Shown here: positions 1-27,608 of the stretch, one piece after another
Layout of the letters: each line of letters begins with the position of its first letter
Position numbering within the stretch: position 1 is the first letter of the stretch
Virus record (IMG/VR): IMGVR_UViG_2711768038_000004
DNA from: a virus
Lineage: Duplodnaviria > Heunggongvirae > Uroviricota > Caudoviricetes
Reading direction: 5' to 3' (one strand)
DNA length: 27,608 nucleotides
Made by a program: the position numbers and the translations under genes
The notes under the pieces: model-generated
What the model was told of the DNA's origin: nothing
Seen by the model: the letters and a program-made list of their open reading frames with translations, nothing else
Databases searched by the model: none

Positions 1-1284
1 TTACAGACTTCTGGAAGGTTGCGCAGCTCTTACAACACGCGGTTGATCTTCCGCAGCGTCTTCCAGCGCACTTAAATCACGGTCTTTCACCTCTGGCATT
101 TTCAGCGCAGAGATTAAACCAATCACTGAATATGCCATGATCATAATGGCGATCGGATACCAGGATTCCGTCATGGTGCAGAAAATACCCGCCAGGATAG
201 GACCAAAACCGGAAGCGATAAGACCACCAATTTCTTTAGAAATAGCCATCCGGGTAAAGCGGTTTTTACAGCCGAACATTTCTGCCATGGTAATGTTTTC
301 CAGAGCAAATAATCCCAGCACCGCACAGTTATGAATCACAATCAGTGCAACCATAATGGTGCTCGGGGCATAGCTTTTATCTACAATGATAGAAAGCATT
401 GGCCATGCCAGCACAATCGCGGAGGTATTCATAATAATATACGGGATCCGGCGACCAATTTTATCGGATAACCAACCAAGGAACGGAATGGTCATAAAGC
501 CGAGAATCGAACTGATCATCAATGCATCTGTTGGAATTGCTTTGTTAAACAATAACGTCTGCACTAAATAGCCTGCAAGGAAAGTCTGAATTAACCCGGA
601 GTTACCCGCCTGACCAAAACGCAGCCCTGTTGCCAGCCAGAAGGATTTGCTCTGGAACATGCTACCAGCAGGTGCAGGTTTTGCTGTCGGTTGGTTACTG
701 TCGTTAACCTTCTCAAAGACCGGGCTTTCTTTCAGATTCATACGCAACCAGATAGCAAAGACCATCACGACAACGCTCGCCAGGAACGGTATACGCCATC
801 CCCACGCCAGCAGTTCCTCTTTACTGAGAATGAAGAACATAAAGGCCCAGATTGCCGTTGCGCTCAAGGTTCCGCAGTTAGTTCCCATAGCCACAAATGA
901 GGAGATAATTCCGCGCTTACCTTTTGGCGCATATTCCGCCAGCATCGTACCGGCACCGGAAATTTCCGCACCTGCACCCAACCCCTGAATAATACGCAAC
1001 GTCACCAGCAAGATGGGTGCAAAAACACCAATCTGTGCATAGGTCGGTAACACACCAATTAAGGTGGTACAGATCCCCATCATGGTGATGGTAATAAAGA
1101 GCACTTTTTTACGCCCTATTCTGTCGCCCATTTTGCCGAAAATAAATGCTCCGACAATACGCGCCACATAACCTGCACCGTAGGTTCCCATTGCCAGAAT
1201 TAACGCCATTGCCGTTGATGATTCAGGAAAAAATATTTCATGAAACACTAACGCTGCGCCGAGCGAATATAACTGGAAATCCAT
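1..1284 (-). CDS. ydfJ: MFS (MHS-type) transporter YdfJ, N-terminally truncated relative to family members; the prophage junction lies just upstream of its start
   Basis: 427-aa ORF with multiple TM segments and MFS motifs (GxxxDRxGRKK, PESxxRG-like). It begins at the conserved 'DF..Y..AALVF' block that normally sits about 40 residues into MHS transporters. Confidence 0.8.
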   Translation of the reverse strand: MDFQLYSLGAALVFHEIFFPESSTAMALILAMGTYGAGYVARIVGAFIFGKMGDRIGRKKVLFITITMMGICTTLIGVLPTYAQIGVFAPILLVTLRIIQGLGAGAEISGAGTMLAEYAPKGKRGIISSFVAMGTNCGTLSATAIWAFMFFILSKEELLAWGWRIPFLASVVVMVFAIWLRMNLKESPVFEKVNDSNQPTAKPAPAGSMFQSKSFWLATGLRFGQAGNSGLIQTFLAGYLVQTLLFNKAIPTDALMISSILGFMTIPFLGWLSDKIGRRIPYIIMNTSAIVLAWPMLSIIVDKSYAPSTIMVALIVIHNCAVLGLFALENITMAEMFGCKNRFTRMAISKEIGGLIASGFGPILAGIFCTMTESWYPIAIMIMAYSVIGLISALKMPEVKDRDLSALEDAAEDQPRVVRAAQPSRSL

Positions 1285-1886
1285 AATTCACAGGTGTTTT
1301 TTCCCATCCTGTGGTTTCCTTGGCGTTTTCTAGGTTTTTTCAGATAGTTGCATTTTTTTAAAAGCATCCTAAGTTCGATCTCAGTGTCTATCTGGGGCCT
1401 ATTTCTGTCCCATATATGCCCCAAAAAACTCCCCAACAGATAAGTAGTTTTTTCATGGATTTACGCGTAAAATCAATAACGGCTGGAAATCATTCAATAC
1501 TCGCACTATCGAAAAATTTACCAGCCAACCGCAGCACGTTCTTGCATAAGGCGTGTCTGCGGTTTTTCAACTATTCAGATACATCACTCCCATCACATTC
1601 ATTCCTCCGCATCAAAGGCATATAGGCTATATCACCTTGATATTTTTCTTCTTCAGATAAAAATTGTTATCTATGTATACTTTTAAACCCAATCCGTGTA
1701 GAGTCTCTGCATAAGATAGTTTGCAGTTGCCACTTCAGATTGCGCCATAAACCGCCTGATTTTTGCCGCCACCTGTTAGCATTCCTGTATACCTGAAACG
1801 ACAATGTTTATCTACGAACTTTAAGAACACCCAAGATAAAAATTGTCAACTATATCATATATAACACATTACTAATTCGAGGCTAT

Positions 1887-2000
1887 ATGAACAGCATACT
1901 GATAATCACTTCTCTCCTTATCATATTCAGCATTTTTAGTCATGCCCTAATAAAATTAGGGATTGGCATATCCAATAACCCAGACAAAACCGATGTATAA
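1887..2000 (+). CDS. Hypothetical 37-aa hydrophobic peptide ([37 protein letters not shown])
   Basis: ATG at 1887 preceded by GAGG (1879-1882); single predicted TM helix; stop at 1998-2000. Below the ORF-track size cutoff. Confidence 0.25.
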
Positions 2001-2068
2001 GTCAACATATCCTGAATCAGACATACAATATCGCAATGAAAATCAATAATATTTTAAGGAATATCTTC

Positions 2069-2302
2069 ATGAAATCAAAAGACACCCTAAAGTGGTTCCC
2101 TGCGCAGCTTCCTGAAGTAAGAATTATCCTAGGGGATGCTGTAGTGGAAGTAGCAAAACAGGGAAGACCTATCAATACCAGAACATTGCTTGATTACATT
2201 GAAGGAAACATAAAGAAAAAATCATGGCTGGATAACAAAGAATTATTACAAACAGCGATATCAGTTCTTAAAGACAACCAAAATTTAAATGGTAAAATGT
2301 AA
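2069..2302 (+). CDS. ydfK: Qin prophage protein YdfK (YnaE paralogue), 77 aa
   Basis: ORF 2036-2302; internal start MKSKDTLKWF at 2069 with AAGGAA 8 nt upstream; sequence recognised as YdfK/YnaE. Confidence 0.75.
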   Translation: MKSKDTLKWFPAQLPEVRIILGDAVVEVAKQGRPINTRTLLDYIEGNIKKKSWLDNKELLQTAISVLKDNQNLNGKM

Positions 2303-2618
2303 TATAACAAACTTACTTTTTTATCATTTTTCCACTTTAACAACATTTTGCTCCACTTTTCCACGACCAAACAAATTGAAATCTGGTTAAAATAACACGC
2401 AACACTATTCTTCTTCCTTGAGTCTGCCCGGAACTCGAAAAACAAACCGAGTTAAAGCCATTTTTCACAAAATCGATTTTGGGTCTCACCAAAATTACGG
2501 GGTTGCATACGCATTCGTTTATTTTCGAACGTGTACATACAAATATGCACAAAAATAATCAAAATTATTTTCTGAGATGCATTATGATATGAACACCAAT
2601 TTCGTATAGAGTCTCACT

Positions 2619-3209
2619 ATGTCTCGAATTTTTGCTTACTGTCGGATATCAACGCTGGATCAGACCACCGAAAATCAACGCCGGGAAATCGAAAGTGCAG
2701 GTTTTAAAATCAAACCTCAGAAAATAATCGAAGAACACATTAGCGGCTCAGCAGCAACCAGTGAGCGTCCTGGTTTTAACCGGTTGCTTGCTCGCCTGAA
2801 ATGTGGTGATCAATTGATTGTGACAAAACTGGATCGCCTTGGTTGTAATGCAATGGATATCAGGAAAACAGTGGAACAACTGACCGAAACAGGTATCAGA
2901 GTGCATTGCTTAGCATTGGGGGGCATTGACCTGACCAGTCCAACAGGAAAAATGATGATGCACGTAATTTCAGCAGTCGCTGAATTTGAACGAGACCTTT
3001 TACTTGAACGCACTCATTCCGGGATAGTAAGAGCCCGCGGCGCAGGGAAACGTTTTGGTCGACCACCTGTGTTAAATGAAGAACAGAAACAGGTGGTATT
3101 CGAACGAATTAAGTCAGGTGTAAGTATAAGTGCCATTGCCCGGGAATTCAAAACCTCGCGGCAAACCATTTTAAGAGCCAAAGCAAAACTTCAGACACCT
3201 GACATATAA
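2619..3209 (+). CDS. pinQ: Serine recombinase (resolvase/invertase family) PinQ, 196 aa
   Basis: N-terminal catalytic motif [15 protein letters not shown], resolvase core, C-terminal HTH; recognised as PinQ/PinR. Confidence 0.85.
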
Positions 3210-3306
3210 AAAATAATCTCGGTGTGAGATGCTTTACGTCTTCCAAGCCCCCTTCCTTGCCGTAAATGGAAAGATACATCTAATTATAGAATTTATATGT
3301 TTTACC

Positions 3307-3882
3307 CTACGGCAGTGCTGGCCATTCAATATCCTGTGCAGTTGATGTATCAACACGGTTCAGCAACACCCGATACTTTTTCCAGGCTTCCAGCAATGAG
3401 GTTTCTTCCTCCGTTGCGATTTCCAGATCTACAGCATCCTGAAGTGGCGCTATATGCTCACTGGCTACCTGCATCAGGCTGTTTTTTGTTTCTTCCGCCT
3501 CCCGGATCCGGAACAGTTTTTCTGCTTCCGTATCCTTCACCCAGACTGTACCGTTCCACTTCTGAAACTCCCCTTCCGGCGATAACCAGGTAACATTTTC
3601 CGGTAACGGACCGAGTTCAGAAATAAATAACGCGTCGCCGGAAGCCACGTCATAAACCATTTTACCCCGATGATCTTCAACGAGATGCCACGATGACTCA
3701 TCACTGTTGAAAACAGCCACGAAGCCAGCCGGAATATCTGGCGGTGCAATATCGGTACTGTTTGCTGGCAGACCTGTATGAGGCGGAATATATGCATCAC
3801 CTTCACCAATAAATTCATTAGTTCCGGCCAGCAGATTATAAATTTTTATGGTCCGTGGTTGTTCACTCATTCTGAATGCCAT
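3307..3882 (-). CDS. tfaQ: Tail fibre assembly protein TfaQ, 191 aa
   Basis: Recognised Tfa-family sequence; start overlaps the stop of the upstream tail-fibre ORF (3882). Confidence 0.8.
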
Positions 3883-4985
3883 TATGCAAGCCTCACAATA
3901 TAGTTAAATGCGATGTTTTTGACGGTGTTTTCCGCGTTACCAGCAGCGTTAACGGTGATGGTGTGTCCATGTGAACCAATCGCAACGGAGTGCGTATGAG
4001 CACCAATACCCACAGTATGTGCGTGTGCACCTGCGCTTGCAGCAGTACCCGATACAGAGTGCGTATGAGCGCCTGCAGAAGAAGTGTTAACACTGTATTT
4101 AGAATAATCAGATGCTCCACTTCCCGGAGCACCACTGGAACCACCTGAAACAAATGTCATCGAATGGGTATGTGCACCGGCTGAAGCAGCCGTACCGCTA
4201 ACACTATGGGTATGCGCCCCGGTGTTATTCGTGGATTTAGTGCCGTAATCAAACGACGATGTGGTTTTCGTCCCCAAATCCGTACTGGATGCGCTGGCGC
4301 TGTGGGTATGCGATTTAATGCCGTCCTGTTCCTGAGACAATACGGCCCGACCACTGGCAGGTTTGCCCTTAATCGTCCAGCCACGCATATCAGGGATCAC
4401 GCCTGACGGATAAGCGGCTGCAAGTTTCGGGTAAGCAGATTTGTCAAAAGTCTGCCCCTGCATCAGGGCATAACCAGACGGAACGGTATCTGATGGCCAC
4501 GGGATTGGTGCGCCGACTGGGTAGCTTTCTGGTGGAAGATTTTTCGAGGTATAAACTTCTGCCCAGTCTTCCTCAAAACCATAACCGTCTCTTGAAGAAC
4601 GGTAGAACAGACCACCATTTCTGTAATGCGCCTTCATCTGCAGGGTCCGGCAACTTCCGACTCCGGTATAGAAGTTAACCAGAATATAGCTGTCGCCAGA
4701 GCGGGTGACATTGTAAGCACCTGATTCGGCATTCCAGGGAATAGTCCCTGGCTGGAGATCTGTCTCGCTGGCCTGCCGCAGTTCTTCAACTTCCCGGCGC
4801 AGCTTTTCGTTCTCAATTTCAGCATCCCTTTCGGCATACCATCTTATAACGGCGGCAGAGTCATAAAGCACCTCATTACCCTTGCCACCGCCTCGCAGAA
4901 CGGGCATTCCCTGTTCCTGCCAGTTCTGAATGGTACGGATACTCGCACCGAAAATGTCAGCCAGCTGCTTTTTGTTGACTTCCAT
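3882..4985 (-). CDS. stfQ: Chimeric ORF: terminase small subunit Nu1 N-terminus (about 82 aa, HTH) fused in frame to a side tail fibre C-terminal fragment with HxH repeats
   Basis: The first ~80 residues ([47 protein letters not shown]...) match lambda Nu1 as I recall it. After 'DLQPGTI' (junction near 4739/4740) the sequence switches to tail-fibre motifs ([11 protein letters not shown], repeated [20 protein letters not shown]). Confidence 0.8.
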
Positions 4986-5200
4986 TGCTCATTCCACGGA
5001 CAAAAACAGAGAAAGGAAACGACAGAGGCCAAAAAGCTCGCTTTCAGCACCTGTCGTTTCCTTTCTTTTCAGGGGGTATTTTAAATAAAAACATTAAGTT
5101 ACGACGAAGAAGAACGGAAACACCTTAAACCGGAAAATTTTCATAAATAGCGAAAACCCGCGAGGTCGCCGCCCCGTAACCTGTCGGATCACCGGAAAGG
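4986..5200. promoter_or_regulatory. Lambda-like cos site (cosB with R sites next to Nu1, cosN about 5163-5174, cosQ-like sequence beyond)
   Basis: The reverse complement of 4986-5200 reads like the lambda left end joined to the lambda right end (GGGCGGCGACCTCGCGGGTTTTCGCTATTTATGAAAATTTTCCGG..., preceded by ...CGGTGATCCGACAGGTTACG). Confidence 0.7.
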
Positions 5201-5373
5201 ACCCGTAAAGTGATAATGATTATCATCTACATATCACAACGTGCGTGGAGGCCATCAAACCACGTCAAATAATCAATTATGACGCAGGTATCGTATTAAT
5301 TGATCTGCATCAACTTAACGTAAAAACAACTTCAGACAATACAAATCAGCGACACTGAATACGGGGCAACCTC

Positions 5374-5607
5374 ATGTCAACGAAGAACAGAACCCGCAGA
5401 ACAACAACCCGCAACATCCGCTTTCCTAACCAAATGATTGAACAAATTAACATCGCTCTTGAGCAAAAAGGGTCCGGGAATTTCTCAGCCTGGGTCATTG
5501 AAGCCTGCCGCCGGAGACTGTGCTCAGAAAAAAGAGTTTCTTCTGAAGCAAACAAAGAAAAGAGTGACATTACTGAATTGCTCAGAAAACAGGTCAGACC
5601 AGATTGA
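5374..5607 (+). CDS. ynfO: Qin prophage protein YnfO, 77 aa
   Basis: ORF with start MSTKNRTRR; recognised sequence. Confidence 0.7.
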   Translation: MSTKNRTRRTTTRNIRFPNQMIEQINIALEQKGSGNFSAWVIEACRRRLCSEKRVSSEANKEKSDITELLRKQVRPD

Positions 5608-5649
5608 AGCAATTTAGATAATCGTGCAGACTACGCCCCCTCATATCAC

Positions 5650-6075
5650 ATGGAAGGTTTATCTATGGATCAGGTAGTCATTTTTAAACAAATATTTGAT
5701 AAAGTTCGAAACGATTTAAACTATCAATGGTTTTATTCTGAGCTAAAACGTCACAATGTCTCACATTACATTTACTATTTAGCCACAGAGAATGTTCATA
5801 TTGTATTAAAAAATGATAATACAGTGTTATTAAAGGGCCTAAAAAACATTGTGTCTGTCAAATTTTCAAAGGATAGGCATCTTATAGAAACGACCTCTAA
5901 TAAGCTGAAATCCAGAGAGATCACATTTCAGGAATACAGAAGAAACCTTGCTAAAGCAGGAGTTTTTCGGTGGGTTACAAATATCCACGAACAAAAAAGA
6001 TATTACTATACCTTTGATAATTCATTACTATTTACTGAAAGCATCCAGAAAACTACACAGATCTTACCACGCTAA
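5650..6075 (+). CDS. ydfO: Qin prophage protein YdfO (DUF1398-like); start may be the internal Met at 5665
   Basis: 141-aa ORF; recognised YdfO-like sequence. Confidence 0.7.
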
Positions 6076-6226
6076 ACCATAACGTCCGGCTTCTCTCACT
6101 CCTGAGCCGGACTGCATTGGTTTAATAAAAACCATCAACAATTGTGATTTAGATATTCGGAACCATTCAAATATAACAAAACCCCGTAAAAACGAGGTTT
6201 ATGGATAAATTTTATTATTGAATACA

Positions 6227-6403
6227 TCAGATTAAATTAATCTTGACATCATAGCTTTCAAGACCCGTCATTTTTTCCCGTGCGGTAAACTGAATACTGG
6301 TAACTTCTTTCCCGGTCTTTTTCTTAAGTTCAATAATTTTTTTTGTTATATATTCAGAAATATCTGCTTCTGCTTTTGTTTTTAAGTTTTCAATATTCAT
6401 CAT
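6227..6403 (-). CDS. gnsB: GnsB, 57 aa (multicopy suppressor of secG/fabA phenotypes; GnsA paralogue)
   Basis: Translated by hand from the minus strand: MMNIENLKTKAEADISEYITKKIIELKKKTGKEVTSIQFTAREKMTGLESYDVKINLI. Below the ORF-track cutoff. Confidence 0.75.
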   Translation of the reverse strand: MMNIENLKTKAEADISEYITKKIIELKKKTGKEVTSIQFTAREKMTGLESYDVKINLI

Positions 6404-6571
6404 TTCCTCTTTTAGTCTGTTATGACTTTCCAGTTACACAGTAAGTCGATTATATGGTGCAAACGTGTAAAAGATAAGATGAAACATCGCAATAATCAAC
6501 ATACGATAGTCTAAATTTTACACAAACAGACAAAGAGAATTTTCCTGAATTATCAATGCAATAGCATCAAA

Positions 6572-6727
6572 TCAACTCAAGAGCCTTATTGCTGCTTCCA
6601 GAATTTCTTCTGAAGTAACATGTCGATCCGCGGCTACATAAATGACTTTATGATCTCCGGTCAGAGATGGAAACCCTGCGGCCATTACAGTAAGGTGTGT
6701 TTTTTCGCCATTTGGATATTCACGCAT
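6572..6727 (-). CDS. ynfN: YnfN, 51 aa (short form); the longer in-frame ORF up to 6844 is probably not translated
   Basis: MREYPNGEKTHLTV... with GGAG upstream; a strong hairpin at 6853-6866 sits 9 nt from the long-form start. Confidence 0.5.
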   Translation of the reverse strand: MREYPNGEKTHLTVMAAGFPSLTGDHKVIYVAADRHVTSEEILEAAIRLLS

Positions 6728-6846
6728 GATGGTGTTAACTCCAGTCATCGCTGGCACTACCACTGCTGGTTCAGAGTTAAAAAAAACTATGATTTTTTTC
6801 ATGATGTTACCGTAGTATGTGAGTATCCATCGAATAGACACCAAGC

Positions 6847-6875
6847 AAAAAAGCTCCCGAAGGAGCCTTCATTTT
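6847..6875. terminator. Bidirectional rho-independent terminator (GCTCC-cgaa-GGAGC flanked by A- and T-runs), probable cspI terminator
   Basis: Hairpin with T-run on both strands, seen directly. Confidence 0.5.
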
Positions 6876-7073
6876 CACTTTTTTAAATCCAACGACAGAC
6901 GGCTGGCATTTAAGTATTGTGAAATATTATCAAATGTAATCATCATTGATTTACAAAAGATACATTTTGCCCCGAAAGGATTCATGTCAGAAACATCAAA
7001 AGATGATGTTCTATACTGGGAACCATGACAACACGGGCATCTAAAGTGAATATGGTTTGTAATATTGTCTACC

Positions 7074-7286
7074 TCAAAGCGCCACTACATGAACAGCGGC
7101 AGGACCTTTAGGTCCGTTCTCAATACCAAATTCAACTTCCTGATTCTCAGTTAATGTTTTGAAATCGTTGCTCTGAATTGCTGAGAAATGGACAAACACA
7201 TCTTTGCTGCCATCTTTCGGCGTGATGAAACCAAAACCTTTTTCAGGGTTAAACCATTTCACTAAACCAGTCATTTTGTTAGACAT
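7074..7286 (-). CDS. cspI: Cold shock protein CspI, 70 aa
   Basis: [23 protein letters not shown]... RNP1/RNP2 motifs of the CspA family. Confidence 0.9.
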
Positions 7287-7648
7287 AATTATTACCTTTT
7301 GAAGAAATTAGCCCTTGGGCAGAATGGTCCGAAAAAAAATATCAGAGAGAAAAACCAACAAGGAAATCTCAAGAGGTACAAATAATAAAATTATAACAAT
7401 GACTGCTTCAGATAAATTTGTAACAAACCAGAACACCATTAACGCATGATTAACCACCCATAGCAAGGATTACTTTTGTAAAGAAAAACACAGCAATGAA
7501 AGAATAGCTTTATTTATTAATAAAACGTGTCATTCTGATTAAGACCTTTTATCTTACCCTTAAGATTTCAGGAATTTTGGCTCATGGAAGAGTCCTTTTT
7601 ATTTAAATTTTACATTCCGCGATGTAAATGTTCCGATTTAATATTACC

Positions 7649-8672
<1,024 letters not shown>

Positions 8673-8676
<4 letters not shown>

Positions 8677-8984
8677 AGATATTTATGATGAGGACGCTCG
8701 TGCTTATTGGCAGGATTTTCAATCTTAAAGGAGTACTGATGCTGCAGATAAGACTCAACTTTTTCTGACAATTTTTCTGCTACTTCCAGGAAGACTTGCC
8801 GGACGCTCCTTCTGGCTGCTGCCTCATAAAACTCCAGCGCAGCTCCTTCAACACGGTCCATGGCGACATCCAGGTCAAAAATTTCACCGTCAAAGCGTTC
8901 TTTGTCCTGTAAGGCTACAGTTACCGTAACTTTATTCTCAAAATTACGGACTCCTTTCACAACCAGTTCATAGTCTTGAGTCAT
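8673..8984 (-). CDS. ydfR: Qin prophage protein YdfR, 103 aa, sitting between holin and endolysin
   Basis: Recognised sequence; stop overlaps the rrrQ start (ATGA). Confidence 0.7.
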
Positions 8985-8988
8985 TGGA

Positions 8989-9204
8989 TTACTCTCCTCT
9001 CGCAGCCTTACGCCTGTCTTCTTTAATCTTGAAATAAAGATTTGTCAGATACGTCAGCAGGCCAAAAACCAGGCTACCCAGCACACCGATTGCAGCCCAC
9101 TGTGACGGAGTTACTTTATCGAGTAACTGCAATGCCCAGAAACCAGCATTACCCGCCGATGTGCCATAGGCAACACCTGTTGTTAACTTATCCATTGATT
9201 TCAT
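8989..9204 (-). CDS. essQ: Pinholin S21-like holin/antiholin, 71 aa
   Basis: MKSMDK dual-start motif and two TM helices ([25 protein letters not shown]); the ORF-track entry (to 9279) over-extends the N-terminus. Confidence 0.8.
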
Positions 9205-9423
9205 ATCCTCACCCCGATGTACACGGATGGTGCAATATGTTTGAAAAGATCGGAGTCTACGGGGTAGTTTTGACAGCACACGTTGTTCTCAACGGCGCTA
9301 AAAAAACATACACATTAAAAATGTGGGTAATTATTTTGAAAGAAAGTCATATATAAAATAATAATACGAGAAATGTTTTCATATTTAGTGTACTGTATAC
9401 GGCCATTTATACAGGAAAAGCCT

Positions 9424-9594
9424 ATGTCAGAACGTAAAAACTCAAAATCACGCCGTAATTATCTCGTTAAATGTTCCTGCCCAAACTGCACCCAAGAGTC
9501 AGAACACAGTTTTTCAAGAGTACAAAAAGGTGCCCTTTTGATCTGCCCTCATTGCAACAAAGTATTCCAGACAAATCTTAAAGCTGTAGCCTGA
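9424..9594 (+). CDS. ynfU: Small zinc-ribbon protein YnfU, 56 aa
   Basis: MSERKNSKSRRNYLVKCSCPNCTQ...CPHCNK, i.e. CxCxxC...CxxC; AGGAAAAG RBS upstream. Confidence 0.65.
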   Translation: MSERKNSKSRRNYLVKCSCPNCTQESEHSFSRVQKGALLICPHCNKVFQTNLKAVA

Positions 9595-9649
9595 TTGATT
9601 TTATTAGTAACAAGTATTTTTTATATTTTAATAATATATTTAAAGCAGA

Positions 9650-9674
9650 TAATAAAAAACCCGCCTGAGCGGGT
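9650..9674. terminator. Rho-independent terminator (ACCCGC-ctga-GCGGGT), strongest on the minus strand (cspB 3' end)
   Basis: Hairpin followed by a T-run on the minus strand. Confidence 0.5.
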
Positions 9675-9957
9675 TTGAGATTGTGGTGCTTTTTGTGGGA
9701 GTCATCCACTTACGCACTTTGTTTTGCCATGCCAGCAGTTAGCTTCTGCTGTAAAACTATTCATGCAGCAAACCTGCACTTCACCACAATGGTTAGCATA
9801 CTTTTCCTGATTAAGATTTTGCCAAATATGCTAGCCATTGTTTCATGTATTGGACCTCCTTACTTTTTATTAAAGAGATCCAATATTCACTACTCTGTCC
9901 GTATCTCTACTCAGGCATCAGCCTTCTTCGTTATCGTATACAGACGAGCGATGAATT

Positions 9958-10173
9958 TTAATCAGTAATGATGACATTTGCTGCTGCAGGACCTTTAGCA
10001 CCACTCTCTATAGAGAAGGTAACCTTTTGACCTTCAAATAAGGTTCGATAATTATCATTCTGAATCGCAGAAAAATGCACAAACACATCTTTACTACCAT
10101 CAACAGGAGAAATAAAGCCGAAACCTTTATCAGCGTTAAACCATTTTACTAAACCAGTCATTTTATTTGACAT
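9958..10173 (-). CDS. cspB: Cold shock protein CspB, 71 aa
   Basis: [23 protein letters not shown]... Confidence 0.9.
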
Positions 10174-10473
10174 TCTACATTCCTTAACTTGAGCCTTTCG
10201 GCATAAATGGTTTGCATAACAGAAACGACTTCGTACTTAATTGGAGAGACTCAAAGAAGGAATAAGTGAATAACACCTGAAATGAGAACTGCTTTAGTAA
10301 ACTACTTCGTATATCGTCTGTTCTTCAAACCGACGCAATCATTAACGCATAGTTGAACATATGAAGCAATGTTTATTTTAGACATCCAGCCATCTTCAAC
10401 CCCATCAAAAAACTATAGCTTTCTTCAGGAACGTGTGTATAGTGCGCCAAGTTATCAGTATTAAGGAATTTTT

Positions 10474-10686
10474 TTGTCCCGTAAAATGACAGGAATTGTC
10501 AAAACCTTTGACGGCAAAAGCGGCAAGGGTCTTATCACCCCATCCGATGGTCGTATCGATGTCCAGCTTCATGTTTCAGCGCTCAATCTCCGCGATGCAG
10601 AAGAAATTACCACCGGATTACGCGTGGAATTTTGCCGGATAAATGGTCTGCGTGGCCCTTCAGCTGCCAATGTTTACCTTTCATGA
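10474..10686 (+). CDS. cspF: Cold shock protein family member CspF, 70 aa
   Basis: [23 protein letters not shown]... Confidence 0.9.
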
Positions 10687-10978
10687 GCTATATTAAAGCT
10701 TTAATTTCAGGCCCCATCGGATCACACATGGAGAGTTTTTATGAATAACCCCGTCTGTCTTGATGACTGGTTGATTGGCTTTAAAAGCTTATGCTGTACT
10801 TTGGCCGTAATAGCTCTGCTAATAATATAATAAGCAGACTCATTGTGTTTAGGGACATTGTACTGGAAGAAAACATTTTAAACATCAGGCAAATAACCAA
10901 GTCACCAGCTAAATAATAAGTTAACAGACATGAGTCCCGGGATGAGATTCAACATTACCATTGCCCCATTTAAAGCAC

Positions 10979-11010
10979 AAAACCCGCTCATCAGCGGGTT
11001 TTCTACTTTT
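10979..11010. terminator. Bidirectional rho-independent terminator (ACCCGCT-catc-AGCGGGT); candidate tR' for the late promoter and terminator of cspF
   Basis: Perfect 7-bp stem with T-runs on both strands. Confidence 0.6.
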
Positions 11011-11047
11011 TCTTAACGTCGGGTATACAAAGCCCATCGTTGAAAAA

Positions 11048-11076
11048 ATTTTATCCATATTTTTTGAAAAATGCAA
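11048..11076 (-). promoter_or_regulatory. Candidate late promoter pR' (TTGCAT-N17-TAAAAT) directly downstream of quuQ
   Basis: Sigma-70-like hexamers with 17-bp spacer read on the minus strand; position corresponds to pR' in lambdoid phages. Confidence 0.45.
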
Positions 11077-11107
11077 ACATCATGTCGCCATCTTCAGCAA
11101 AAATCAT

Positions 11108-11860
11108 TTATCTCGTCACCTTCCTCAATTGCGCTTCCGCGTATGCTTCTTCCTGCCAGCACTTTGTTACCAGTTTACCAATGACGTCCGCATACCCCTT
11201 ATACCACTGATAATCGGTCAGGTCTGGTACCAGCTTCTGGACATGACGTCGTGCCAGCGTGGTCGGTAAACGACTAAACCGGTTTCCATTACAACGCCCA
11301 CAAATCTTATATACCGGTACGCCATGAAACCGGGTTCTTTTTTCATCCAGAACAATCCCTTTACCCTTACACCCTCTGCACGCTGTGCTGGCTTCGCCCT
11401 TACCATGGCAATGCTGACATAGTTCCTTCACCCATTCTTCCTTGATTACAGATTCCCCGCGTCTGTAGTGTTTCACCACTTCGCGCAATACATTATAAAA
11501 TCCCGTACCTGAACAATGCTCACAGCGAGCCTTACTTGCCGCAGACCTGGAGTAATCAGCAAAGGCAAAACTCACGAGGTAAGGAATAATCTGTAACCGG
11601 ATTTCTTCACTCAATTTGTTCAATGTCGGGTTATCCAGTGCCATCGCGTAATTTAGCAGGCCTTCAATCGCAAACTGAGGGTCCTGAACACCAACTTTTG
11701 CCAGAAATAAGGCCAACCCAAGTGGTGCTTTCGACTGCACCATCCCCTGCGCTGCCATTACATCCGTAATTGTTAAACAACCGGTGCCTGTCGCTGGAGC
11801 GTCATCGCTCAATTTTGGAGATTTTGGGGAGTAATATTTTGGTAAGGCTTCAAGGTTCAT
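11108..11860 (-). CDS. quuQ: Late-gene antiterminator Q homologue, 250 aa
   Basis: Cys-rich zinc-binding motifs (CEHCSGTG, CQHCHGKGE, CRGCKGKG, CGRCNG); start at MNLEALPKYY with GGAG RBS; the ORF-track entry extends to 11890. Confidence 0.8.
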   Translation of the reverse strand: MNLEALPKYYSPKSPKLSDDAPATGTGCLTITDVMAAQGMVQSKAPLGLALFLAKVGVQDPQFAIEGLLNYAMALDNPTLNKLSEEIRLQIIPYLVSFAFADYSRSAASKARCEHCSGTGFYNVLREVVKHYRRGESVIKEEWVKELCQHCHGKGEASTACRGCKGKGIVLDEKRTRFHGVPVYKICGRCNGNRFSRLPTTLARRHVQKLVPDLTDYQWYKGYADVIGKLVTKCWQEEAYAEAQLRKVTR

Positions 11861-11873
11861 GCTCGTTCTCCAC

Positions 11874-12962
11874 TTACGCCAGTACGCCAATTGCCAGCGC
11901 GCGATCGATAAAACGAAATATCAGCTCCAGTTGGGAGCCATACTTATCTTCAAATGCCACTGTATCCGTATGCAGCTCGTTGTGATGCTTTCTGCACAAA
12001 GGCAACACAAAGAGATCATGTGCTTTTGTTCCCATTCCGCCCTGCCCGTGACCAATCAGATGATGCGGATCGTCGGCTGGCATACCGCAGCAAGCACACG
12101 GCTGTGTCTTAACCCAACGTGTGTATTTCTCCTTAACCCAGCGGCGACGTTTAGGCAGCTTCATGAAAGATTCCGGAGACTCTGGATCAACGGTGATGCT
12201 TACCACCGTCTTTTCCTGTGGTGATTTTTGTTGCTGGTGGGCGTAAGGCAACGGTGCAAGATTTTTTGTGCGTTGTTTCAATATGCTGGTGGCGGTCTGC
12301 TCTCCCGGTACGATGTCGCTTTCGCGGTACACCGAGCAGATTTTTTCCGCTGGTAATCCCAGCGAACGACGCGATACAGCCTCAGGTAGTGCATCCACCA
12401 CCTGATTGCAGACCGCCCACCAGGATAATTCAGCCAAAGATAATTCCCGCTCCTGCGTACCGCTTATTGCGTGACGGATGACGTCAATCACCCATGCTGT
12501 CAGATTTTGTTGAGCAAGCAGCTCCAGTGATTCCGATGTCTGGTCACGCAGTTGGTTGTCGCAGTGCCAGCACAACACCATTGCGCCGGTACCATAACGG
12601 TGAATGACTGTTTCAGTGTGATGGTAATCGCCATTAGGCCACTGGCAGGATGTAACATGACGTAATAGCCAGTCGGACAATGCGCCAACGCCGCCAGCAG
12701 CACGAATCACCCGTTCGTTACTAAAAAACGGCAGCAATGTTTTGTCTTCCGCCAGCGGCTGGCGAACGGCAGGAACGACTCCGGATGGCAGATTACGCAT
12801 GCTTTTTGGTTCCGGTTCCACCAGCACTCGAGGATTATGAAATATCTGTATGGATTCACGGCCCGGCTTAAGGACCACCAGCCCAAGCTCAGGCACCAGA
12901 ACAGGTCTAAGTAATACCCGCACGTTACCTCCAGATCCGTTGCTGGAAAGTGCGGGACGCAC
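11874..12962 (-). CDS. ydfU: DUF968-family nin-region protein YdfU (349-362 aa; alternative GTG start at 12923)
   Basis: Recognised YdfU-like sequence with HNH-like Cys/His cluster (CACCGMPADDPHHL); sits just upstream of Q as in lambdoid nin regions. Confidence 0.7.
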   Translation of the reverse strand: MRPALSSNGSGGNVRVLLRPVLVPELGLVVLKPGRESIQIFHNPRVLVEPEPKSMRNLPSGVVPAVRQPLAEDKTLLPFFSNERVIRAAGGVGALSDWLLRHVTSCQWPNGDYHHTETVIHRYGTGAMVLCWHCDNQLRDQTSESLELLAQQNLTAWVIDVIRHAISGTQERELSLAELSWWAVCNQVVDALPEAVSRRSLGLPAEKICSVYRESDIVPGEQTATSILKQRTKNLAPLPYAHQQQKSPQEKTVVSITVDPESPESFMKLPKRRRWVKEKYTRWVKTQPCACCGMPADDPHHLIGHGQGGMGTKAHDLFVLPLCRKHHNELHTDTVAFEDKYGSQLELIFRFIDRALAIGVLA

Positions 12963-13203
12963 GTGGTGGGCGTTCGGAATAAGGCAGCCTGACAGAGATT
13001 ATCCAGTGCCGATAGTCGAGACTGAGAGCTTTCTTAACCTCGAACCCGCGCCTGCGGTAAGAATGAATCAGCCATTCGGCCTGTTCTGCAGTGCATGGAG
13101 GGTGCTGGAACCATTCAGACTTGAATGCGTGAGAATACCGCCCGTGCGTGCAGGCAAGAACGGGCGAATTATCAGAATTGTAATATTTTGCGTTGCGTGC
13201 CAT
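12925..13203 (-). CDS. Hypothetical 92-aa protein; its stop lies 1 nt before the alternative GTG start of ydfU
   Basis: ORF only; not recognised by me. Confidence 0.4.
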   Translation of the reverse strand: MARNAKYYNSDNSPVLACTHGRYSHAFKSEWFQHPPCTAEQAEWLIHSYRRRGFEVKKALSLDYRHWIISVRLPYSERPPRASRTFQQRIWR

Positions 13204-13269
13204 CGGTTTTCTCCGGTGGCACGGTGTTACTCAGCGGGAGTTCAGCCCCGCGCAAGATTGTAGATGAGT

Positions 13270-13521
13270 TTATTCTCCTGAAAAAGCAGAAAAGCCAGCT
13301 TTTATTCCGATCTCTTTCAATGCCTGTAATGAAGTGACAAACTCACCTTCGCGCAAGATAAATCCGTCCGTGACCCGAGCATCCACAAAATTAATTAACG
13401 CAGCCCCATTCTTTCGCAAACACATAATGCGGTAATGACTAACAAGATTTCCATTTTCAACGCACACAGCATAGAGGCCATCTTCACAAAAAATTTTACG
13501 CAGTTCTTCGATGTTCATCAT
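13270..13521 (-). CDS. rem: Qin prophage protein Rem, 83 aa
   Basis: Length and position between ydfU and hokD; assignment from memory of gene order rather than sequence. Confidence 0.5.
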   Translation of the reverse strand: MMNIEELRKIFCEDGLYAVCVENGNLVSHYRIMCLRKNGAALINFVDARVTDGFILREGEFVTSLQALKEIGIKAGFSAFSGE

Positions 13522-13635
13522 CAGAATCCTTCCGGATAATTAGCTCTCCCCTTTAAGGGACCATCCCTCTTATCCCTGCGCGCTACTTAAGTATTTTTGA
13601 TTCTATTCCGGCACCGTCCAGAACTTCAAACGCGT

Positions 13636-13668
13636 TGAAAATAAAAACAAAAACCCGCCGAAGCGGGT
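13636..13668 (-). terminator. Rho-independent terminator of the relB-relE-hokD operon (ACCCGC-cgaa-GCGGGT plus T-run on the minus strand)
   Basis: Hairpin plus T-run, seen directly. Confidence 0.55.
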
Positions 13669-13737
13669 TAAGTGCGGGTGCGTTGAGGATGCCTGCCACA
13701 TCAGAGGTGGCGAGGGATTTCTCCCCCGCCGGGTCTC

Positions 13738-13893
13738 TTACTCCTCAGGTTCGTAAGCTGTGAAGACAGCGACCTCCGTCTGGCCGGTTCGGATTCGTAC
13801 CTCGCAGAGGTCTTTCCTCGTTACCAGTGCCGTCACTATGACGGTTAAACAGATGACGATCAGGGCGATTAACATCGCCTTTTGCTGCTTCAT
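13738..13893 (-). CDS. hokD: Hok-family type I toxin HokD (RelF), 51 aa
   Basis: Translated by hand: MKQQKAMLIALIVICLTVIVTALVTRKDLCEVRIRTGQTEVAVFTAYEPEE. Below the ORF-track cutoff. Confidence 0.85.
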   Translation of the reverse strand: MKQQKAMLIALIVICLTVIVTALVTRKDLCEVRIRTGQTEVAVFTAYEPEE

Positions 13894-13964
13894 AGCCTGC
13901 TTCTCCTGTCAACGCAAAGCAGAAGTGTCACCTTCGGTGCGAAACAGAGATGTCATGCTTTGGT

Positions 13965-14252
13965 TCAGAGAATGCGTTTGACCGCCTCGCTATATACTTC
14001 CGAGCGTTCTCTTTTCCCAACAGAAATCACGAAAACGACAACTTTCTCGTCTATAACCTGGTATACAAGGCGATAGCCTGAAGACCGGAGCTTAATCTTG
14101 TAACAATCAGGCATACCACGGAGCTTGTTTGCTTCAATCCGGGGTGACTCAAGTACTTCAACCAGCTTCTTTTTCAACTGTTCACGTACCGTCGAGCCCA
14201 GCTTTCGCCATTCCTTTAGTGCCCGCTCGTCAAAATCCAGAAAATACGCCAT
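13965..14252 (-). CDS. relE: Type II toxin RelE (ribosome-dependent mRNA interferase), 95 aa
   Basis: MAYFLDFDERALKEWRKLGSTVREQ... Confidence 0.9.
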   Translation of the reverse strand: MAYFLDFDERALKEWRKLGSTVREQLKKKLVEVLESPRIEANKLRGMPDCYKIKLRSSGYRLVYQVIDEKVVVFVISVGKRERSEVYSEAVKRIL

Positions 14253-14491
14253 CAGAGTTCATCCAGCGTCACACGTACTGGCTTAGGATTACGAAGCCGT
14301 TCTTTCACTATCTCCACAAGTTCAGCATCTTCATCACTCAGGAGTGTCTGTTTGAACGGCAAGCGTTCATTGTCAGCGATATACTCGAGCATGAGACGAA
14401 GCGCTTCAGAAGGAGTTACACCCATTTTTTCAAGCGCGGCGTAAGAACGCGCTTTAAGTTCATCGTCAATACGCAGGTTAATGCTACCCAT
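14252..14491 (-). CDS. relB: Antitoxin RelB, 79 aa
   Basis: MGSINLRIDDELKARSYAALEKMGVTPSE...; stop overlaps the relE start. Confidence 0.9.
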   Translation of the reverse strand: MGSINLRIDDELKARSYAALEKMGVTPSEALRLMLEYIADNERLPFKQTLLSDEDAELVEIVKERLRNPKPVRVTLDEL

Positions 14492-14496
14492 GTCTT

Positions 14497-14530
14497 ACAC
14501 CTCTTGTAATTACAAATGTCATTACAAGTA
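14497..14530 (-). promoter_or_regulatory. relBE operator (relO): palindromes TTGTAATTACAA and TTGTAATGACA immediately upstream of relB
   Basis: Inverted repeats seen in sequence at 14504-14528. Confidence 0.6.
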
Positions 14531-14821
14531 TCGCACTACAACATGCTTAGGGCAAGTCACGAAGGAAGTCAGAAAGTAGTCGTAAGAACGGTGATCACTG
14601 TCCGCTTTGTGCCAGGAGCAGCCATTGCTAAGTCCATCCTGTATTGTGCAGGTCAGCTCGTTTTTAAAGAGTCCGGCCATCATCTTACTGGTACAGACAC
14701 CATATACTTTGTGACGGTCAGGCTACATATGCACAACTCAACTTATTCATCTATTTTTTGCTTTAGCATGTCAGTGTTGCTTTCTCGTCGGCGGGTGAGC
14801 GGTGACCTGACCTGTCGATAA
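14516..14821 (+). CDS. ydfV: Hypothetical 101-aa ORF at the position of ydfV; coding status doubtful
   Basis: ORF of the right length and position; no convincing RBS or motifs. Confidence 0.3.
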   Translation: MSLQVSHYNMLRASHEGSQKVVVRTVITVRFVPGAAIAKSILYCAGQLVFKESGHHLTGTDTIYFVTVRLHMHNSTYSSIFCFSMSVLLSRRRVSGDLTCR

Positions 14822-14973
14822 AGGAACGTAACACGTTTTATGCAACACCCGCATGCGGCAGAAAATTATTGCCGAACGTTTACCCCTGTCAACAAGCTTT
14901 ACTTTCTGAGGCGCGCCAGCCCGCGAGGAAAACAATCTGAACATCAAACAATTAATGACACAAGAAATACGAT

Positions 14974-15000
14974 TAAAGATTTTTTTGTGCATGCCGATAG
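14974..15000 (+). promoter_or_regulatory. Sigma-28 (FliA) class 3 promoter of flxA: TAAAGATT-N11-GCCGATAG
   Basis: Close match to the FliA consensus TAAAGTTT-N11-GCCGATAA, 24 bp upstream of the flxA start. Confidence 0.65.
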
Positions 15001-15023
15001 TGCTTTTTTAAAAGGAGAAATCT

Positions 15024-15356
15024 ATGTCTGTCACAATTCAGGGAAATACCTCAACCGTTATTTCAAACAACTCCGCCCCGGAAGGAACATCAGAAATAGC
15101 CAAAATCACAAGACAAATTCAGGTGCTGACTGAAAAGCTTGGGAAAATCTCATCGGAAGAGGGGATGACGACACAGCAGAAAAAAGAAATGGCTGCATTG
15201 GTACAGAAGCAAATTGAAAGCCTCTGGGCTCAACTGGAGCAGTTGTTAAGGCAGCAGGCAGAGAAAAAGAATGAAGACGCGACAGTTCAGCCTGATAAAA
15301 AAGAAGAGAAAAAAGACGATACAAATACCGCTGGCACCATTGATATTTACGTCTAA
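15024..15356 (+). CDS. flxA: FlxA, 110 aa (FliA-regulated protein)
   Basis: MSVTIQGNTSTVISNNSAPEGTSEIAKITRQIQ... Confidence 0.85.
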   Translation: MSVTIQGNTSTVISNNSAPEGTSEIAKITRQIQVLTEKLGKISSEEGMTTQQKKEMAALVQKQIESLWAQLEQLLRQQAEKKNEDATVQPDKKEEKKDDTNTAGTIDIYV

Positions 15357-15792
15357 GTGACAGCCGTATTGTGGCCCTCATCGGGCCACTTTTCGCCATC
15401 AGCCTTTTCTTTAAAGACATATTATCTTTGTATCATTTCTGATAGTTAACATTACAAGATATAAGTAATGGACGCACTCCCAATTAGTCTATTTAAATCG
15501 CCACGAGTTTAACTGACAACCCATGATCAATTATGAATTGCAACTATTTCTGTAGTCACTTTTGTGGGGACAGTCCACAAAACTGCCAACTTCCGCTTCT
15601 TGCTCTTAGCGGACATTAGCATAGGCTATTTACCATAACGCCTCATTACGCGCACCGCCCAGACTGACTCAGCGCGTTTCTGGCATATCCCCGGTAAAAC
15701 AAGTAACAAACCACCCGAAAATGAACACCAGAAACGCGACTTAAGAATCTACCCTATGAATGGATATGCACTCAACCGAATCGATCTTGGTT

Positions 15793-17106
15793 TCAATCTT
15801 TTTTATCGGGATCAGGCTTCTTTTTAGGTAACTTCGGGGGCTTAACTTGCTGATGACTTTGCGTTCGGCGCGTAAGCCAGGGATGGTCAGCTTTAGGTTT
15901 AACATAGTATTTTGAGCGTAAATCAATACGGGCATTATCCACTCGTTCATGGACACTCTTTTCATCATCCAGTGGTATAGGCTCCGGGCCATCAACATAC
16001 TTTTCCCAGCCCAGCGCTTTCCCGTCATACAGAACGTTAATTTCACCGTCAAAGTTCTCGCATACAGTAACAACCGAATGCCTAAGTCGATATCCCCGGC
16101 CCTCACTGCGTACCTGAAACGCACTGCTTTTGTACTGGAAAGTGAGATTTTTAGACAGAACGCGCTTCGCCTGTAGGCTGAAGATATAACCCAGTTCCTC
16201 TTCAGAATGGTGCACATCAAGATGAGCATTATCAGTAGTACGAGGCGACGTAGCGAACCGGTTGTTATAGGCTTCAATAAAGGTCGGCAACCATGCATTT
16301 GCTGTTTCAATATCACTGATATTCTGAAGCCGCATTTCTTTGACCAGCCTGTCCTGTAGTGTCTGATTGGCGCGCTCTACCCGCCCTTTTGCCTGCGGGC
16401 TGTTGGCATGGATTGGCTCGATGCCCAGTGTCTTTATCGCACGAGTGAACTGGGTCAGCTCACCTTCCCGCTCTGGGTTATTTACCCTGAATATACTGTG
16501 TCTATCAGAGTAGAGAGCGAGCGGTACGCCATGATCATTAAGGTAACCCCGGAGGGTTTCCATGTAAGCCCGGGTTGTTTCAGCAGGCACAAAACGCAAC
16601 GCCATCAACGCACTGGTGGCATCATCAATGAAAACGATCAGTGTACATCTGGGGCCTCGATTTTCAAACCAGTCATGAGGTGAGCCATCAATCTGGATCA
16701 GTTCACCGTAAGATGGTCGTCGCATGCGGCGTTGATATATACGGGCAATTTTACGACGGCGTTCACGCCATAACCCCTCTTCTATCATCCACTTTCTGAG
16801 AGTTTCAACGGATAAAGATAAACCGTGTATCTCGCGCAATTTTTCGCACGCAAACGTAGGTCCAAAATCAGCGTAACGGCCTTTGAGGAGTGAAATTACT
16901 GTTGCTCTGAATTCAGTAGAAAAGGAATTATTAGGACGCTTTCCACGTCGGTGGGAAACCAGACCAGAAGGCCCTTCATTTCTATACCGTTGCACCAGAC
17001 GTTTAACCTGCCGAATAGAAATGCCAATGCGTGCCGCAGCTTGTTCCTGAATAATCTGAAGTCGGTGGAGTTCCTTATGACTCATCGTAACAGTCTCTTT
17101 GATCAT
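15793..17106 (-). CDS. DDE transposase / integrase-core (rve) protein with N-terminal HTH, 437 aa, IS481-like architecture; element boundaries not identified
   Basis: N-terminal HTH (IGISIRQVKRLVQRY), DDE core (IQIDGSPHDWF...LIVFIDDATS...NSPQAKGRVERANQTL). A poly-G/A SD (GGGGGA) precedes the ATG at 17106. Confidence 0.65.
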   Translation of the reverse strand: MIKETVTMSHKELHRLQIIQEQAAARIGISIRQVKRLVQRYRNEGPSGLVSHRRGKRPNNSFSTEFRATVISLLKGRYADFGPTFACEKLREIHGLSLSVETLRKWMIEEGLWRERRRKIARIYQRRMRRPSYGELIQIDGSPHDWFENRGPRCTLIVFIDDATSALMALRFVPAETTRAYMETLRGYLNDHGVPLALYSDRHSIFRVNNPEREGELTQFTRAIKTLGIEPIHANSPQAKGRVERANQTLQDRLVKEMRLQNISDIETANAWLPTFIEAYNNRFATSPRTTDNAHLDVHHSEEELGYIFSLQAKRVLSKNLTFQYKSSAFQVRSEGRGYRLRHSVVTVCENFDGEINVLYDGKALGWEKYVDGPEPIPLDDEKSVHERVDNARIDLRSKYYVKPKADHPWLTRRTQSHQQVKPPKLPKKKPDPDKKD

Positions 17107-17440
17107 GAAAAATCCCCCAGAGAATTGTCTGGGGACATTTTAGAATGGTTCAAAGGGGACATTACAGCTTGGTGTTAACAATAGCCTGCTTCTCCGTGCC
17201 TTTCGGCACGTAAGAGGCTAACCTACATGTGTCTAGCATGAAATTGGCCTCAGATTAATGTTAAGCGTCTTGCAGGACGCGTAATGTTAACTGGGGCTTT
17301 TCTCTATCTGCCGTTGGTGTCCATGCCCGAGGCAGATAGCCTCAAGCACCCGCAGTCATTCTACTTAACTAAGATTTCCCCGCAAACCGTTTTTGTCCAG
17401 CACAGTAAATATCCAACTAAACCAATGGAGTTCGCTGTAT

Positions 17441-17620
17441 TTACCGCCAGTATTCAATGCACATGACCGCCATGAACACCCCTAAAAAAAGGGCATTTAT
17501 ATATCCAAATATTAATATCAAAACATCAACTTTTTCCATATACCTTGCTGTGAAGATGATGGGCATACATGATGCGAACAACCAGAACGCAACAAACAAA
17601 AACTGCAATGCGTTTTTCAT
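17441..17620 (-). CDS. Small membrane protein, 59 aa, two predicted TM helices
   Basis: MKNALQFLFVAFWLFASCMPIIFTARYMEKVDVLILIFGYINALFLGVFMAVMCIEYWR; perfect AGGAGG 4 nt upstream of the ATG at 17620. Confidence 0.5.
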   Translation of the reverse strand: MKNALQFLFVAFWLFASCMPIIFTARYMEKVDVLILIFGYINALFLGVFMAVMCIEYWR

Positions 17621-17874
17621 TATTCCTCCTACAATCAATGTGCAATTACATTTAAACACACCTCAATTTGGCCGGACATATAAATATCTAAACCAGAAAA
17701 AATCACTTACATAGCGTTACAAACTCTTTAGTCTAAAGGTTCATCGTAAAACATTCCCCATACTTATCAGTCCGTTCCGCGCCAGGTAGCTCATTGCCTT
17801 ATCTGGCAACCTGTAATCAGGTTTCCGCTTTTTCAGTTGGCTGGTCGTTTAACCGACATAGTTAATCCATTAAT

Positions 17875-18162
17875 CTAGTTGCCGGATGTTGGTGGATTTT
17901 CGCGTTTTAGTTGTTCATAAAAGTGCACAGCTTTAACCAGTTCTTCTGATGTAACTGGGACTGGTGAGGCAGTGAATAAGGCCTGAATTTGATAGTTCGG
18001 CCTGTCGTTACAATCCTCTTTTTTCGGTACATATTTCCAGTCACCAGACCACTACTTCCCCTGAAAGTCCGTAACGCCTTTTTTCACGTAGCGATATCGC
18101 CATGCCACTGGTTTTGCTTGCCCCGCCGTTTCATGCCCTTCCTGATAATTAATCTCGCTCAT
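17875..18162 (-). pseudogene. Hypothetical gene interrupted by an in-frame TAG (18052-18054): 36 codons, amber, 58 codons
   Basis: The frame stays open and protein-like across the TAG (MSEINYQEGHETAGQAKPVAWRYRYVKKGVTDFQGK*WSGDWKYVPKKEDCNDRPNYQIQALF...). Confidence 0.45.
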
Positions 18163-18350
18163 TCATCGCCCCACTCATCACAATATGCTTCGACCGGAGT
18201 TTTTCCCGCTTCATAGTCATCACGCTAGGATTCGACATCAGCAGCACTTCCACCGCGTAACTCACCATAGTCCATTAATAGTTCATCCCGCTCTTCAAAA
18301 CTGATGTTATATTTAGCTGAACAAAAATCAGCCACTTTGTTCTTCCTCAT
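18159..18350 (-). pseudogene. Hypothetical small gene interrupted by an in-frame TAG (18225-18227); its TGA stop overlaps the ATG of the downstream gene (ATGA)
   Basis: MRKNKVADFCSAKYNISFEERDELLMDYGELRGGSAADVES*RDDYEAGKTPVEAYCDEWGDE; the coupling signal is preserved. Confidence 0.35.
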
Positions 18351-18399
18351 CGTCTTTTATTTCGTGGTATGAGTAATTGCAGTAGTTAAAGAAAATTTC

Positions 18400-18510
18400 T
18401 TATGCTCCGTCATGAATTTCCTCAGGTGTTGCGTCATCGTCCACTTCGAATACATCCTCAAAATCTCCACCAGCTATTCCCGTTTCAATAATAATTTTGA
18501 ACTTTCGCAT
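18400..18510 (-). CDS. Hypothetical acidic 36-aa ORF (MRKFKIIIETGIAGGDFEDVFEVDDDATPEEIHDGA)
   Basis: Small ORF preceded by a GC hairpin; weak RBS. Confidence 0.2.
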   Translation of the reverse strand: MRKFKIIIETGIAGGDFEDVFEVDDDATPEEIHDGA

Positions 18511-18682
18511 TTCACTACCGCCCTTTCGGGCGGCCTCCTGATGTTCTGAGGGTGCAGAAATCCATCCGGTTAAGGATTAAATTTTATTTACAGAACTGAA
18601 TTTAATTATTCAGATATACGTATCTGTAGCCTTACGAATCTACTCACTGGATGCCTCTTTCATAAAAATAATCCAGTGGGTT

Positions 18683-19129
18683 TTATCGTTTTTTCCCTGT
18701 TCGTTGACAGATAACAGGTTTTCTGTCTGTCAGTGCCAGAATCTGGCTTACCGGTATTTGCGTTTCATTCCATTAAAAAATCAGAACGCCGTGCGGCCTC
18801 AACACCCGAAAGGCTTCTTTAAATCTCTGTCGCGAATCATCACGCCAGGCATCTTTATTCAGCCGTCCATATTTCTTTCCCATCCAGGCGTTATCACCAA
18901 CACTCTCAAGATGCGGAGGGTCTAATACAACCATCGAAAAAGATGCGTCTGCAAATGATAATGCACGAAAATCTGCGATAATGTCAGGGCTGATAATCAA
19001 GCGTCTCCCATTGCGTAATGTGTATCCTTCTTTTCTGATATCGCTGAATATCGCCCGTTCGTCAGACTTATCGAACCAGAACATGCGGCTGCCACAGCAC
19101 ATATCAAGAATGGTTGCCGGTGCACTCAC
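18683..19129 (-). pseudogene. Phage-type DNA N6-adenine/N4-cytosine methyltransferase interrupted by an in-frame TAA (18773-18775)
   Basis: SAM-binding-like motif (DMCCGSRMFWF) and DPPH motif (DPPY-type) in the 118-aa part; the frame continues ...GVLIF*WNETQIPVSQILALTDRKPVICQRTGKKR. Confidence 0.55.
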
Positions 19130-19548
19130 TGCGCCACGTCCTGAAAATTACCCTGATAGAAAGCCAGTATGCGCTGCATAACTTCGCTCTTCCGGCACTC
19201 GCGACAGATTATGTTTAGGCGACTGTCGTAGCGACGTATTTCTCCGTCAGGTGATGACCAGATAAGGTCCGGATCAACCACAGCAGGTTTCTTCACCTTT
19301 GCCCTCGAGAGTTTTTTGCGGGCGTTTTGCCAGTCCTTACGCGCCTGTTCAGAGGGGAATAACCCGTAGCCGGAGTTGTATACATCGCCACTGGCTACCA
19401 GCTCTCTGGCAAGAACGCTCATCAGATATCTAGTCGCACCTGTTTTAGCTTCCAGTTGCCGTAACGTCTCACGGCCGCTCTGGCGCACGAGTTCCACCAC
19501 CTGCCATTTAATTTTTTCCCGCTCTTCTTGTGTAAAAACTTTTGCCAC
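19126..19548 (-). CDS. Hypothetical 140-aa protein in the replication region (possible wHTH, C-terminal Cys pair)
   Basis: ORF with ATGA overlap onto the methyltransferase gene; not recognised. Confidence 0.5.
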   Translation of the reverse strand: MAKVFTQEEREKIKWQVVELVRQSGRETLRQLEAKTGATRYLMSVLARELVASGDVYNSGYGLFPSEQARKDWQNARKKLSRAKVKKPAVVDPDLIWSSPDGEIRRYDSRLNIICRECRKSEVMQRILAFYQGNFQDVAQ

Positions 19549-19588
19549 AAGTCCCCCTTAAAATTACCTCATGACCTGAAATCAACAC

Positions 19589-20608
19589 TTATCCTCTGAA
19601 ACCAGGCGGAATTTCTGTATCCGGTTCAGAAATATGATTAACACAACGCTGTACAGGTGAACGTCCCAGGCGGATGACCAGTTCGTCCCATTTTTCGCGG
19701 AGCTTTGACGGGCTCATGATGTTTTTTACCCAGAATGGATCTCGCTGAACCCGACCAAACATTTCGCAAATTTGTCTGTGGCTTCTGCCATCCAGCATCC
19801 GCATTGTGCGCACGTCATTGGCCCAGGCAGTCCAGTTAGGCTCTTTTGGTCGCATGATCTCGCCATCATCACTGGCTGCCTGTTCGTAGAGACCCACGAT
19901 CCGCCCCCAGATCCACTGCGCACACGCCAAATCCTCCCTGCTACCCCACTGGCGTTTTTTCGCACTAAACACAACCGCGTCGGAGTTCCGGGTTAAAAAA
20001 TCCTGTTCAGTCGTCTGCGGGTCCGGTTGCGAAGCTTCCGGACGAAAAGTGTTTTTATTCTCTGTAGTAATCTCTGTTGTATTCTCTGTAAGATCATCAG
20101 GCCATTTTGACCCGATGACATTGGGTCGTTTTGAACCAATGGAGCGTTTCATTTTGACCTCTTCCATCGTGTCATTTTGACCTGATGGAGCGGCGCATTT
20201 TGAACCGATGGATTCGCTCAATTTGCCACCATCTAAAAGCTCGCTCCCATAGTTGATCGTGTAGAAATTGGTCATATCGCGCTTTGATTTATTGAGCTTT
20301 TCACAACGCAAAAGCCCCAGCGTTTTCAGACTTGCAAACGCGCGCTTTAACGTTGACTCTGACCAGAATGGGAACTGTTCCAGCCATTGTTCCGTTGTGT
20401 TATAAATCCAGCGAACACCATCACATTCCATGCCGGAGTTGGTATCTCTCAACCAGTAGTGCAGTTGTTGCAAAACAATGGCTTCGTTTAAGCCAATTTT
20501 CATTGCCAGCTGCGTGTTTATAACCAGTGGGCGTTCAGCAAAAAGAAGGCTCATAATTCCATCCAGCTTTTTGTTGGTATTGCTGTCGATACGCAAGTTT
20601 GAAAGCAA
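19589..20608 (-). CDS. Replication initiator (lambda O-like): N-terminal DNA-binding domain, repeat-encoding linker, C-terminal domain; likely start at Met19 (20554)
   Basis: Position after the Cro-like and YdaT-like genes; protein repeats (SIGSK x3, TENTTEITTEN) coincide with DNA iterons inside the gene. Confidence 0.65.
   Translation of the reverse strand: MLSNLRIDSNTNKKLDGIMSLLFAERPLVINTQLAMKIGLNEAIVLQQLHYWLRDTNSGMECDGVRWIYNTTEQWLEQFPFWSESTLKRAFASLKTLGLLRCEKLNKSKRDMTNFYTINYGSELLDGGKLSESIGSKCAAPSGQNDTMEEVKMKRSIGSKRPNVIGSKWPDDLTENTTEITTENKNTFRPEASQPDPQTTEQDFLTRNSDAVVFSAKKRQWGSREDLACAQWIWGRIVGLYEQAASDDGEIMRPKEPNWTAWANDVRTMRMLDGRSHRQICEMFGRVQRDPFWVKNIMSPSKLREKWDELVIRLGRSPVQRCVNHISEPDTEIPPGFRG
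20059..20211. repeat. Candidate replication origin: five ~23-bp iterons (CATTTTGA(C/A)C-N-GATGG) at 20103-20211 plus three 12-bp tandem repeats (ATTCTCTGTAGT-like) at 20059-20094
   Basis: Direct repeats with about 23-bp periodicity, read directly; they lie in the interdomain linker of the initiator gene, as in lambda O. Confidence 0.65.
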
Positions 20609-21056
20609 TTGCTTTTTCTATAAGTTCGTCAGTTTCACGATCCACTACGGCAGGATCAGCAAAAAGCAGTCCGGACTCCACCACATCGCCATATTCTTTG
20701 TTTAACCCGGCGATCATGCACGTGATGCTTTTTCCGTCAGTAATTTCACGATACAACCTGAAATCATTAATCCGGATAGCCTCCATAATTGCAGGCACTA
20801 GCGCCGTGAACTTTTCACGCTTATCCCTGGTGTCGATAGCCTTCCAGCGTTCAAATATCTTCACTCGATTAACGCCAAGCGCTCGCTGATCAATCGCGCC
20901 ACCTTCATATGTGACACGCTGAACATCGATGTTCGGGCGCTCTTTCAAAGCCCAGAATGCTTCAGTGATTAATATCGTCGCCTGCTCCTGTGTCATTCCT
21001 GGTCGACATATCCAGGCATCCAGAGCCTCACGAGCCTGTTCAGGAGTGATTTTCAT
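20535..21056 (-). CDS. YdaT-like protein (CII-position regulator of YdaS/YdaT-type switches), 173 aa
   Basis: Resembles Rac YdaT as I recall it (...ERWKAIDTRDKREKFTALVPAIMEAI...); located directly after the Cro-like gene. Confidence 0.55.
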   Translation of the reverse strand: MKITPEQAREALDAWICRPGMTQEQATILITEAFWALKERPNIDVQRVTYEGGAIDQRALGVNRVKIFERWKAIDTRDKREKFTALVPAIMEAIRINDFRLYREITDGKSITCMIAGLNKEYGDVVESGLLFADPAVVDRETDELIEKAIAFKLAYRQQYQQKAGWNYEPSFC

Positions 21057-21270
21057 TGTTCAACCGCCCCGCCCGCTTCGTCTTACGATATTCATCATAA
21101 ACTTTGGGATCATACTGAAGCTCCCCGCCAGATGCCTCCTGTAGACGCATCGCGCGACCTTCGGGAACTAAATCCCCTTTCCAGCTATAAAGCGAAGCCA
21201 AACGAATACCTGCTGCTTGTGCAAGTTTTGTTTTTGAACCGAAATACAAAAGAGCGTCAGTTTTAAGCAT
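21040..21270 (-). CDS. dicC: DicC, Cro-like repressor, 76 aa
   Basis: MLKTDALLYFGSKTKLAQAAGIRLASLYSWKGD... Confidence 0.85.
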   Translation of the reverse strand: MLKTDALLYFGSKTKLAQAAGIRLASLYSWKGDLVPEGRAMRLQEASGGELQYDPKVYDEYRKTKRAGRLNNENHS

Positions 21271-21353
21271 TTAAAACACCTTTATTGTTAGTCATAACTA
21301 ACAAGATAGATGTTAACAAAAACATAGTCAATACGATTTAGCATTAGCTAACT
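21271..21353. promoter_or_regulatory. Divergent dicA/dicC promoter-operator region (Oc): palindromes TTGTTAGTCATAACTAACAA (21286-21305), TGTTAACA, TTAGCattaGCTAA
   Basis: Inverted repeats in the 83-bp interval between divergent repressor genes. Confidence 0.6.
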
Positions 21354-21761
21354 ATGGAAACAAAAAATTTAACTATCGGCGAACGCATCAGGTATCGTCG
21401 GAAAAACCTCAAACACACCCAAAGGTCTCTTGCTAAAGCCCTGAAAATCTCCCATGTGTCTGTATCACAATGGGAACGGGGTGATAGTGAACCTACAGGG
21501 AAGAACCTTTTTGCCCTCAGCAAAGTATTGCAATGCTCACCAACATGGATTCTATTTGGCGATGAAGACAAGCAACCAACACCACCTGTTGAGAAGCCAG
21601 TTGCCTTATCCCCCAAAGAACTAGAGCTCCTTGAGCTGTTTAATGCACTGCCAGAATCAGAACAGGATACCCAGCTCGCCGAAATGCGAGCTCGAGTAAA
21701 AAACTTCAATAAACTCTTTGAAGAATTACTAAAAGCCCGTCAGCGGACAAATAAAAGATAA
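21354..21761 (+). CDS. dicA: DicA, CI-like HTH-XRE repressor, 135 aa
   Basis: METKNLTIGERIRYRRKNLKHTQRSLAKALKISHVSVSQWERGD... Confidence 0.9.
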   Translation: METKNLTIGERIRYRRKNLKHTQRSLAKALKISHVSVSQWERGDSEPTGKNLFALSKVLQCSPTWILFGDEDKQPTPPVEKPVALSPKELELLELFNALPESEQDTQLAEMRARVKNFNKLFEELLKARQRTNKR

Positions 21762-21795
21762 CATCATCAATGAGTTATCTTTTACCACATCAATT

Positions 21796-21850
21796 ATGTT
21801 AGCTATAGCATACAAAATCACTTGACCGATATGTTAGTCATGGCTAATCT
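21796..21850 (+). promoter_or_regulatory. Promoter of the ydfABC-dicF-dicB operon (TTGACC-N17-TAATCT, 21822-21850) with DicA-operator-like sites ATGTTAGCTATAGCAT and ATGTTAGTCATGGCTAA
   Basis: Hexamers and TGTTAG(T/C)(C/T)AT repeats, the second overlapping the spacer; the same motif occurs in Oc. Confidence 0.5.
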
Positions 21851-21927
21851 TGTTTGCATCAACACACCGCACGGTGTTCTCAGCAAACAGTTCCGCTACC
21901 CCAGCGTTAAGGGGAAATGAGGTCAGC

Positions 21928-22083
21928 ATGGATACTATCGATCTTGGCAACAACGAATCTCTGGTGTACGGCGTGTTTCCAAACCAGGACGGCACGTTCA
22001 CCGCAATGACGTATACCAAAAGCAAAACGTTTAAAACCGAAAATGGTGCCCGTCGCTGGCTGGAAAGAAACTCAGGTGAGTGA
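21928..22083 (+). CDS. ydfA: YdfA, 51 aa
   Basis: MDTIDLGNNESLVYGVFPNQDGTFTAMTYTKSKTFKTENGARRWLERNSGE. Confidence 0.8.
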   Translation: MDTIDLGNNESLVYGVFPNQDGTFTAMTYTKSKTFKTENGARRWLERNSGE

Positions 22084-22084
22084 T

Positions 22085-22213
22085 ATGGATTTCGACACAA
22101 TCATGGAAAAGGCTTACGAAGAATACTTCGAAGGCCTTGCCGAAGGCGAAGAAGCTCTCAGCTTCAGTGAGTTTAAACAGGCGCTTTCCAGTTCGGCAAA
22201 ATCTAACGGCTGA
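22085..22213 (+). CDS. ydfB: YdfB, 42 aa
   Basis: Translated by hand: MDFDTIMEKAYEEYFEGLAEGEEALSFSEFKQALSSSAKSNG. Confidence 0.7.
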   Translation: MDFDTIMEKAYEEYFEGLAEGEEALSFSEFKQALSSSAKSNG

Positions 22214-22242
22214 TAAGCGAAACAGCACCGCGAGGAATCAGT

Positions 22243-22461
22243 ATGCAGAAACGAGAACCCGTCATCATCGCGCCAGACTATACCGATGATGAACTTTATG
22301 AGTGGATGCGCCAGAAAATTAATGCAGCGCAGGATCTGAAATGGGCTAATGAAGCCAGGGCTAAGCAGGCTGAAAATCTGTCCGCTCTGGAGCAGGATAT
22401 CACCAATCTGGAAAAAGCAGCGGCATTAAGCATTGCCAGAATGATTACATACCCGCGTTAG
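22243..22461 (+). CDS. ydfC: YdfC, 72 aa
   Basis: MQKREPVIIAPDYTDDELYEWMRQKINAAQD...; GAGG RBS. Confidence 0.8.
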   Translation: MQKREPVIIAPDYTDDELYEWMRQKINAAQDLKWANEARAKQAENLSALEQDITNLEKAAALSIARMITYPR

Positions 22462-22801
22462 TAGCTAATCAACAAAGCTAAGGTTAGTAATTAAGGAGTT
22501 CTCCACGGGTGAGGTGGAGTGCGTGCGCCGGACACGGGTGCGCATCCGGAACTGACAGTTTACTGAAAGGATATTTCCCTGAAAAGTCAGACCATAACGC
22601 GAAAGCGCACGGCGAGGTAGCTGGTTCATAGATAGCCTGTCGTTAAATTTTCGTCGACCGTGCGCTTCCGGTTGTGGCAACCCGCGAAATGGCGCGGCGG
22701 TAAGTATGGCGGGGTTATTCCTTCCCCGTTGAGGACACCGGGTTGTCAGGTTGACCATACGCTTAAGTGACAACCCCGCTGCAACGCCCTCTGTTATCAA
22801 T

Positions 22802-22854
22802 TTTCTGGTGACGTTTGGCGGTATCAGTTTTACTCCGTGACTGCTCTGCCGCCC
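22802..22854 (+). ncRNA. dicF: DicF small RNA (53 nt; antisense inhibitor of ftsZ and other targets), processed from the operon transcript
   Basis: Matches my recollection of DicF (UUUCUGGUGACGUUUGGCGGUAUCAGUUUUACUCCGUGACUGCUCUGCCGCCC) followed by a U-run. Confidence 0.8.
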
Positions 22855-23028
22855 TTTTTAAAGTGAATTTTGTGATGTGGTGAATGCGGCTGAGCGCACG
22901 CGGAACAGTTAAAACCAAAAACAGTGTTATGGGTGGATTCTCTGTATCCGGCGTTAATTGTTAACTGGTTAACGTCACCTGGAGGCACCAGGCACTGCAT
23001 CACAAAATTCATTGTTGAGGACGCGATA

Positions 23029-23217
23029 ATGAAAACGTTATTACCAAACGTTAATACGTCTGAAGGTTGTTTTGAAATTGGTGTCACTATCAGTAACCCA
23101 GTATTTACTGAAGATGCCATTAACAAGAGAAAACAAGAACGGGAGCTATTAAATAAAATATGCATTGTTTCAATGCTGGCTCGTTTACGTCTGATGCCAA
23201 AAGGATGTGCACAATGA
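23029..23217 (+). CDS. dicB: DicB cell-division inhibitor, 62 aa
   Basis: MKTLLPNVNTSEGCFEIGVTISNPVFTEDAINKRKQERELLNKICIVSMLARLRLMPKGCAQ. Confidence 0.85.
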   Translation: MKTLLPNVNTSEGCFEIGVTISNPVFTEDAINKRKQERELLNKICIVSMLARLRLMPKGCAQ

Positions 23218-23405
23218 ATTCAGCATTTGTGCTTGTTCTGACAGTTTTTCTTGTTTCCGGAGAGCCAGTTGATATTGCAGTCAGTGTTCACAGGACAATG
23301 CAGGAGTGTATGACTGCAGCAACCGAACAGAAAATTCCCGGTAACTGTTACCCGGTCGATAAAGTTATTCACCAGGATAATATCGAAATCCCGGCAGGTC
23401 TTTAA
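23214..23405 (+). CDS. ydfD: YdfD, 63 aa, small membrane/lysis protein; start overlaps the dicB stop (ATGA)
   Basis: MNSAFVLVLTVFLVSGEPVDIAVSVHR... Confidence 0.8.
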   Translation: MNSAFVLVLTVFLVSGEPVDIAVSVHRTMQECMTAATEQKIPGNCYPVDKVIHQDNIEIPAGL

Positions 23406-23497
23406 AACAGTTCCGTAATAAATATCCGGTTTCATTCTTATATGCCAGCAATGGCAGGGATTTGTTCATCCTTAAATCTGTCATGAGGTTAAAACAA

Positions 23498-25969
23498 ATG
23501 AGTAAAGTCTTTATTTGCGCCGCTATTCCTGACGAACTGGCAACAAGGGAAGAAGGCGCTGTGGCTGTAGCCACAGCCATTGAAGCTGGCGACGAACGCC
23601 GTGCTCGAGCAAAATTTCACTGGCAATTCCTGGAACATTATCCGGCTGCTCAGGACTGCGCTTATAAATTTATTGTCTGCGAGGATAAACCTGGCATACC
23701 CCGCCCTGCCCTCGATTCATGGGATGCTGAATATATGCAGGAAAACCGCTGGGATGAGGAGTCTGCTTCTTTTGTCCCGGTTGAGACTGAATCCGATCCG
23801 ATGAACGTCACTTTTGACAAGCTGGCCCCTGAAGTACAGAACGCTGTCATGGTTAAGTTCGACACATGTGAAAACATCACCGTTGATATGGTTATTAGCG
23901 CACAGGAATTGTTGCAGGAAGACATGGCAACATTCGACGGACATATCGTTGAAGCGTTGATGAAAATGCCAGAAGTTAACGCCATGTATCCGGAGCTTAA
24001 GTTGCACGCCATTGGGTGGGTTAAGCATAAATGTATTCCTGGTGCTAAATGGCCCGAAATTCAGGCAGAGATGCGCATCTGGAAAAAACGTCGCGAAGGT
24101 GAACGCAAGGAAACCGGAAAATACACGTCTGTTGTTGATCTCGCCCGCGCCAGAGCCAATCAACAGTACACTGAAAATTCAACAGGAAAAATCAGCCCGG
24201 TCATTGCTGCCATTCATCGCGAATACAAGCAGACATGGAAAACACTGGATGACGAACTGGCCTACGCTCTCTGGCCTAGTGATGTGGATGCCGGAAACAT
24301 TGACGGCAGCATCCATCGCTGGGCAAAAAAAGAAGTTATCGACAACGACCGCGAAGACTGGAAGCGTATCTCGGCATCAATGCGCAAACAGCCTGATGCC
24401 CTTCGCTACGACCGCCAAACTATTTTTGGCCTTGTCCGTGAGCGTCCGATCGACATTCACAAAGATCCCGTAGCACTGAACAAATATATCTGCGAATACC
24501 TGACGACAAAGGGCGTGTTTGAGAATGAAGAAACAGACCTGGGCACTGTTGATGTTCTCCAGTCATCAGAAACACAAACTGATGCAGTGGAAACTGAGGT
24601 ATCTGATATCCCAAAAAATGAAACCGCGCCGGAAGCTGAACCATCTGTAGAGCGTGAGGGGCCGTTCTATTTCCTCTTCGCAGATAAGGACGGAGAAAAA
24701 TACGGTCGCGCAAACAAACTCTCTGGTCTGGATAAGGCACTGGCTGCTGGCGCCACTGAAATCACAAAAGAAGAATATTTTGCCCGAAAAAATGGCACAT
24801 ACACGGGCTTACCGCAAAATGTAGATACCGCTGAAGATTCAGAACAACCAGAGCCGATAAAAGTTACCGCTGACGAAGTAAACAAAATTATGCAGGCAGC
24901 CAATATCAGCCAGCCTGACGCCGATAAGTTGCTTGCTGCATCACGTGGTGAATTTGTTGAAGGGATTAGTGACCCGAATGATCCGAAATGGGTTAAGGGG
25001 CTCCAGACCCGCGATTCTGTGAACCAGAACCAGCATGAATCGGAACGGAACTACCAAAAAGCGGAACAAAACAGTCCAAATGCGTTACAAAACGAGCCAG
25101 AAACGAAACAGCCTGAACCAGTAGCGCAACAGGAAGTGGAAAAAGTCTGCACCGCCTGCGGTCAGACCGGCGGCGGCAACTGCCCTGATTGTGGCGCGGT
25201 GATGGGCGACGCAACATACCAAGAAACATTCGATGAAGAGTATCAGGTTGAAGTTCAGGAAGATGATCCGGAGGAAATGGAAGGCGCTGAACATCCACAC
25301 AAGGAGAACACTGGCGGCAATCAGCATCACAATAGCGATAATGAAACTGGCGAGACGGCAGATCACCCAATTAAGGTGAACGGTCATCACGAAATCACAT
25401 CCACCAGCAGGACGTGTGACCATCTAATGATCGACCTTGAAACCATGGGAAAAAATCCTGATGCCCCGATCATCTCAATAGGTGCAATATTTTTCGATCC
25501 GCAAACCGGAGATATGGGACCGGAATTTAGTAAGACTATCGATCTGGAAACTGCTGGCGGAGTCATTGATCGGGACACCATTAAATGGTGGCTTAAGCAA
25601 TCACGCGAAGCGCAATCTGCCATTATGACCGATGAAATCCCGTTAGATGATGCACTGTTACAATTGCGAGAATTTATCGACGAAAACTCCGGTGAATTTT
25701 TTGTTCAGGTTTGGGGAAATGGAGCCAACTTCGACAACACGATTTTGCGCCGTTCATACGAACGGCAGGGGATCCCCTGCCCGTGGCGTTACTACAACGA
25801 TCGCGATGTACGCACAATCGTTGAGCTGGGGAAAGCCATAGACTTCGATGCCAGAACGGCTATTCCATTCGAAGGTGAGCGCCATAATGCACTTGATGAC
25901 GCCCGTTACCAGGCAAAATACGTTTCAGTTATCTGGCAAAAACTGATCCCGAGTCAGGCTGATTCTTAA
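23498..25969 (+). CDS. ydfE: YdfE-like large early-left-operon protein (823 aa), intact, with C-terminal DEDDh 3'-5' exonuclease domain and an internal Cys4 zinc ribbon
   Basis: Start MSKVFICAAIPDE with GAGG RBS (ORF track begins at 23462). Motifs DLETMG, GNGANFDNT, HNALDDARY; CTACGQTGGGNCPDCG. Confidence 0.75.
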   Translation: MSKVFICAAIPDELATREEGAVAVATAIEAGDERRARAKFHWQFLEHYPAAQDCAYKFIVCEDKPGIPRPALDSWDAEYMQENRWDEESASFVPVETESDPMNVTFDKLAPEVQNAVMVKFDTCENITVDMVISAQELLQEDMATFDGHIVEALMKMPEVNAMYPELKLHAIGWVKHKCIPGAKWPEIQAEMRIWKKRREGERKETGKYTSVVDLARARANQQYTENSTGKISPVIAAIHREYKQTWKTLDDELAYALWPSDVDAGNIDGSIHRWAKKEVIDNDREDWKRISASMRKQPDALRYDRQTIFGLVRERPIDIHKDPVALNKYICEYLTTKGVFENEETDLGTVDVLQSSETQTDAVETEVSDIPKNETAPEAEPSVEREGPFYFLFADKDGEKYGRANKLSGLDKALAAGATEITKEEYFARKNGTYTGLPQNVDTAEDSEQPEPIKVTADEVNKIMQAANISQPDADKLLAASRGEFVEGISDPNDPKWVKGLQTRDSVNQNQHESERNYQKAEQNSPNALQNEPETKQPEPVAQQEVEKVCTACGQTGGGNCPDCGAVMGDATYQETFDEEYQVEVQEDDPEEMEGAEHPHKENTGGNQHHNSDNETGETADHPIKVNGHHEITSTSRTCDHLMIDLETMGKNPDAPIISIGAIFFDPQTGDMGPEFSKTIDLETAGGVIDRDTIKWWLKQSREAQSAIMTDEIPLDDALLQLREFIDENSGEFFVQVWGNGANFDNTILRRSYERQGIPCPWRYYNDRDVRTIVELGKAIDFDARTAIPFEGERHNALDDARYQAKYVSVIWQKLIPSQADS

Positions 25970-26041
25970 TGTTCAACTGTCGCCGGTTGTGACTGGTATT
26001 CTGCAACCGGCGCTCGTCTGATGTAAGAGATAAAGAAATCG

Positions 26042-26293
26042 ATGAGCGAAGTAATCATGATTGTCTCTCCCGGCAAATGGGTATCCGAAGAGCAGTTAAT
26101 TGCGCTGAAAGGAATAAAAAAAGGTACGTTAAAAAAGGCCCGGGAAAAATCGTTTATGGAAGGAAGGGAATATAAGCATGTCGCTCATGACGGTATGCCA
26201 TGGGATAACAGTCCATGCTTTTACAACCTGGAAGAAATTGATCGCTGGATTGAGCGCCAGGCATCAGCGAGACCAAGACGTCATCTTACTTGA
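26042..26293 (+). CDS. Excisionase-like protein (Xis), 83 aa or shorter
   Basis: Small basic protein immediately upstream of int; architecture inference. Confidence 0.55.
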   Translation: MSEVIMIVSPGKWVSEEQLIALKGIKKGTLKKAREKSFMEGREYKHVAHDGMPWDNSPCFYNLEEIDRWIERQASARPRRHLT

Positions 26294-26312
26294 CTAAAAG
26301 CCACACTAACTA

Positions 26313-27608
26313 ATGAGAGAAGTTGAAATGAAATATCCGACAGGCGTGGAAAACCATGGAGGGAAATTACGTATCTGGTTTGTTTATAAAGACGTAAGAG
26401 TCAGGGAAAATCTGGGGGTTCCTGACACAGCAAAAAACAGGCGCGTTGCAGGTGAACTACGCTCCTCTGTTTGTTACGCAATAAAAACTGGTGTTTTCGA
26501 CTATGCAAAACAGTTTCCCTCCTCACGCAATCTGGAAAAATTTGGTGAGGCCCGACAAGATTTAACCATAAAAGAACTGGCTGAAAAATTTCTGGCACTG
26601 AAAGAAACTGAAGTCGCCAAAACATCACTCAACACATACCGTGCCGTCATCAAAAATATCCTGAGCATAATCGGTGAAAAAAATCTTGCCTCATCGATTA
26701 ATAAAGAAAAATTACTGGAGGTTCGTAAAGAGTTACTGACTGGATACCAGATCCCCAAAAGTAACTATATTGTTACACAACCAGGGAGATCGGCTGTAAC
26801 TGTAAATAATTACATGACAAATCTTAACGCCGTGTTCCAGTTTGGTGTTGATAACGGTTACCTGGCAGATAATCCGTTTAAGGGGATCTCGCCATTAAAG
26901 GAATCAAGAACCATTCCGGATCCTCTTTCGCGGGAAGAATTTATCCGTCTTATCGATGCGTGCAGAAATCAGCAAGCAAAAAATTTATGGTGTGTTTCTG
27001 TTTATACTGGAGTTCGCCCTGGTGAGCTGTGTGCACTTGGATGGGAGGACATAGATCTGAAAAATGGAACAATGATGATCAGGAGAAATTTAGCAAAAGA
27101 CCGTTTCACGGTACCAAAAACACAGGCGGGAACCAATCGGGTCATTCATCTTATTAAGCCAGCAATCGACGCTCTCCGGAGTCAGATGACATTAACGAGA
27201 CTGAGCAAAGAGCATATCATTGATGTTCACCTCAGAGAGTATGGCAGAACAGAAAAACAAAAATGCACCTTTGTTTTTCAACCTGAAGTGTCAGCGAGAG
27301 TAAAAAATTATGGTGACCATTTTACCGTTGACTCAATAAGGCAGATGTGGGACGCAGCGATAAAACGTGCCGGACTCCGCCATCGAAAATCATATCAGTC
27401 GAGACATACTTATGCCTGCTGGTCGCTGACAGCTGGTGCTAACCCGGCATTTATAGCAAACCAGATGGGCCATGCAGATGCGCAAATGGTATTTCAGGTA
27501 TACGGAAAATGGATGTCTGAAAACAATAATGCACAGGTAGCTTTGTTAAATACACAGTTAAGCGAGTTTGCCCCAACCATGCCCCATAACGAAGCAATGA
27601 AAAATTAA
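26313..27608 (+). CDS. intQ: Tyrosine integrase (IntR/IntQ-type with N-terminal arm-binding domain), intact; stop is the last codon of the window
   Basis: N-terminal PTGVE..G.LRIWF motif; C-terminal catalytic residues (R..., HTYACW, VYGKW Tyr). Confidence 0.85.
   Translation: MREVEMKYPTGVENHGGKLRIWFVYKDVRVRENLGVPDTAKNRRVAGELRSSVCYAIKTGVFDYAKQFPSSRNLEKFGEARQDLTIKELAEKFLALKETEVAKTSLNTYRAVIKNILSIIGEKNLASSINKEKLLEVRKELLTGYQIPKSNYIVTQPGRSAVTVNNYMTNLNAVFQFGVDNGYLADNPFKGISPLKESRTIPDPLSREEFIRLIDACRNQQAKNLWCVSVYTGVRPGELCALGWEDIDLKNGTMMIRRNLAKDRFTVPKTQAGTNRVIHLIKPAIDALRSQMTLTRLSKEHIIDVHLREYGRTEKQKCTFVFQPEVSARVKNYGDHFTVDSIRQMWDAAIKRAGLRHRKSYQSRHTYACWSLTAGANPAFIANQMGHADAQMVFQVYGKWMSENNNAQVALLNTQLSEFAPTMPHNEAMKN

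Follow-up and report, generated by a model that had tools for sequence, protein, structure and literature searches.

The window analysed here, a stretch of 27,608 nucleotides, contains a minus-strand open reading frame (ORF) that begins as the lambda terminase gene nu1 and ends as a tail-fibre gene, beside a cos site. This arrangement raises the questions of how the two gene ends came to be joined and whether the neighbouring cos could still serve in packaging. In the reading that we hold to be very probable, the locus belongs to a defective lambdoid prophage of the Qin type, inserted in ydfJ, and forms its late end, the chimeric ORF is the in-frame by-product of an illegitimate deletion of ~21.7 kb with 2-nt microhomology, and the adjoining cos is intact in its sequence and of lambda specificity.

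Identity and layout of the prophage

The window was 99.99% identical to Escherichia coli strain ES5. Its first 1284 nucleotides (1-1284) consist of a truncated ydfJ, and rspB lies beside int in ES5, in agreement with the Qin insertion site in ydfJ between ydfI and rspB. The gene content was also that of Qin, with pinQ, tfaQ, ynfO, ydfO, gnsB, cspI/B/F, relBE, hokD, dicBF and dicA/C all found in the ES5 annotation and in the Rfam matches to DicF, sok and cspA. The genes are arranged in the order ydfJ', ynfT, ydfK, pinQ, tfaQ, stf', 'nu1, cos, ynfO, ydfO, gnsB, cspI, Rz/lysozyme/holin, cspB/F, Q, relBE, hokD, flxA, O, ydaT, dicC/dicA, the dicB operon, exo, xis and int. Two att repeats bound an element of 26,370 bp, which carries pseudogenes and an IS fragment. 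The features that mark its ends and the region downstream of the chimeric ORF are as follows:

1276-1286: att core GAAATCCATAA, an 11-bp direct repeat at the end of ydfJ'; the second copy lies 38 bp past the window end
2619-3209, plus strand: pinQ, serine recombinase gene
3307-3882, minus strand: tfaQ, an intact tail-fibre assembly gene directly downstream of the chimera
26327-27607, plus strand: intact integrase gene, with an intact excisionase gene before it; the counterpart in K-12 Qin is a pseudogene

Across 20700-27607, int, xis, the exonuclease gene, ydaT and the O-type replication gene were intact, and in K-12 Qin these genes are absent or pseudogenes.

K-12 Qin (pinQ-tfaQ-stfQ'-nohA-cos-ynfO-ydfO) resembles the window element in its insertion in ydfJ, its flanking genes, the loss of the head and tail genes from nu1 to stf, and a retained lambda-like cos, and the two are 98.6-99.9% identical outside the junction. 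They differ at the junction itself, since nu1 of K-12 Qin extends to lambda bp 720, encodes the 189-aa NohA and is joined, out of frame, to another position in another stf allele. Furthermore, intQ of K-12 is inactive and no excision was detected there (PMC3105296), whereas int and xis of the window are intact.

A chimeric ORF at a deletion junction

The chimeric ORF and its parts have the following positions:

3882-4985, minus strand: chimeric ORF nu1'-'stf of 367 aa, which PGAP treats in ES5 as two pseudogene fragments
4740-4985, minus strand: nu1 codons 1-82, which encode the whole winged-helix DNA-binding domain of lambda TerS, with 80 of 82 residues identical (K48R, A75T)
3882-4739, minus strand: 3' part of stf, the last 285 codons and the stop, with gp37_C, Collar and a T4 gp37-like tip, including seven HxH motifs
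4740-4741: deletion junction, with a 2-nt microhomology (AA on the plus strand, TT on the minus strand) assignable to either parent

An earlier note on this DNA had described the ORF as Nu1 for about 82 codons, followed in frame by a tail-fibre C-terminus with HxH repeats. ORF calling, Pfam, the PDB matches and the seven HxH motifs (aa 226, 258, 272, 307, 321, 330 and 339) all bear this out. In Pfam, Phage_Nu1 covered aa 1-85 (E 6.9e-50), gp37_C aa 81-147 and Collar aa 158-205, together with fibre repeats. By sequence, aa 1-85 matched 1J9I and 6HN7 in the PDB, the TerS DNA-binding domain, and aa 153-367, encoded by window 3882-4526, matched the receptor-binding tip of T4 gp37 (2XGF, E 1.2e-89). 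The similarities of the chimera to nu1 and stf far exceed chance. The junction, which had been put near 4739/4740, proved to be exactly there: Nu1 codon 82 (ATT) occupies 4742-4740, and the stf frame continues from CCC at 4739-4737. The join makes a perfect palindrome on the minus strand, CCAGGGA-CTAT-TCCCTGG (7 bp with a 4-nt loop).

The extent of the loss was read from phage 2H10 (LR595862), an intact relative that shares with the window its Qin-type late region (cspB/F, gnsB, stf-tfa-pin), the stf-tfa-invertase module included. In the DNA alignment, window 1443-4741 corresponded to 2H10 26218-22855 and window 4740-5536 to 2H10 1180-384, and the 21,674 bp of 2H10 1181-22854 were absent from the window. 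The loss took two-thirds of nu1 (its 3' part), the genes A, W, B, C, D, E, FI, FII, Z, U, V, G, T, H, M, L, K, I, J and lom, and the first 2.5 kb of stf. In 2H10 and lambda, in contrast to the window, nu1 and the stf tip are separated by all 21.7 kb of this morphogenetic block. A tblastn search of the window with 23 morphogenetic proteins of 2H10 gave matches only to the N-terminus of Nu1, to Stf (aa 829-1117) and to Tfa. Both the alignment gap and this search confirm what the earlier note had claimed of the head and tail genes, namely that the whole block is lost.

An illegitimate deletion that used the two shared nucleotides would have begun at nu1 codon 83 and ended near stf codon 832, and the two gene stumps would have come into frame by chance, with odds of 1 in 3. 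Site-specific recombination of the Pin type at the junction was considered and rejected, as no inverted repeat connects this position with the pinQ-tfaQ spacer and the window contains no e14 pix-like site with three mismatches or fewer. The stf breakpoint, GTT|CCCTGG (window 4737-4744), is common within 3 nt to another chimera, lambda E(1-149)'-'stf (L019 6690-6700; L020 3275-3285), which occurs at the same locus in two draft genomes and in no complete genome. This allele has the layout nu1(1-34)'-'C/nu3-D-E'-'stf, and over 4.7 kb, from stf to ydfJ, its flank and the window disagree at only 2-3 nt (99.95% identical). The L020-type allele was nevertheless rejected as the direct parent, because only nu1 codons 1-34 are present in it and codons 35-82 are missing. 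The E|stf junction may have been present in a common ancestor, with a second deletion stopping at precisely this point; otherwise the position is a hot spot. The shared breakpoint is not predicted by random deletion and argues against a purely random event.

As to function, residues 1-82 of the 181 of Nu1 are left, and the C-terminal domains for oligomerisation and gpA binding are gone. Stf has kept 285 of its ~1,117 residues, the distal quarter, and has lost its N-terminal tail-attachment and shaft regions. The PGAP labels in ES5 are 'DNA-packaging protein, missing C-terminus' and 'phage tail protein, missing N-terminus'. No sigma-70-like site that could give the chimera its own promoter was found on the minus strand upstream of 4985, in the stretch that separates the ORF from ynfO. 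We regard the chimera as most likely a pseudogene. Read-through could still express the in-frame fusion, with its complete DNA-binding domain and the intact tfaQ.

The cos site beside the chimera

The elements of cos lie upstream of the chimeric ORF in the lambda arrangement (lambda coordinates in brackets):

5175-5510, minus strand: cosQ-side flank, 336 bp identical to lambda 48167-48502, overlapping the opposite-strand gene ynfO in its 5' part
5163-5174, minus strand: cosN, with the 12-nt cohesive-end sequence GGGCGGCGACCT, identical to lambda; sole copy in the window
5125-5157, minus strand: I2 spacer (bp 18-50), identical to lambda; cosN-cosB spacing unchanged
5110-5125, minus strand: cosB R3 (bp 50-65), altered by C53T at window 5122; bp 55-63, the segment contacted by TerS, unchanged
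5051-5066, minus strand: cosB R2 (bp 109-124), identical to lambda
5010-5025, minus strand: cosB R1 (bp 151-166), identical to lambda

Lambda 1-436 aligned to window 5174-4740 with 97.7% identity, and lambda 48141-48502 to window 5536-5175. The window was thus like lambda on the cosQ side and in cosN, I2, R2 and R1. The run of identity extended from lambda 48167 through bp 52, so that cosQ, cosN and I2 were covered, with no indel in bp 13-52; cosQ is unchanged, because its 336-bp flank is identical to lambda. Four differences from lambda were found in cosB, namely C53T, A73G, T102C and delG138, of which the last three fall between the TerS and IHF sites. A further difference, A188G, adjoins the nu1 start codon. 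In K-12 Qin, cosB has G54A, G134A, T145G and T176G, whereas the window has C53T instead.

The base replaced by C53T is C in all three lambda R sequences, and some affinity for lambda TerS might be lost through it. The TerS contacts of R3 and its known defective mutations are at bp 55-63 (PMC9026076), a segment that does not include C53T, and a spacing requirement holds between cosN and cosB (PMC4856287). All four cosB differences occur together in the plaque-forming phage 2H10, a further likeness between it and the window, and three of them also occur in other viable lambda-like phages. The TerS of 2H10 differs from that of lambda only at residues 75 and 132, with residues 1-74, the DNA-binding domain, being equal. 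Since the four differences co-occur in a viable phage whose TerS DNA-binding domain is that of lambda, nothing disabling is apparent in cosB. The cohesive-end sequence, cosQ, I2 with its spacing, and an R3-I1-R2-R1 series of lambda type were all found, as in a cos of lambda specificity. The intact cos that the earlier note had placed at about 5163-5174 therefore survived the alignment to lambda: every change in it is also carried by viable phages, no disabling change was seen in cosN or cosB, and the site appears intact by sequence.

Frequency of the allele and related junctions

With a 121-bp probe across it, the junction was found in 1 of 5,426 complete genomes, and this genome was ES5. The identical 367-aa protein was encoded on at least eight contigs of independent NCBI and Logan assemblies, in the Qin context each time. 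The junction could in principle be a chimeric join made by an assembler, for which the rarity of the allele speaks and nothing more; this explanation has next to no probability and is refuted by the same product and gene context in a complete genome and at least eight independent contigs. The allele is therefore real, and it is confined to a small lineage.

The same architecture with other junctions was found in K-12 Qin, in YPE10 (Qin locus) and in TW14425 (DLP12-like prophage). In a protein search, about 20 of the best 120 matches were other in-frame chimeras, in which the same Stf tip is fused to part of Nu1, GpA, portal, capsid E, Z, J, Lom or DUF1441. Because such chimeras make up so many of these matches, Stf-tip fusions are regarded as ordinary debris of lambdoid prophage decay, and a third of the junctions made at random would be in frame. 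In the other Qin alleles examined as DNA, the K-12-type and YPE10 ones, nu1 and stf are out of frame. The cos was present in every Qin allele examined, a retention that is biased by ascertainment, all probes having contained cos.

The nu1 endpoint CTGATA| (lambda bp 706) was re-used with three stf partners in chimeras at the DLP12 and Qin loci (L021, L022 and L023 at ~3007; L024 at ~2378). The sequence P0093 corresponded to the K-12 junction with a loss of 22 nt between ATA repeats, by which stf comes into frame with nu1.

A Qin-type prophage that lacks the head and tail genes and keeps nu1', stf', tfa, pin and cos is already known and has long been annotated in E. coli. The window locus is a rare allele of this cryptic-prophage remnant and represents an ordinary stage of prophage decay. 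Its discovery value is small, since the architecture is long annotated and PGAP already calls both halves of the ORF pseudogenes. It has a modest value as an example of prophage decay, in which one locus exists in many deletion states and cos is kept in every allele examined, with the above bias.

Possible exchange at cos

Comparison of near-identical Qin alleles revealed an uneven distribution of their differences. The window and the K-12-type allele had nine mismatches in 6,961 bp, six of which were in 135 bp of cosB (4988-5122), a clustering with p ~4e-9 in a binomial calculated by hand for a region picked post hoc. Against the L020 allele, 20 mismatches were counted in 1,838 bp, 19 of them in 4988-5366. 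The cos-region mismatches between near-identical alleles are concentrated about 100-fold, and the variant bases are those of different lambda-like phages. These sequence comparisons suggest that the cos region is a patchwork to which other cos sequences have contributed by exchange, and that exchange with incoming lambda-like phages may be ongoing. Such a patchwork fits the recombination of lambda with the defective prophage DLP12, in which 10 of 19 sequenced junctions were next to cos (PMC3945230). There is a hint in this that the window cos may not be inert.

Possible packaging from the retained cos

Packaging of lambda starts with the binding of TerS and IHF and nicking by TerL, followed by translocation from the nu1 side (PMC4669245, PMC4856287). 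The terminases of lambda and 21 discriminate more than 1000-fold against each other's cosB, and the 434, phi80 and N15-type enzymes take lambda cosB (PMC4669245). Helper-started packaging at the window cos is plausible on this basis. In a cell in which a phage of lambda specificity is growing (with a lambda, 434, phi80 or N15-type terminase, not that of 21), TerS and IHF would bind R3-I1-R2-R1 and TerL would nick cosN. The DNA would then be threaded from the nu1 side, from 5163 downwards via stf', tfaQ, pinQ and attL into ydfJ and the neighbouring chromosome. As no second cos lies in cis, the outcome would be a dead-end particle, or a recombinant phage after a crossover in shared homology. For a lone chromosomal cos, the expectation of Feiss et al. 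is that the motor stalls at a full head, giving a tailless, non-infectious particle with adjacent host DNA, or a recombinant phage if a crossover occurs (PMC4669245, section 18).

Moving the element itself would need excision and concatemers, and a 26.4-kb unit would fit the lambda head poorly. The cos-to-cos unit after excision is 26,370 bp, which is 54% of lambda, and a dimer would be 109%. The lambda head packages about 78-105% of the lambda length, and both the monomer and the dimer of the element are outside this range.

The proposal of the earlier note that the prophage could be packaged in trans by a lambda-type or phage-21 helper accordingly stands in part. Initiation by a lambda-type terminase is plausible, and packaging in trans is an established concept from cosmids, passive-prophage assays and defective O157 prophages (PMC4669245, PMC2669165). 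A 21 helper was wrongly included and is expected to fail, because its terminase discriminates more than 1000-fold against a lambda-type cosB; the single cos would lead to a dead-end particle, and the lengths of 54% and 109% do not fit the head. The passive-prophage and cosmid systems of the Feiss laboratory are alike in having a cos of lambda specificity, no terminase of their own and a need for helper TerS and TerL (PMC4669245). However, their substrates have two cos in cis at a packageable distance, whereas the window has one chromosomal cos and a 26.4-kb unit. Cleavage of the retained cos in vivo, if shown, would be relevant to the ways in which cryptic prophages resident in a cell burden or nourish the phages that infect it. 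The older literature on the Qin cos reportedly includes lambda qin111, from Espion et al. in 1983, and terminase cutting of the E. coli chromosome, from Kotani et al. in 1992.

Alternative functional readings

The element might instead be a helper-dependent, satellite-like one that, with int, xis, exo, dicA/dicC, an O-type gene and cos, could excise, replicate and be transduced whole in capsids of lambda specificity. The annotation of int, xis and O as intact, the 11-bp att repeat around 26,370 bp and a cos intact by its letters are consistent with this, and defective lambdoid prophages of O157 Sakai that lack head or packaging genes are packaged and transferred (PMC2669165). The Sakai prophages share the head and packaging defects and yet are packaged via inter-prophage complementation; their packaging was, however, shown experimentally and in a strain with many compatible lambdoid prophages (PMC2669165). 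Cos-type PICIs of E. coli (e.g. EcCICFT073) are likewise integrated, carry cosN, lack capsid genes and rely on lambda-like helpers (PMC9026076, PMC6739421), but they have their own cosB and an Rpp that retargets the helper TerS, and no lysis or tail-fibre genes. The window element differs from them in its helper-type cosB and its prophage lysis and immunity modules, and its lambda-type cosB, its 26.4 kb and its holin, lysozyme, Rz and stf/tfa genes do not place it in this class. Both unit and dimer lengths lie outside the range that is usually packaged, and there is no sign of capsid-size redirection or of an Rpp-like function. The cosB is not satellite-specific, and pseudogenes and an IS fragment lie inside the element. 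In addition, K-12 Qin does not excise (PMC3105296), and the 121-bp junction probe matched a single site in ES5, which argues weakly against a second lambda-type nu1 there. A satellite-like element is therefore improbable, and the decaying Qin-type prophage is preferred.

A defensive use of the remnant is a still more doubtful reading. The chimera, the retained cos or both would then be an anti-phage device, in which the Nu1 DNA-binding domain competes for cosB, the Stf tip folded by TfaQ masks T-even receptors, and the chromosomal cos decoys terminase and proheads. The complete TerS DNA-binding domain and the intact tfaQ downstream agree with such a device, and there are precedents in StfE2, a chimeric tail-fibre protein of a cryptic prophage that blocks T2 adsorption (PMC12529663), and in the reduced yield of viable phage when packaging starts from a resident prophage cos (Feiss et al., PMC4669245). 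The allele is, however, rare and clonal, the K-12-type and YPE10 alleles are out of frame, and the chimera has neither a promoter of its own nor the signal peptide logic that receptor masking would call for. The presence of cos in every Qin allele examined, which would also fit a device, is biased by ascertainment, as every probe contained cos. It is likewise improbable, though conceivable, that a lambda-type cos was kept through repeated deletions for a role, either as a chromosomal decoy or cut site that diverts terminase and proheads, or as the packaging signal of a mobilisable variant (int, xis and O intact), with the chimera possibly aiding interference. Deletion during the decay of a Qin-type prophage remains the preferred explanation of the locus.

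Further sequence features

The window and ES5 differed in small details. The window's holin gene (8989-9204, minus strand) contains an additional A at 9034 and has an open frame of 71 aa, while essQ is annotated as frameshifted in ES5; in pinQ, one substitution was found at position 2721. At the Rfam gathering level, IS009 was matched within tfaQ (3341-3539), and two cspA thermoregulator leaders were matched at cspI (7047-7432) and cspB (9942-10334). The sok antitoxin RNA of hokD (17180-17351) and the DicF sRNA (22803-22854) were matched at the same level. A terminator-like hairpin lies at 6179-6200 on the minus strand, just 3' of gnsB; this hairpin and the opposing genes ydfO and ynfO set the late operon apart from the nu1'-'stf ORF.

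What the first reader, a model, noticed from the sequence alone, without database searches (positions are those of the whole stretch)
15400..17440. DDE transposase-like gene without recognisable IS ends, flanked by GGGGACATT-type direct repeats and palindromes
The 437-aa HTH+rve protein looks like an IS481-type transposase, but I found no terminal inverted repeats or target duplication within 300 bp of either end. The flanks carry repeated G(G/C)GGACA(T/G)T motifs in direct orientation (15567, 15611, 17132, 17153), an RBS-sequestering hairpin (17114-17136) and further palindromes (17195-17210, 17303-17340). It may be an old domesticated insertion or a prophage-encoded recombinase rather than an active IS. 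The K-12 Qin, as I recall, has only a short fragment here (intK).
Basis: partly seen in the sequence, partly recalled or inferred. Interest (0 to 1): 0.5.

Follow-up and report, generated by a model that had tools for sequence, protein, structure and literature searches.

The report
relBE-carrying IS1202-family transposon in hokD
The "transposase without ends" is the engine of a 3.3-kb transposon whose left end lies 1.9 kb further out than expected, because the element also carries the classic relBE toxin-antitoxin genes, flxA and a plasmid-type Xer resolution site, and it landed precisely in front of the hokD toxin gene of the Qin prophage.

Summary
The 437-aa ORF (15793-17106, minus strand) is real. 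It is an ISNCY/IS1202-family (ISEsa1-type) DDE transposase, not IS481. The ends exist but were looked for in the wrong place. The mobile unit is 13907-17180 (3,274 bp). It has 28-bp imperfect inverted repeats (20/28, TGT...ACA) and a 15-bp target duplication, ATAGCCTGCTTCTCC. A Qin-like prophage without the element shows the intact single-copy target, the hokD ribosome-binding site and start codon.

The element reads: left repeat, relE, relB, cargo (ydfV, flxA), cer-like XerC/XerD site, transposase, right repeat. The same two end modules bracket different cargo (nickel/chromate, arsenic, metabolic genes; 2.6-12.8 kb). They occur in at least 16 further insertions in plasmids and chromosomes of many Enterobacterales, each with a 13-16 bp duplication. 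About half sit at the identical position in hok loci. A 62%-identical 1,449-bp IS in Hahella (10 copies) gives 15-17 bp duplications.

The right-hand palindromes belong to the sok/hok leader. K-12 intK/ydfW is the 3' stump of this transposase.

This copy has a 9-aa in-frame deletion and is probably immobile. Xer-mediated cointegrate resolution is inferred, not shown.

The parts
13738..13893 (-). hokD coding sequence. This is the target gene, outside the element. Its SD and the first two bases of its ATG lie in the left copy of the duplication.
   Evidence: Translation gives the 51-aa HokD. The same protein accession, WP_000813254.1, is annotated in the empty-site prophage and in K-12.
13892..13906 (.). 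Left copy of the 15-bp target-site duplication, ATAGCCTGCTTCTCC
   Evidence: The empty site L002 has this sequence once, between the hokD ATG and the hok leader. The window has it on both sides of the 3,274-bp segment.
13907..13934 (+). Left terminal inverted repeat (IRL), TGTCAACGCAAAGCAGAAGTGTCACCTT. A second ATGTC-type repeat lies about 13949-13958.
   Evidence: It matches the reverse complement of the right end at 20 of 28 positions, in register with the duplication. The pattern TGTYAACRCMAAGC occurs only at the two ends of the element in 27.6 kb. The terminal 18 nt are conserved in all relatives.
13965..14252 (-). relE toxin gene. It belongs to the conserved 713-bp IRL-proximal module (13907-14619).
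   Evidence: Pfam ParE_toxin, 51 bits. RefSeq annotates relE. Present in all 14 relBE-type elements examined.
14252..14491 (-). relB antitoxin gene
   Evidence: Pfam RelB, 112 bits. tblastn finds it in all relBE-type elements.
14597..14620 (-). Remnant of the conserved hairpin at the boundary between cargo and the TA module. In relatives it reads GTCCGCTT-CTGGCACA-AAGCGGAC. Here only the AAGCGGACAGT arm and the loop are intact.
   Evidence: It is conserved even in elements that carry a different TA system (L027, L041).
14620..15587 (+). Variable cargo of this variant: the 3' part of the ydfV ORF (14516-14821) and flxA (15024-15356)
   Evidence: Homology with the other cargo variants stops at these two points. 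FlxA matches Pfam at 54 bits, and ydfV has no Pfam match.
15588..15617 (-). Hairpin at the boundary between the transposase module and cargo. In relatives it reads AATGTCCGCT-AAGAGCGAGA-AGCGGACATT. The second arm is degenerate here.
15628..15776 (-). cer-type Xer site. The core is GGTGCGCGTAA-TGAGGCG-TTATGGTAAAT at 15628-15656, followed by about 120 bp of accessory-like sequence that includes the 11-bp inverted repeat 15673-15683 / 15728-15738.
   Evidence: It is the only match in the window, with 0 expected. One copy sits at the same place and in the same orientation in 15 of 15 complete elements. It is 75-82% identical to a region of hundreds of small ColE1/Rop-type plasmids. The ColE1 cer core sequence is taken from the table in PMC2410131.
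15793..17106 (-). Transposase gene, 437 aa. This allele has an in-frame 27-bp deletion that removes 9 aa (QESINRHIT) just before the first HTH.
   Evidence: NCBIfam ISNCY_2, 456 bits. Alignment with 446-aa relatives. The AF2 model matches IstA, TnsB and MuA.
17114..17136 (-). Hairpin pairing the inner transposase-site repeat (CCCCAGA) with the transposase SD (UCUGGGGG)
   Evidence: MFE fold -20.5 kcal/mol, z = -2.0
17131..17180 (-). Right terminal inverted repeat (IRR; outer 28 bp 17153-17180, TGTTAACACCAAGCTGTAATGTCCCCTT on the minus strand), with two AATGTCCCC repeats at 17155-17163 and 17131-17139
   Evidence: The same two-repeat layout is found at both ends of the 10-copy Hahella IS.
17181..17195 (.). 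Right copy of the 15-bp target-site duplication
17180..17351 (-). sok antisense RNA and hok mRNA leader, cut off from hokD by the insertion. This is context, not part of the element.
   Evidence: Rfam RF01794, 104 bits, full length. It is contiguous with hokD in the empty-site prophage.

Best explanation
Shown. The ORF is the transposase of a 3,274-bp unit transposon of the IS1202 family (ISEsa1 type) occupying window 13907-17180. The element is bounded by 28-bp imperfect inverted repeats (5'-TGT...ACA-3'), and each end carries two ATGTCC-type subterminal repeats. It inserted into the translation-initiation region of hokD in a Qin-like prophage and duplicated 15 bp of target. This separated hokD from its sok/mok leader and placed it behind relBE, which explains the K-12 relB-relE-hokD arrangement.

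The element has two conserved end modules. The first is IRR, transposase, cer-like Xer site and hairpin (about 1.6 kb). The second is hairpin, relB-relE and IRL (0.7 kb). A replaceable cargo lies between them, here ydfV and flxA.

Inferred. The transposase has the MuA/TnsB/IstA fold and no partner nuclease is encoded. It therefore probably nicks 3' ends and joins them to target DNA cut with a 15-16 bp stagger, preferring a CA just outside the stagger on the transposase side. The resulting cointegrates would be resolved by host XerCD acting with accessory proteins at the internal cer-like site. relBE would make loss of the element costly. The SD-sequestering hairpin would keep read-through transcripts from being translated.

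This particular copy lacks 9 aa next to the first HTH and is probably no longer autonomous. K-12 has lost everything to the right of 15977.
For: Empty site versus filled site: L002 has ...CATAGCCTGCTTCTCCTTGCC... once. The window has the 15-mer on both sides of 13907-17180.

Ends: the repeats match at 20 of 28 positions and their pattern occurs only at the two ends of the element in the window.

Independent insertions of the same end modules, each with its own duplication:
- Salmonella IncI plasmid, 15 bp
- Enterobacter IncF plasmid, 14-15 bp
- K. michiganensis 12,843-bp form, 16 bp
- C. freundii 4,155-bp form, 16 bp
- 16 genome loci of 2.6-9.1 kb with 13-16 bp

The whole 3,274 bp occurs at 99.8% identity on 16 plasmids and at 100% in phage PhiR42_1.

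Module structure is shown. A TA system sits at the IRL in every element, either relBE or TacA/GNAT. The cer-like site is present in 15 of 15 complete elements and is homologous to small-plasmid sites.

The Hahella relative is a 1,449-bp IS with 10 copies, duplications of 15-17 bp and two AATGTCCCC repeats per end.

Family assignment rests and on Harmer et al. 2023 (PMC10132070).
Against: No transposition was observed; everything is comparative. ISfinder, as quoted by Harmer et al. 2023, defines ISEsa1 as 1,609 bp with 15/22 repeats and no duplication. I could not obtain that sequence to see where its left end lies, so a separately mobile 1.6-kb form is not excluded. Only one Xer site per element is seen, and no cointegrate or resolution product was found, so the resolution role is inference. 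A 15-16 bp stagger is unusual for MuA/TnsB-type enzymes, which give 5 bp. The 9-aa deletion means that this copy's activity is doubtful.
Confidence: 0.85

Rival explanations
1. A simple 1.6-kb ISEsa1, as delimited in ISfinder (no duplication), inserted beside a pre-existing relBE-ydfV-flxA block. On this view the repeat at 13907 and the 15-bp direct repeat are unrelated to it.
For: Harmer et al. 2023 list ISEsa1 as 1,609 bp with 15/22 repeats and no duplication. Homology between cargo variants ends about 1.6 kb from the right end.
Against: The duplication flanks the whole 3,274 bp, and the empty site lacks all of it. The same outer IRL and TA module accompany the transposase module in every complete locus, with site-specific duplications. 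No credible inner repeat exists at the 1.6-kb boundary: the best is 13/22 at inconsistent positions, against 16/22 for the outer repeat.
Confidence: 0.06
2. One-ended or surrogate-end mobilisation, as with ISEcp1. A 1.6-kb IS repeatedly used chance repeat-like sequences further out, picking up adjacent DNA each time.
For: Cargo differs between copies.
Against: The outer end is not ad hoc. Its terminal 18 nt are identical in all elements, including those only about 72% identical in the transposase gene. It always comes with a TA operon and the same boundary hairpin.
Confidence: 0.05
3. A domesticated transposase or prophage-encoded recombinase of Qin with no mobile unit.
For: This allele carries a 9-aa deletion and is fixed at one chromosomal site in hundreds of E. 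coli genomes.
Against: Near-identical elements with the undeleted gene sit on conjugative plasmids of several genera and at many different sites. Qin-like prophages exist without it. The DDE residues and both ends are intact.
Confidence: 0.03

Closest known systems
IS1202 family (formerly the IS1202 group of ISNCY), in particular ISEsa1; Harmer, Pong & Hall 2023, PMC10132070
   Same: The transposase is about 440 aa with two HTH domains, an RNase-H DDE domain and a beta-barrel, and is TnsB-like. The terminal repeats are imperfect, 22-29 bp, and run TGT...ACA. There is an extra subterminal transposase-site repeat. RefSeq names the undeleted allele an 'ISEsa1 family transposase'.
   Different: ISEsa1 is listed as 1,609 bp with no detectable duplication. 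Here the mobile unit is 2.6-12.8 kb, makes 13-17 bp duplications, and always carries a TA operon at IRL and a cer-like site after the transposase gene. The family's known transporter IS (ISKpn21, ISKpn65, ISRel10) carry only one extra ORF of unknown function. The ISAjo2 subgroup targets pdif sites, whereas this one carries a Xer site and often targets hok loci.
Tn3-family transposons with TA modules (Lima-Mendez et al. 2020, PMC7157771)
   Same: A type II TA operon is built into the transposition module of a cargo-carrying transposon that also has a dedicated resolution site. The presumed role is stabilisation during or after transposition.
   Different: The transposase is unrelated (Tn3 family enzymes are about 1,000 aa), with 38-bp repeats and 5-bp duplications. 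Those transposons encode their own resolvase (TnpR/TnpI/TnpS-T), whereas here only a host-type Xer site is present.
ColE1 cer and related plasmid multimer-resolution sites
   Same: An 11-bp XerC arm, a 7-8 bp spacer and the exact cer XerD arm TTATGGTAAAT. About 110-150 bp of upstream sequence is homologous to small ColE1/Rop plasmids.
   Different: The site is located inside a transposon, next to the transposase gene, rather than on a small plasmid. Function is untested.
Tn7 / Mu / IS21 transposases (TnsB, MuA, IstA)
   Same: Best structural matches over the whole multi-domain protein (Foldseek E-values from 2e-14 to 4e-8). Multiple transposase-site repeats at each end.
   Different: No TnsA/TnsC, MuB or IstB partner is encoded. 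The duplication is 15-16 bp rather than 5 bp (Mu, Tn7) or 4-8 bp (IS21, from memory).
K-12 relBEF (relB-relE-hokD) locus and the 'major rearrangement' said to inactivate hokD (Pedersen & Gerdes 1999, recalled from memory, not re-read)
   Same: Same genes in the same order. hokD lacks its sok/mok leader.
   Different: The rearrangement is identified here as a single transposon insertion with defined ends and duplication. K-12 has since deleted the right-hand 1.2 kb of the element together with the sok leader.

Membership tests
IS1202 family (ISNCY) | Transposase matches the curated ISNCY family model above its cutoff | tested here: met
   NF033594 scores 456.4 bits against a cutoff of 250, over residues 14-368
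IS1202 family (ISNCY) | TnsB-like domain order: two N-terminal HTH domains, an RNase-H DDE domain and a beta-barrel | tested here: met
   Pfam HTH_28/29/32 plus a weak rve_3 match. The AF2 model has helical N-terminal domains, an alpha/beta core and a beta-rich domain at 311-371. The best Foldseek matches are IstA, TnsB and MuA. The D140, D201 and E244 columns are invariant in 25 homologues.
IS1202 family (ISNCY) | Imperfect terminal repeats of about 22-29 bp, starting 5'-TGT and ending ACA-3' | tested here: met
   TGTCAACGC... at 13907 and ...GTGTTAACA ending at 17180, matching at 20 of 28
IS1202 family (ISNCY) | An additional internal transposase-site repeat near each end | tested here: met
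   AATGTCCCC occurs twice at IRR. AGTGTCACC and GATGTCATG occur at IRL. The same spacing is seen in the Hahella IS. This is sequence evidence only; binding was not tested.
IS1202 family (ISNCY) | Target duplication falling in one of the family's classes (3-5 bp, >15 bp, or none) | tested here: met
   15 bp here. Across 23 sites the lengths are 16 bp (11 sites), 15 (8), 14 (2), 13 (1) and 17 (1). This fits the long class.
ISEsa1 as defined in ISfinder | Length 1,609 bp, 15/22 repeats, 439-aa transposase, no duplication | tested here: not met
   The mobile unit is 3,274 bp here and 2.6-12.8 kb elsewhere, with duplications. Only the transposase module is about 1.6 kb. The ISfinder sequence itself was not available for alignment.
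   NF033577 scores 125.7 bits against a cutoff of 224
cer-type Xer recombination site | XerC arm, 6-8 bp spacer and XerD arm matching the consensus | tested here: met
   GGTGCGCGTAA-TGAGGCG-TTATGGTAAAT at 15628-15656 on the minus strand, with 0 expected by chance. The ColE1 cer core is quoted in PMC2410131.
cer-type Xer recombination site | About 180 bp of accessory sequence on the XerC side (ArgR/PepA dependence) | tested here: inconclusive
   About 110-150 bp upstream is 75-82% identical to small ColE1/Rop plasmids. A possible ARG box, TGCATATCCATTCATA, lies about 100 bp upstream, judged only against my memory of the consensus.
cer-type Xer recombination site | XerCD-dependent recombination between directly repeated sites | not testable with these tools
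   Needs genetics or an in vitro assay.
Type II TA system relBE | RelB antitoxin gene followed by an overlapping RelE toxin gene | tested here: met
   Pfam RelB 112 bits and ParE_toxin 51 bits. The ORFs share base 14252.
hok/sok type I TA locus (the target) | sok/hok leader RNA and a Hok ORF | tested here: met
   Rfam sok at 104 bits and the 51-aa HokD. The two are contiguous only in the empty site.

The most novel reading that the evidence does not exclude
ISEsa1-type elements are not 1.6-kb insertion sequences without duplications. They form a family of cargo-carrying transposons that combine four things: (i) a MuA/TnsB-like transposase making 15-16 bp staggered insertions, (ii) a borrowed plasmid cer site, so that the host XerCD machinery resolves their replicative cointegrates, (iii) an addiction module fixed at the left end, and (iv) a strong preference for one exact position in hok/sok loci. 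On this reading the textbook K-12 relBE operon is a transposon component, and hokD was inactivated by that transposon.
Probability: 0.4. Interest if true: 0.75.

Novelty: new variant of a known kind. Interest (0 to 1): 0.6.

Why it matters
It explains a long-standing oddity of the K-12 map. hokD sits behind relBE without its sok/mok leader, and a stump called intK/ydfW follows flxA.

It re-delimits a catalogued IS. The 'no duplication' subgroup of the IS1202 family would in fact make 13-17 bp duplications once the true left end is used.

It gives a concrete route by which relBE, nickel/chromate, arsenic and metabolic genes move between plasmids, phages and chromosomes of Enterobacterales.

If the cer-like site does resolve cointegrates, this would be a transposon that outsources resolution to the host Xer system. 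That is directly testable.

The hok hot spot also means that this element swaps one plasmid-maintenance toxin system for another.

Tried and rejected
(1) The 12-bp perfect inverted repeat 15444-15455 / 17281-17292 (I19) was considered as the IS ends. It was rejected because the right arm lies in the hok leader and is present in the empty site L002, and because no duplication flanks the pair.

(2) An inner left repeat at the 1.6-kb boundary was sought. The best ungapped matches were 13/22 or lower, at inconsistent positions in five variants.

(3) A supposed 2.3-kb 'minimal' element (H59) turned out to be two elements head-to-tail, arranged IRR, 15 bp, IRL.

(4) A sequence search of the PDB gave only a marginal integrase hit. 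A fold search was needed.

(5) A second Xer site at the other cargo boundary, which would indicate cassette-like Xer exchange, was not found. There is one site per element.

(6) I tried to find the Cronobacter ISEsa1 type copy. There was none among the 79 genome loci or the top 120 protein clusters.

(7) Literature searches returned nothing describing this element. Queries covered ISEsa1, IS1202 plus relE/hok, hokD plus relBE plus transposon, intK, cointegrate plus XerC plus cer, and 'IS1202 family' from 2023 onward. The library lacks most subscription journals.

(8) The two boundary hairpins share the arm GTCCGC/GCGGAC, which resembles the ATGTCC repeat of the ends. I could not decide whether they are terminators, extra transposase sites or recombination scars.
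Full report
**What is at the coordinates**

An intact 437-aa ORF runs from 17106 to 15793 on the minus strand. Pfam finds HTH_28/29/32 and a weak integrase-core match.

The curated NCBIfam model for ISNCY transposases (NF033594) scores 456 bits against a cutoff of 250. The IS481 model reaches only 126 against 224. RefSeq calls the gene 'ISNCY family transposase' or, for the undeleted allele, 'IS1202-like element ISEsa1 family transposase'.

The surroundings are the Qin prophage:
- relE at 13965-14252 (minus strand)
- relB at 14252-14491 (minus strand)
- ydfV at 14516-14821 (plus strand)
- flxA at 15024-15356 (plus strand)
- hokD at 13738-13893 (minus strand)

K-12-type genomes match only up to 15977, so ydfW/intK is the last 49 codons of this ORF.

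**Finding the ends**

The stretch to the right of the gene, 17181-17600, is the DNA that lies directly upstream of hokD in Qin-like prophages lacking relBE, ydfV, flxA and the transposase. Rfam places a full-length sok/hok-leader match at 17180-17351 on the minus strand (104 bits).

In such a prophage (L002) the sequence reads ...GCTGCTTCATAGCCTGCTTCTCCTTGCCTTTCGGCAC.... In the window the 15-mer ATAGCCTGCTTCTCC occurs twice, at 13892-13906 and at 17181-17195. Everything between the two copies (13907-17180, 3,274 bp) is absent from the empty site.

The two termini of the inserted segment are inverted repeats:
- left: TGTCAACGCAAAGCAGAAGTGTCACCTT
- right (reverse complement): TGTTAACACCAAGCTGTAATGTCCCCTT

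They match at 20 of 28 positions and run TGT...ACA. A degenerate pattern of the first 14 nt occurs only at these two places in 27.6 kb.

The left end was missed because it lies 1.86 kb beyond the stop codon.

**Is the 3.3-kb unit really mobile?**

The complete 3,274 bp recurs at 99.8% identity on 16 plasmids of Salmonella, Enterobacter and E. coli, and at 100% in phage PhiR42_1. I read the junctions of the insertions below.

| Insertion | Element size | Duplication |
|---|---|---|
| Salmonella IncI plasmid | 3.3 kb | ATCATAGCCCCTCCA |
| Enterobacter IncF plasmid | 3.3 kb | (A)TGGCCTTCTTCTCC |
| C. freundii plasmid | 4,155 bp | CATGGCCTTCTTCTCC |
| K. michiganensis plasmid | 12,843 bp | TATCGTGCCCCGTGAT |

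A scan of one genome per species returned 79 loci. In 16 enterobacterial loci both ends lay within reach. The elements were 2,575-9,083 bp long. Fifteen had a site-specific duplication of 13-16 bp, and one had a nested 10-bp case.

A relative from Hahella, 62% identical in protein, is a plain 1,449-bp IS. It is present in 10 near-identical copies with duplications of 15-17 bp and two AATGTCCCC repeats at each end.

Over 23 distinct sites the duplication is 16 bp (11 sites), 15 (8), 14 (2), 13 (1) or 17 (1).

**Anatomy**

All enterobacterial elements share two modules.
- Module A is about 1.6 kb (window 15588-17180). It contains the right repeat with its two AATGTCCCC repeats, the transposase gene, a cer-like site and a hairpin.
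- Module B is 713 bp (13907-14619). It contains a hairpin, relB, relE and the left repeat.

Between the modules lies variable cargo:
- ydfV and flxA in this window
- the chrBA and ncrABCY metal-resistance genes
- ORFs that by my reading are a cation-diffusion transporter, an ars operon and tartrate/glycerate genes (these cargo identities were not tested with profile searches)

Two Scandinavium elements are about 72% identical in the transposase gene. They carry TacA (92 bits) plus a GNAT toxin at the left end instead of relBE. A TA operon at the left end is therefore an architectural constant rather than a chance passenger.

**The cer-like site**

A distant DNA search of module A hit hundreds of small ColE1/Rop-type plasmids over the 110-150 bp just downstream of the transposase stop codon.

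That stretch ends in GGTGCGCGTAA-TGAGGCG-TTATGGTAAAT (15628-15656, minus strand). It is the only such site in the window, with none expected by chance.

ColE1 cer is GGTGCGTACAA-TTAAGGGA-TTATGGTAAAT (table in PMC2410131). The Scandinavium elements have exactly the cer arms. A small Shigella plasmid has the same 7-nt-spacer version as the window.

One site is present in 15 of 15 complete elements, always at the same position and in the same orientation.

G(G/C)GGACA(T/G)T occurs five times in the window, all inside the element, against 0.7 expected.
- 17131 and 17155 are the two subterminal repeats of the right end.
- 15609 and 14597 are arms of the two hairpins that bound the cargo. In relatives these read AATGTCCGCT-N10-AGCGGACATT and GTCCGCTT-CTGGCACA-AAGCGGAC, and they are conserved even where the flanks differ.
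- 15566 lies in a cargo hairpin.

I cannot say what the boundary hairpins do.

The hairpin at 17114-17136 pairs the inner repeat with the transposase SD (z = -2.0). This arrangement is common in IS elements.

**Target choice**

At least five different hok paralogues have been hit at the same position: Qin hokD, an IncI hok, and three other hok/mok loci on plasmids or contigs. In each case the left repeat abuts the hok SD and ATG, and the orientation is always the same. Eight other insertions are at unrelated sites.

Across all 23 sites the base 17 nt from the transposase-side end is A in 17 cases, and the base before it is C in 12. In many sites the sequence reads GGCAA or GGCAC.

Head-to-tail pairs separated by exactly one duplication length occur in Enterobacter and in Hahella.

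**Mechanism**

The following are shown:
- ends, duplication and modularity
- distribution across hosts and replicons
- a transposase whose AF2 model (pLDDT 71) best matches IstA, TnsB and MuA over its full length, in line with Harmer et al. 2023

The rest is inferred. No second nuclease is encoded, so 3'-end nicking and transfer with a 15-16 bp stagger would give cointegrates. The conserved cer-like site is the obvious candidate for resolving them through host XerCD. The TA operon would penalise loss of the element.

relBE transcription runs out through the left repeat into hokD, which keeps its SD in the left duplication copy but has lost sok control.

**State of this copy**

Compared with every relative, including the Hahella IS, the window's transposase lacks the 9 residues QESINRHIT. 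This is a 27-bp deletion between ATTAYTCAGGA repeats, just before the first HTH.

Of 5,426 complete E. coli genomes, 1,310 carry at least part of the element and 760 carry 80% or more of it. K-12 strains keep only nucleotides 1-2071.

**Comparison and novelty**

Harmer et al. list ISEsa1 as 1,609 bp with 15/22 repeats and no duplication, and place it in a separate 'no TSD' subgroup. My data suggest that this length corresponds to module A only. I could not align the ISfinder entry, so this remains an inference.

I found no paper in the searchable library that describes the larger transposon, its TA and cer modules, its hok preference, or the origin of the K-12 relBE-hokD arrangement. The library is incomplete.

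I rate it a new variant of a known kind.

Noticed in passing
window 15793-17106; L001 16494-17807: In genomes 100% identical to the window, RefSeq annotates the intact 437-aa ORF as two features. One is 'protein YdfW' (the last 49 codons). The other is a pseudogene 'ISNCY family transposase, missing C-terminus'. This looks like an annotation artefact inherited from the K-12 name.
   Followed up: partly
window 14516-14821: The ydfV ORF starts inside the conserved relBE module and runs across the module/cargo boundary at about 14619. It has no Pfam match. It may not be a real gene, or it may exist only in this cargo variant.
   Followed up: partly
L089 3058-3124 (NZ_CP085771); L030 (Hahella): Two elements lie head-to-tail, with the right repeat of one separated from the left repeat of the next by exactly 15-16 bp, one duplication length. 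This could be repeated use of the same target, or a preference for inserting next to an existing end.
   Followed up: no
L011 about 1620-3100 and L013 about 5140-6620 of the element (tnp orientation): Another IS, with a 414-425-aa ORF and ends TATAGTCATTC.CACCCTGAGA, is inserted exactly in the loop of one or other boundary hairpin. The N-terminus looks IS110-like to me, but I did not test this.
   Followed up: no
L008 (NZ_CP022534) 7918-20760: The 12.8-kb chr/ncr form has a hok-type left flank identical to that of the 3.3-kb form in another Enterobacter plasmid, but an unrelated right flank with no duplication. This suggests cargo swapping in place by recombination between elements, followed by an adjacent rearrangement.
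   Followed up: partly
L029-L035, L039, L040, L054 (Hahella sp. SMD15-11, NZ_CP154858): A 1,449-bp IS1202-family IS is present in at least 10 near-identical copies. It has clean 15-17 bp duplications and two AATGTCCCC repeats per end. It is a good reference for the simple form of this subgroup.
   Followed up: yes
window 13648-13729 (minus strand): There is a weak match to the Rfam isrK Hfq-binding sRNA (25 bits, gathering score 50, E = 0.02) just downstream of hokD. It is probably not significant.
   Followed up: no
window 15752-15767 (minus strand): TGCATATCCATTCATA lies about 100 bp on the XerC side of the core site and resembles an ArgR box at the distance seen in cer. This is judged from memory of the consensus only.
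   Followed up: no
PV340562.1 11493-14766 (phage PhiR42_1 from ECOR13): The complete element, 100% identical, lies within a deposited 48.7-kb phage genome. The transposon can therefore also travel in a Qin-like phage.
   Followed up: no
L001 13376-14589, 19948-21161 and 22494-23707, compared with the window: The otherwise identical strain Z1323CEC0018 has extra IS3-family and IS30 copies around this region, including one downstream of relE where the window has hokD. The Qin region is an IS hot spot.
   Followed up: no

Follow-up and report, generated by a model that had tools for sequence, protein, structure and literature searches.

A 59-codon orphan reading frame, probably a gene for a small membrane protein, in an accessory cassette of Qin-like Escherichia coli prophages

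A minus-strand open reading frame (ORF) of 59 codons in a Qin-like lambdoid prophage of E. coli is very probably a genuine protein-coding gene, and its product is likely to be a two-helix membrane protein. The ORF was analyzed within a window of 27,608 nucleotides, by which we mean the whole stretch of DNA studied, with position 1 as its first letter. The case for a gene comes from a second, diverged subfamily of the same protein that is encoded in another prophage remnant of the species. The ORF lies in an optional low-GC cassette beside a hok/sok locus. As to what the protein does, we rate none of the specific functions considered here as better than rather unlikely.

The reading frame and its paralog

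The features on which the coding argument turns are the following.

17441-17620, minus strand: 59-amino-acid (aa) coding sequence for a predicted two-helix inner-membrane protein (from the sequence, the paralog comparison, and AlphaFold2)
17625-17630, minus strand: Shine-Dalgarno (SD) sequence AGGAGG, separated from the ATG by the 4-nt spacer AATA (from the sequence)
L093 5062-5241 (E. coli ATCC 25922), the same as L092 2501-2680: paralogous 59-aa ORF (found by tblastn)

The frame runs from the ATG at 17620-17618 to the TAA at 17443-17441 and encodes MKNALQFLFVAFWLFASCMPIIFTARYMEKVDVLILIFGYINALFLGVFMAVMCIEYWR. An earlier, sequence-only reading of the window had given the coordinates of the ORF exactly, leaving the minus strand unstated, and its AGGAGG at 4 nt from the ATG is indeed there, at 17630-17625 in front of AATA. 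Of the 29 distinct alleles (the decayed copy of locus L089 excluded), 8 have AGGGGG as the SD sequence. The longest version of the frame opens at a GTG at 17659 and would give 72 aa. Because the paralog has no in-frame extension 5' of its start, we take the ATG at 17620 to be the conserved start; the 72-aa GTG-start version found in some records is probably an over-call. No significant structure burying the ribosome-binding site was predicted (fold z score, -0.38), the fold of the whole cassette reached a z score of only -1.8, and an Rfam scan of the window placed no family over the ORF.

The second subfamily, a 59-aa ORF with the product MRKILMYLCISIWIVISCVPIILTSEYLTEASIMALMFGHANALCIGVFISIIYIECWR, is carried by B2 strains, including ATCC 25922, ST131, and APEC O1 strains, in what is left of a decayed prophage at the Rac attachment region, between ttcA and uspF. 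No other intact ORF of at least 40 aa is present in the surrounding stretch of about 1.2 kb with 30 to 35% GC, and the remnant also contains integrase and DUF1627 fragments as well as a permease pseudogene. An extended -10 element, TGaTATAAT (a consensus match only), lies about 75 nt 5' of the paralog (L092 2418-2426), and a search of the neighborhood revealed no hok-like element beside it. The window protein and the paralog are of equal length and align without gaps, with start and stop positions in common, at 41% aa and 59% nucleotide identity; the identity at the three codon positions was 58, 71, and 47%. The Nei-Gojobori method gave a dN of 0.45 and a saturated dS of 2.3, that is, a dN/dS of about 0.19.

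As a neutral control, 20,000 divergences were simulated with a number of substitutions equal to that observed between the subfamilies. The frame remained open in 2.3% of them, the pN/pS was at or below the observed value in 0.035%, and the two occurred jointly in 0 of 20,000. In each of the remaining frames, one or both of the sequences contained stops, and the three antisense frames gave pN/pS values of 0.64 to 1.24. It is because the paralog has kept the frame, at a dN/dS of this order and beyond anything seen in the neutral simulations, that we consider the sense ORF to be very probably a real coding gene.

The variation within each subfamily is of a different kind. All the full-length copies sampled (127 of the window type and 21 of the paralog) turned out to be intact, and at an identity of at least 95% this would be expected of neutral DNA too. 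The polymorphisms comprised 10 nonsynonymous and 0 synonymous changes, namely, A16V, V31I, I37M, Y40H, L44I, M53T, and Y57C in the window type and M6V, S11N, and A31V in the paralog. These substitutions are conservative, two of them (I37M and Y40H) returning to the paralog state. The 10:0 ratio is compatible with neutrality (P of about 0.1) and incompatible with a dN/dS of 0.19 (P of about 3e-4). It fits a relaxed constraint in recent time, with the reservation that it comes from only 10 sites and points in the direction opposite that of the paralog test. The ORF was at the same time the least diverse segment of its neighborhood, with a nucleotide diversity (pi) of 0.010; the corresponding values were 0.021 to 0.023 for the non-coding flanks, 0.062 for the hok leader, and 0.129 for the end of the upstream gene. 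Judging from these comparisons, the long-term constraint is clear, and its present-day strength is uncertain.

It is quite improbable that the frame is a chance ORF in an AT-rich spacer, hydrophobic only through the T-rich codons for Phe, Leu, and Ile and giving rise to no functional protein. Taken alone, the combination of SD sequence, ATG, and open frame is a weak signal that lies within chance: AGGAGG-N3-10-ATG followed by at least 50 open codons arose at least once in 12% of 300 composition-preserving block shuffles of the window. A chance origin would also suit the open antisense strand, the failure of PGAP to call the frame in any of the rows sampled, the lack of a family match, the existence of frameshift alleles, and the excess of nonsynonymous changes inside the subfamilies. 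Against it stand the paralog, which retains all 59 codons between the same start and stop at 41% aa identity, the outcome of the neutral simulations, and the lower diversity of the frame than of its own non-coding flanks. It is this comparative evidence, rather than the bare SD and ORF pattern, that in our reading of the sequences establishes the gene. Barely credible is the alternative that the plus strand, with an antisense ORF of 85 aa (17457-17714), holds the real gene. This ORF exceeds the sense ORF in length, and gene callers chose it in the phages PhiR42_1 ('hypothetical protein') and vB_EcoS-640R1 ('hornerin'), but it opposes the direction of the surrounding operon, nothing of at least 40 aa is present antisense at the paralogous locus, and the corresponding frame there has 2 stops and a pN/pS of 0.90. 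These last two values indicate that the antisense annotation in the phage records is wrong.

The records concerned are PV340562 (PhiR42_1) and ON470612 (vB_EcoS-640R1), which annotate an antisense ORF of 83 to 85 aa; the match of a further record, ON470619 (vB_EcoS-813R8), rests on the same 'hornerin' feature.

The predicted protein and the extent of its family

The Kyte-Doolittle profile (19-residue windows) had two maxima, 2.1 around residues 5 to 25 and 2.4 around residues 33 to 52, and AlphaFold2 placed helices at residues 2 to 24 and 31 to 58 with a mean pLDDT of 73. Both agree with the small hydrophobic protein with two transmembrane (TM) segments that had been proposed from the sequence. 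The N terminus carries K2 in the window type or R2 and K3 in the paralog, the loop carries R26, E29, K30, and D32 (net charge, 0) or E26 and E30 (net charge, -2), and the charged residues at the C-terminal end are E56 and R59. By the positive-inside rule, these charges suggest that the protein is probably an N-in/C-in hairpin with a periplasmic loop. The residues conserved across the subfamilies are W13; S17-C18-x-P20-I21-I22-x-T24; Y27; F38-G39-x-x-N42-A43-L44-x-x-G47-V48-F49; and I55-E56-x-W58-R59. The second helix (TM2) thus combines a conserved N42 with the small-xxx-small motif G39xxxA43xxxG47, and a buried Asn next to a face of this type is typical of surfaces through which helices associate. 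A Foldseek search of the AlphaFold2 model against BFVD and PDB returned generic helical hairpins only (ATP-synthase c-subunit-like), all with an E value of >1, and was uninformative.

The DNA of the ORF was present in 1,568 of 5,426 complete E. coli genomes (29%), always at an identity of at least 95%, and in the three sequenced phages PhiR42_1, vB_EcoS-640R1, and vB_EcoS-813R8, so that the conservation in related prophages that the sequence-only reading had named as a check was found. The paralog occurred in 1,045 of the 5,426 genomes (19%), with an identity of at least 99% in 1,038 of the 1,045. Beyond these two groups, the searches yielded next to nothing. A search of 5.8 billion word-indexed proteins with the single sequence recovered no homolog below 74% identity over the aligned part; many of the homologs were partial, and all were from E. 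coli or Shigella wherever an organism was named. With a two-sequence profile, the sole addition from the same set was the paralog subfamily. An exhaustive HMMER search of 1.84 billion representatives likewise recovered the two subfamilies only (two further hits, P0055 and P0056, are long hydrophobic proteins with multiple hydrophobic stretches and were judged spurious), and the GTDB species-representative genomes contained 3 loci, all in E. coli or Shigella. No third subfamily was found in IMG/VR or metagenomes, tblastn against phages and plasmids gave nothing past the two subfamilies, and no intermediates between them appeared in any search. We therefore regard the two subfamilies, as far as these sequence collections reach, as a taxonomically restricted orphan family of Escherichia/Shigella prophage DNA.

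No Pfam, PHROG, NCBIfam, or PADLOC model matched the protein, and for PADLOC, the number of families was 0 for both subfamilies at E values up to 10. A match of the paralog to DUF4212 (E value, 0.07) was below threshold and was discounted. The peptide sequences had no match in a full-text literature search. PGAP/RefSeq had no annotation at the ORF in 60 sampled rows, drawn from across the match ranking, nor at the paralog in 40, and many draft annotations, exclusively of E. coli and Shigella, call the protein 'hypothetical protein' or 'membrane protein'. K-12-type genomes match only positions 15300 to 15977 of the window and then run into ydfX. Since K-12 lacks the segment in question, including the small ORF, the hok leader, and the nin and replication genes of the window, neither the small-protein surveys of K-12 nor the published ribosome-profiling sets could cover the gene. 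Small membrane proteins are systematically overlooked by annotation, and the ORF would be a clean example of a real gene dropped by the pipelines. It appears to be a previously uncharacterized gene, belonging to an orphan family, missing from RefSeq, and represented by the wrong strand in the phage records.

The accessory cassette and the hok/sok locus

The surroundings of the ORF comprise the following features.

17741-18162, minus strand: decayed nin-region gene with a frameshift and an internal stop, ending with the TGA at 17743-17741 (PGAP on identical DNA, offset 701)
17400-17740, minus strand: 340-nt low-GC cassette carrying the ORF (from the alignment to L006, the composition, and 128 loci)
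17181-17195, with a second copy at 13892-13906, strand not applicable: 15-bp target-site duplication ATAGCCTGCTTCTCC (from the empty-site comparison)
17180-17351, minus strand: hok/sok leader (Rfam RF01794, 104 bits against a gathering score of 59)
13907-17180, minus strand: 3,274-bp element of the IS1202 family (ISNCY) that splits the hok locus (from the inverted repeats, the target-site duplication, and the empty site)
15793-17106, minus strand: 437-aa DDE transposase, the 'DDE gene' of the earlier reading (NCBIfam ISNCY_2, 456 bits)
13738-13893, minus strand: hokD ORF, the part of the split hok locus beyond the element, which has come to lie downstream of relBE (from the sequence)

Identical DNA of complete genomes is annotated, going from the left end of the window to the right, with nohA, the lysis cassette, cspB/cspF, quuQ (ydfT), rem, hokD, relE, relB, ydfV, flxA, ydfW, the ISNCY transposase, two pseudogenes, a methyltransferase, DUF977, replication genes, dicC, dicA, dicF/dicB, an exonuclease, and an integrase. 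The early-right operon (dicC, followed by replication, nin, and Q) is on the minus strand and shares its direction with the ORF. This annotation bears out the early-right location suggested from the sequence, which here is the nin region of a lambdoid prophage, and the decayed genes that had been noticed upstream correspond to the PGAP pseudogenes at 17741-18162 and 18328-18510. An intact 171-aa relative of the nearer one is WP_044311238.1.

The GC content was 0.34 to 0.38 over positions 17400 to 17760 versus 0.42 to 0.51 in the flanks. In C8-type prophages (L006), the interval from the last nin stop codon to the hok promoter region is filled by a 73-nt spacer instead of the 340-nt segment, and the cassette is therefore an optional accessory segment. 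Throughout the 128 related loci, the upstream gene end was always the same, and the hok/sok leader was found downstream wherever the sequence sufficed. In a consensus scan, no promoter-like site appeared 5' of the window ORF and no terminator on the way from the ORF to the hok promoter region.

The hok/sok leader ends at the hok start codon, where the 3,274-bp element sits. The ends of the element are 28-nt imperfect inverted repeats at 13907-13934 and 17153-17180 (21/28, TGT...ACA), and its cargo consists of the transposase together with ydfW, flxA, ydfV, relB, and relE. The 15-bp target duplication includes the hok SD sequence and the first bases of the hok ATG, and ATAGCCTGCTTCTCC is present once at the empty site in strain M23917 (L004). 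The IS1202 family is marked by TGT/ACA ends and long duplications, and for the relatives of ISEsa1, no detectable target-site duplication has been reported (PMC10132070). The integration of relBE into hokD is already in the literature, as cited in PMC6379469; our literature search found no description of the transposon boundaries and the target-site duplication at hokD. The order relBE-hokD of Qin ('relBEF') is explained by the insertion of an IS1202-family element exactly at the hok start codon, with a duplication that re-creates an SD sequence and an ATG for hokD and leaves an orphaned hok/sok leader at 17351-17180.

The insertion point is 260 nt downstream of the ORF, which thus lies 261 to 440 nt outside the element. 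In 68 of the 128 loci, the ORF is found beside an uninterrupted hok locus without the DDE gene, and the insertion is present in 51 of the 128. A passenger status of the ORF in the DDE element was rejected on the grounds of the inverted-repeat and target-duplication boundaries and of these 68 loci. Since the transposase belongs to a separate, later insertion, its proximity to the ORF is incidental. The earlier description, which placed the ORF between the decayed genes and the DDE gene, holds for the position and missed the hok/sok leader (17351-17180) in between, while the link implied by calling it upstream of the DDE gene does not hold.

A terminator-like hairpin with a T-run lies on the plus strand at 17808-17833, opposite the decayed nin gene that immediately precedes the cassette; no plus-strand promoter was found to match it. 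Elsewhere in the window, Rfam matches at the gathering level were obtained for IS009 RNA (3341-3539, minus strand, 226 bits), cspA-type thermoregulator leaders (7047-7432 and 9942-10334, both on the minus strand, of cspI and cspB), and the DicF sRNA (22803-22854, plus strand), all of them expected Qin features.

Candidate roles and decayed alleles

The explanation that we prefer, moderately probable as a whole, joins a coding gene of an orphan family, an inner-membrane hairpin, the cassette, early-right expression, and packing within the membrane. The 59-aa product would be a helical hairpin of the inner membrane, with both termini (the N terminus being basic) in the cytoplasm and a short periplasmic loop of acidic or neutral character, and its cassette would ride between the last nin-region gene and the hok/sok locus of Qin-like prophages. 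We infer this topology, as well as expression of the ORF from the early-right transcript during induction, which seems the most likely mode because the consensus scan detected neither a promoter nor a terminator belonging to the ORF. The missing promoter leaves expression from a repressed or cryptic prophage without an explanation and counts against our preferred explanation. Action at the membrane is speculative: it might proceed through intramembrane helix-helix packing, which we favor because of the conserved Asn and the small-xxx-small face on helix 2, and the partner could be either the protein itself, with an oligomer perturbing the membrane, or a host membrane protein, with modulation or exclusion as the result. 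Toxin, superinfection-exclusion, and holin-like roles received no sequence, profile, or fold support in the library and structure searches. The ORF by itself opens no long-standing question. It is a tractable candidate for phage-borne hairpin peptides, in which residues N42, G39, A43, and G47 and the IE-WR end are testable, and natural strains are at hand for both subfamilies (ATCC 8739 for the window type and ATCC 25922 for the paralog).

A rather unlikely role is that of a membrane-damaging toxin or pinholin-like depolarizer, in which an oligomer formed through N42 and the G39xxxA43xxxG47 motif would dissipate the proton-motive force early in lytic growth, for example, for host arrest or abortive exclusion. 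What speaks for it is resemblance only, namely, the size, the two TM segments, the motif in TM2, and, in the sampled copies, the adjoining membrane toxin locus hok. The product does resemble the class II holins and pinholins (S21-68 of phage 21 and EssQ) in being a small phage inner-membrane protein with two TM helices that probably has the N-in/C-in topology and whose TM2 bears a glycine-zipper-like, small-xxx-small motif. EssQ, the S21-type pinholin of the same prophage (8989-9204), starts with MKSMDK and has a dual start and a charged tail, whereas the ORF product ends with IEYWR, with no charged tail, and has a single Met before residue 19, with no dual start. Moreover, some 8 kb separate the ORF, in the nin region, from the lysis cassette (essQ, ydfR, rrrQ, and rzpQ; approximately 7649-9204), which includes a holin gene already; the ORF has no Pfam or PHROG holin match, and its hhalign probability against EssQ was 0.2%; membership in a holin family was rejected on these grounds. 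With the Hok/Gef type I toxins, the product shares the character of a small hydrophobic prophage peptide and, in the sampled window-type copies, the proximity to hok/sok. In contrast to Hok, with its one helix, it has two, and it lacks a Hok/Gef Pfam match; the RF01794 match ends at 17351, no Rfam antisense element lies over the ORF, the ribosome-binding site is not buried in structure, and the paralog has no hok neighbor. A Hok/Gef toxin was therefore rejected, given the two helices, the lack of a domain match, and the lack of a known antisense or leader element. For a depolarizing toxin in general, no antisense RNA or leader structure of the type I style was found, and a strong, unsequestered SD sequence would demand tight transcriptional control.

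A role in superinfection exclusion or host modulation, through binding to an inner-membrane protein of the host (a transporter or a factor of phage DNA entry) for the benefit of the lysogen, strikes us as improbable too. It could explain an intact ORF among decaying phage genes: the window copy is intact beside two pseudogenes, and the paralog is the only intact ORF in the decayed Rac-site remnant of 1,045 genomes, where it is preceded by the TGnTATAAT extended -10 sequence. The cassette is also moron-like in its presence or absence between the same neighbors and in a GC content that differs from that of the flanks. Unlike morons, the ORF has no promoter or terminator of its own in the consensus scan, in which the window copy was not preceded by any promoter-like site; matches to PADLOC or PHROG models are likewise lacking, intactness at an identity of at least 95% is expected even of neutral sequence, and the recent polymorphism is wholly nonsynonymous. 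T4 Imm and the HK97 moron gp15 are short phage membrane proteins that block superinfection. The ORF product resembles them in size, topology, and position as accessory cargo only, with no homology and, again, no dedicated promoter or terminator. AcrZ, MgtS, and SgrT are small modulators of E. coli membrane proteins, mostly single-helix and encoded in the core genome. Like them, the product is under 60 aa, hydrophobic, and missed by annotation, and they act via helix-helix contacts; unlike them, it comes from a prophage and has two helices, and its sequence shows no relationship to theirs. A broader conjecture, which we put forward as tentative and doubtful, is that the subfamilies represent a new family of prophage membrane peptides, domesticated and restricted to Escherichia, kept intact while the nearby phage genes decay (in the Qin nin region and in the Rac-site remnant of phylogroup B2) and using the Asn and small-xxx-small face to exclude phages or to modulate a host membrane machine. 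Members of such a family might also cooperate with the adjacent hok/sok locus.

Disrupted alleles of the ORF occur in the protein collection, carrying either insertions or frameshifts at a T7 run (codons 44 to 46). This homopolymer in TM2 (17480-17492; CCCTTTTTTTAGGGG on the minus strand) is a recurrent site of +1/-1 frameshifts. The products are 55 aa long and end with ...FFRGVHGGHVH or ...GGVHGGHVH, and both real slippage and assembly errors could account for them; the frameshift clusters P0019, P0022, P0024, and P0025 have 3 to 24 member sequences each. A decayed ORF is also present in E. coli ECMA0423 (L089 2486-2680), with three 1-nt deletions, a 3-nt insertion, and an SD sequence changed from AGGAGG to TGTCGG. 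This copy adjoins an intact hok gene, and the ORF can therefore disappear while hok stays.

What the first reader, a model, noticed from the sequence alone, without database searches (positions are those of the whole stretch)
20059..20211. Iteron-type replication origin embedded in the O-like initiator gene
Five direct repeats of about 23 bp (CATTTTGA(C/A)C..GATGG) at 20103-20211 and three 12-bp tandem repeats at 20059-20094 lie in the middle of the 339-aa initiator gene. They encode its interdomain linker (SIGSK repeats, TENTTEITTEN). This is the lambda ori-in-O arrangement. No P/DnaC-like helicase loader gene follows; the next ORF is only 140 aa.
Basis: partly seen in the sequence, partly recalled or inferred. 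Interest (0 to 1): 0.55.

Follow-up and report, generated by a model that had tools for sequence, protein, structure and literature searches.

The report
Phage replication origin inside initiator gene
The repeats are real and almost certainly form the replication origin of a Qin-type lambdoid prophage, sitting inside its own initiator gene as in phage lambda; this is a familiar design, with the twist that the initiator carries no helicase-loader gene but ends in the same short tail as the host restart protein DnaT.

Summary
Confirmed. Five 23-bp iterons (20095-20210) and three 12-bp A-rich repeats (20056-20091) lie in the middle of a minus-strand O-like initiator gene (19589-20554, 321 aa from ATG; 339 aa from the upstream TTG).

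The iterons are read in all three frames. Third-codon-position diversity collapses only in this stretch. The repeats encode a predicted disordered linker between a winged-helix N-domain and a C-domain homologous to lambda O (pairwise E 1e-26).

The iterons and 12-mers travel with the N-domain when the C-domain is swapped, and change when the N-domain is swapped. The 12-mer block is the least stable duplex in the gene. This is the lambda ori-in-O layout with a different DNA-binding domain.

No P- or DnaC-like sequence exists anywhere in the window. Sister modules with the same iterons carry a DnaC-type gene or, in the one case found, a lambda-P-type gene. The loader type tracks the initiator's extreme C-terminal tail. 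Here the tail is ...SEPDTEIPPGFRG, as in E. coli DnaT and Rac YdaU, so use of host DnaB-DnaC is inferred, not shown.

K-12 Qin has lost the module through a clean 4.8-kb deletion.

Verdict: an ordinary kind of element, a new member of it, with an interesting side lead.

The parts
19589..20554 (-). O-like replication initiator gene (321 aa from ATG; an in-frame TTG at 20608 would give 339 aa)
   Evidence: ORF list. PGAP start and homologue N-termini MSLLFAERP. PHROG 391 E 1.3e-91. No Pfam or NCBIfam family on its own, and 'hypothetical protein' in RefSeq.
20228..20554 (-). Codes for the N-terminal winged-helix DNA-binding domain (aa 1-109)
20095..20210 (-). Five contiguous 23-bp iterons. In gene orientation the consensus is CATCRGKTCAAAAYG-N4-CGATG. 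Three have dyad arms. A possible degenerate sixth copy lies at 20211-20233.
   Evidence: Read in frames 2,1,0,2,2. Third-position diversity is 0.028 against 0.13-0.16 in the flanking domains. The same iterons occur in Kp4885-3, Citrobacter, L033 and L103.
20045..20094 (-). A-rich block with three 12-mers (ACAGAGAATACA type, 20056-20091); proposed DNA-unwinding element
   Evidence: 65% A+T and 40% A on the sense strand. It is the least stable 45-bp duplex in the gene: dG -50.4 against a mean of -62.0, sd 3.8. Third-position diversity is 0.009. Conserved down to 50% protein identity even where the iterons change.
19661..20014 (-). Codes for the helical C-terminal domain (aa 181-298), homologous to the lambda O C-terminal domain
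   Evidence: BLASTP against lambda O gives 34% identity over 148 aa, E 1e-26. tblastn hits to O of lambda, 21, 434 and phi80. AF2 pLDDT of about 90.
19592..19648 (-). Codes for the extreme C-terminal tail RCVNHISEPDTEIPPGFRG (DnaT/YdaU-like motif)
   Evidence: Matches the last 21 residues of E. coli DnaT in PDB 2ru8 and 9zbt and NCBIfam DnaT positions 160-179. 13/19 identical to the end of Rac YdaU. Disordered in AF2. Under strong amino-acid-level constraint: first/second-position pi 0.019 against third-position pi 0.21.
19126..19548 (-). DUF977 (YdaW/'LygF'/Ren-like) gene immediately downstream; not a helicase loader
   Evidence: Pfam DUF977 E 5e-29. PHROG 142 'Ren-like exclusion protein'. 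It co-occurs with DnaC-type or P-type genes in sister modules, so it does not replace them.
20535..21056 (-). cII-like/YdaT-family gene upstream, overlapping the initiator start by 20 nt
   Evidence: Pfam YdaT_toxin. PHROG 163 CII-like.
21040..21761 (.). Immunity region: dicC (cro-like, minus strand, 21040-21270) and dicA (repressor, plus strand, 21354-21761), from which rightward-type transcription would enter the replication genes
   Evidence: NCBIfam DicC 1.8e-47 and DicA 3e-70. RefSeq annotation of the identical ATCC 8739 locus.

Best explanation
Window 20045-20210 is the replication origin of a Qin-type (DicA/DicC-immunity) lambdoid prophage. It is embedded in the linker-coding part of the phage's own O-like initiator gene.

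Proposed mechanism:
1. After derepression, transcription from the dicC side produces the 321-aa initiator.
2. Dimers of its N-terminal winged-helix domain bind the five dyad-symmetric 23-bp iterons and wrap the DNA.
3. The stress opens the adjacent A-rich block of three 12-mers, which is the least stable duplex in the gene.
4. The lambda-O-type C-domain and the disordered C-terminal tail then bring in the replicative helicase.

This module carries no loader gene and the tail is the DnaT/YdaU-type ...IPPGFRG. The helicase is therefore most likely delivered as the host DnaB-DnaC complex.

Shown here: the repeat structure, the nucleotide-level constraint, the domain architecture, the linkage of iterons to the N-domain, the homology to lambda O, and the absence of a loader gene.

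Inferred: binding, unwinding, origin firing, and the tail-to-DnaC/DnaB contact.
For: - The repeats are non-random.
- The iterons are read in three frames.
- In 38 distinct alleles, third-codon-position diversity is 0.13-0.21 in the N-domain, C-domain and tail. It falls to 0.028 in the iterons and 0.009 in the 12-mers. First/second positions stay at 0.013-0.031 throughout, so the constraint in the linker acts on nucleotides.
- Three of the five iterons have 5-6 of 7 dyad arm pairs; the gene-wide frequency of 5 or more is 1.9%.
- AF2 gives two confident domains joined by a linker with pLDDT below 50 at residues 110-173, exactly the repeat-coding stretch.
- The N-domain is a winged helix closest to iteron-binding plasmid RepA NTDs and to DnaD/DnaB(Bsu) NTDs.
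- The C-domain is homologous to lambda O.
- Domain-swap comparison: Kp4885-3 has the same N-domain, a different C-domain, and the same iterons and 12-mers. PhiR29_2 has a different N-domain, the same C-domain, and different iterons at 15-bp spacing. The lambda control recovers its 4 annotated iterons.
- The layout is conserved at 69%, 57% and 50% protein identity.
- The 12-mer block is the least stable duplex in the gene.
- A full Qin-type phage genome record (PhiR42_1) has a 99.7% identical initiator and the same gene order. PhiR29_2 carries the same C-domain with an ...IPAGFRG tail. Neither has any P or DnaC homologue.
- The tail matches DnaT and YdaU.
- Tail type tracks loader type, including one prediction confirmed after it was made.
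Against: - Nothing here demonstrates binding, unwinding or autonomous replication.
- The A-rich block is only 65% A+T, against 73% in lambda.
- Iterons 1 and 3 have poor dyad symmetry.
- 25 of 80 close relatives carry a DnaC-type gene right after the initiator. The loader-less form could therefore be a deletion derivative.
- This particular prophage carries an IS transposase and a truncated methyltransferase nearby.
- That PhiR42_1 is plaque-forming rests on its GenBank record and on a paper I could not read.
- The function of the DnaT tail is not established in the literature I could read. The latest structural work favours the DnaT N-domain for DnaB/DnaC recruitment.
Confidence: 0.8

Rival explanations
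1. It is an origin by descent but no longer self-sufficient. The loader-less module is a deletion derivative of an O-like plus DnaC-like (YdaU/YdaV-style) module. It cannot fire, or fires only with a helper prophage.
For: 25 of 80 loci with the same C-domain and tail have a DnaC-type gene starting 9 bp after the initiator stop. The window's prophage has an IS transposase and a truncated methyltransferase just downstream. K-12 has lost the whole module.
Against: 55 of 80 loci, plus divergent Citrobacter, Klebsiella and metagenomic homologues, lack any loader. Two complete phage genome records with hosts listed lack P and DnaC altogether. The initiator, iterons and tail all remain under strong constraint across 38 alleles.
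Confidence: 0.12
2. The repeats are a peptide repeat or slippage-prone low-complexity linker with no function at the DNA level.
For: Three copies encode (S)IGSK, and the 12-mers encode TENT/TEIT/TENK in frame. The linker is predicted to be disordered.
Against: The iteron core is read in three different frames. Third positions are as constrained as first/second positions only in this stretch. The repeats change with the N-domain, not with the linker's neighbours. Dyad symmetry has no meaning at the peptide level.
Confidence: 0.03
3. The origin is real, but helicase loading goes through the host restart primosome. The DnaT-like tail, or the C-domain, mimics DnaT to engage PriA/PriB rather than contacting DnaC/DnaB directly.
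For: The tail is shared with DnaT, which works inside the PriA-PriB-DnaT preprimosome. The DnaT C-terminal domain docks on PriA through a hydrophobic surface. Some homologues of this N-domain carry a full Pfam DnaT DNA-binding domain.
Against: The tail co-occurs with phage DnaC-type genes placed immediately downstream, as dnaT sits with dnaC. That points to the loader as partner. The C-domain here is lambda-O-type, with no Pfam hit, DnaT domain included.
Confidence: 0.15
4. An unrecognised phage protein is the loader, either the DUF977 protein or the YdaT/cII-like protein.
For: Both flank the initiator, are conserved in the module, and have no proven function.
Against: DUF977 co-occurs with DnaC-type and P-type genes in sister modules, so it does not substitute for them. 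PhiR29_2, Citrobacter and Kp4885-3 have PerC-like or Dam genes there instead. YdaT-like proteins are classed with CII-like activators.
Confidence: 0.05

Closest known systems
Phage lambda ori-lambda inside gene O, with the O-P initiator-loader pair
   Same: An array of dyad-symmetric iterons sits in the linker-coding middle of the initiator gene, followed in the direction of transcription by an A-rich, strand-asymmetric block. The C-terminal domain is homologous, E 1e-26, and the alignment starts in the equivalent post-iteron linker. Gene order is cro-like, cII-like, initiator. Both iteron cores contain TCAAAAYG.
   Different: The N-terminal DNA-binding domain is unrelated in sequence, with no significant match. 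There are five 23-bp iterons rather than four of 18-20 bp. The A-rich block is organised as three 12-mers and is less A+T-rich. There is no P gene. The C-terminal tail is DnaT-like rather than lambda's ...TDWIYGVDL.
RepA_N-type plasmid initiators of Gram-positive bacteria (e.g. staphylococcal multiresistance plasmid RepA, PDB 4pta/4pql)
   Different: No Pfam RepA_N hit, and sequence identity is 12-17%. The C-domain is different. The context is a Gram-negative lambdoid phage.
Rac prophage YdaU-YdaV and the host dnaT-dnaC pair
   Same: Identical type of extreme C-terminal tail...VNTVSLPDSAIPPGFRG in YdaU and ...VNTVSEPDSQIPPGFRG in DnaT. In 25 of 80 sister loci a YdaV-like DnaC-type gene follows the initiator as in Rac. 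DUF977/YdaW lies downstream.
   Different: YdaU has a DUF1376 N-domain and shares nothing with this protein outside the tail. DnaT has a different architecture and is not origin-specific. The window's module lacks the DnaC-type gene.
HTH_36 (P22 gp18-like) O-type initiators such as that of PhiR29_2, and DopC of Brezellec et al. 2017
   Same: Same C-domain and GFRG tail, iterons in the linker, and no loader. Brezellec et al. had already noted a DnaT C-terminal motif in the O-like DopC (PMC5509034).
   Different: Different N-domain and different iterons: GTCAAAATCTGACSC at 15-bp spacing. DopC reportedly has no iterons.

Membership tests
Lambda-type origin embedded in the initiator gene (ori-in-O) | Array of four or more iterons of about 18-23 bp with internal dyad symmetry inside the initiator ORF | tested here: met
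   Five 23-bp copies. Three have 5-6 of 7 arm pairs. No shuffle of 100 reached the observed hit count.
Lambda-type origin embedded in the initiator gene (ori-in-O) | Iterons encode the flexible linker between a DNA-binding N-domain and a C-domain | tested here: met
   AF2 gives pLDDT below 50 at residues 110-173, flanked by confident domains.
Lambda-type origin embedded in the initiator gene (ori-in-O) | A+T-rich, easily melted block immediately after the iterons in the direction of initiator transcription | tested here: met
   65% A+T and the least stable 45-bp window in the gene. It is weaker than lambda's 73%.
Lambda-type origin embedded in the initiator gene (ori-in-O) | Iteron sequence specific to, and co-inherited with, the N-terminal domain | tested here: met
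   Kp4885-3, PhiR29_2, L090, L092, L093 and L103.
Lambda-type origin embedded in the initiator gene (ori-in-O) | Selection acting on the DNA sequence rather than on the encoded peptide | tested here: met
   Three reading frames. Third-position diversity is 0.028 in the iterons and 0.009 in the 12-mers, against 0.13-0.21 elsewhere.
Lambda-type origin embedded in the initiator gene (ori-in-O) | Initiator-dependent autonomous replication, specific binding, and unwinding | not testable with these tools
   Needs cloning, EMSA or footprinting.
Lambda O protein family | C-terminal (P-interacting) domain homologous to lambda O | tested here: met
   34% identity over 148 aa, E 1e-26. tblastn hits to O of lambda, 21, 434 and phi80.
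Lambda O protein family | N-terminal domain of the lambda O type | tested here: not met
   No significant N-terminal similarity to lambda O. No Pfam hit at E up to 10 apart from spurious ones. The fold is closest to RepA_N and DnaD-NTD.
Lambda O-P replication module | P-type helicase loader gene directly downstream | tested here: not met
   The downstream gene is DUF977. tblastn with two P proteins finds nothing in the window. A sister module, L103, does have P.
RepA_N plasmid initiators | Sequence membership in Pfam RepA_N | tested here: not met
DnaT (primosomal protein) | Conserved extreme C-terminal tail ...SEPDxxIPPGFRG | tested here: met
   15 of 21 identical to E. coli DnaT, ending at the same final residue. 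NCBIfam DnaT positions 160-179.
DnaT (primosomal protein) | DnaT three-helix ssDNA-binding domain (Pfam PF17948) and PhdYeFM-like N-domain | tested here: not met
   No Pfam hit in this protein. Only 2 of 61 homologues carry PF17948. It is not a DnaT orthologue.

The most novel reading that the evidence does not exclude
The last ~10-20 residues of lambdoid initiators act as a portable loader-selection tag.

- A DnaT-type ...IPxGFRG tail sits on at least three unrelated initiator architectures: this lambda-O-type C-domain, the different C-domain of Kp4885-3, and DUF1376 YdaU. It also sits on host DnaT.
- It would specify DnaC-type loaders, whether phage-encoded or the host's own, which would allow a one-gene replication module.
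- A W...L-type tail, as in lambda O, would specify P-type loaders.

If this is right, the unassigned C-terminal tail of DnaT is the long-sought contact by which the restart primosome recruits DnaB-DnaC. It would also suggest that dnaT-dnaC descends from a prophage initiator-loader pair.
Probability: 0.4. Interest if true: 0.7.

Novelty: new member of a known kind. Interest (0 to 1): 0.4.

Why it matters
- **Annotation gap.** This initiator is 'hypothetical protein' in RefSeq and has no Pfam family. Yet most of the 2.2-kb query spanning the module (at least 80% covered) is found in 1390 of 5426 complete E. coli genomes, and the protein has 12,343 cluster-level relatives. The origin can be assigned directly from sequence.
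- **Stx-phage replication.** Papers on the 'Eru' replication types list YdaT-plus-HTH replication regions and state that nothing is known about how they replicate (PMC8951638). The architecture described here gives a concrete model for such units.
- **K-12 Qin.** It explains why K-12 Qin cannot replicate: the origin and initiator lie within a 4.8-kb deletion.
- **The tail lead.** The link between tail type and loader type offers a cheap, testable entry into an open question: how DnaT, and loader-less phage initiators, recruit DnaB-DnaC.

Tried and rejected
- **Family searches.** Pfam on the protein alone, even at E 10, gave nothing useful. NCBIfam gave only the DnaT tail.
- **PDB sequence searches.** Single-sequence and profile searches gave only the DnaT tail and noise.
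- **Literature.** Searches for a described link between the DnaT tail and phage initiators, for YdaU/YdaV replication, for DUF1376 with DnaT, and for 'initiator-solo' modules found nothing. The one exception was the DnaT_C remark in Brezellec et al. 2017. The Brenes & Laub 2025 paper describing the PhiR phages is not held, so their viability is taken from GenBank host fields and from a citing paper.
- **Walker-A regex.** My first count of DnaC-type genes by regex gave 20 of 80. tblastn raised it to 25 of 80. I considered that these might be IS21 IstB genes. I rejected that because they start 9 bp after the initiator stop and resemble Rac YdaV.
- **Peptide-repeat explanation.** Considered and rejected.
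- **Tail-only database search.** Not run, because the best-hit list would be dominated by this family and by DnaT.

Full report
**1. The observation**

The repeat finder reports 23-nt copies at 20095-20117, 20119-20141, 20142-20164, 20165-20187 and 20188-20210. It also reports three 12-nt copies at 20056-20091. TRF reports arrays of period 23 and period 12.

A 16-nt consensus with up to 3 mismatches hits 8 times in the 27.6-kb window, 5 of them in the array. The expectation is 1.12, and no shuffle of 100 reached 8.

The repeats lie in the middle of a minus-strand ORF, 19589-20608. RefSeq PGAP and all homologues start at the ATG at 20554, giving 321 aa. I use that numbering.

**2. What the gene is**

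The protein has no Pfam or NCBIfam family of its own and is 'hypothetical protein' in RefSeq. It matches PHROG 391 'replication initiation O-like' at E 1.3e-91.

Residues about 147-294 align to lambda O residues 135-270, with 34% identity and pairwise E 1e-26. tblastn also finds the O proteins of phages 21, 434 and phi80. The N-terminal part shows no significant similarity to lambda O.

An AF2 model (mean pLDDT 73.5) has four parts:
- a confident N-domain, residues 1-109, with an H-H-b-b-H-H-b-b order;
- a segment with pLDDT below 50 at residues 110-173;
- a confident helical C-domain, residues 180-298;
- a disordered tail.

Among 61 homologues, the N-domain hits HTH_36, DnaD_N, MarR and GntR. 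It is found fused to other C-domains, including Phg_2220_C and the DnaT DNA-binding domain. HMMER against 1.84 billion representatives finds 12,343 relatives at E 0.001 or better, most matching only the N-domain.

**3. The repeats are a DNA element, not a peptide repeat**

In gene orientation each iteron is CATCRGKTCAAAAYG-N4-CGATG. The five copies start in codon phases 2, 1, 0, 2, 2. The same core is therefore read as GSK, GQN and VKM. Three copies have 5-6 of 7 complementary arm pairs; only 1.9% of 23-mers in the gene reach 5.

I compared nucleotide diversity by codon position in 38 distinct alleles taken from the window and 50 IMG/VR loci:

| Region | Third-position diversity | First/second-position diversity |
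|---|---|---|
| N-domain | 0.131 | 0.014 |
| Iterons | 0.028 | 0.030 |
| 12-mer block | 0.009 | 0.024 |
| C-domain | 0.158 | 0.031 |
| Tail | 0.210 | 0.019 |

The codon-periodic signature of protein-level selection disappears exactly in the repeat stretch. It is replaced by uniform nucleotide-level constraint.

One natural E. coli allele (P0019, 290 aa) has a clean 31-aa deletion joining iteron 1 to iteron 5. This is the kind of in-frame iteron deletion I recall from lambda ori- mutants; that recollection was not checked here.

**4. The repeats belong to the N-domain**

- Klebsiella phage Kp4885-3 has the same N-domain (73% identity) but an unrelated C-domain. It carries six GGTCAAAATG iterons at 23-bp spacing and the same three ACAGAGAATACA 12-mers.
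- PhiR29_2 and 29 IMG/VR loci have the same C-domain behind a P22-gp18-like HTH_36 N-domain. In PhiR29_2 the iterons are different: GTCAAAATCTGACSC at 15-bp spacing.
- The same tool recovers the four annotated iterons of lambda.
- Homologues at 69% (Citrobacter), 57% and 50% identity keep the layout. In the 57% homologue the iteron sequence has changed (CATCGA..GGGCAAAA at 24 bp) while the 12-mers are retained.

**5. The 12-mer block**

It follows the iterons in the direction of transcription, as the A-rich region does in lambda. It is 65% A+T with 40% A on the sense strand; lambda has 73% and 57%.

It is the least stable 45-bp duplex in the whole gene. Nearest-neighbour dG is -50.4, against a gene mean of -62.0 with sd 3.8. 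Only 0.1% of gene positions and 2.9% of window positions are as unstable. I read it as the unwinding element.

Because 12 is a multiple of 3, the reading frame cannot separate DNA-level from peptide-level selection here. The very low third-position diversity can.

**6. Helicase loading**

The next gene, 19126-19548, is a DUF977 protein. tblastn with two P proteins and two DnaC-type proteins finds nothing in the window. It also finds nothing in the complete genomes of PhiR42_1 and PhiR29_2.

PhiR42_1 is a full Qin-type lambdoid genome with a 99.7% identical initiator and the same order O, DUF977, short methyltransferase. The PhiR phages are the temperate-phage panel cited in PMC13190303. I could not read the primary paper.

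The same module exists in three forms:
- with nothing after the initiator (55 of 80 IMG/VR loci);
- with a YdaV-like DnaC-type AAA+ gene starting 9 bp after the stop (25 of 80);
- with a lambda-P-type gene (locus L103).

The initiator here ends in ...RCVNHISEPDTEIPPGFRG. That tail matches the last 21 residues of E. coli DnaT, 15 of 21 identical and ending on the same final residue. It also matches the end of Rac YdaU, 13 of 19 identical, pairwise E 5e-6. YdaU is otherwise unrelated and is followed by the DnaC-like YdaV. Kp4885-3, with a different C-domain, ends in ...VPAGFRS. Lambda O ends in ...TDWIYGVDL.

In every case examined, GFRG-type tails go with a DnaC-type gene or no loader, and never with P. 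The cases are the window, PhiR42_1, PhiR29_2, Kp4885-3, L090, L093/L094, L095, L096, L097, L098, Rac and the 80 IMG/VR loci. Three initiators lacking that tail, lambda O, P0136 and P0140, are followed by P. P0211 has no GFRG tail and no loader.

I predicted that P0036 would be followed by P. It has the same N-domain and sits in a Qin-type context, with 70-71% identity by alignment (75% by BLASTP), but it ends in ...DGWEDVL. The look-up showed Phage_lambda_P (E 3e-55) followed by DUF977, with the same iterons and 12-mers upstream.

These loci are not phylogenetically independent, so this is a pattern, not a statistic.

The most economical reading is that the tail selects the loader, and that a GFRG tail allows direct use of host DnaB-DnaC. 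The function of the DnaT tail is not settled in what I could read. Removing residues 154-179 weakens ssDNA binding only modestly. How DnaB/DnaC is recruited is called unknown (PMC4132743; PMC13377028). Brezellec et al. had noted a DnaT C-terminal motif in the O-like DopC (PMC5509034).

**7. Context**

The region is 100% identical to the Qin-type prophage of E. coli ATCC 8739, W, IAI1 and others. Of 5426 complete genomes, 1390 carry at least 80% of the 2.2-kb query. The immunity genes are dicA and dicC.

K-12 Qin aligns to window 12119-15977 and 20777-22920 with a clean junction. It lacks 15978-20776, which holds part of a transposase, the methyltransferase, the DUF977 gene, the initiator with the origin, and the 3' part of the cII/YdaT-like gene. 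K-12 ydfX and ydfW are the stumps.

**8. Verdict**

This is the textbook lambda arrangement built on a different winged-helix domain with its own iterons. It is a new member of a known kind.

What remains inferred is origin activity itself and the route of helicase loading. The link between tail type and loader type is the part a replication specialist might find worth an experiment.

Noticed in passing
window 19592-19648; L086 4120-4977 (Rac ydaU); L004 3507-4421; L103 3501-5197: The extreme C-terminal tail ...IPxGFRG is shared by this initiator, Rac YdaU, Kp4885-3 (VPAGFRS) and host DnaT. It co-occurs with DnaC-type loaders or none. Three initiators lacking that tail (lambda O, P0136, P0140) are followed by lambda-P-type loaders. 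One prediction, for P0036/L103, was confirmed.
   Followed up: yes
P0019 (E. coli, 290 aa) against window 20095-20210: A natural in-frame 31-aa (93-bp) deletion joins iteron 1 to iteron 5, leaving a single iteron. It is presumably an origin-dead allele with an intact reading frame.
   Followed up: partly
window 15978-20776 against K-12 Qin (L089): K-12 Qin has a clean 4.8-kb deletion of this stretch. The K-12 genes ydfX and ydfW are the remnants of the cII/YdaT-like gene and of a transposase.
   Followed up: yes
window 15793-17106 (minus strand): A 437-aa transposase ORF, called a partial ISNCY-family transposase in the ATCC 8739 annotation, is inserted in the early-right region of the prophage.
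   Followed up: no
window 18773-19129 (minus strand): A 118-aa SAM-dependent DNA methyltransferase ORF matches only positions 52-165 of the 229-position PHROG 954 profile, so it is probably truncated. The same short form is present in PhiR42_1.
   Followed up: no
window 23462-25969 (plus strand): An 835-aa ORF occupies the position of the gene annotated as 'exonuclease' in ATCC 8739 and as exodeoxyribonuclease VIII in PhiR42_1. It lies next to the dicB/ydfD region. Not analysed.
   Followed up: no
P0001-P0003 (448 aa; P0001 is recorded on 56 contigs): Some assemblies call a 448-aa protein that joins the YdaT-like protein to the initiator. The two genes overlap by 20 nt here. This could be a frameshift allele or a gene-calling artefact.
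   Followed up: no
L092 364-504: In a 57%-identical homologue the iterons have changed to CATCGA..GGGCAAAA at 24-bp spacing, yet the three ACAGAGAATACA 12-mers are unchanged. The 12-mers therefore appear to be constrained independently of iteron specificity.
   Followed up: partly
window 20211-20233: A possible degenerate sixth iteron (GATGGTGGCAAATTGAGCGAATC in gene orientation). Relatives in Klebsiella and Citrobacter have six to seven copies.
   Followed up: partly

Follow-up and report, generated by a model that had tools for sequence, protein, structure and literature searches.

What does ydfE encode when it is intact, and why does it stand where phages carry their recombination genes? 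The window, that is, the whole 27,608-nucleotide stretch of viral DNA analysed here, contains an open reading frame which the initial annotation described as an intact 823-residue YdfE, a full-length allele of a poorly characterised protein. The frame is open from 23498 to 25969 on the + strand and has a good ribosome-binding site; a start at the upstream TTG at 23462, which would give 835 residues, was rejected as lacking a comparable site. An open frame of 823 codons with domain matches far exceeds chance occurrence. The gene of phage PhiR42_1 is 100% identical to it, and PHROG 2082 matches the protein from end to end. A search of the literature on ydfE, dicBF and ydfD returned no functional work or statement on ydfE. 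The full-length gene encodes a modular early protein of lambdoid phages, built on a RecE-family scaffold. The locus comprises the following features:

21354..21761, + strand: dicA, the operon repressor, collinear with the annotated K-12-type locus
22803..22854, + strand: DicF small RNA of the same operon (Rfam RF00039, 76.7 bits)
23029..23217, + strand: dicB, collinear with its K-12-type counterpart (offset 17497)
23214..23405, + strand: ydfD, lysis protein, directly upstream of ydfE
23485..23488, + strand: Shine-Dalgarno sequence GAGG, 9 nt before the ATG (identified by inspection)
23498..25969, + strand: full-length ydfE-type coding sequence, 823 residues and stop
26042..26293, + strand: excisionase, directly downstream of ydfE
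26313..27608, + strand: integrase, running to the end of the window

The gene order is dicA-ydfABC-DicF-dicB-ydfD-ydfE-xis-int, so that ydfE is the final gene of the early-left (dicBF, pL-equivalent) operon and adjoins xis-int. The Rac prophage has recE-recT in this slot, which bears out the earlier remark that the gene occupies the position of phage recombination genes. A scan of the + strand from dicA to ydfE gave no sigma-70-like promoter, and the interval between ydfD and ydfE contains a weak hairpin. From the K-12 literature and the absent promoter match we infer that ydfE belongs to the operon and is expressed only on induction. As the last gene of the DicA-repressed dicBF operon, it should be made on induction or during lytic growth and stay silent in the quiescent lysogen.

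The initial annotation described the K-12 copy as a truncated pseudogene, and the comparison agrees. In the K-12-type Qin locus of strain LTE950, the 'exonuclease' pseudogene corresponds to nt 1-767 of ydfE at 100% identity; beyond query nt 767 it continues into fragments of an IS2 transposase and of an integrase. The pseudogene stops at about residue 255, inside the helical core segment of residues 241-340. The upstream order dicC-dicA-ydfABC-dicB-ydfD is identical in the window and in the K-12-type locus. In strain EC581 an intact version of ydfE adjoins rspB.

About two thirds of complete E. coli genomes (3537 of 5426) contain at least 80% of the length of ydfE. Related prophage loci, which served for the study of context and selection, were collected from an alignment of the DEDDh domain described below and represent only sequences 98-100% identical to that domain of the window. 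An intact frame of 811-852 residues is present in 71 of the 80 loci; in the other nine the gene is truncated or cut. The complete phages PhiR42_1, HannyBb, Tritos and mEp460 also carry ydfE. It might be argued that the prophage is decaying and that ydfE is a remnant with no function left: IS2 interrupts the K-12 copy, a 100% identical copy in another strain is split by an IS3 element, and nine loci are damaged. The gene is, however, under purifying selection: dN/dS is 0.27 for the whole gene and falls to 0.08-0.13 in domains that are folded or constrained. These values and the share of intact loci contradict the remnant reading, which is most improbable.

The protein is divided into the following segments, for which dN/dS was calculated separately and AlphaFold2 (AF2) confidence is taken from a run with a 67-sequence alignment; a single-sequence run of the full protein had a mean pLDDT of 34 and was unusable:

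23498..23797, + strand: N-terminal segment of the YdfE_N type, residues 1-100 (dN/dS 0.08, pLDDT below 50)
23798..24217, + strand: helical region of the YdfE_N module, residues 101-240 (dN/dS 0.25)
24218..24517, + strand: conserved helical core domain, residues 241-340 (pLDDT 89-98, dN/dS 0.12)
24518..24877, + strand: variable acidic linker rich in D/E, residues 341-460 (low pLDDT, dN/dS 0.33)
24917..25364, + strand: segment common to Rac recE at the DNA level, residues 474-622
25148..25192, + strand: Cys4 zinc ribbon CTACGQTGGGNCPDC, then GAVMGDATY
25418..25966, + strand: DEDDh 3'-5' exonuclease domain, residues 641-823 (catalytic D646, E648, D746, H796, D801)

The C-terminal domain matches Pfam PF16473 over residues 642-813 (E 2.4e-67, 226.5 bits against a cut-off of 27), and the match covers positions 2-177 of the 177 in the profile. 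Residues 641-820 are predicted to form a DnaQ-type RNase H-like alpha/beta fold, with pLDDT of about 81-96 per 10-residue block and most blocks at 90 or above. The top Foldseek match is T4 DexA (8KEL, E 3e-9), with RNase T and oligoribonuclease next; the TM-score of the DexA matches, normalised to the target, is 0.65-0.72. DexA is also the sole relative by sequence in the PDB (E 1.5e-6). The motifs DLETMG, FDNT and HNALDDARY are all found near the C-terminus where the initial annotation placed them. The Exo I motif D-x-E is D646-L-E648, in DLETMG (residues 646-651, nt 25433-25450). The Exo II aspartate is D746 within NGANFDNT, of which FDNT is residues 745-748 (nt 25730-25741). Exo III has the H-x4-D form of the 'h' subtype, H796-NALD-D801, in HNALDDARY (residues 796-804, nt 25883-25909). 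The D-E-D-H-D residues are invariant across 15 homologues, and dN/dS of the domain is 0.13. The profile match, the confident AF2 domain and the Foldseek match to DexA together establish the DEDDh fold that had been proposed. The domain is predicted to be a Mg2+-dependent 3'-5' exonuclease of the T4 DexA/Rv2179c family.

Upstream of the nuclease, residues 1-100 are under the strongest constraint anywhere in the gene, yet have no confident AF2 fold; pLDDT is 85-91 at residues 101-140 and 43-69 at residues 141-240. In a homologue search with residues 1-460 the matches listed were all 81-100% identical, and the named ones came from E. coli or E. albertii. The helical core aligns with RecE 278-340 and is present in 51 representative sequences; it is common to relatives headed by RecE-type, DEDDh and Rad52-like domains. 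A search of the PDB with its profile gave nothing credible, the best match being a designed TIM barrel (E 0.016). The segment shared with Rac recE comprises the DADKLLAASRGEF helix, the zinc ribbon and an acidic tail. The ribbon had been assigned to about 25150-25200; it is real, and its exact span is nt 25148-25192. Its cysteines are spaced C551-x2-C554-x7-C562-x2-C565, and all four are kept in each variant string among the homologues retrieved. Neither YdaE of Rac nor YnfU of Qin, both small zinc proteins, resembles it, and the same motif is found at the C-terminus of a Dam methyltransferase in EcD-type loci (EcD is discussed below). Residue composition confirms the long acidic low-complexity linker described earlier: D/E-rich stretches, taken to be disordered, are present, and residues 561-600, past the ribbon, contain 14 D/E and no K/R.

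The initial annotation overlooked that residues 262-627 are homologous to Rac RecE outside its catalytic domain. The NCBIfam RecE model (NF007259) matches YdfE residues 246-623 at profile positions 271-600 of 877, and BLASTP aligns YdfE 262-627 with RecE 278-592 (E 3e-62), stopping just before both nuclease domains. Protein identity is about 80% over residues 462-627, the ribbon module. At the DNA level, the block 24917-25364 is 78% identical to Rac recE over 448 nt by blastn (against L003, positions 5001-5406) and 85.7% by megablast. The PD-(D/E)XK nuclease domain PF12684, which Rac RecE matches at E 4e-28, gave no Pfam match in YdfE, and tblastn of the RecE nuclease domain gave no match in the window. 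These findings indicate a swap of catalytic domains on one scaffold rather than a mere sharing of map position. As judged from sequence, YdfE is a RecE-family scaffold in which the PD-(D/E)XK 5'-3' nuclease and recT are replaced by a DexA-type 3'-5' nuclease; by the same homology, the argument from position is stronger than was first realised. The score of YdfE against the RecE equivalog model, 281.6 bits, is far below the cut-off of 1269, and the GenBank name 'exodeoxyribonuclease VIII' for ydfE is therefore a mis-annotation, a widespread one that is corrected here.

The N-terminal part is exchanged as well. The Exonuc_VIII N-terminal domain PF06630 is absent from the allele of the window by Pfam search; a sister DEDDh allele in phage vB_EcoS-640R1 carries this RecE-type N-terminus. 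In a representative protein library, from which the diversity of the relatives was taken, all four pairings of a YdfE_N or RecE_N terminus with a DEDDh or RecE nuclease are found, and a sister prophage has a clean swap of the N-terminal cassette between flanks of 93-97% identical DNA. A match between the C-terminal tail of RecE (residues 827-862) and YdfE 238-278 has an E-value of 0.12 and may be due to chance. A third type of head on the scaffold is probably represented by Rad52-like C-termini, about 270 residues long, of proteins in PHROG 2489 and 7838. PF04098 matches them below threshold in 8 of 12 members, a profile of these putative domains found nothing in the PDB, and hhalign with human RAD52 gave a collinear alignment (E 0.017, probability 2.7%). 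The PF04098 matches and the RAD52 alignment are suggestive only.

No annealase accompanies the gene. RecT or a RecE nuclease was found within about 7 kb of ydfE in none of the 80 related loci, recT is absent from the window, where xis follows ydfE directly, and the complete phage HannyBb has no recognisable annealase. At a little better than an even chance, YdfE would be a modular, scaffold-borne 3'-5' nuclease for annealase-independent processing of DNA 3' ends in lytic growth. It would be made on induction as part of the DicA-repressed dicBF operon; the RecE-family scaffold would steer it to whatever the RecE N-terminal region recognises, and the DEDDh head would trim DNA 3' ends without an annealase. 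DNA rather than RNA is the presumed substrate by analogy, and the occurrence of the scaffold and ribbon in other DNA enzymes points the same way. Against this reading, we know of no established role of a 3'-5' nuclease without an annealase in lambdoid recombination. The region of RecE on which the targeting would depend is itself described as of 'unknown function', though it improves linear-linear recombination (PMC11611040), so that 'targets like RecE' explains little.

The initial annotation had inferred from the 3'-5' polarity that the chemistry is wrong for RecE/Exo-type recombination; resection in this direction could in principle expose complementary strands too. A bolder view, to which we give a rather small chance, is that the helical core and Cys4 ribbon constitute a general recombination hub, which would bring interchangeable heads (a 5'-3' PD-(D/E)XK nuclease, a 3'-5' DEDDh nuclease or a Rad52-like annealase) to one and the same target, either a DNA intermediate or a partner in the host. 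In the DEDDh form a single polypeptide would resect DNA ends with reverse polarity, and annealase-independent single-strand annealing or end repair via 5' tails would be supported. If true, this would be a one-protein system of phage recombination or repair, distinct from all Exo/annealase pairs.

Other functions have to be weighed against 3'-end processing of DNA. YdfE might be an exoribonuclease acting on RNA 3' ends, for example those of phage or host transcripts, in DicF processing or in retroregulation of the int/xis mRNA. PF16473 takes its name from the RNase Rv2179c, the fold resembles those of RNase T, Orn and REXO2, and ydfE sits between the DicF small RNA and xis-int; the family name and the next-best folds, RNase T and oligoribonuclease, also count against the DNA reading. 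The only solved sequence relative and best fold match is, however, the DNase DexA, the homologue EcD works on DNA (PMC12153337), and the scaffold or ribbon is otherwise joined to the RecE nuclease, a probable Rad52-like domain or the Dam methyltransferase, all of which makes a role on RNA quite improbable. A role in host takeover or counter-defence, by scavenging of host DNA or by destruction of single-stranded DNA or oligonucleotide products of defence, is rather unlikely. The early lytic-operon position and the stand-alone copies that fill this slot in other enterobacterial prophages agree with it, but it leaves the attachment to a RecE scaffold unexplained, and, to our knowledge, degradation of the host chromosome is not known in temperate lambdoid phages. 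Scavenging is the classical, documented role of DexA (PMC12153337).

It is also possible, though unlikely, that YdfE is a prophage defence nuclease like EcD ('HREX') that degrades incoming T-even hydroxymethylcytosine DNA from its 3' ends and so shields the lysogen. EcD, whose sequence was reconstructed from the primers in PMC12153337, is a stand-alone protein of 189 residues with Ala78; it is 39% identical to the C-domain over 183 residues (E 2e-38). In PMC12153337, EcD broke down T4 DNA and gave protection against T4. The WP_0000483xx accessions in Table S3 of that paper numerically adjoin WP_000048342, of 823 residues, and may be YdfE alleles. Purifying selection on a gene kept in most E. 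coli genomes would also fit. The gene lies, however, in the DicA-repressed early-left operon beside xis-int and not at a position of lysogenic conversion. Loss of the aspartate equivalent to DexA D90, as in EcD Ala78, is said to keep the enzyme from forming tetramers and from acting on unmodified DNA (PMC12153337), which would confer modification-only activity; in the alignment YdfE keeps an aspartate, D718, at this position. The equivalent of DexA W152, said to stack on 5hmC (PMC12153337), is Y767 in YdfE (WRYYNDRD, where DexA KFWNQRD and EcD CYWNER carry Trp), by alignment only. A PADLOC search gave a weak, generic DEDDh match and otherwise no defence-system model, and one scaffold accepts either the DEDDh domain or the RecE nuclease. 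The early-operon phage protein YdfE, not constitutive defence genes, probably accounts for most of the E. coli 'DexA homologues', and this gives context to the recently proposed EcD/HREX idea.

The N-terminal two thirds of RecE is a long-standing blank, and the same scaffold on a nuclease of opposite polarity, and probably on an annealase too, allows a comparison that may show what the scaffold recognises. K-12, the host of most E. coli genetics, keeps a mere stump of ydfE despite the prevalence of the gene.

Among solved structures the closest system is T4 DexA (8KEL/8KEN), the top match in sequence and fold, a phage 3'-5' exoDNase with the same DEDDh catalytic residues. DexA is a stand-alone protein of 227 residues from a lytic phage, with extra loops and about 21-23% identity to the C-domain in the Foldseek structural alignment, whereas the exonuclease of YdfE is the C-terminal quarter of an 823-residue protein of a temperate phage. 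EcD/HREX, from enterobacterial mobile elements, belongs to PF16473 like YdfE, but its neighbour is a ribbon-bearing Dam methyltransferase and not the dicBF operon; the characterised homologues DexA and EcD are both DNases (PMC12153337). Rv2179c of M. tuberculosis, the namesake of the family, is described as an exoribonuclease; it is absent from the PDB sequence matches (E up to 1) and from the 50 Foldseek PDB matches listed. Prophages of Salmonella, Klebsiella and Citrobacter carry stand-alone DEDDh genes of 180-190 residues that share 57-77% identity with the C-domain. These genes also lie directly upstream of xis-int, but are without the scaffold. RecE of Rac (866 residues) likewise ends an early-left operon before xis-int and shares with YdfE the helical core and the ribbon CxxC...CxxC-GxxxGDATY. 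The first 260 residues of the YdfE of the window differ from RecE, whereas sister alleles share its PF06630 N-terminus; the catalytic domain of RecE is PD-(D/E)XK (PF12684), 5'-3', with recT next to it, and that of YdfE is DEDDh, predicted to be 3'-5', without recT.

The ydfE gene is an uninterrupted ORF at window 23498..25969 (+), with GAGG 9 nt 5' of its ATG, and encodes 823 aa. The intact ORF, exonuclease motifs, zinc ribbon and acidic tract reported in the initial annotation are all present where it placed them.

Sequence motifs of YdfE
aa 646-651, + strand: DLETMG
aa 745-748, + strand: FDNT
aa 796-804, + strand: HNALDDARY
nt 25148-25192, + strand: zinc ribbon, CxxC-x7-CxxC

The tract that follows the ribbon (aa 561-600) is very acidic, with 14 D/E and zero K/R. 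The C-terminal DEDDh domain proposed from the motifs is confirmed. Residues 642-813 match Pfam PF16473, the Rv2179c-like 3'-5' exoribonuclease domain (E 2.4e-67), and the sole solved relative by sequence is the T4 3'-5' exoDNase DexA (8KEL/8KEN, E 1.5e-6). AF2 on the single sequence gave a pLDDT of 34; the rerun with a 67-sequence alignment, used instead, folds aa 641-820 with block-mean pLDDT of ~81-96, mostly at least 90. Foldseek places DexA at the top (E 3e-9); RNase T, oligoribonuclease and REXO2 come next. An alignment with 14 homologues (58-87% identity) shows no variation at the five catalytic residues, D646, E648, D746, H796 and D801.

In Salmonella prophages the same slot, directly before xis-int, is filled by stand-alone DEDDh homologues 180-190 aa long. 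In four other proteins, P0042 (214 aa, 19 contigs), P0058 (261 aa), P0073 and P0075, N-terminal residues 1-62 or 1-133 of YdfE are fused in frame to mid-DEDDh and the Exo I motif is absent; these look like recurrent internal deletions. At locus L090 (737-3127, E. coli JZOP01000123) gene calling divides the scaffold plus nuclease, 3' of dicB and ydfD, into three genes (456, 157 and 183 aa), with the ribbon on the 157-aa product. Either a frameshift has broken this copy or it is a naturally split form, and some E. coli 'stand-alone' DEDDh proteins may therefore be fragments.

The body of YdfE, which the initial annotation passed over, is RecE-like; the annotation's observation and its interpretation, a full-length exonuclease of 3'-5' rather than RecE-type chemistry, are supported and extended. 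YdfE aa 246-623 match positions 271-600 of 877 in the NCBIfam RecE equivalog profile, at 282 bits, far under the 1269-bit cut-off. In BLASTP against RecE, the exodeoxyribonuclease VIII of the Rac prophage, aa 262-627 align to RecE 278-592 (E 3e-62), with ~80% identity from DADKLLAASRGEF through the ribbon and acidic tail, and the alignment ends just short of the nuclease domain in both proteins. The block common to ydfE and Rac recE at the DNA level is window nt 24917-25364. Rac RecE consists of PF06630 (N-terminus) and PF12684 (PD-(D/E)XK), whereas the protein of the sister prophage vB_EcoS-640R1 consists of PF06630 and PF16473. Between the window and vB_EcoS-640R1, DNA identity is 93% as far as the start codon, gives way to unrelated sequence over the first ~1.36 kb of the gene and is then 97% to beyond the stop codon, a clean cassette swap.

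YdfE aa 238-278 (window 24209-24331) are weakly similar to Rac RecE aa 827-862 (E 0.12), with the shared pattern EY..L.TL.D.L....WP......S..RWAK. This likeness, between the front of YdfE's conserved helical domain and the far C-terminal end of the RecE nuclease, may be due to chance. Phage GenBank records (PV340562, OV696610, ON470612 and others) name the product 'exodeoxyribonuclease VIII', although YdfE has no RecE nuclease domain and its score is far under the RecE equivalog cut-off; RefSeq names vary among 'exonuclease', '3'-5' exonuclease' and '3'-5' exoribonuclease domain-containing protein'.

With YdfE aa 1-640 as query, HMMER found 247 relatives among 1.84 billion representative proteins; these were dissected by domain-specific phmmer queries. 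All four combinations of the two N-terminal types, YdfE_N and RecE_N, with the two nucleases occur among them.

Combinations of N-terminus and nuclease
YdfE_N with DEDDh: YdfE
RecE_N with DEDDh: P0249, N-terminus nearly identical to Rac RecE
RecE_N with RecE nuclease: Rac RecE
YdfE_N with RecE nuclease: P0252, P0318, P0345

The common denominator of the family is the helical domain, aa 241-340 (pLDDT 89-98), present in 51 representative sequences; a profile search for solved structures found no relative of it. In a further group, of 680-790 aa, YdfE_N and the helical scaffold are kept and a conserved C-terminus of ~270 aa replaces the nuclease.

Proteins with the ~270-aa C-terminus (alignment A4)
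P0250, P0255, P0256, P0275, P0289, P0308
P0310, P0315, P0330, P0350, P0382, P0388

Its motifs include GTSINxEYMxMRATExFGPxGxGW and KKSLTDAxKKALSxLGFSADV, and PHROGs 2489/7838 label it 'exonuclease'. Rad52_Rad22 matches, all sub-threshold, occur in 8 of the 12 members, and hhalign against human RAD52 is collinear over 116 columns, the KKSLTDAxKKALSxLGF helix included, though the match is weak and the RAD52 sequence used may be inexact. This C-terminus is probably a Rad52-like annealase, in which case the scaffold would bear annealases besides nucleases.

The ribbon also occurs elsewhere. A D12-class Dam methyltransferase (PF02086, E 7e-53) at L117 (5187-6167, -), and also at L112 and L114, all IMG/VR loci with genes of the type of EcD, the E. 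coli DexA homologue, ends in the YdfE/RecE zinc-ribbon motif. The EcD-like stand-alone DEDDh gene precedes it by ~230 nt, an interval that holds a 75-aa ORF. From this occurrence the ribbon appears to be a portable module that phage DNA enzymes of different kinds can carry.

The window is collinear, with an offset of 17497, with the K-12-type Qin locus (rem-hokD-relEB-...-dicC-dicA-ydfA-ydfB-ydfC-dicB-ydfD) and that of strain EC581.

Rfam matches in the window
22803-22854: DicF
3341-3539, - strand: IS009
7047-7432 and 9942-10334, - strand: cspA-type thermoregulator leaders
17180-17351, - strand: sok antitoxin RNA

The last four fit a Qin-like element (cspB, cspI, hokD region). ydfE lies last in the DicA-controlled early-left operon. 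On the + strand from dicA to ydfE, the ydfD-ydfE gap included, no sigma-70-like promoter match was found, and only a weak hairpin precedes ydfE. This terminator-like hairpin (window 23443-23456, +; 5-bp stem, T-poor tail) lies inside the 92-nt gap.

That ydfE is a pseudogene holds for K-12, whose copy is truncated as the initial annotation stated: in the K-12-type Qin locus the 'exonuclease' pseudogene retains only nt 1-767 (100% identity) and borders on fragments of an IS2 transposase and an integrase, beside rspB. The ancestral arrangement is seen at the same site in EC581, where the exonuclease (intact, 823 aa; WP_000048342.1) is followed by excisionase, integrase and rspB. For the gene at large the pseudogene reading is less well supported. 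ydfE is matched by megablast in 4800 of 5426 complete E. coli genomes, with at least 80% of its length covered in 3537 of these, and occurs in the complete phages PhiR42_1 (100% identical), HannyBb, Tritos and mEp460. Of 80 IMG/VR prophage loci that share this DEDDh domain, 71 carry the ORF intact, at 811-852 aa (58 YdfE_N, 13 RecE_N); DicB and YdfD lie 5' of the gene in most, and a window-like excisionase and integrase follow in 36. The dN/dS from 47 unique 823-codon alleles, with non-independent pairs and recombination ignored, comes to 0.27 over the whole gene; by part it is 0.08 in aa 1-100, 0.12 in the helical core, 0.13 in the DEDDh domain and 0.33-0.38 in the linker (aa 341-460) and ribbon module (aa 461-640). 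ydfE is under purifying selection. In E. coli VG888-46E9 (NZ_CP128581.1 2325570-2329354) a 100% identical copy is split in two by an IS3-family element, an insertion independent of the K-12 IS2 truncation.

RecT, the annealase partner of RecE, and the RecE nuclease are absent from the window and from within ~7 kb in all 80 loci, and annotation and Pfam scans of unassigned early ORFs revealed no recognisable annealase in HannyBb. YdfE is a RecE-family scaffold with an intact DexA-type DEDDh nuclease and without an annealase partner. It would be expressed on induction and trim DNA 3' ends, the scaffold directing the nuclease to the same target as RecE. An RNase, as the Pfam name has it, is less well supported; DNA is favoured because the nearest characterised relatives are DNases, because the head, the C-terminal catalytic domain, is exchangeable with a dsDNA exonuclease, and because the ribbon also occurs on the Dam methyltransferase.

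A defence role has its precedent in EcD, which degrades T4 DNA, spares DNA without modification and defends against T4 ('HREX'), as reported in the 2025 paper that solved the T4 DexA structure and nowhere mentions prophages (PMC12153337). EcD-type genes, recovered in IMG/VR through its primers, encode a 189-aa protein that begins MIDTET... and has Ala78; at the 3' end they differ from its reverse primer by one base. The YdfE C-domain shares 39% identity with EcD; it keeps Asp718 in place of Ala78, and has Tyr767 in place of the Trp of DexA and EcD proposed to stack on 5hmC (PMC12153337). Both defence and a takeover or counter-defence nuclease are less well supported than the trimming of DNA ends. 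YdfE alleles are probably among the 'bacterial DexA homologues' of that paper, since the WP_0000483xx accessions of its Table S3 are numerically adjacent to the 823-aa WP_000048342.

No functional statement on ydfE was found in the literature. YdfE is extremely common and gives a handle on the RecE N-terminal region, a domain of unknown function according to a 2023 review, in which full-length RecE improves linear-linear recombination (PMC11611040). The architecture, a RecE scaffold with its catalytic head swapped and recT lost, was not found described; the enzyme itself is of a known kind and belongs to the phage DEDDh exonucleases of the DexA family.
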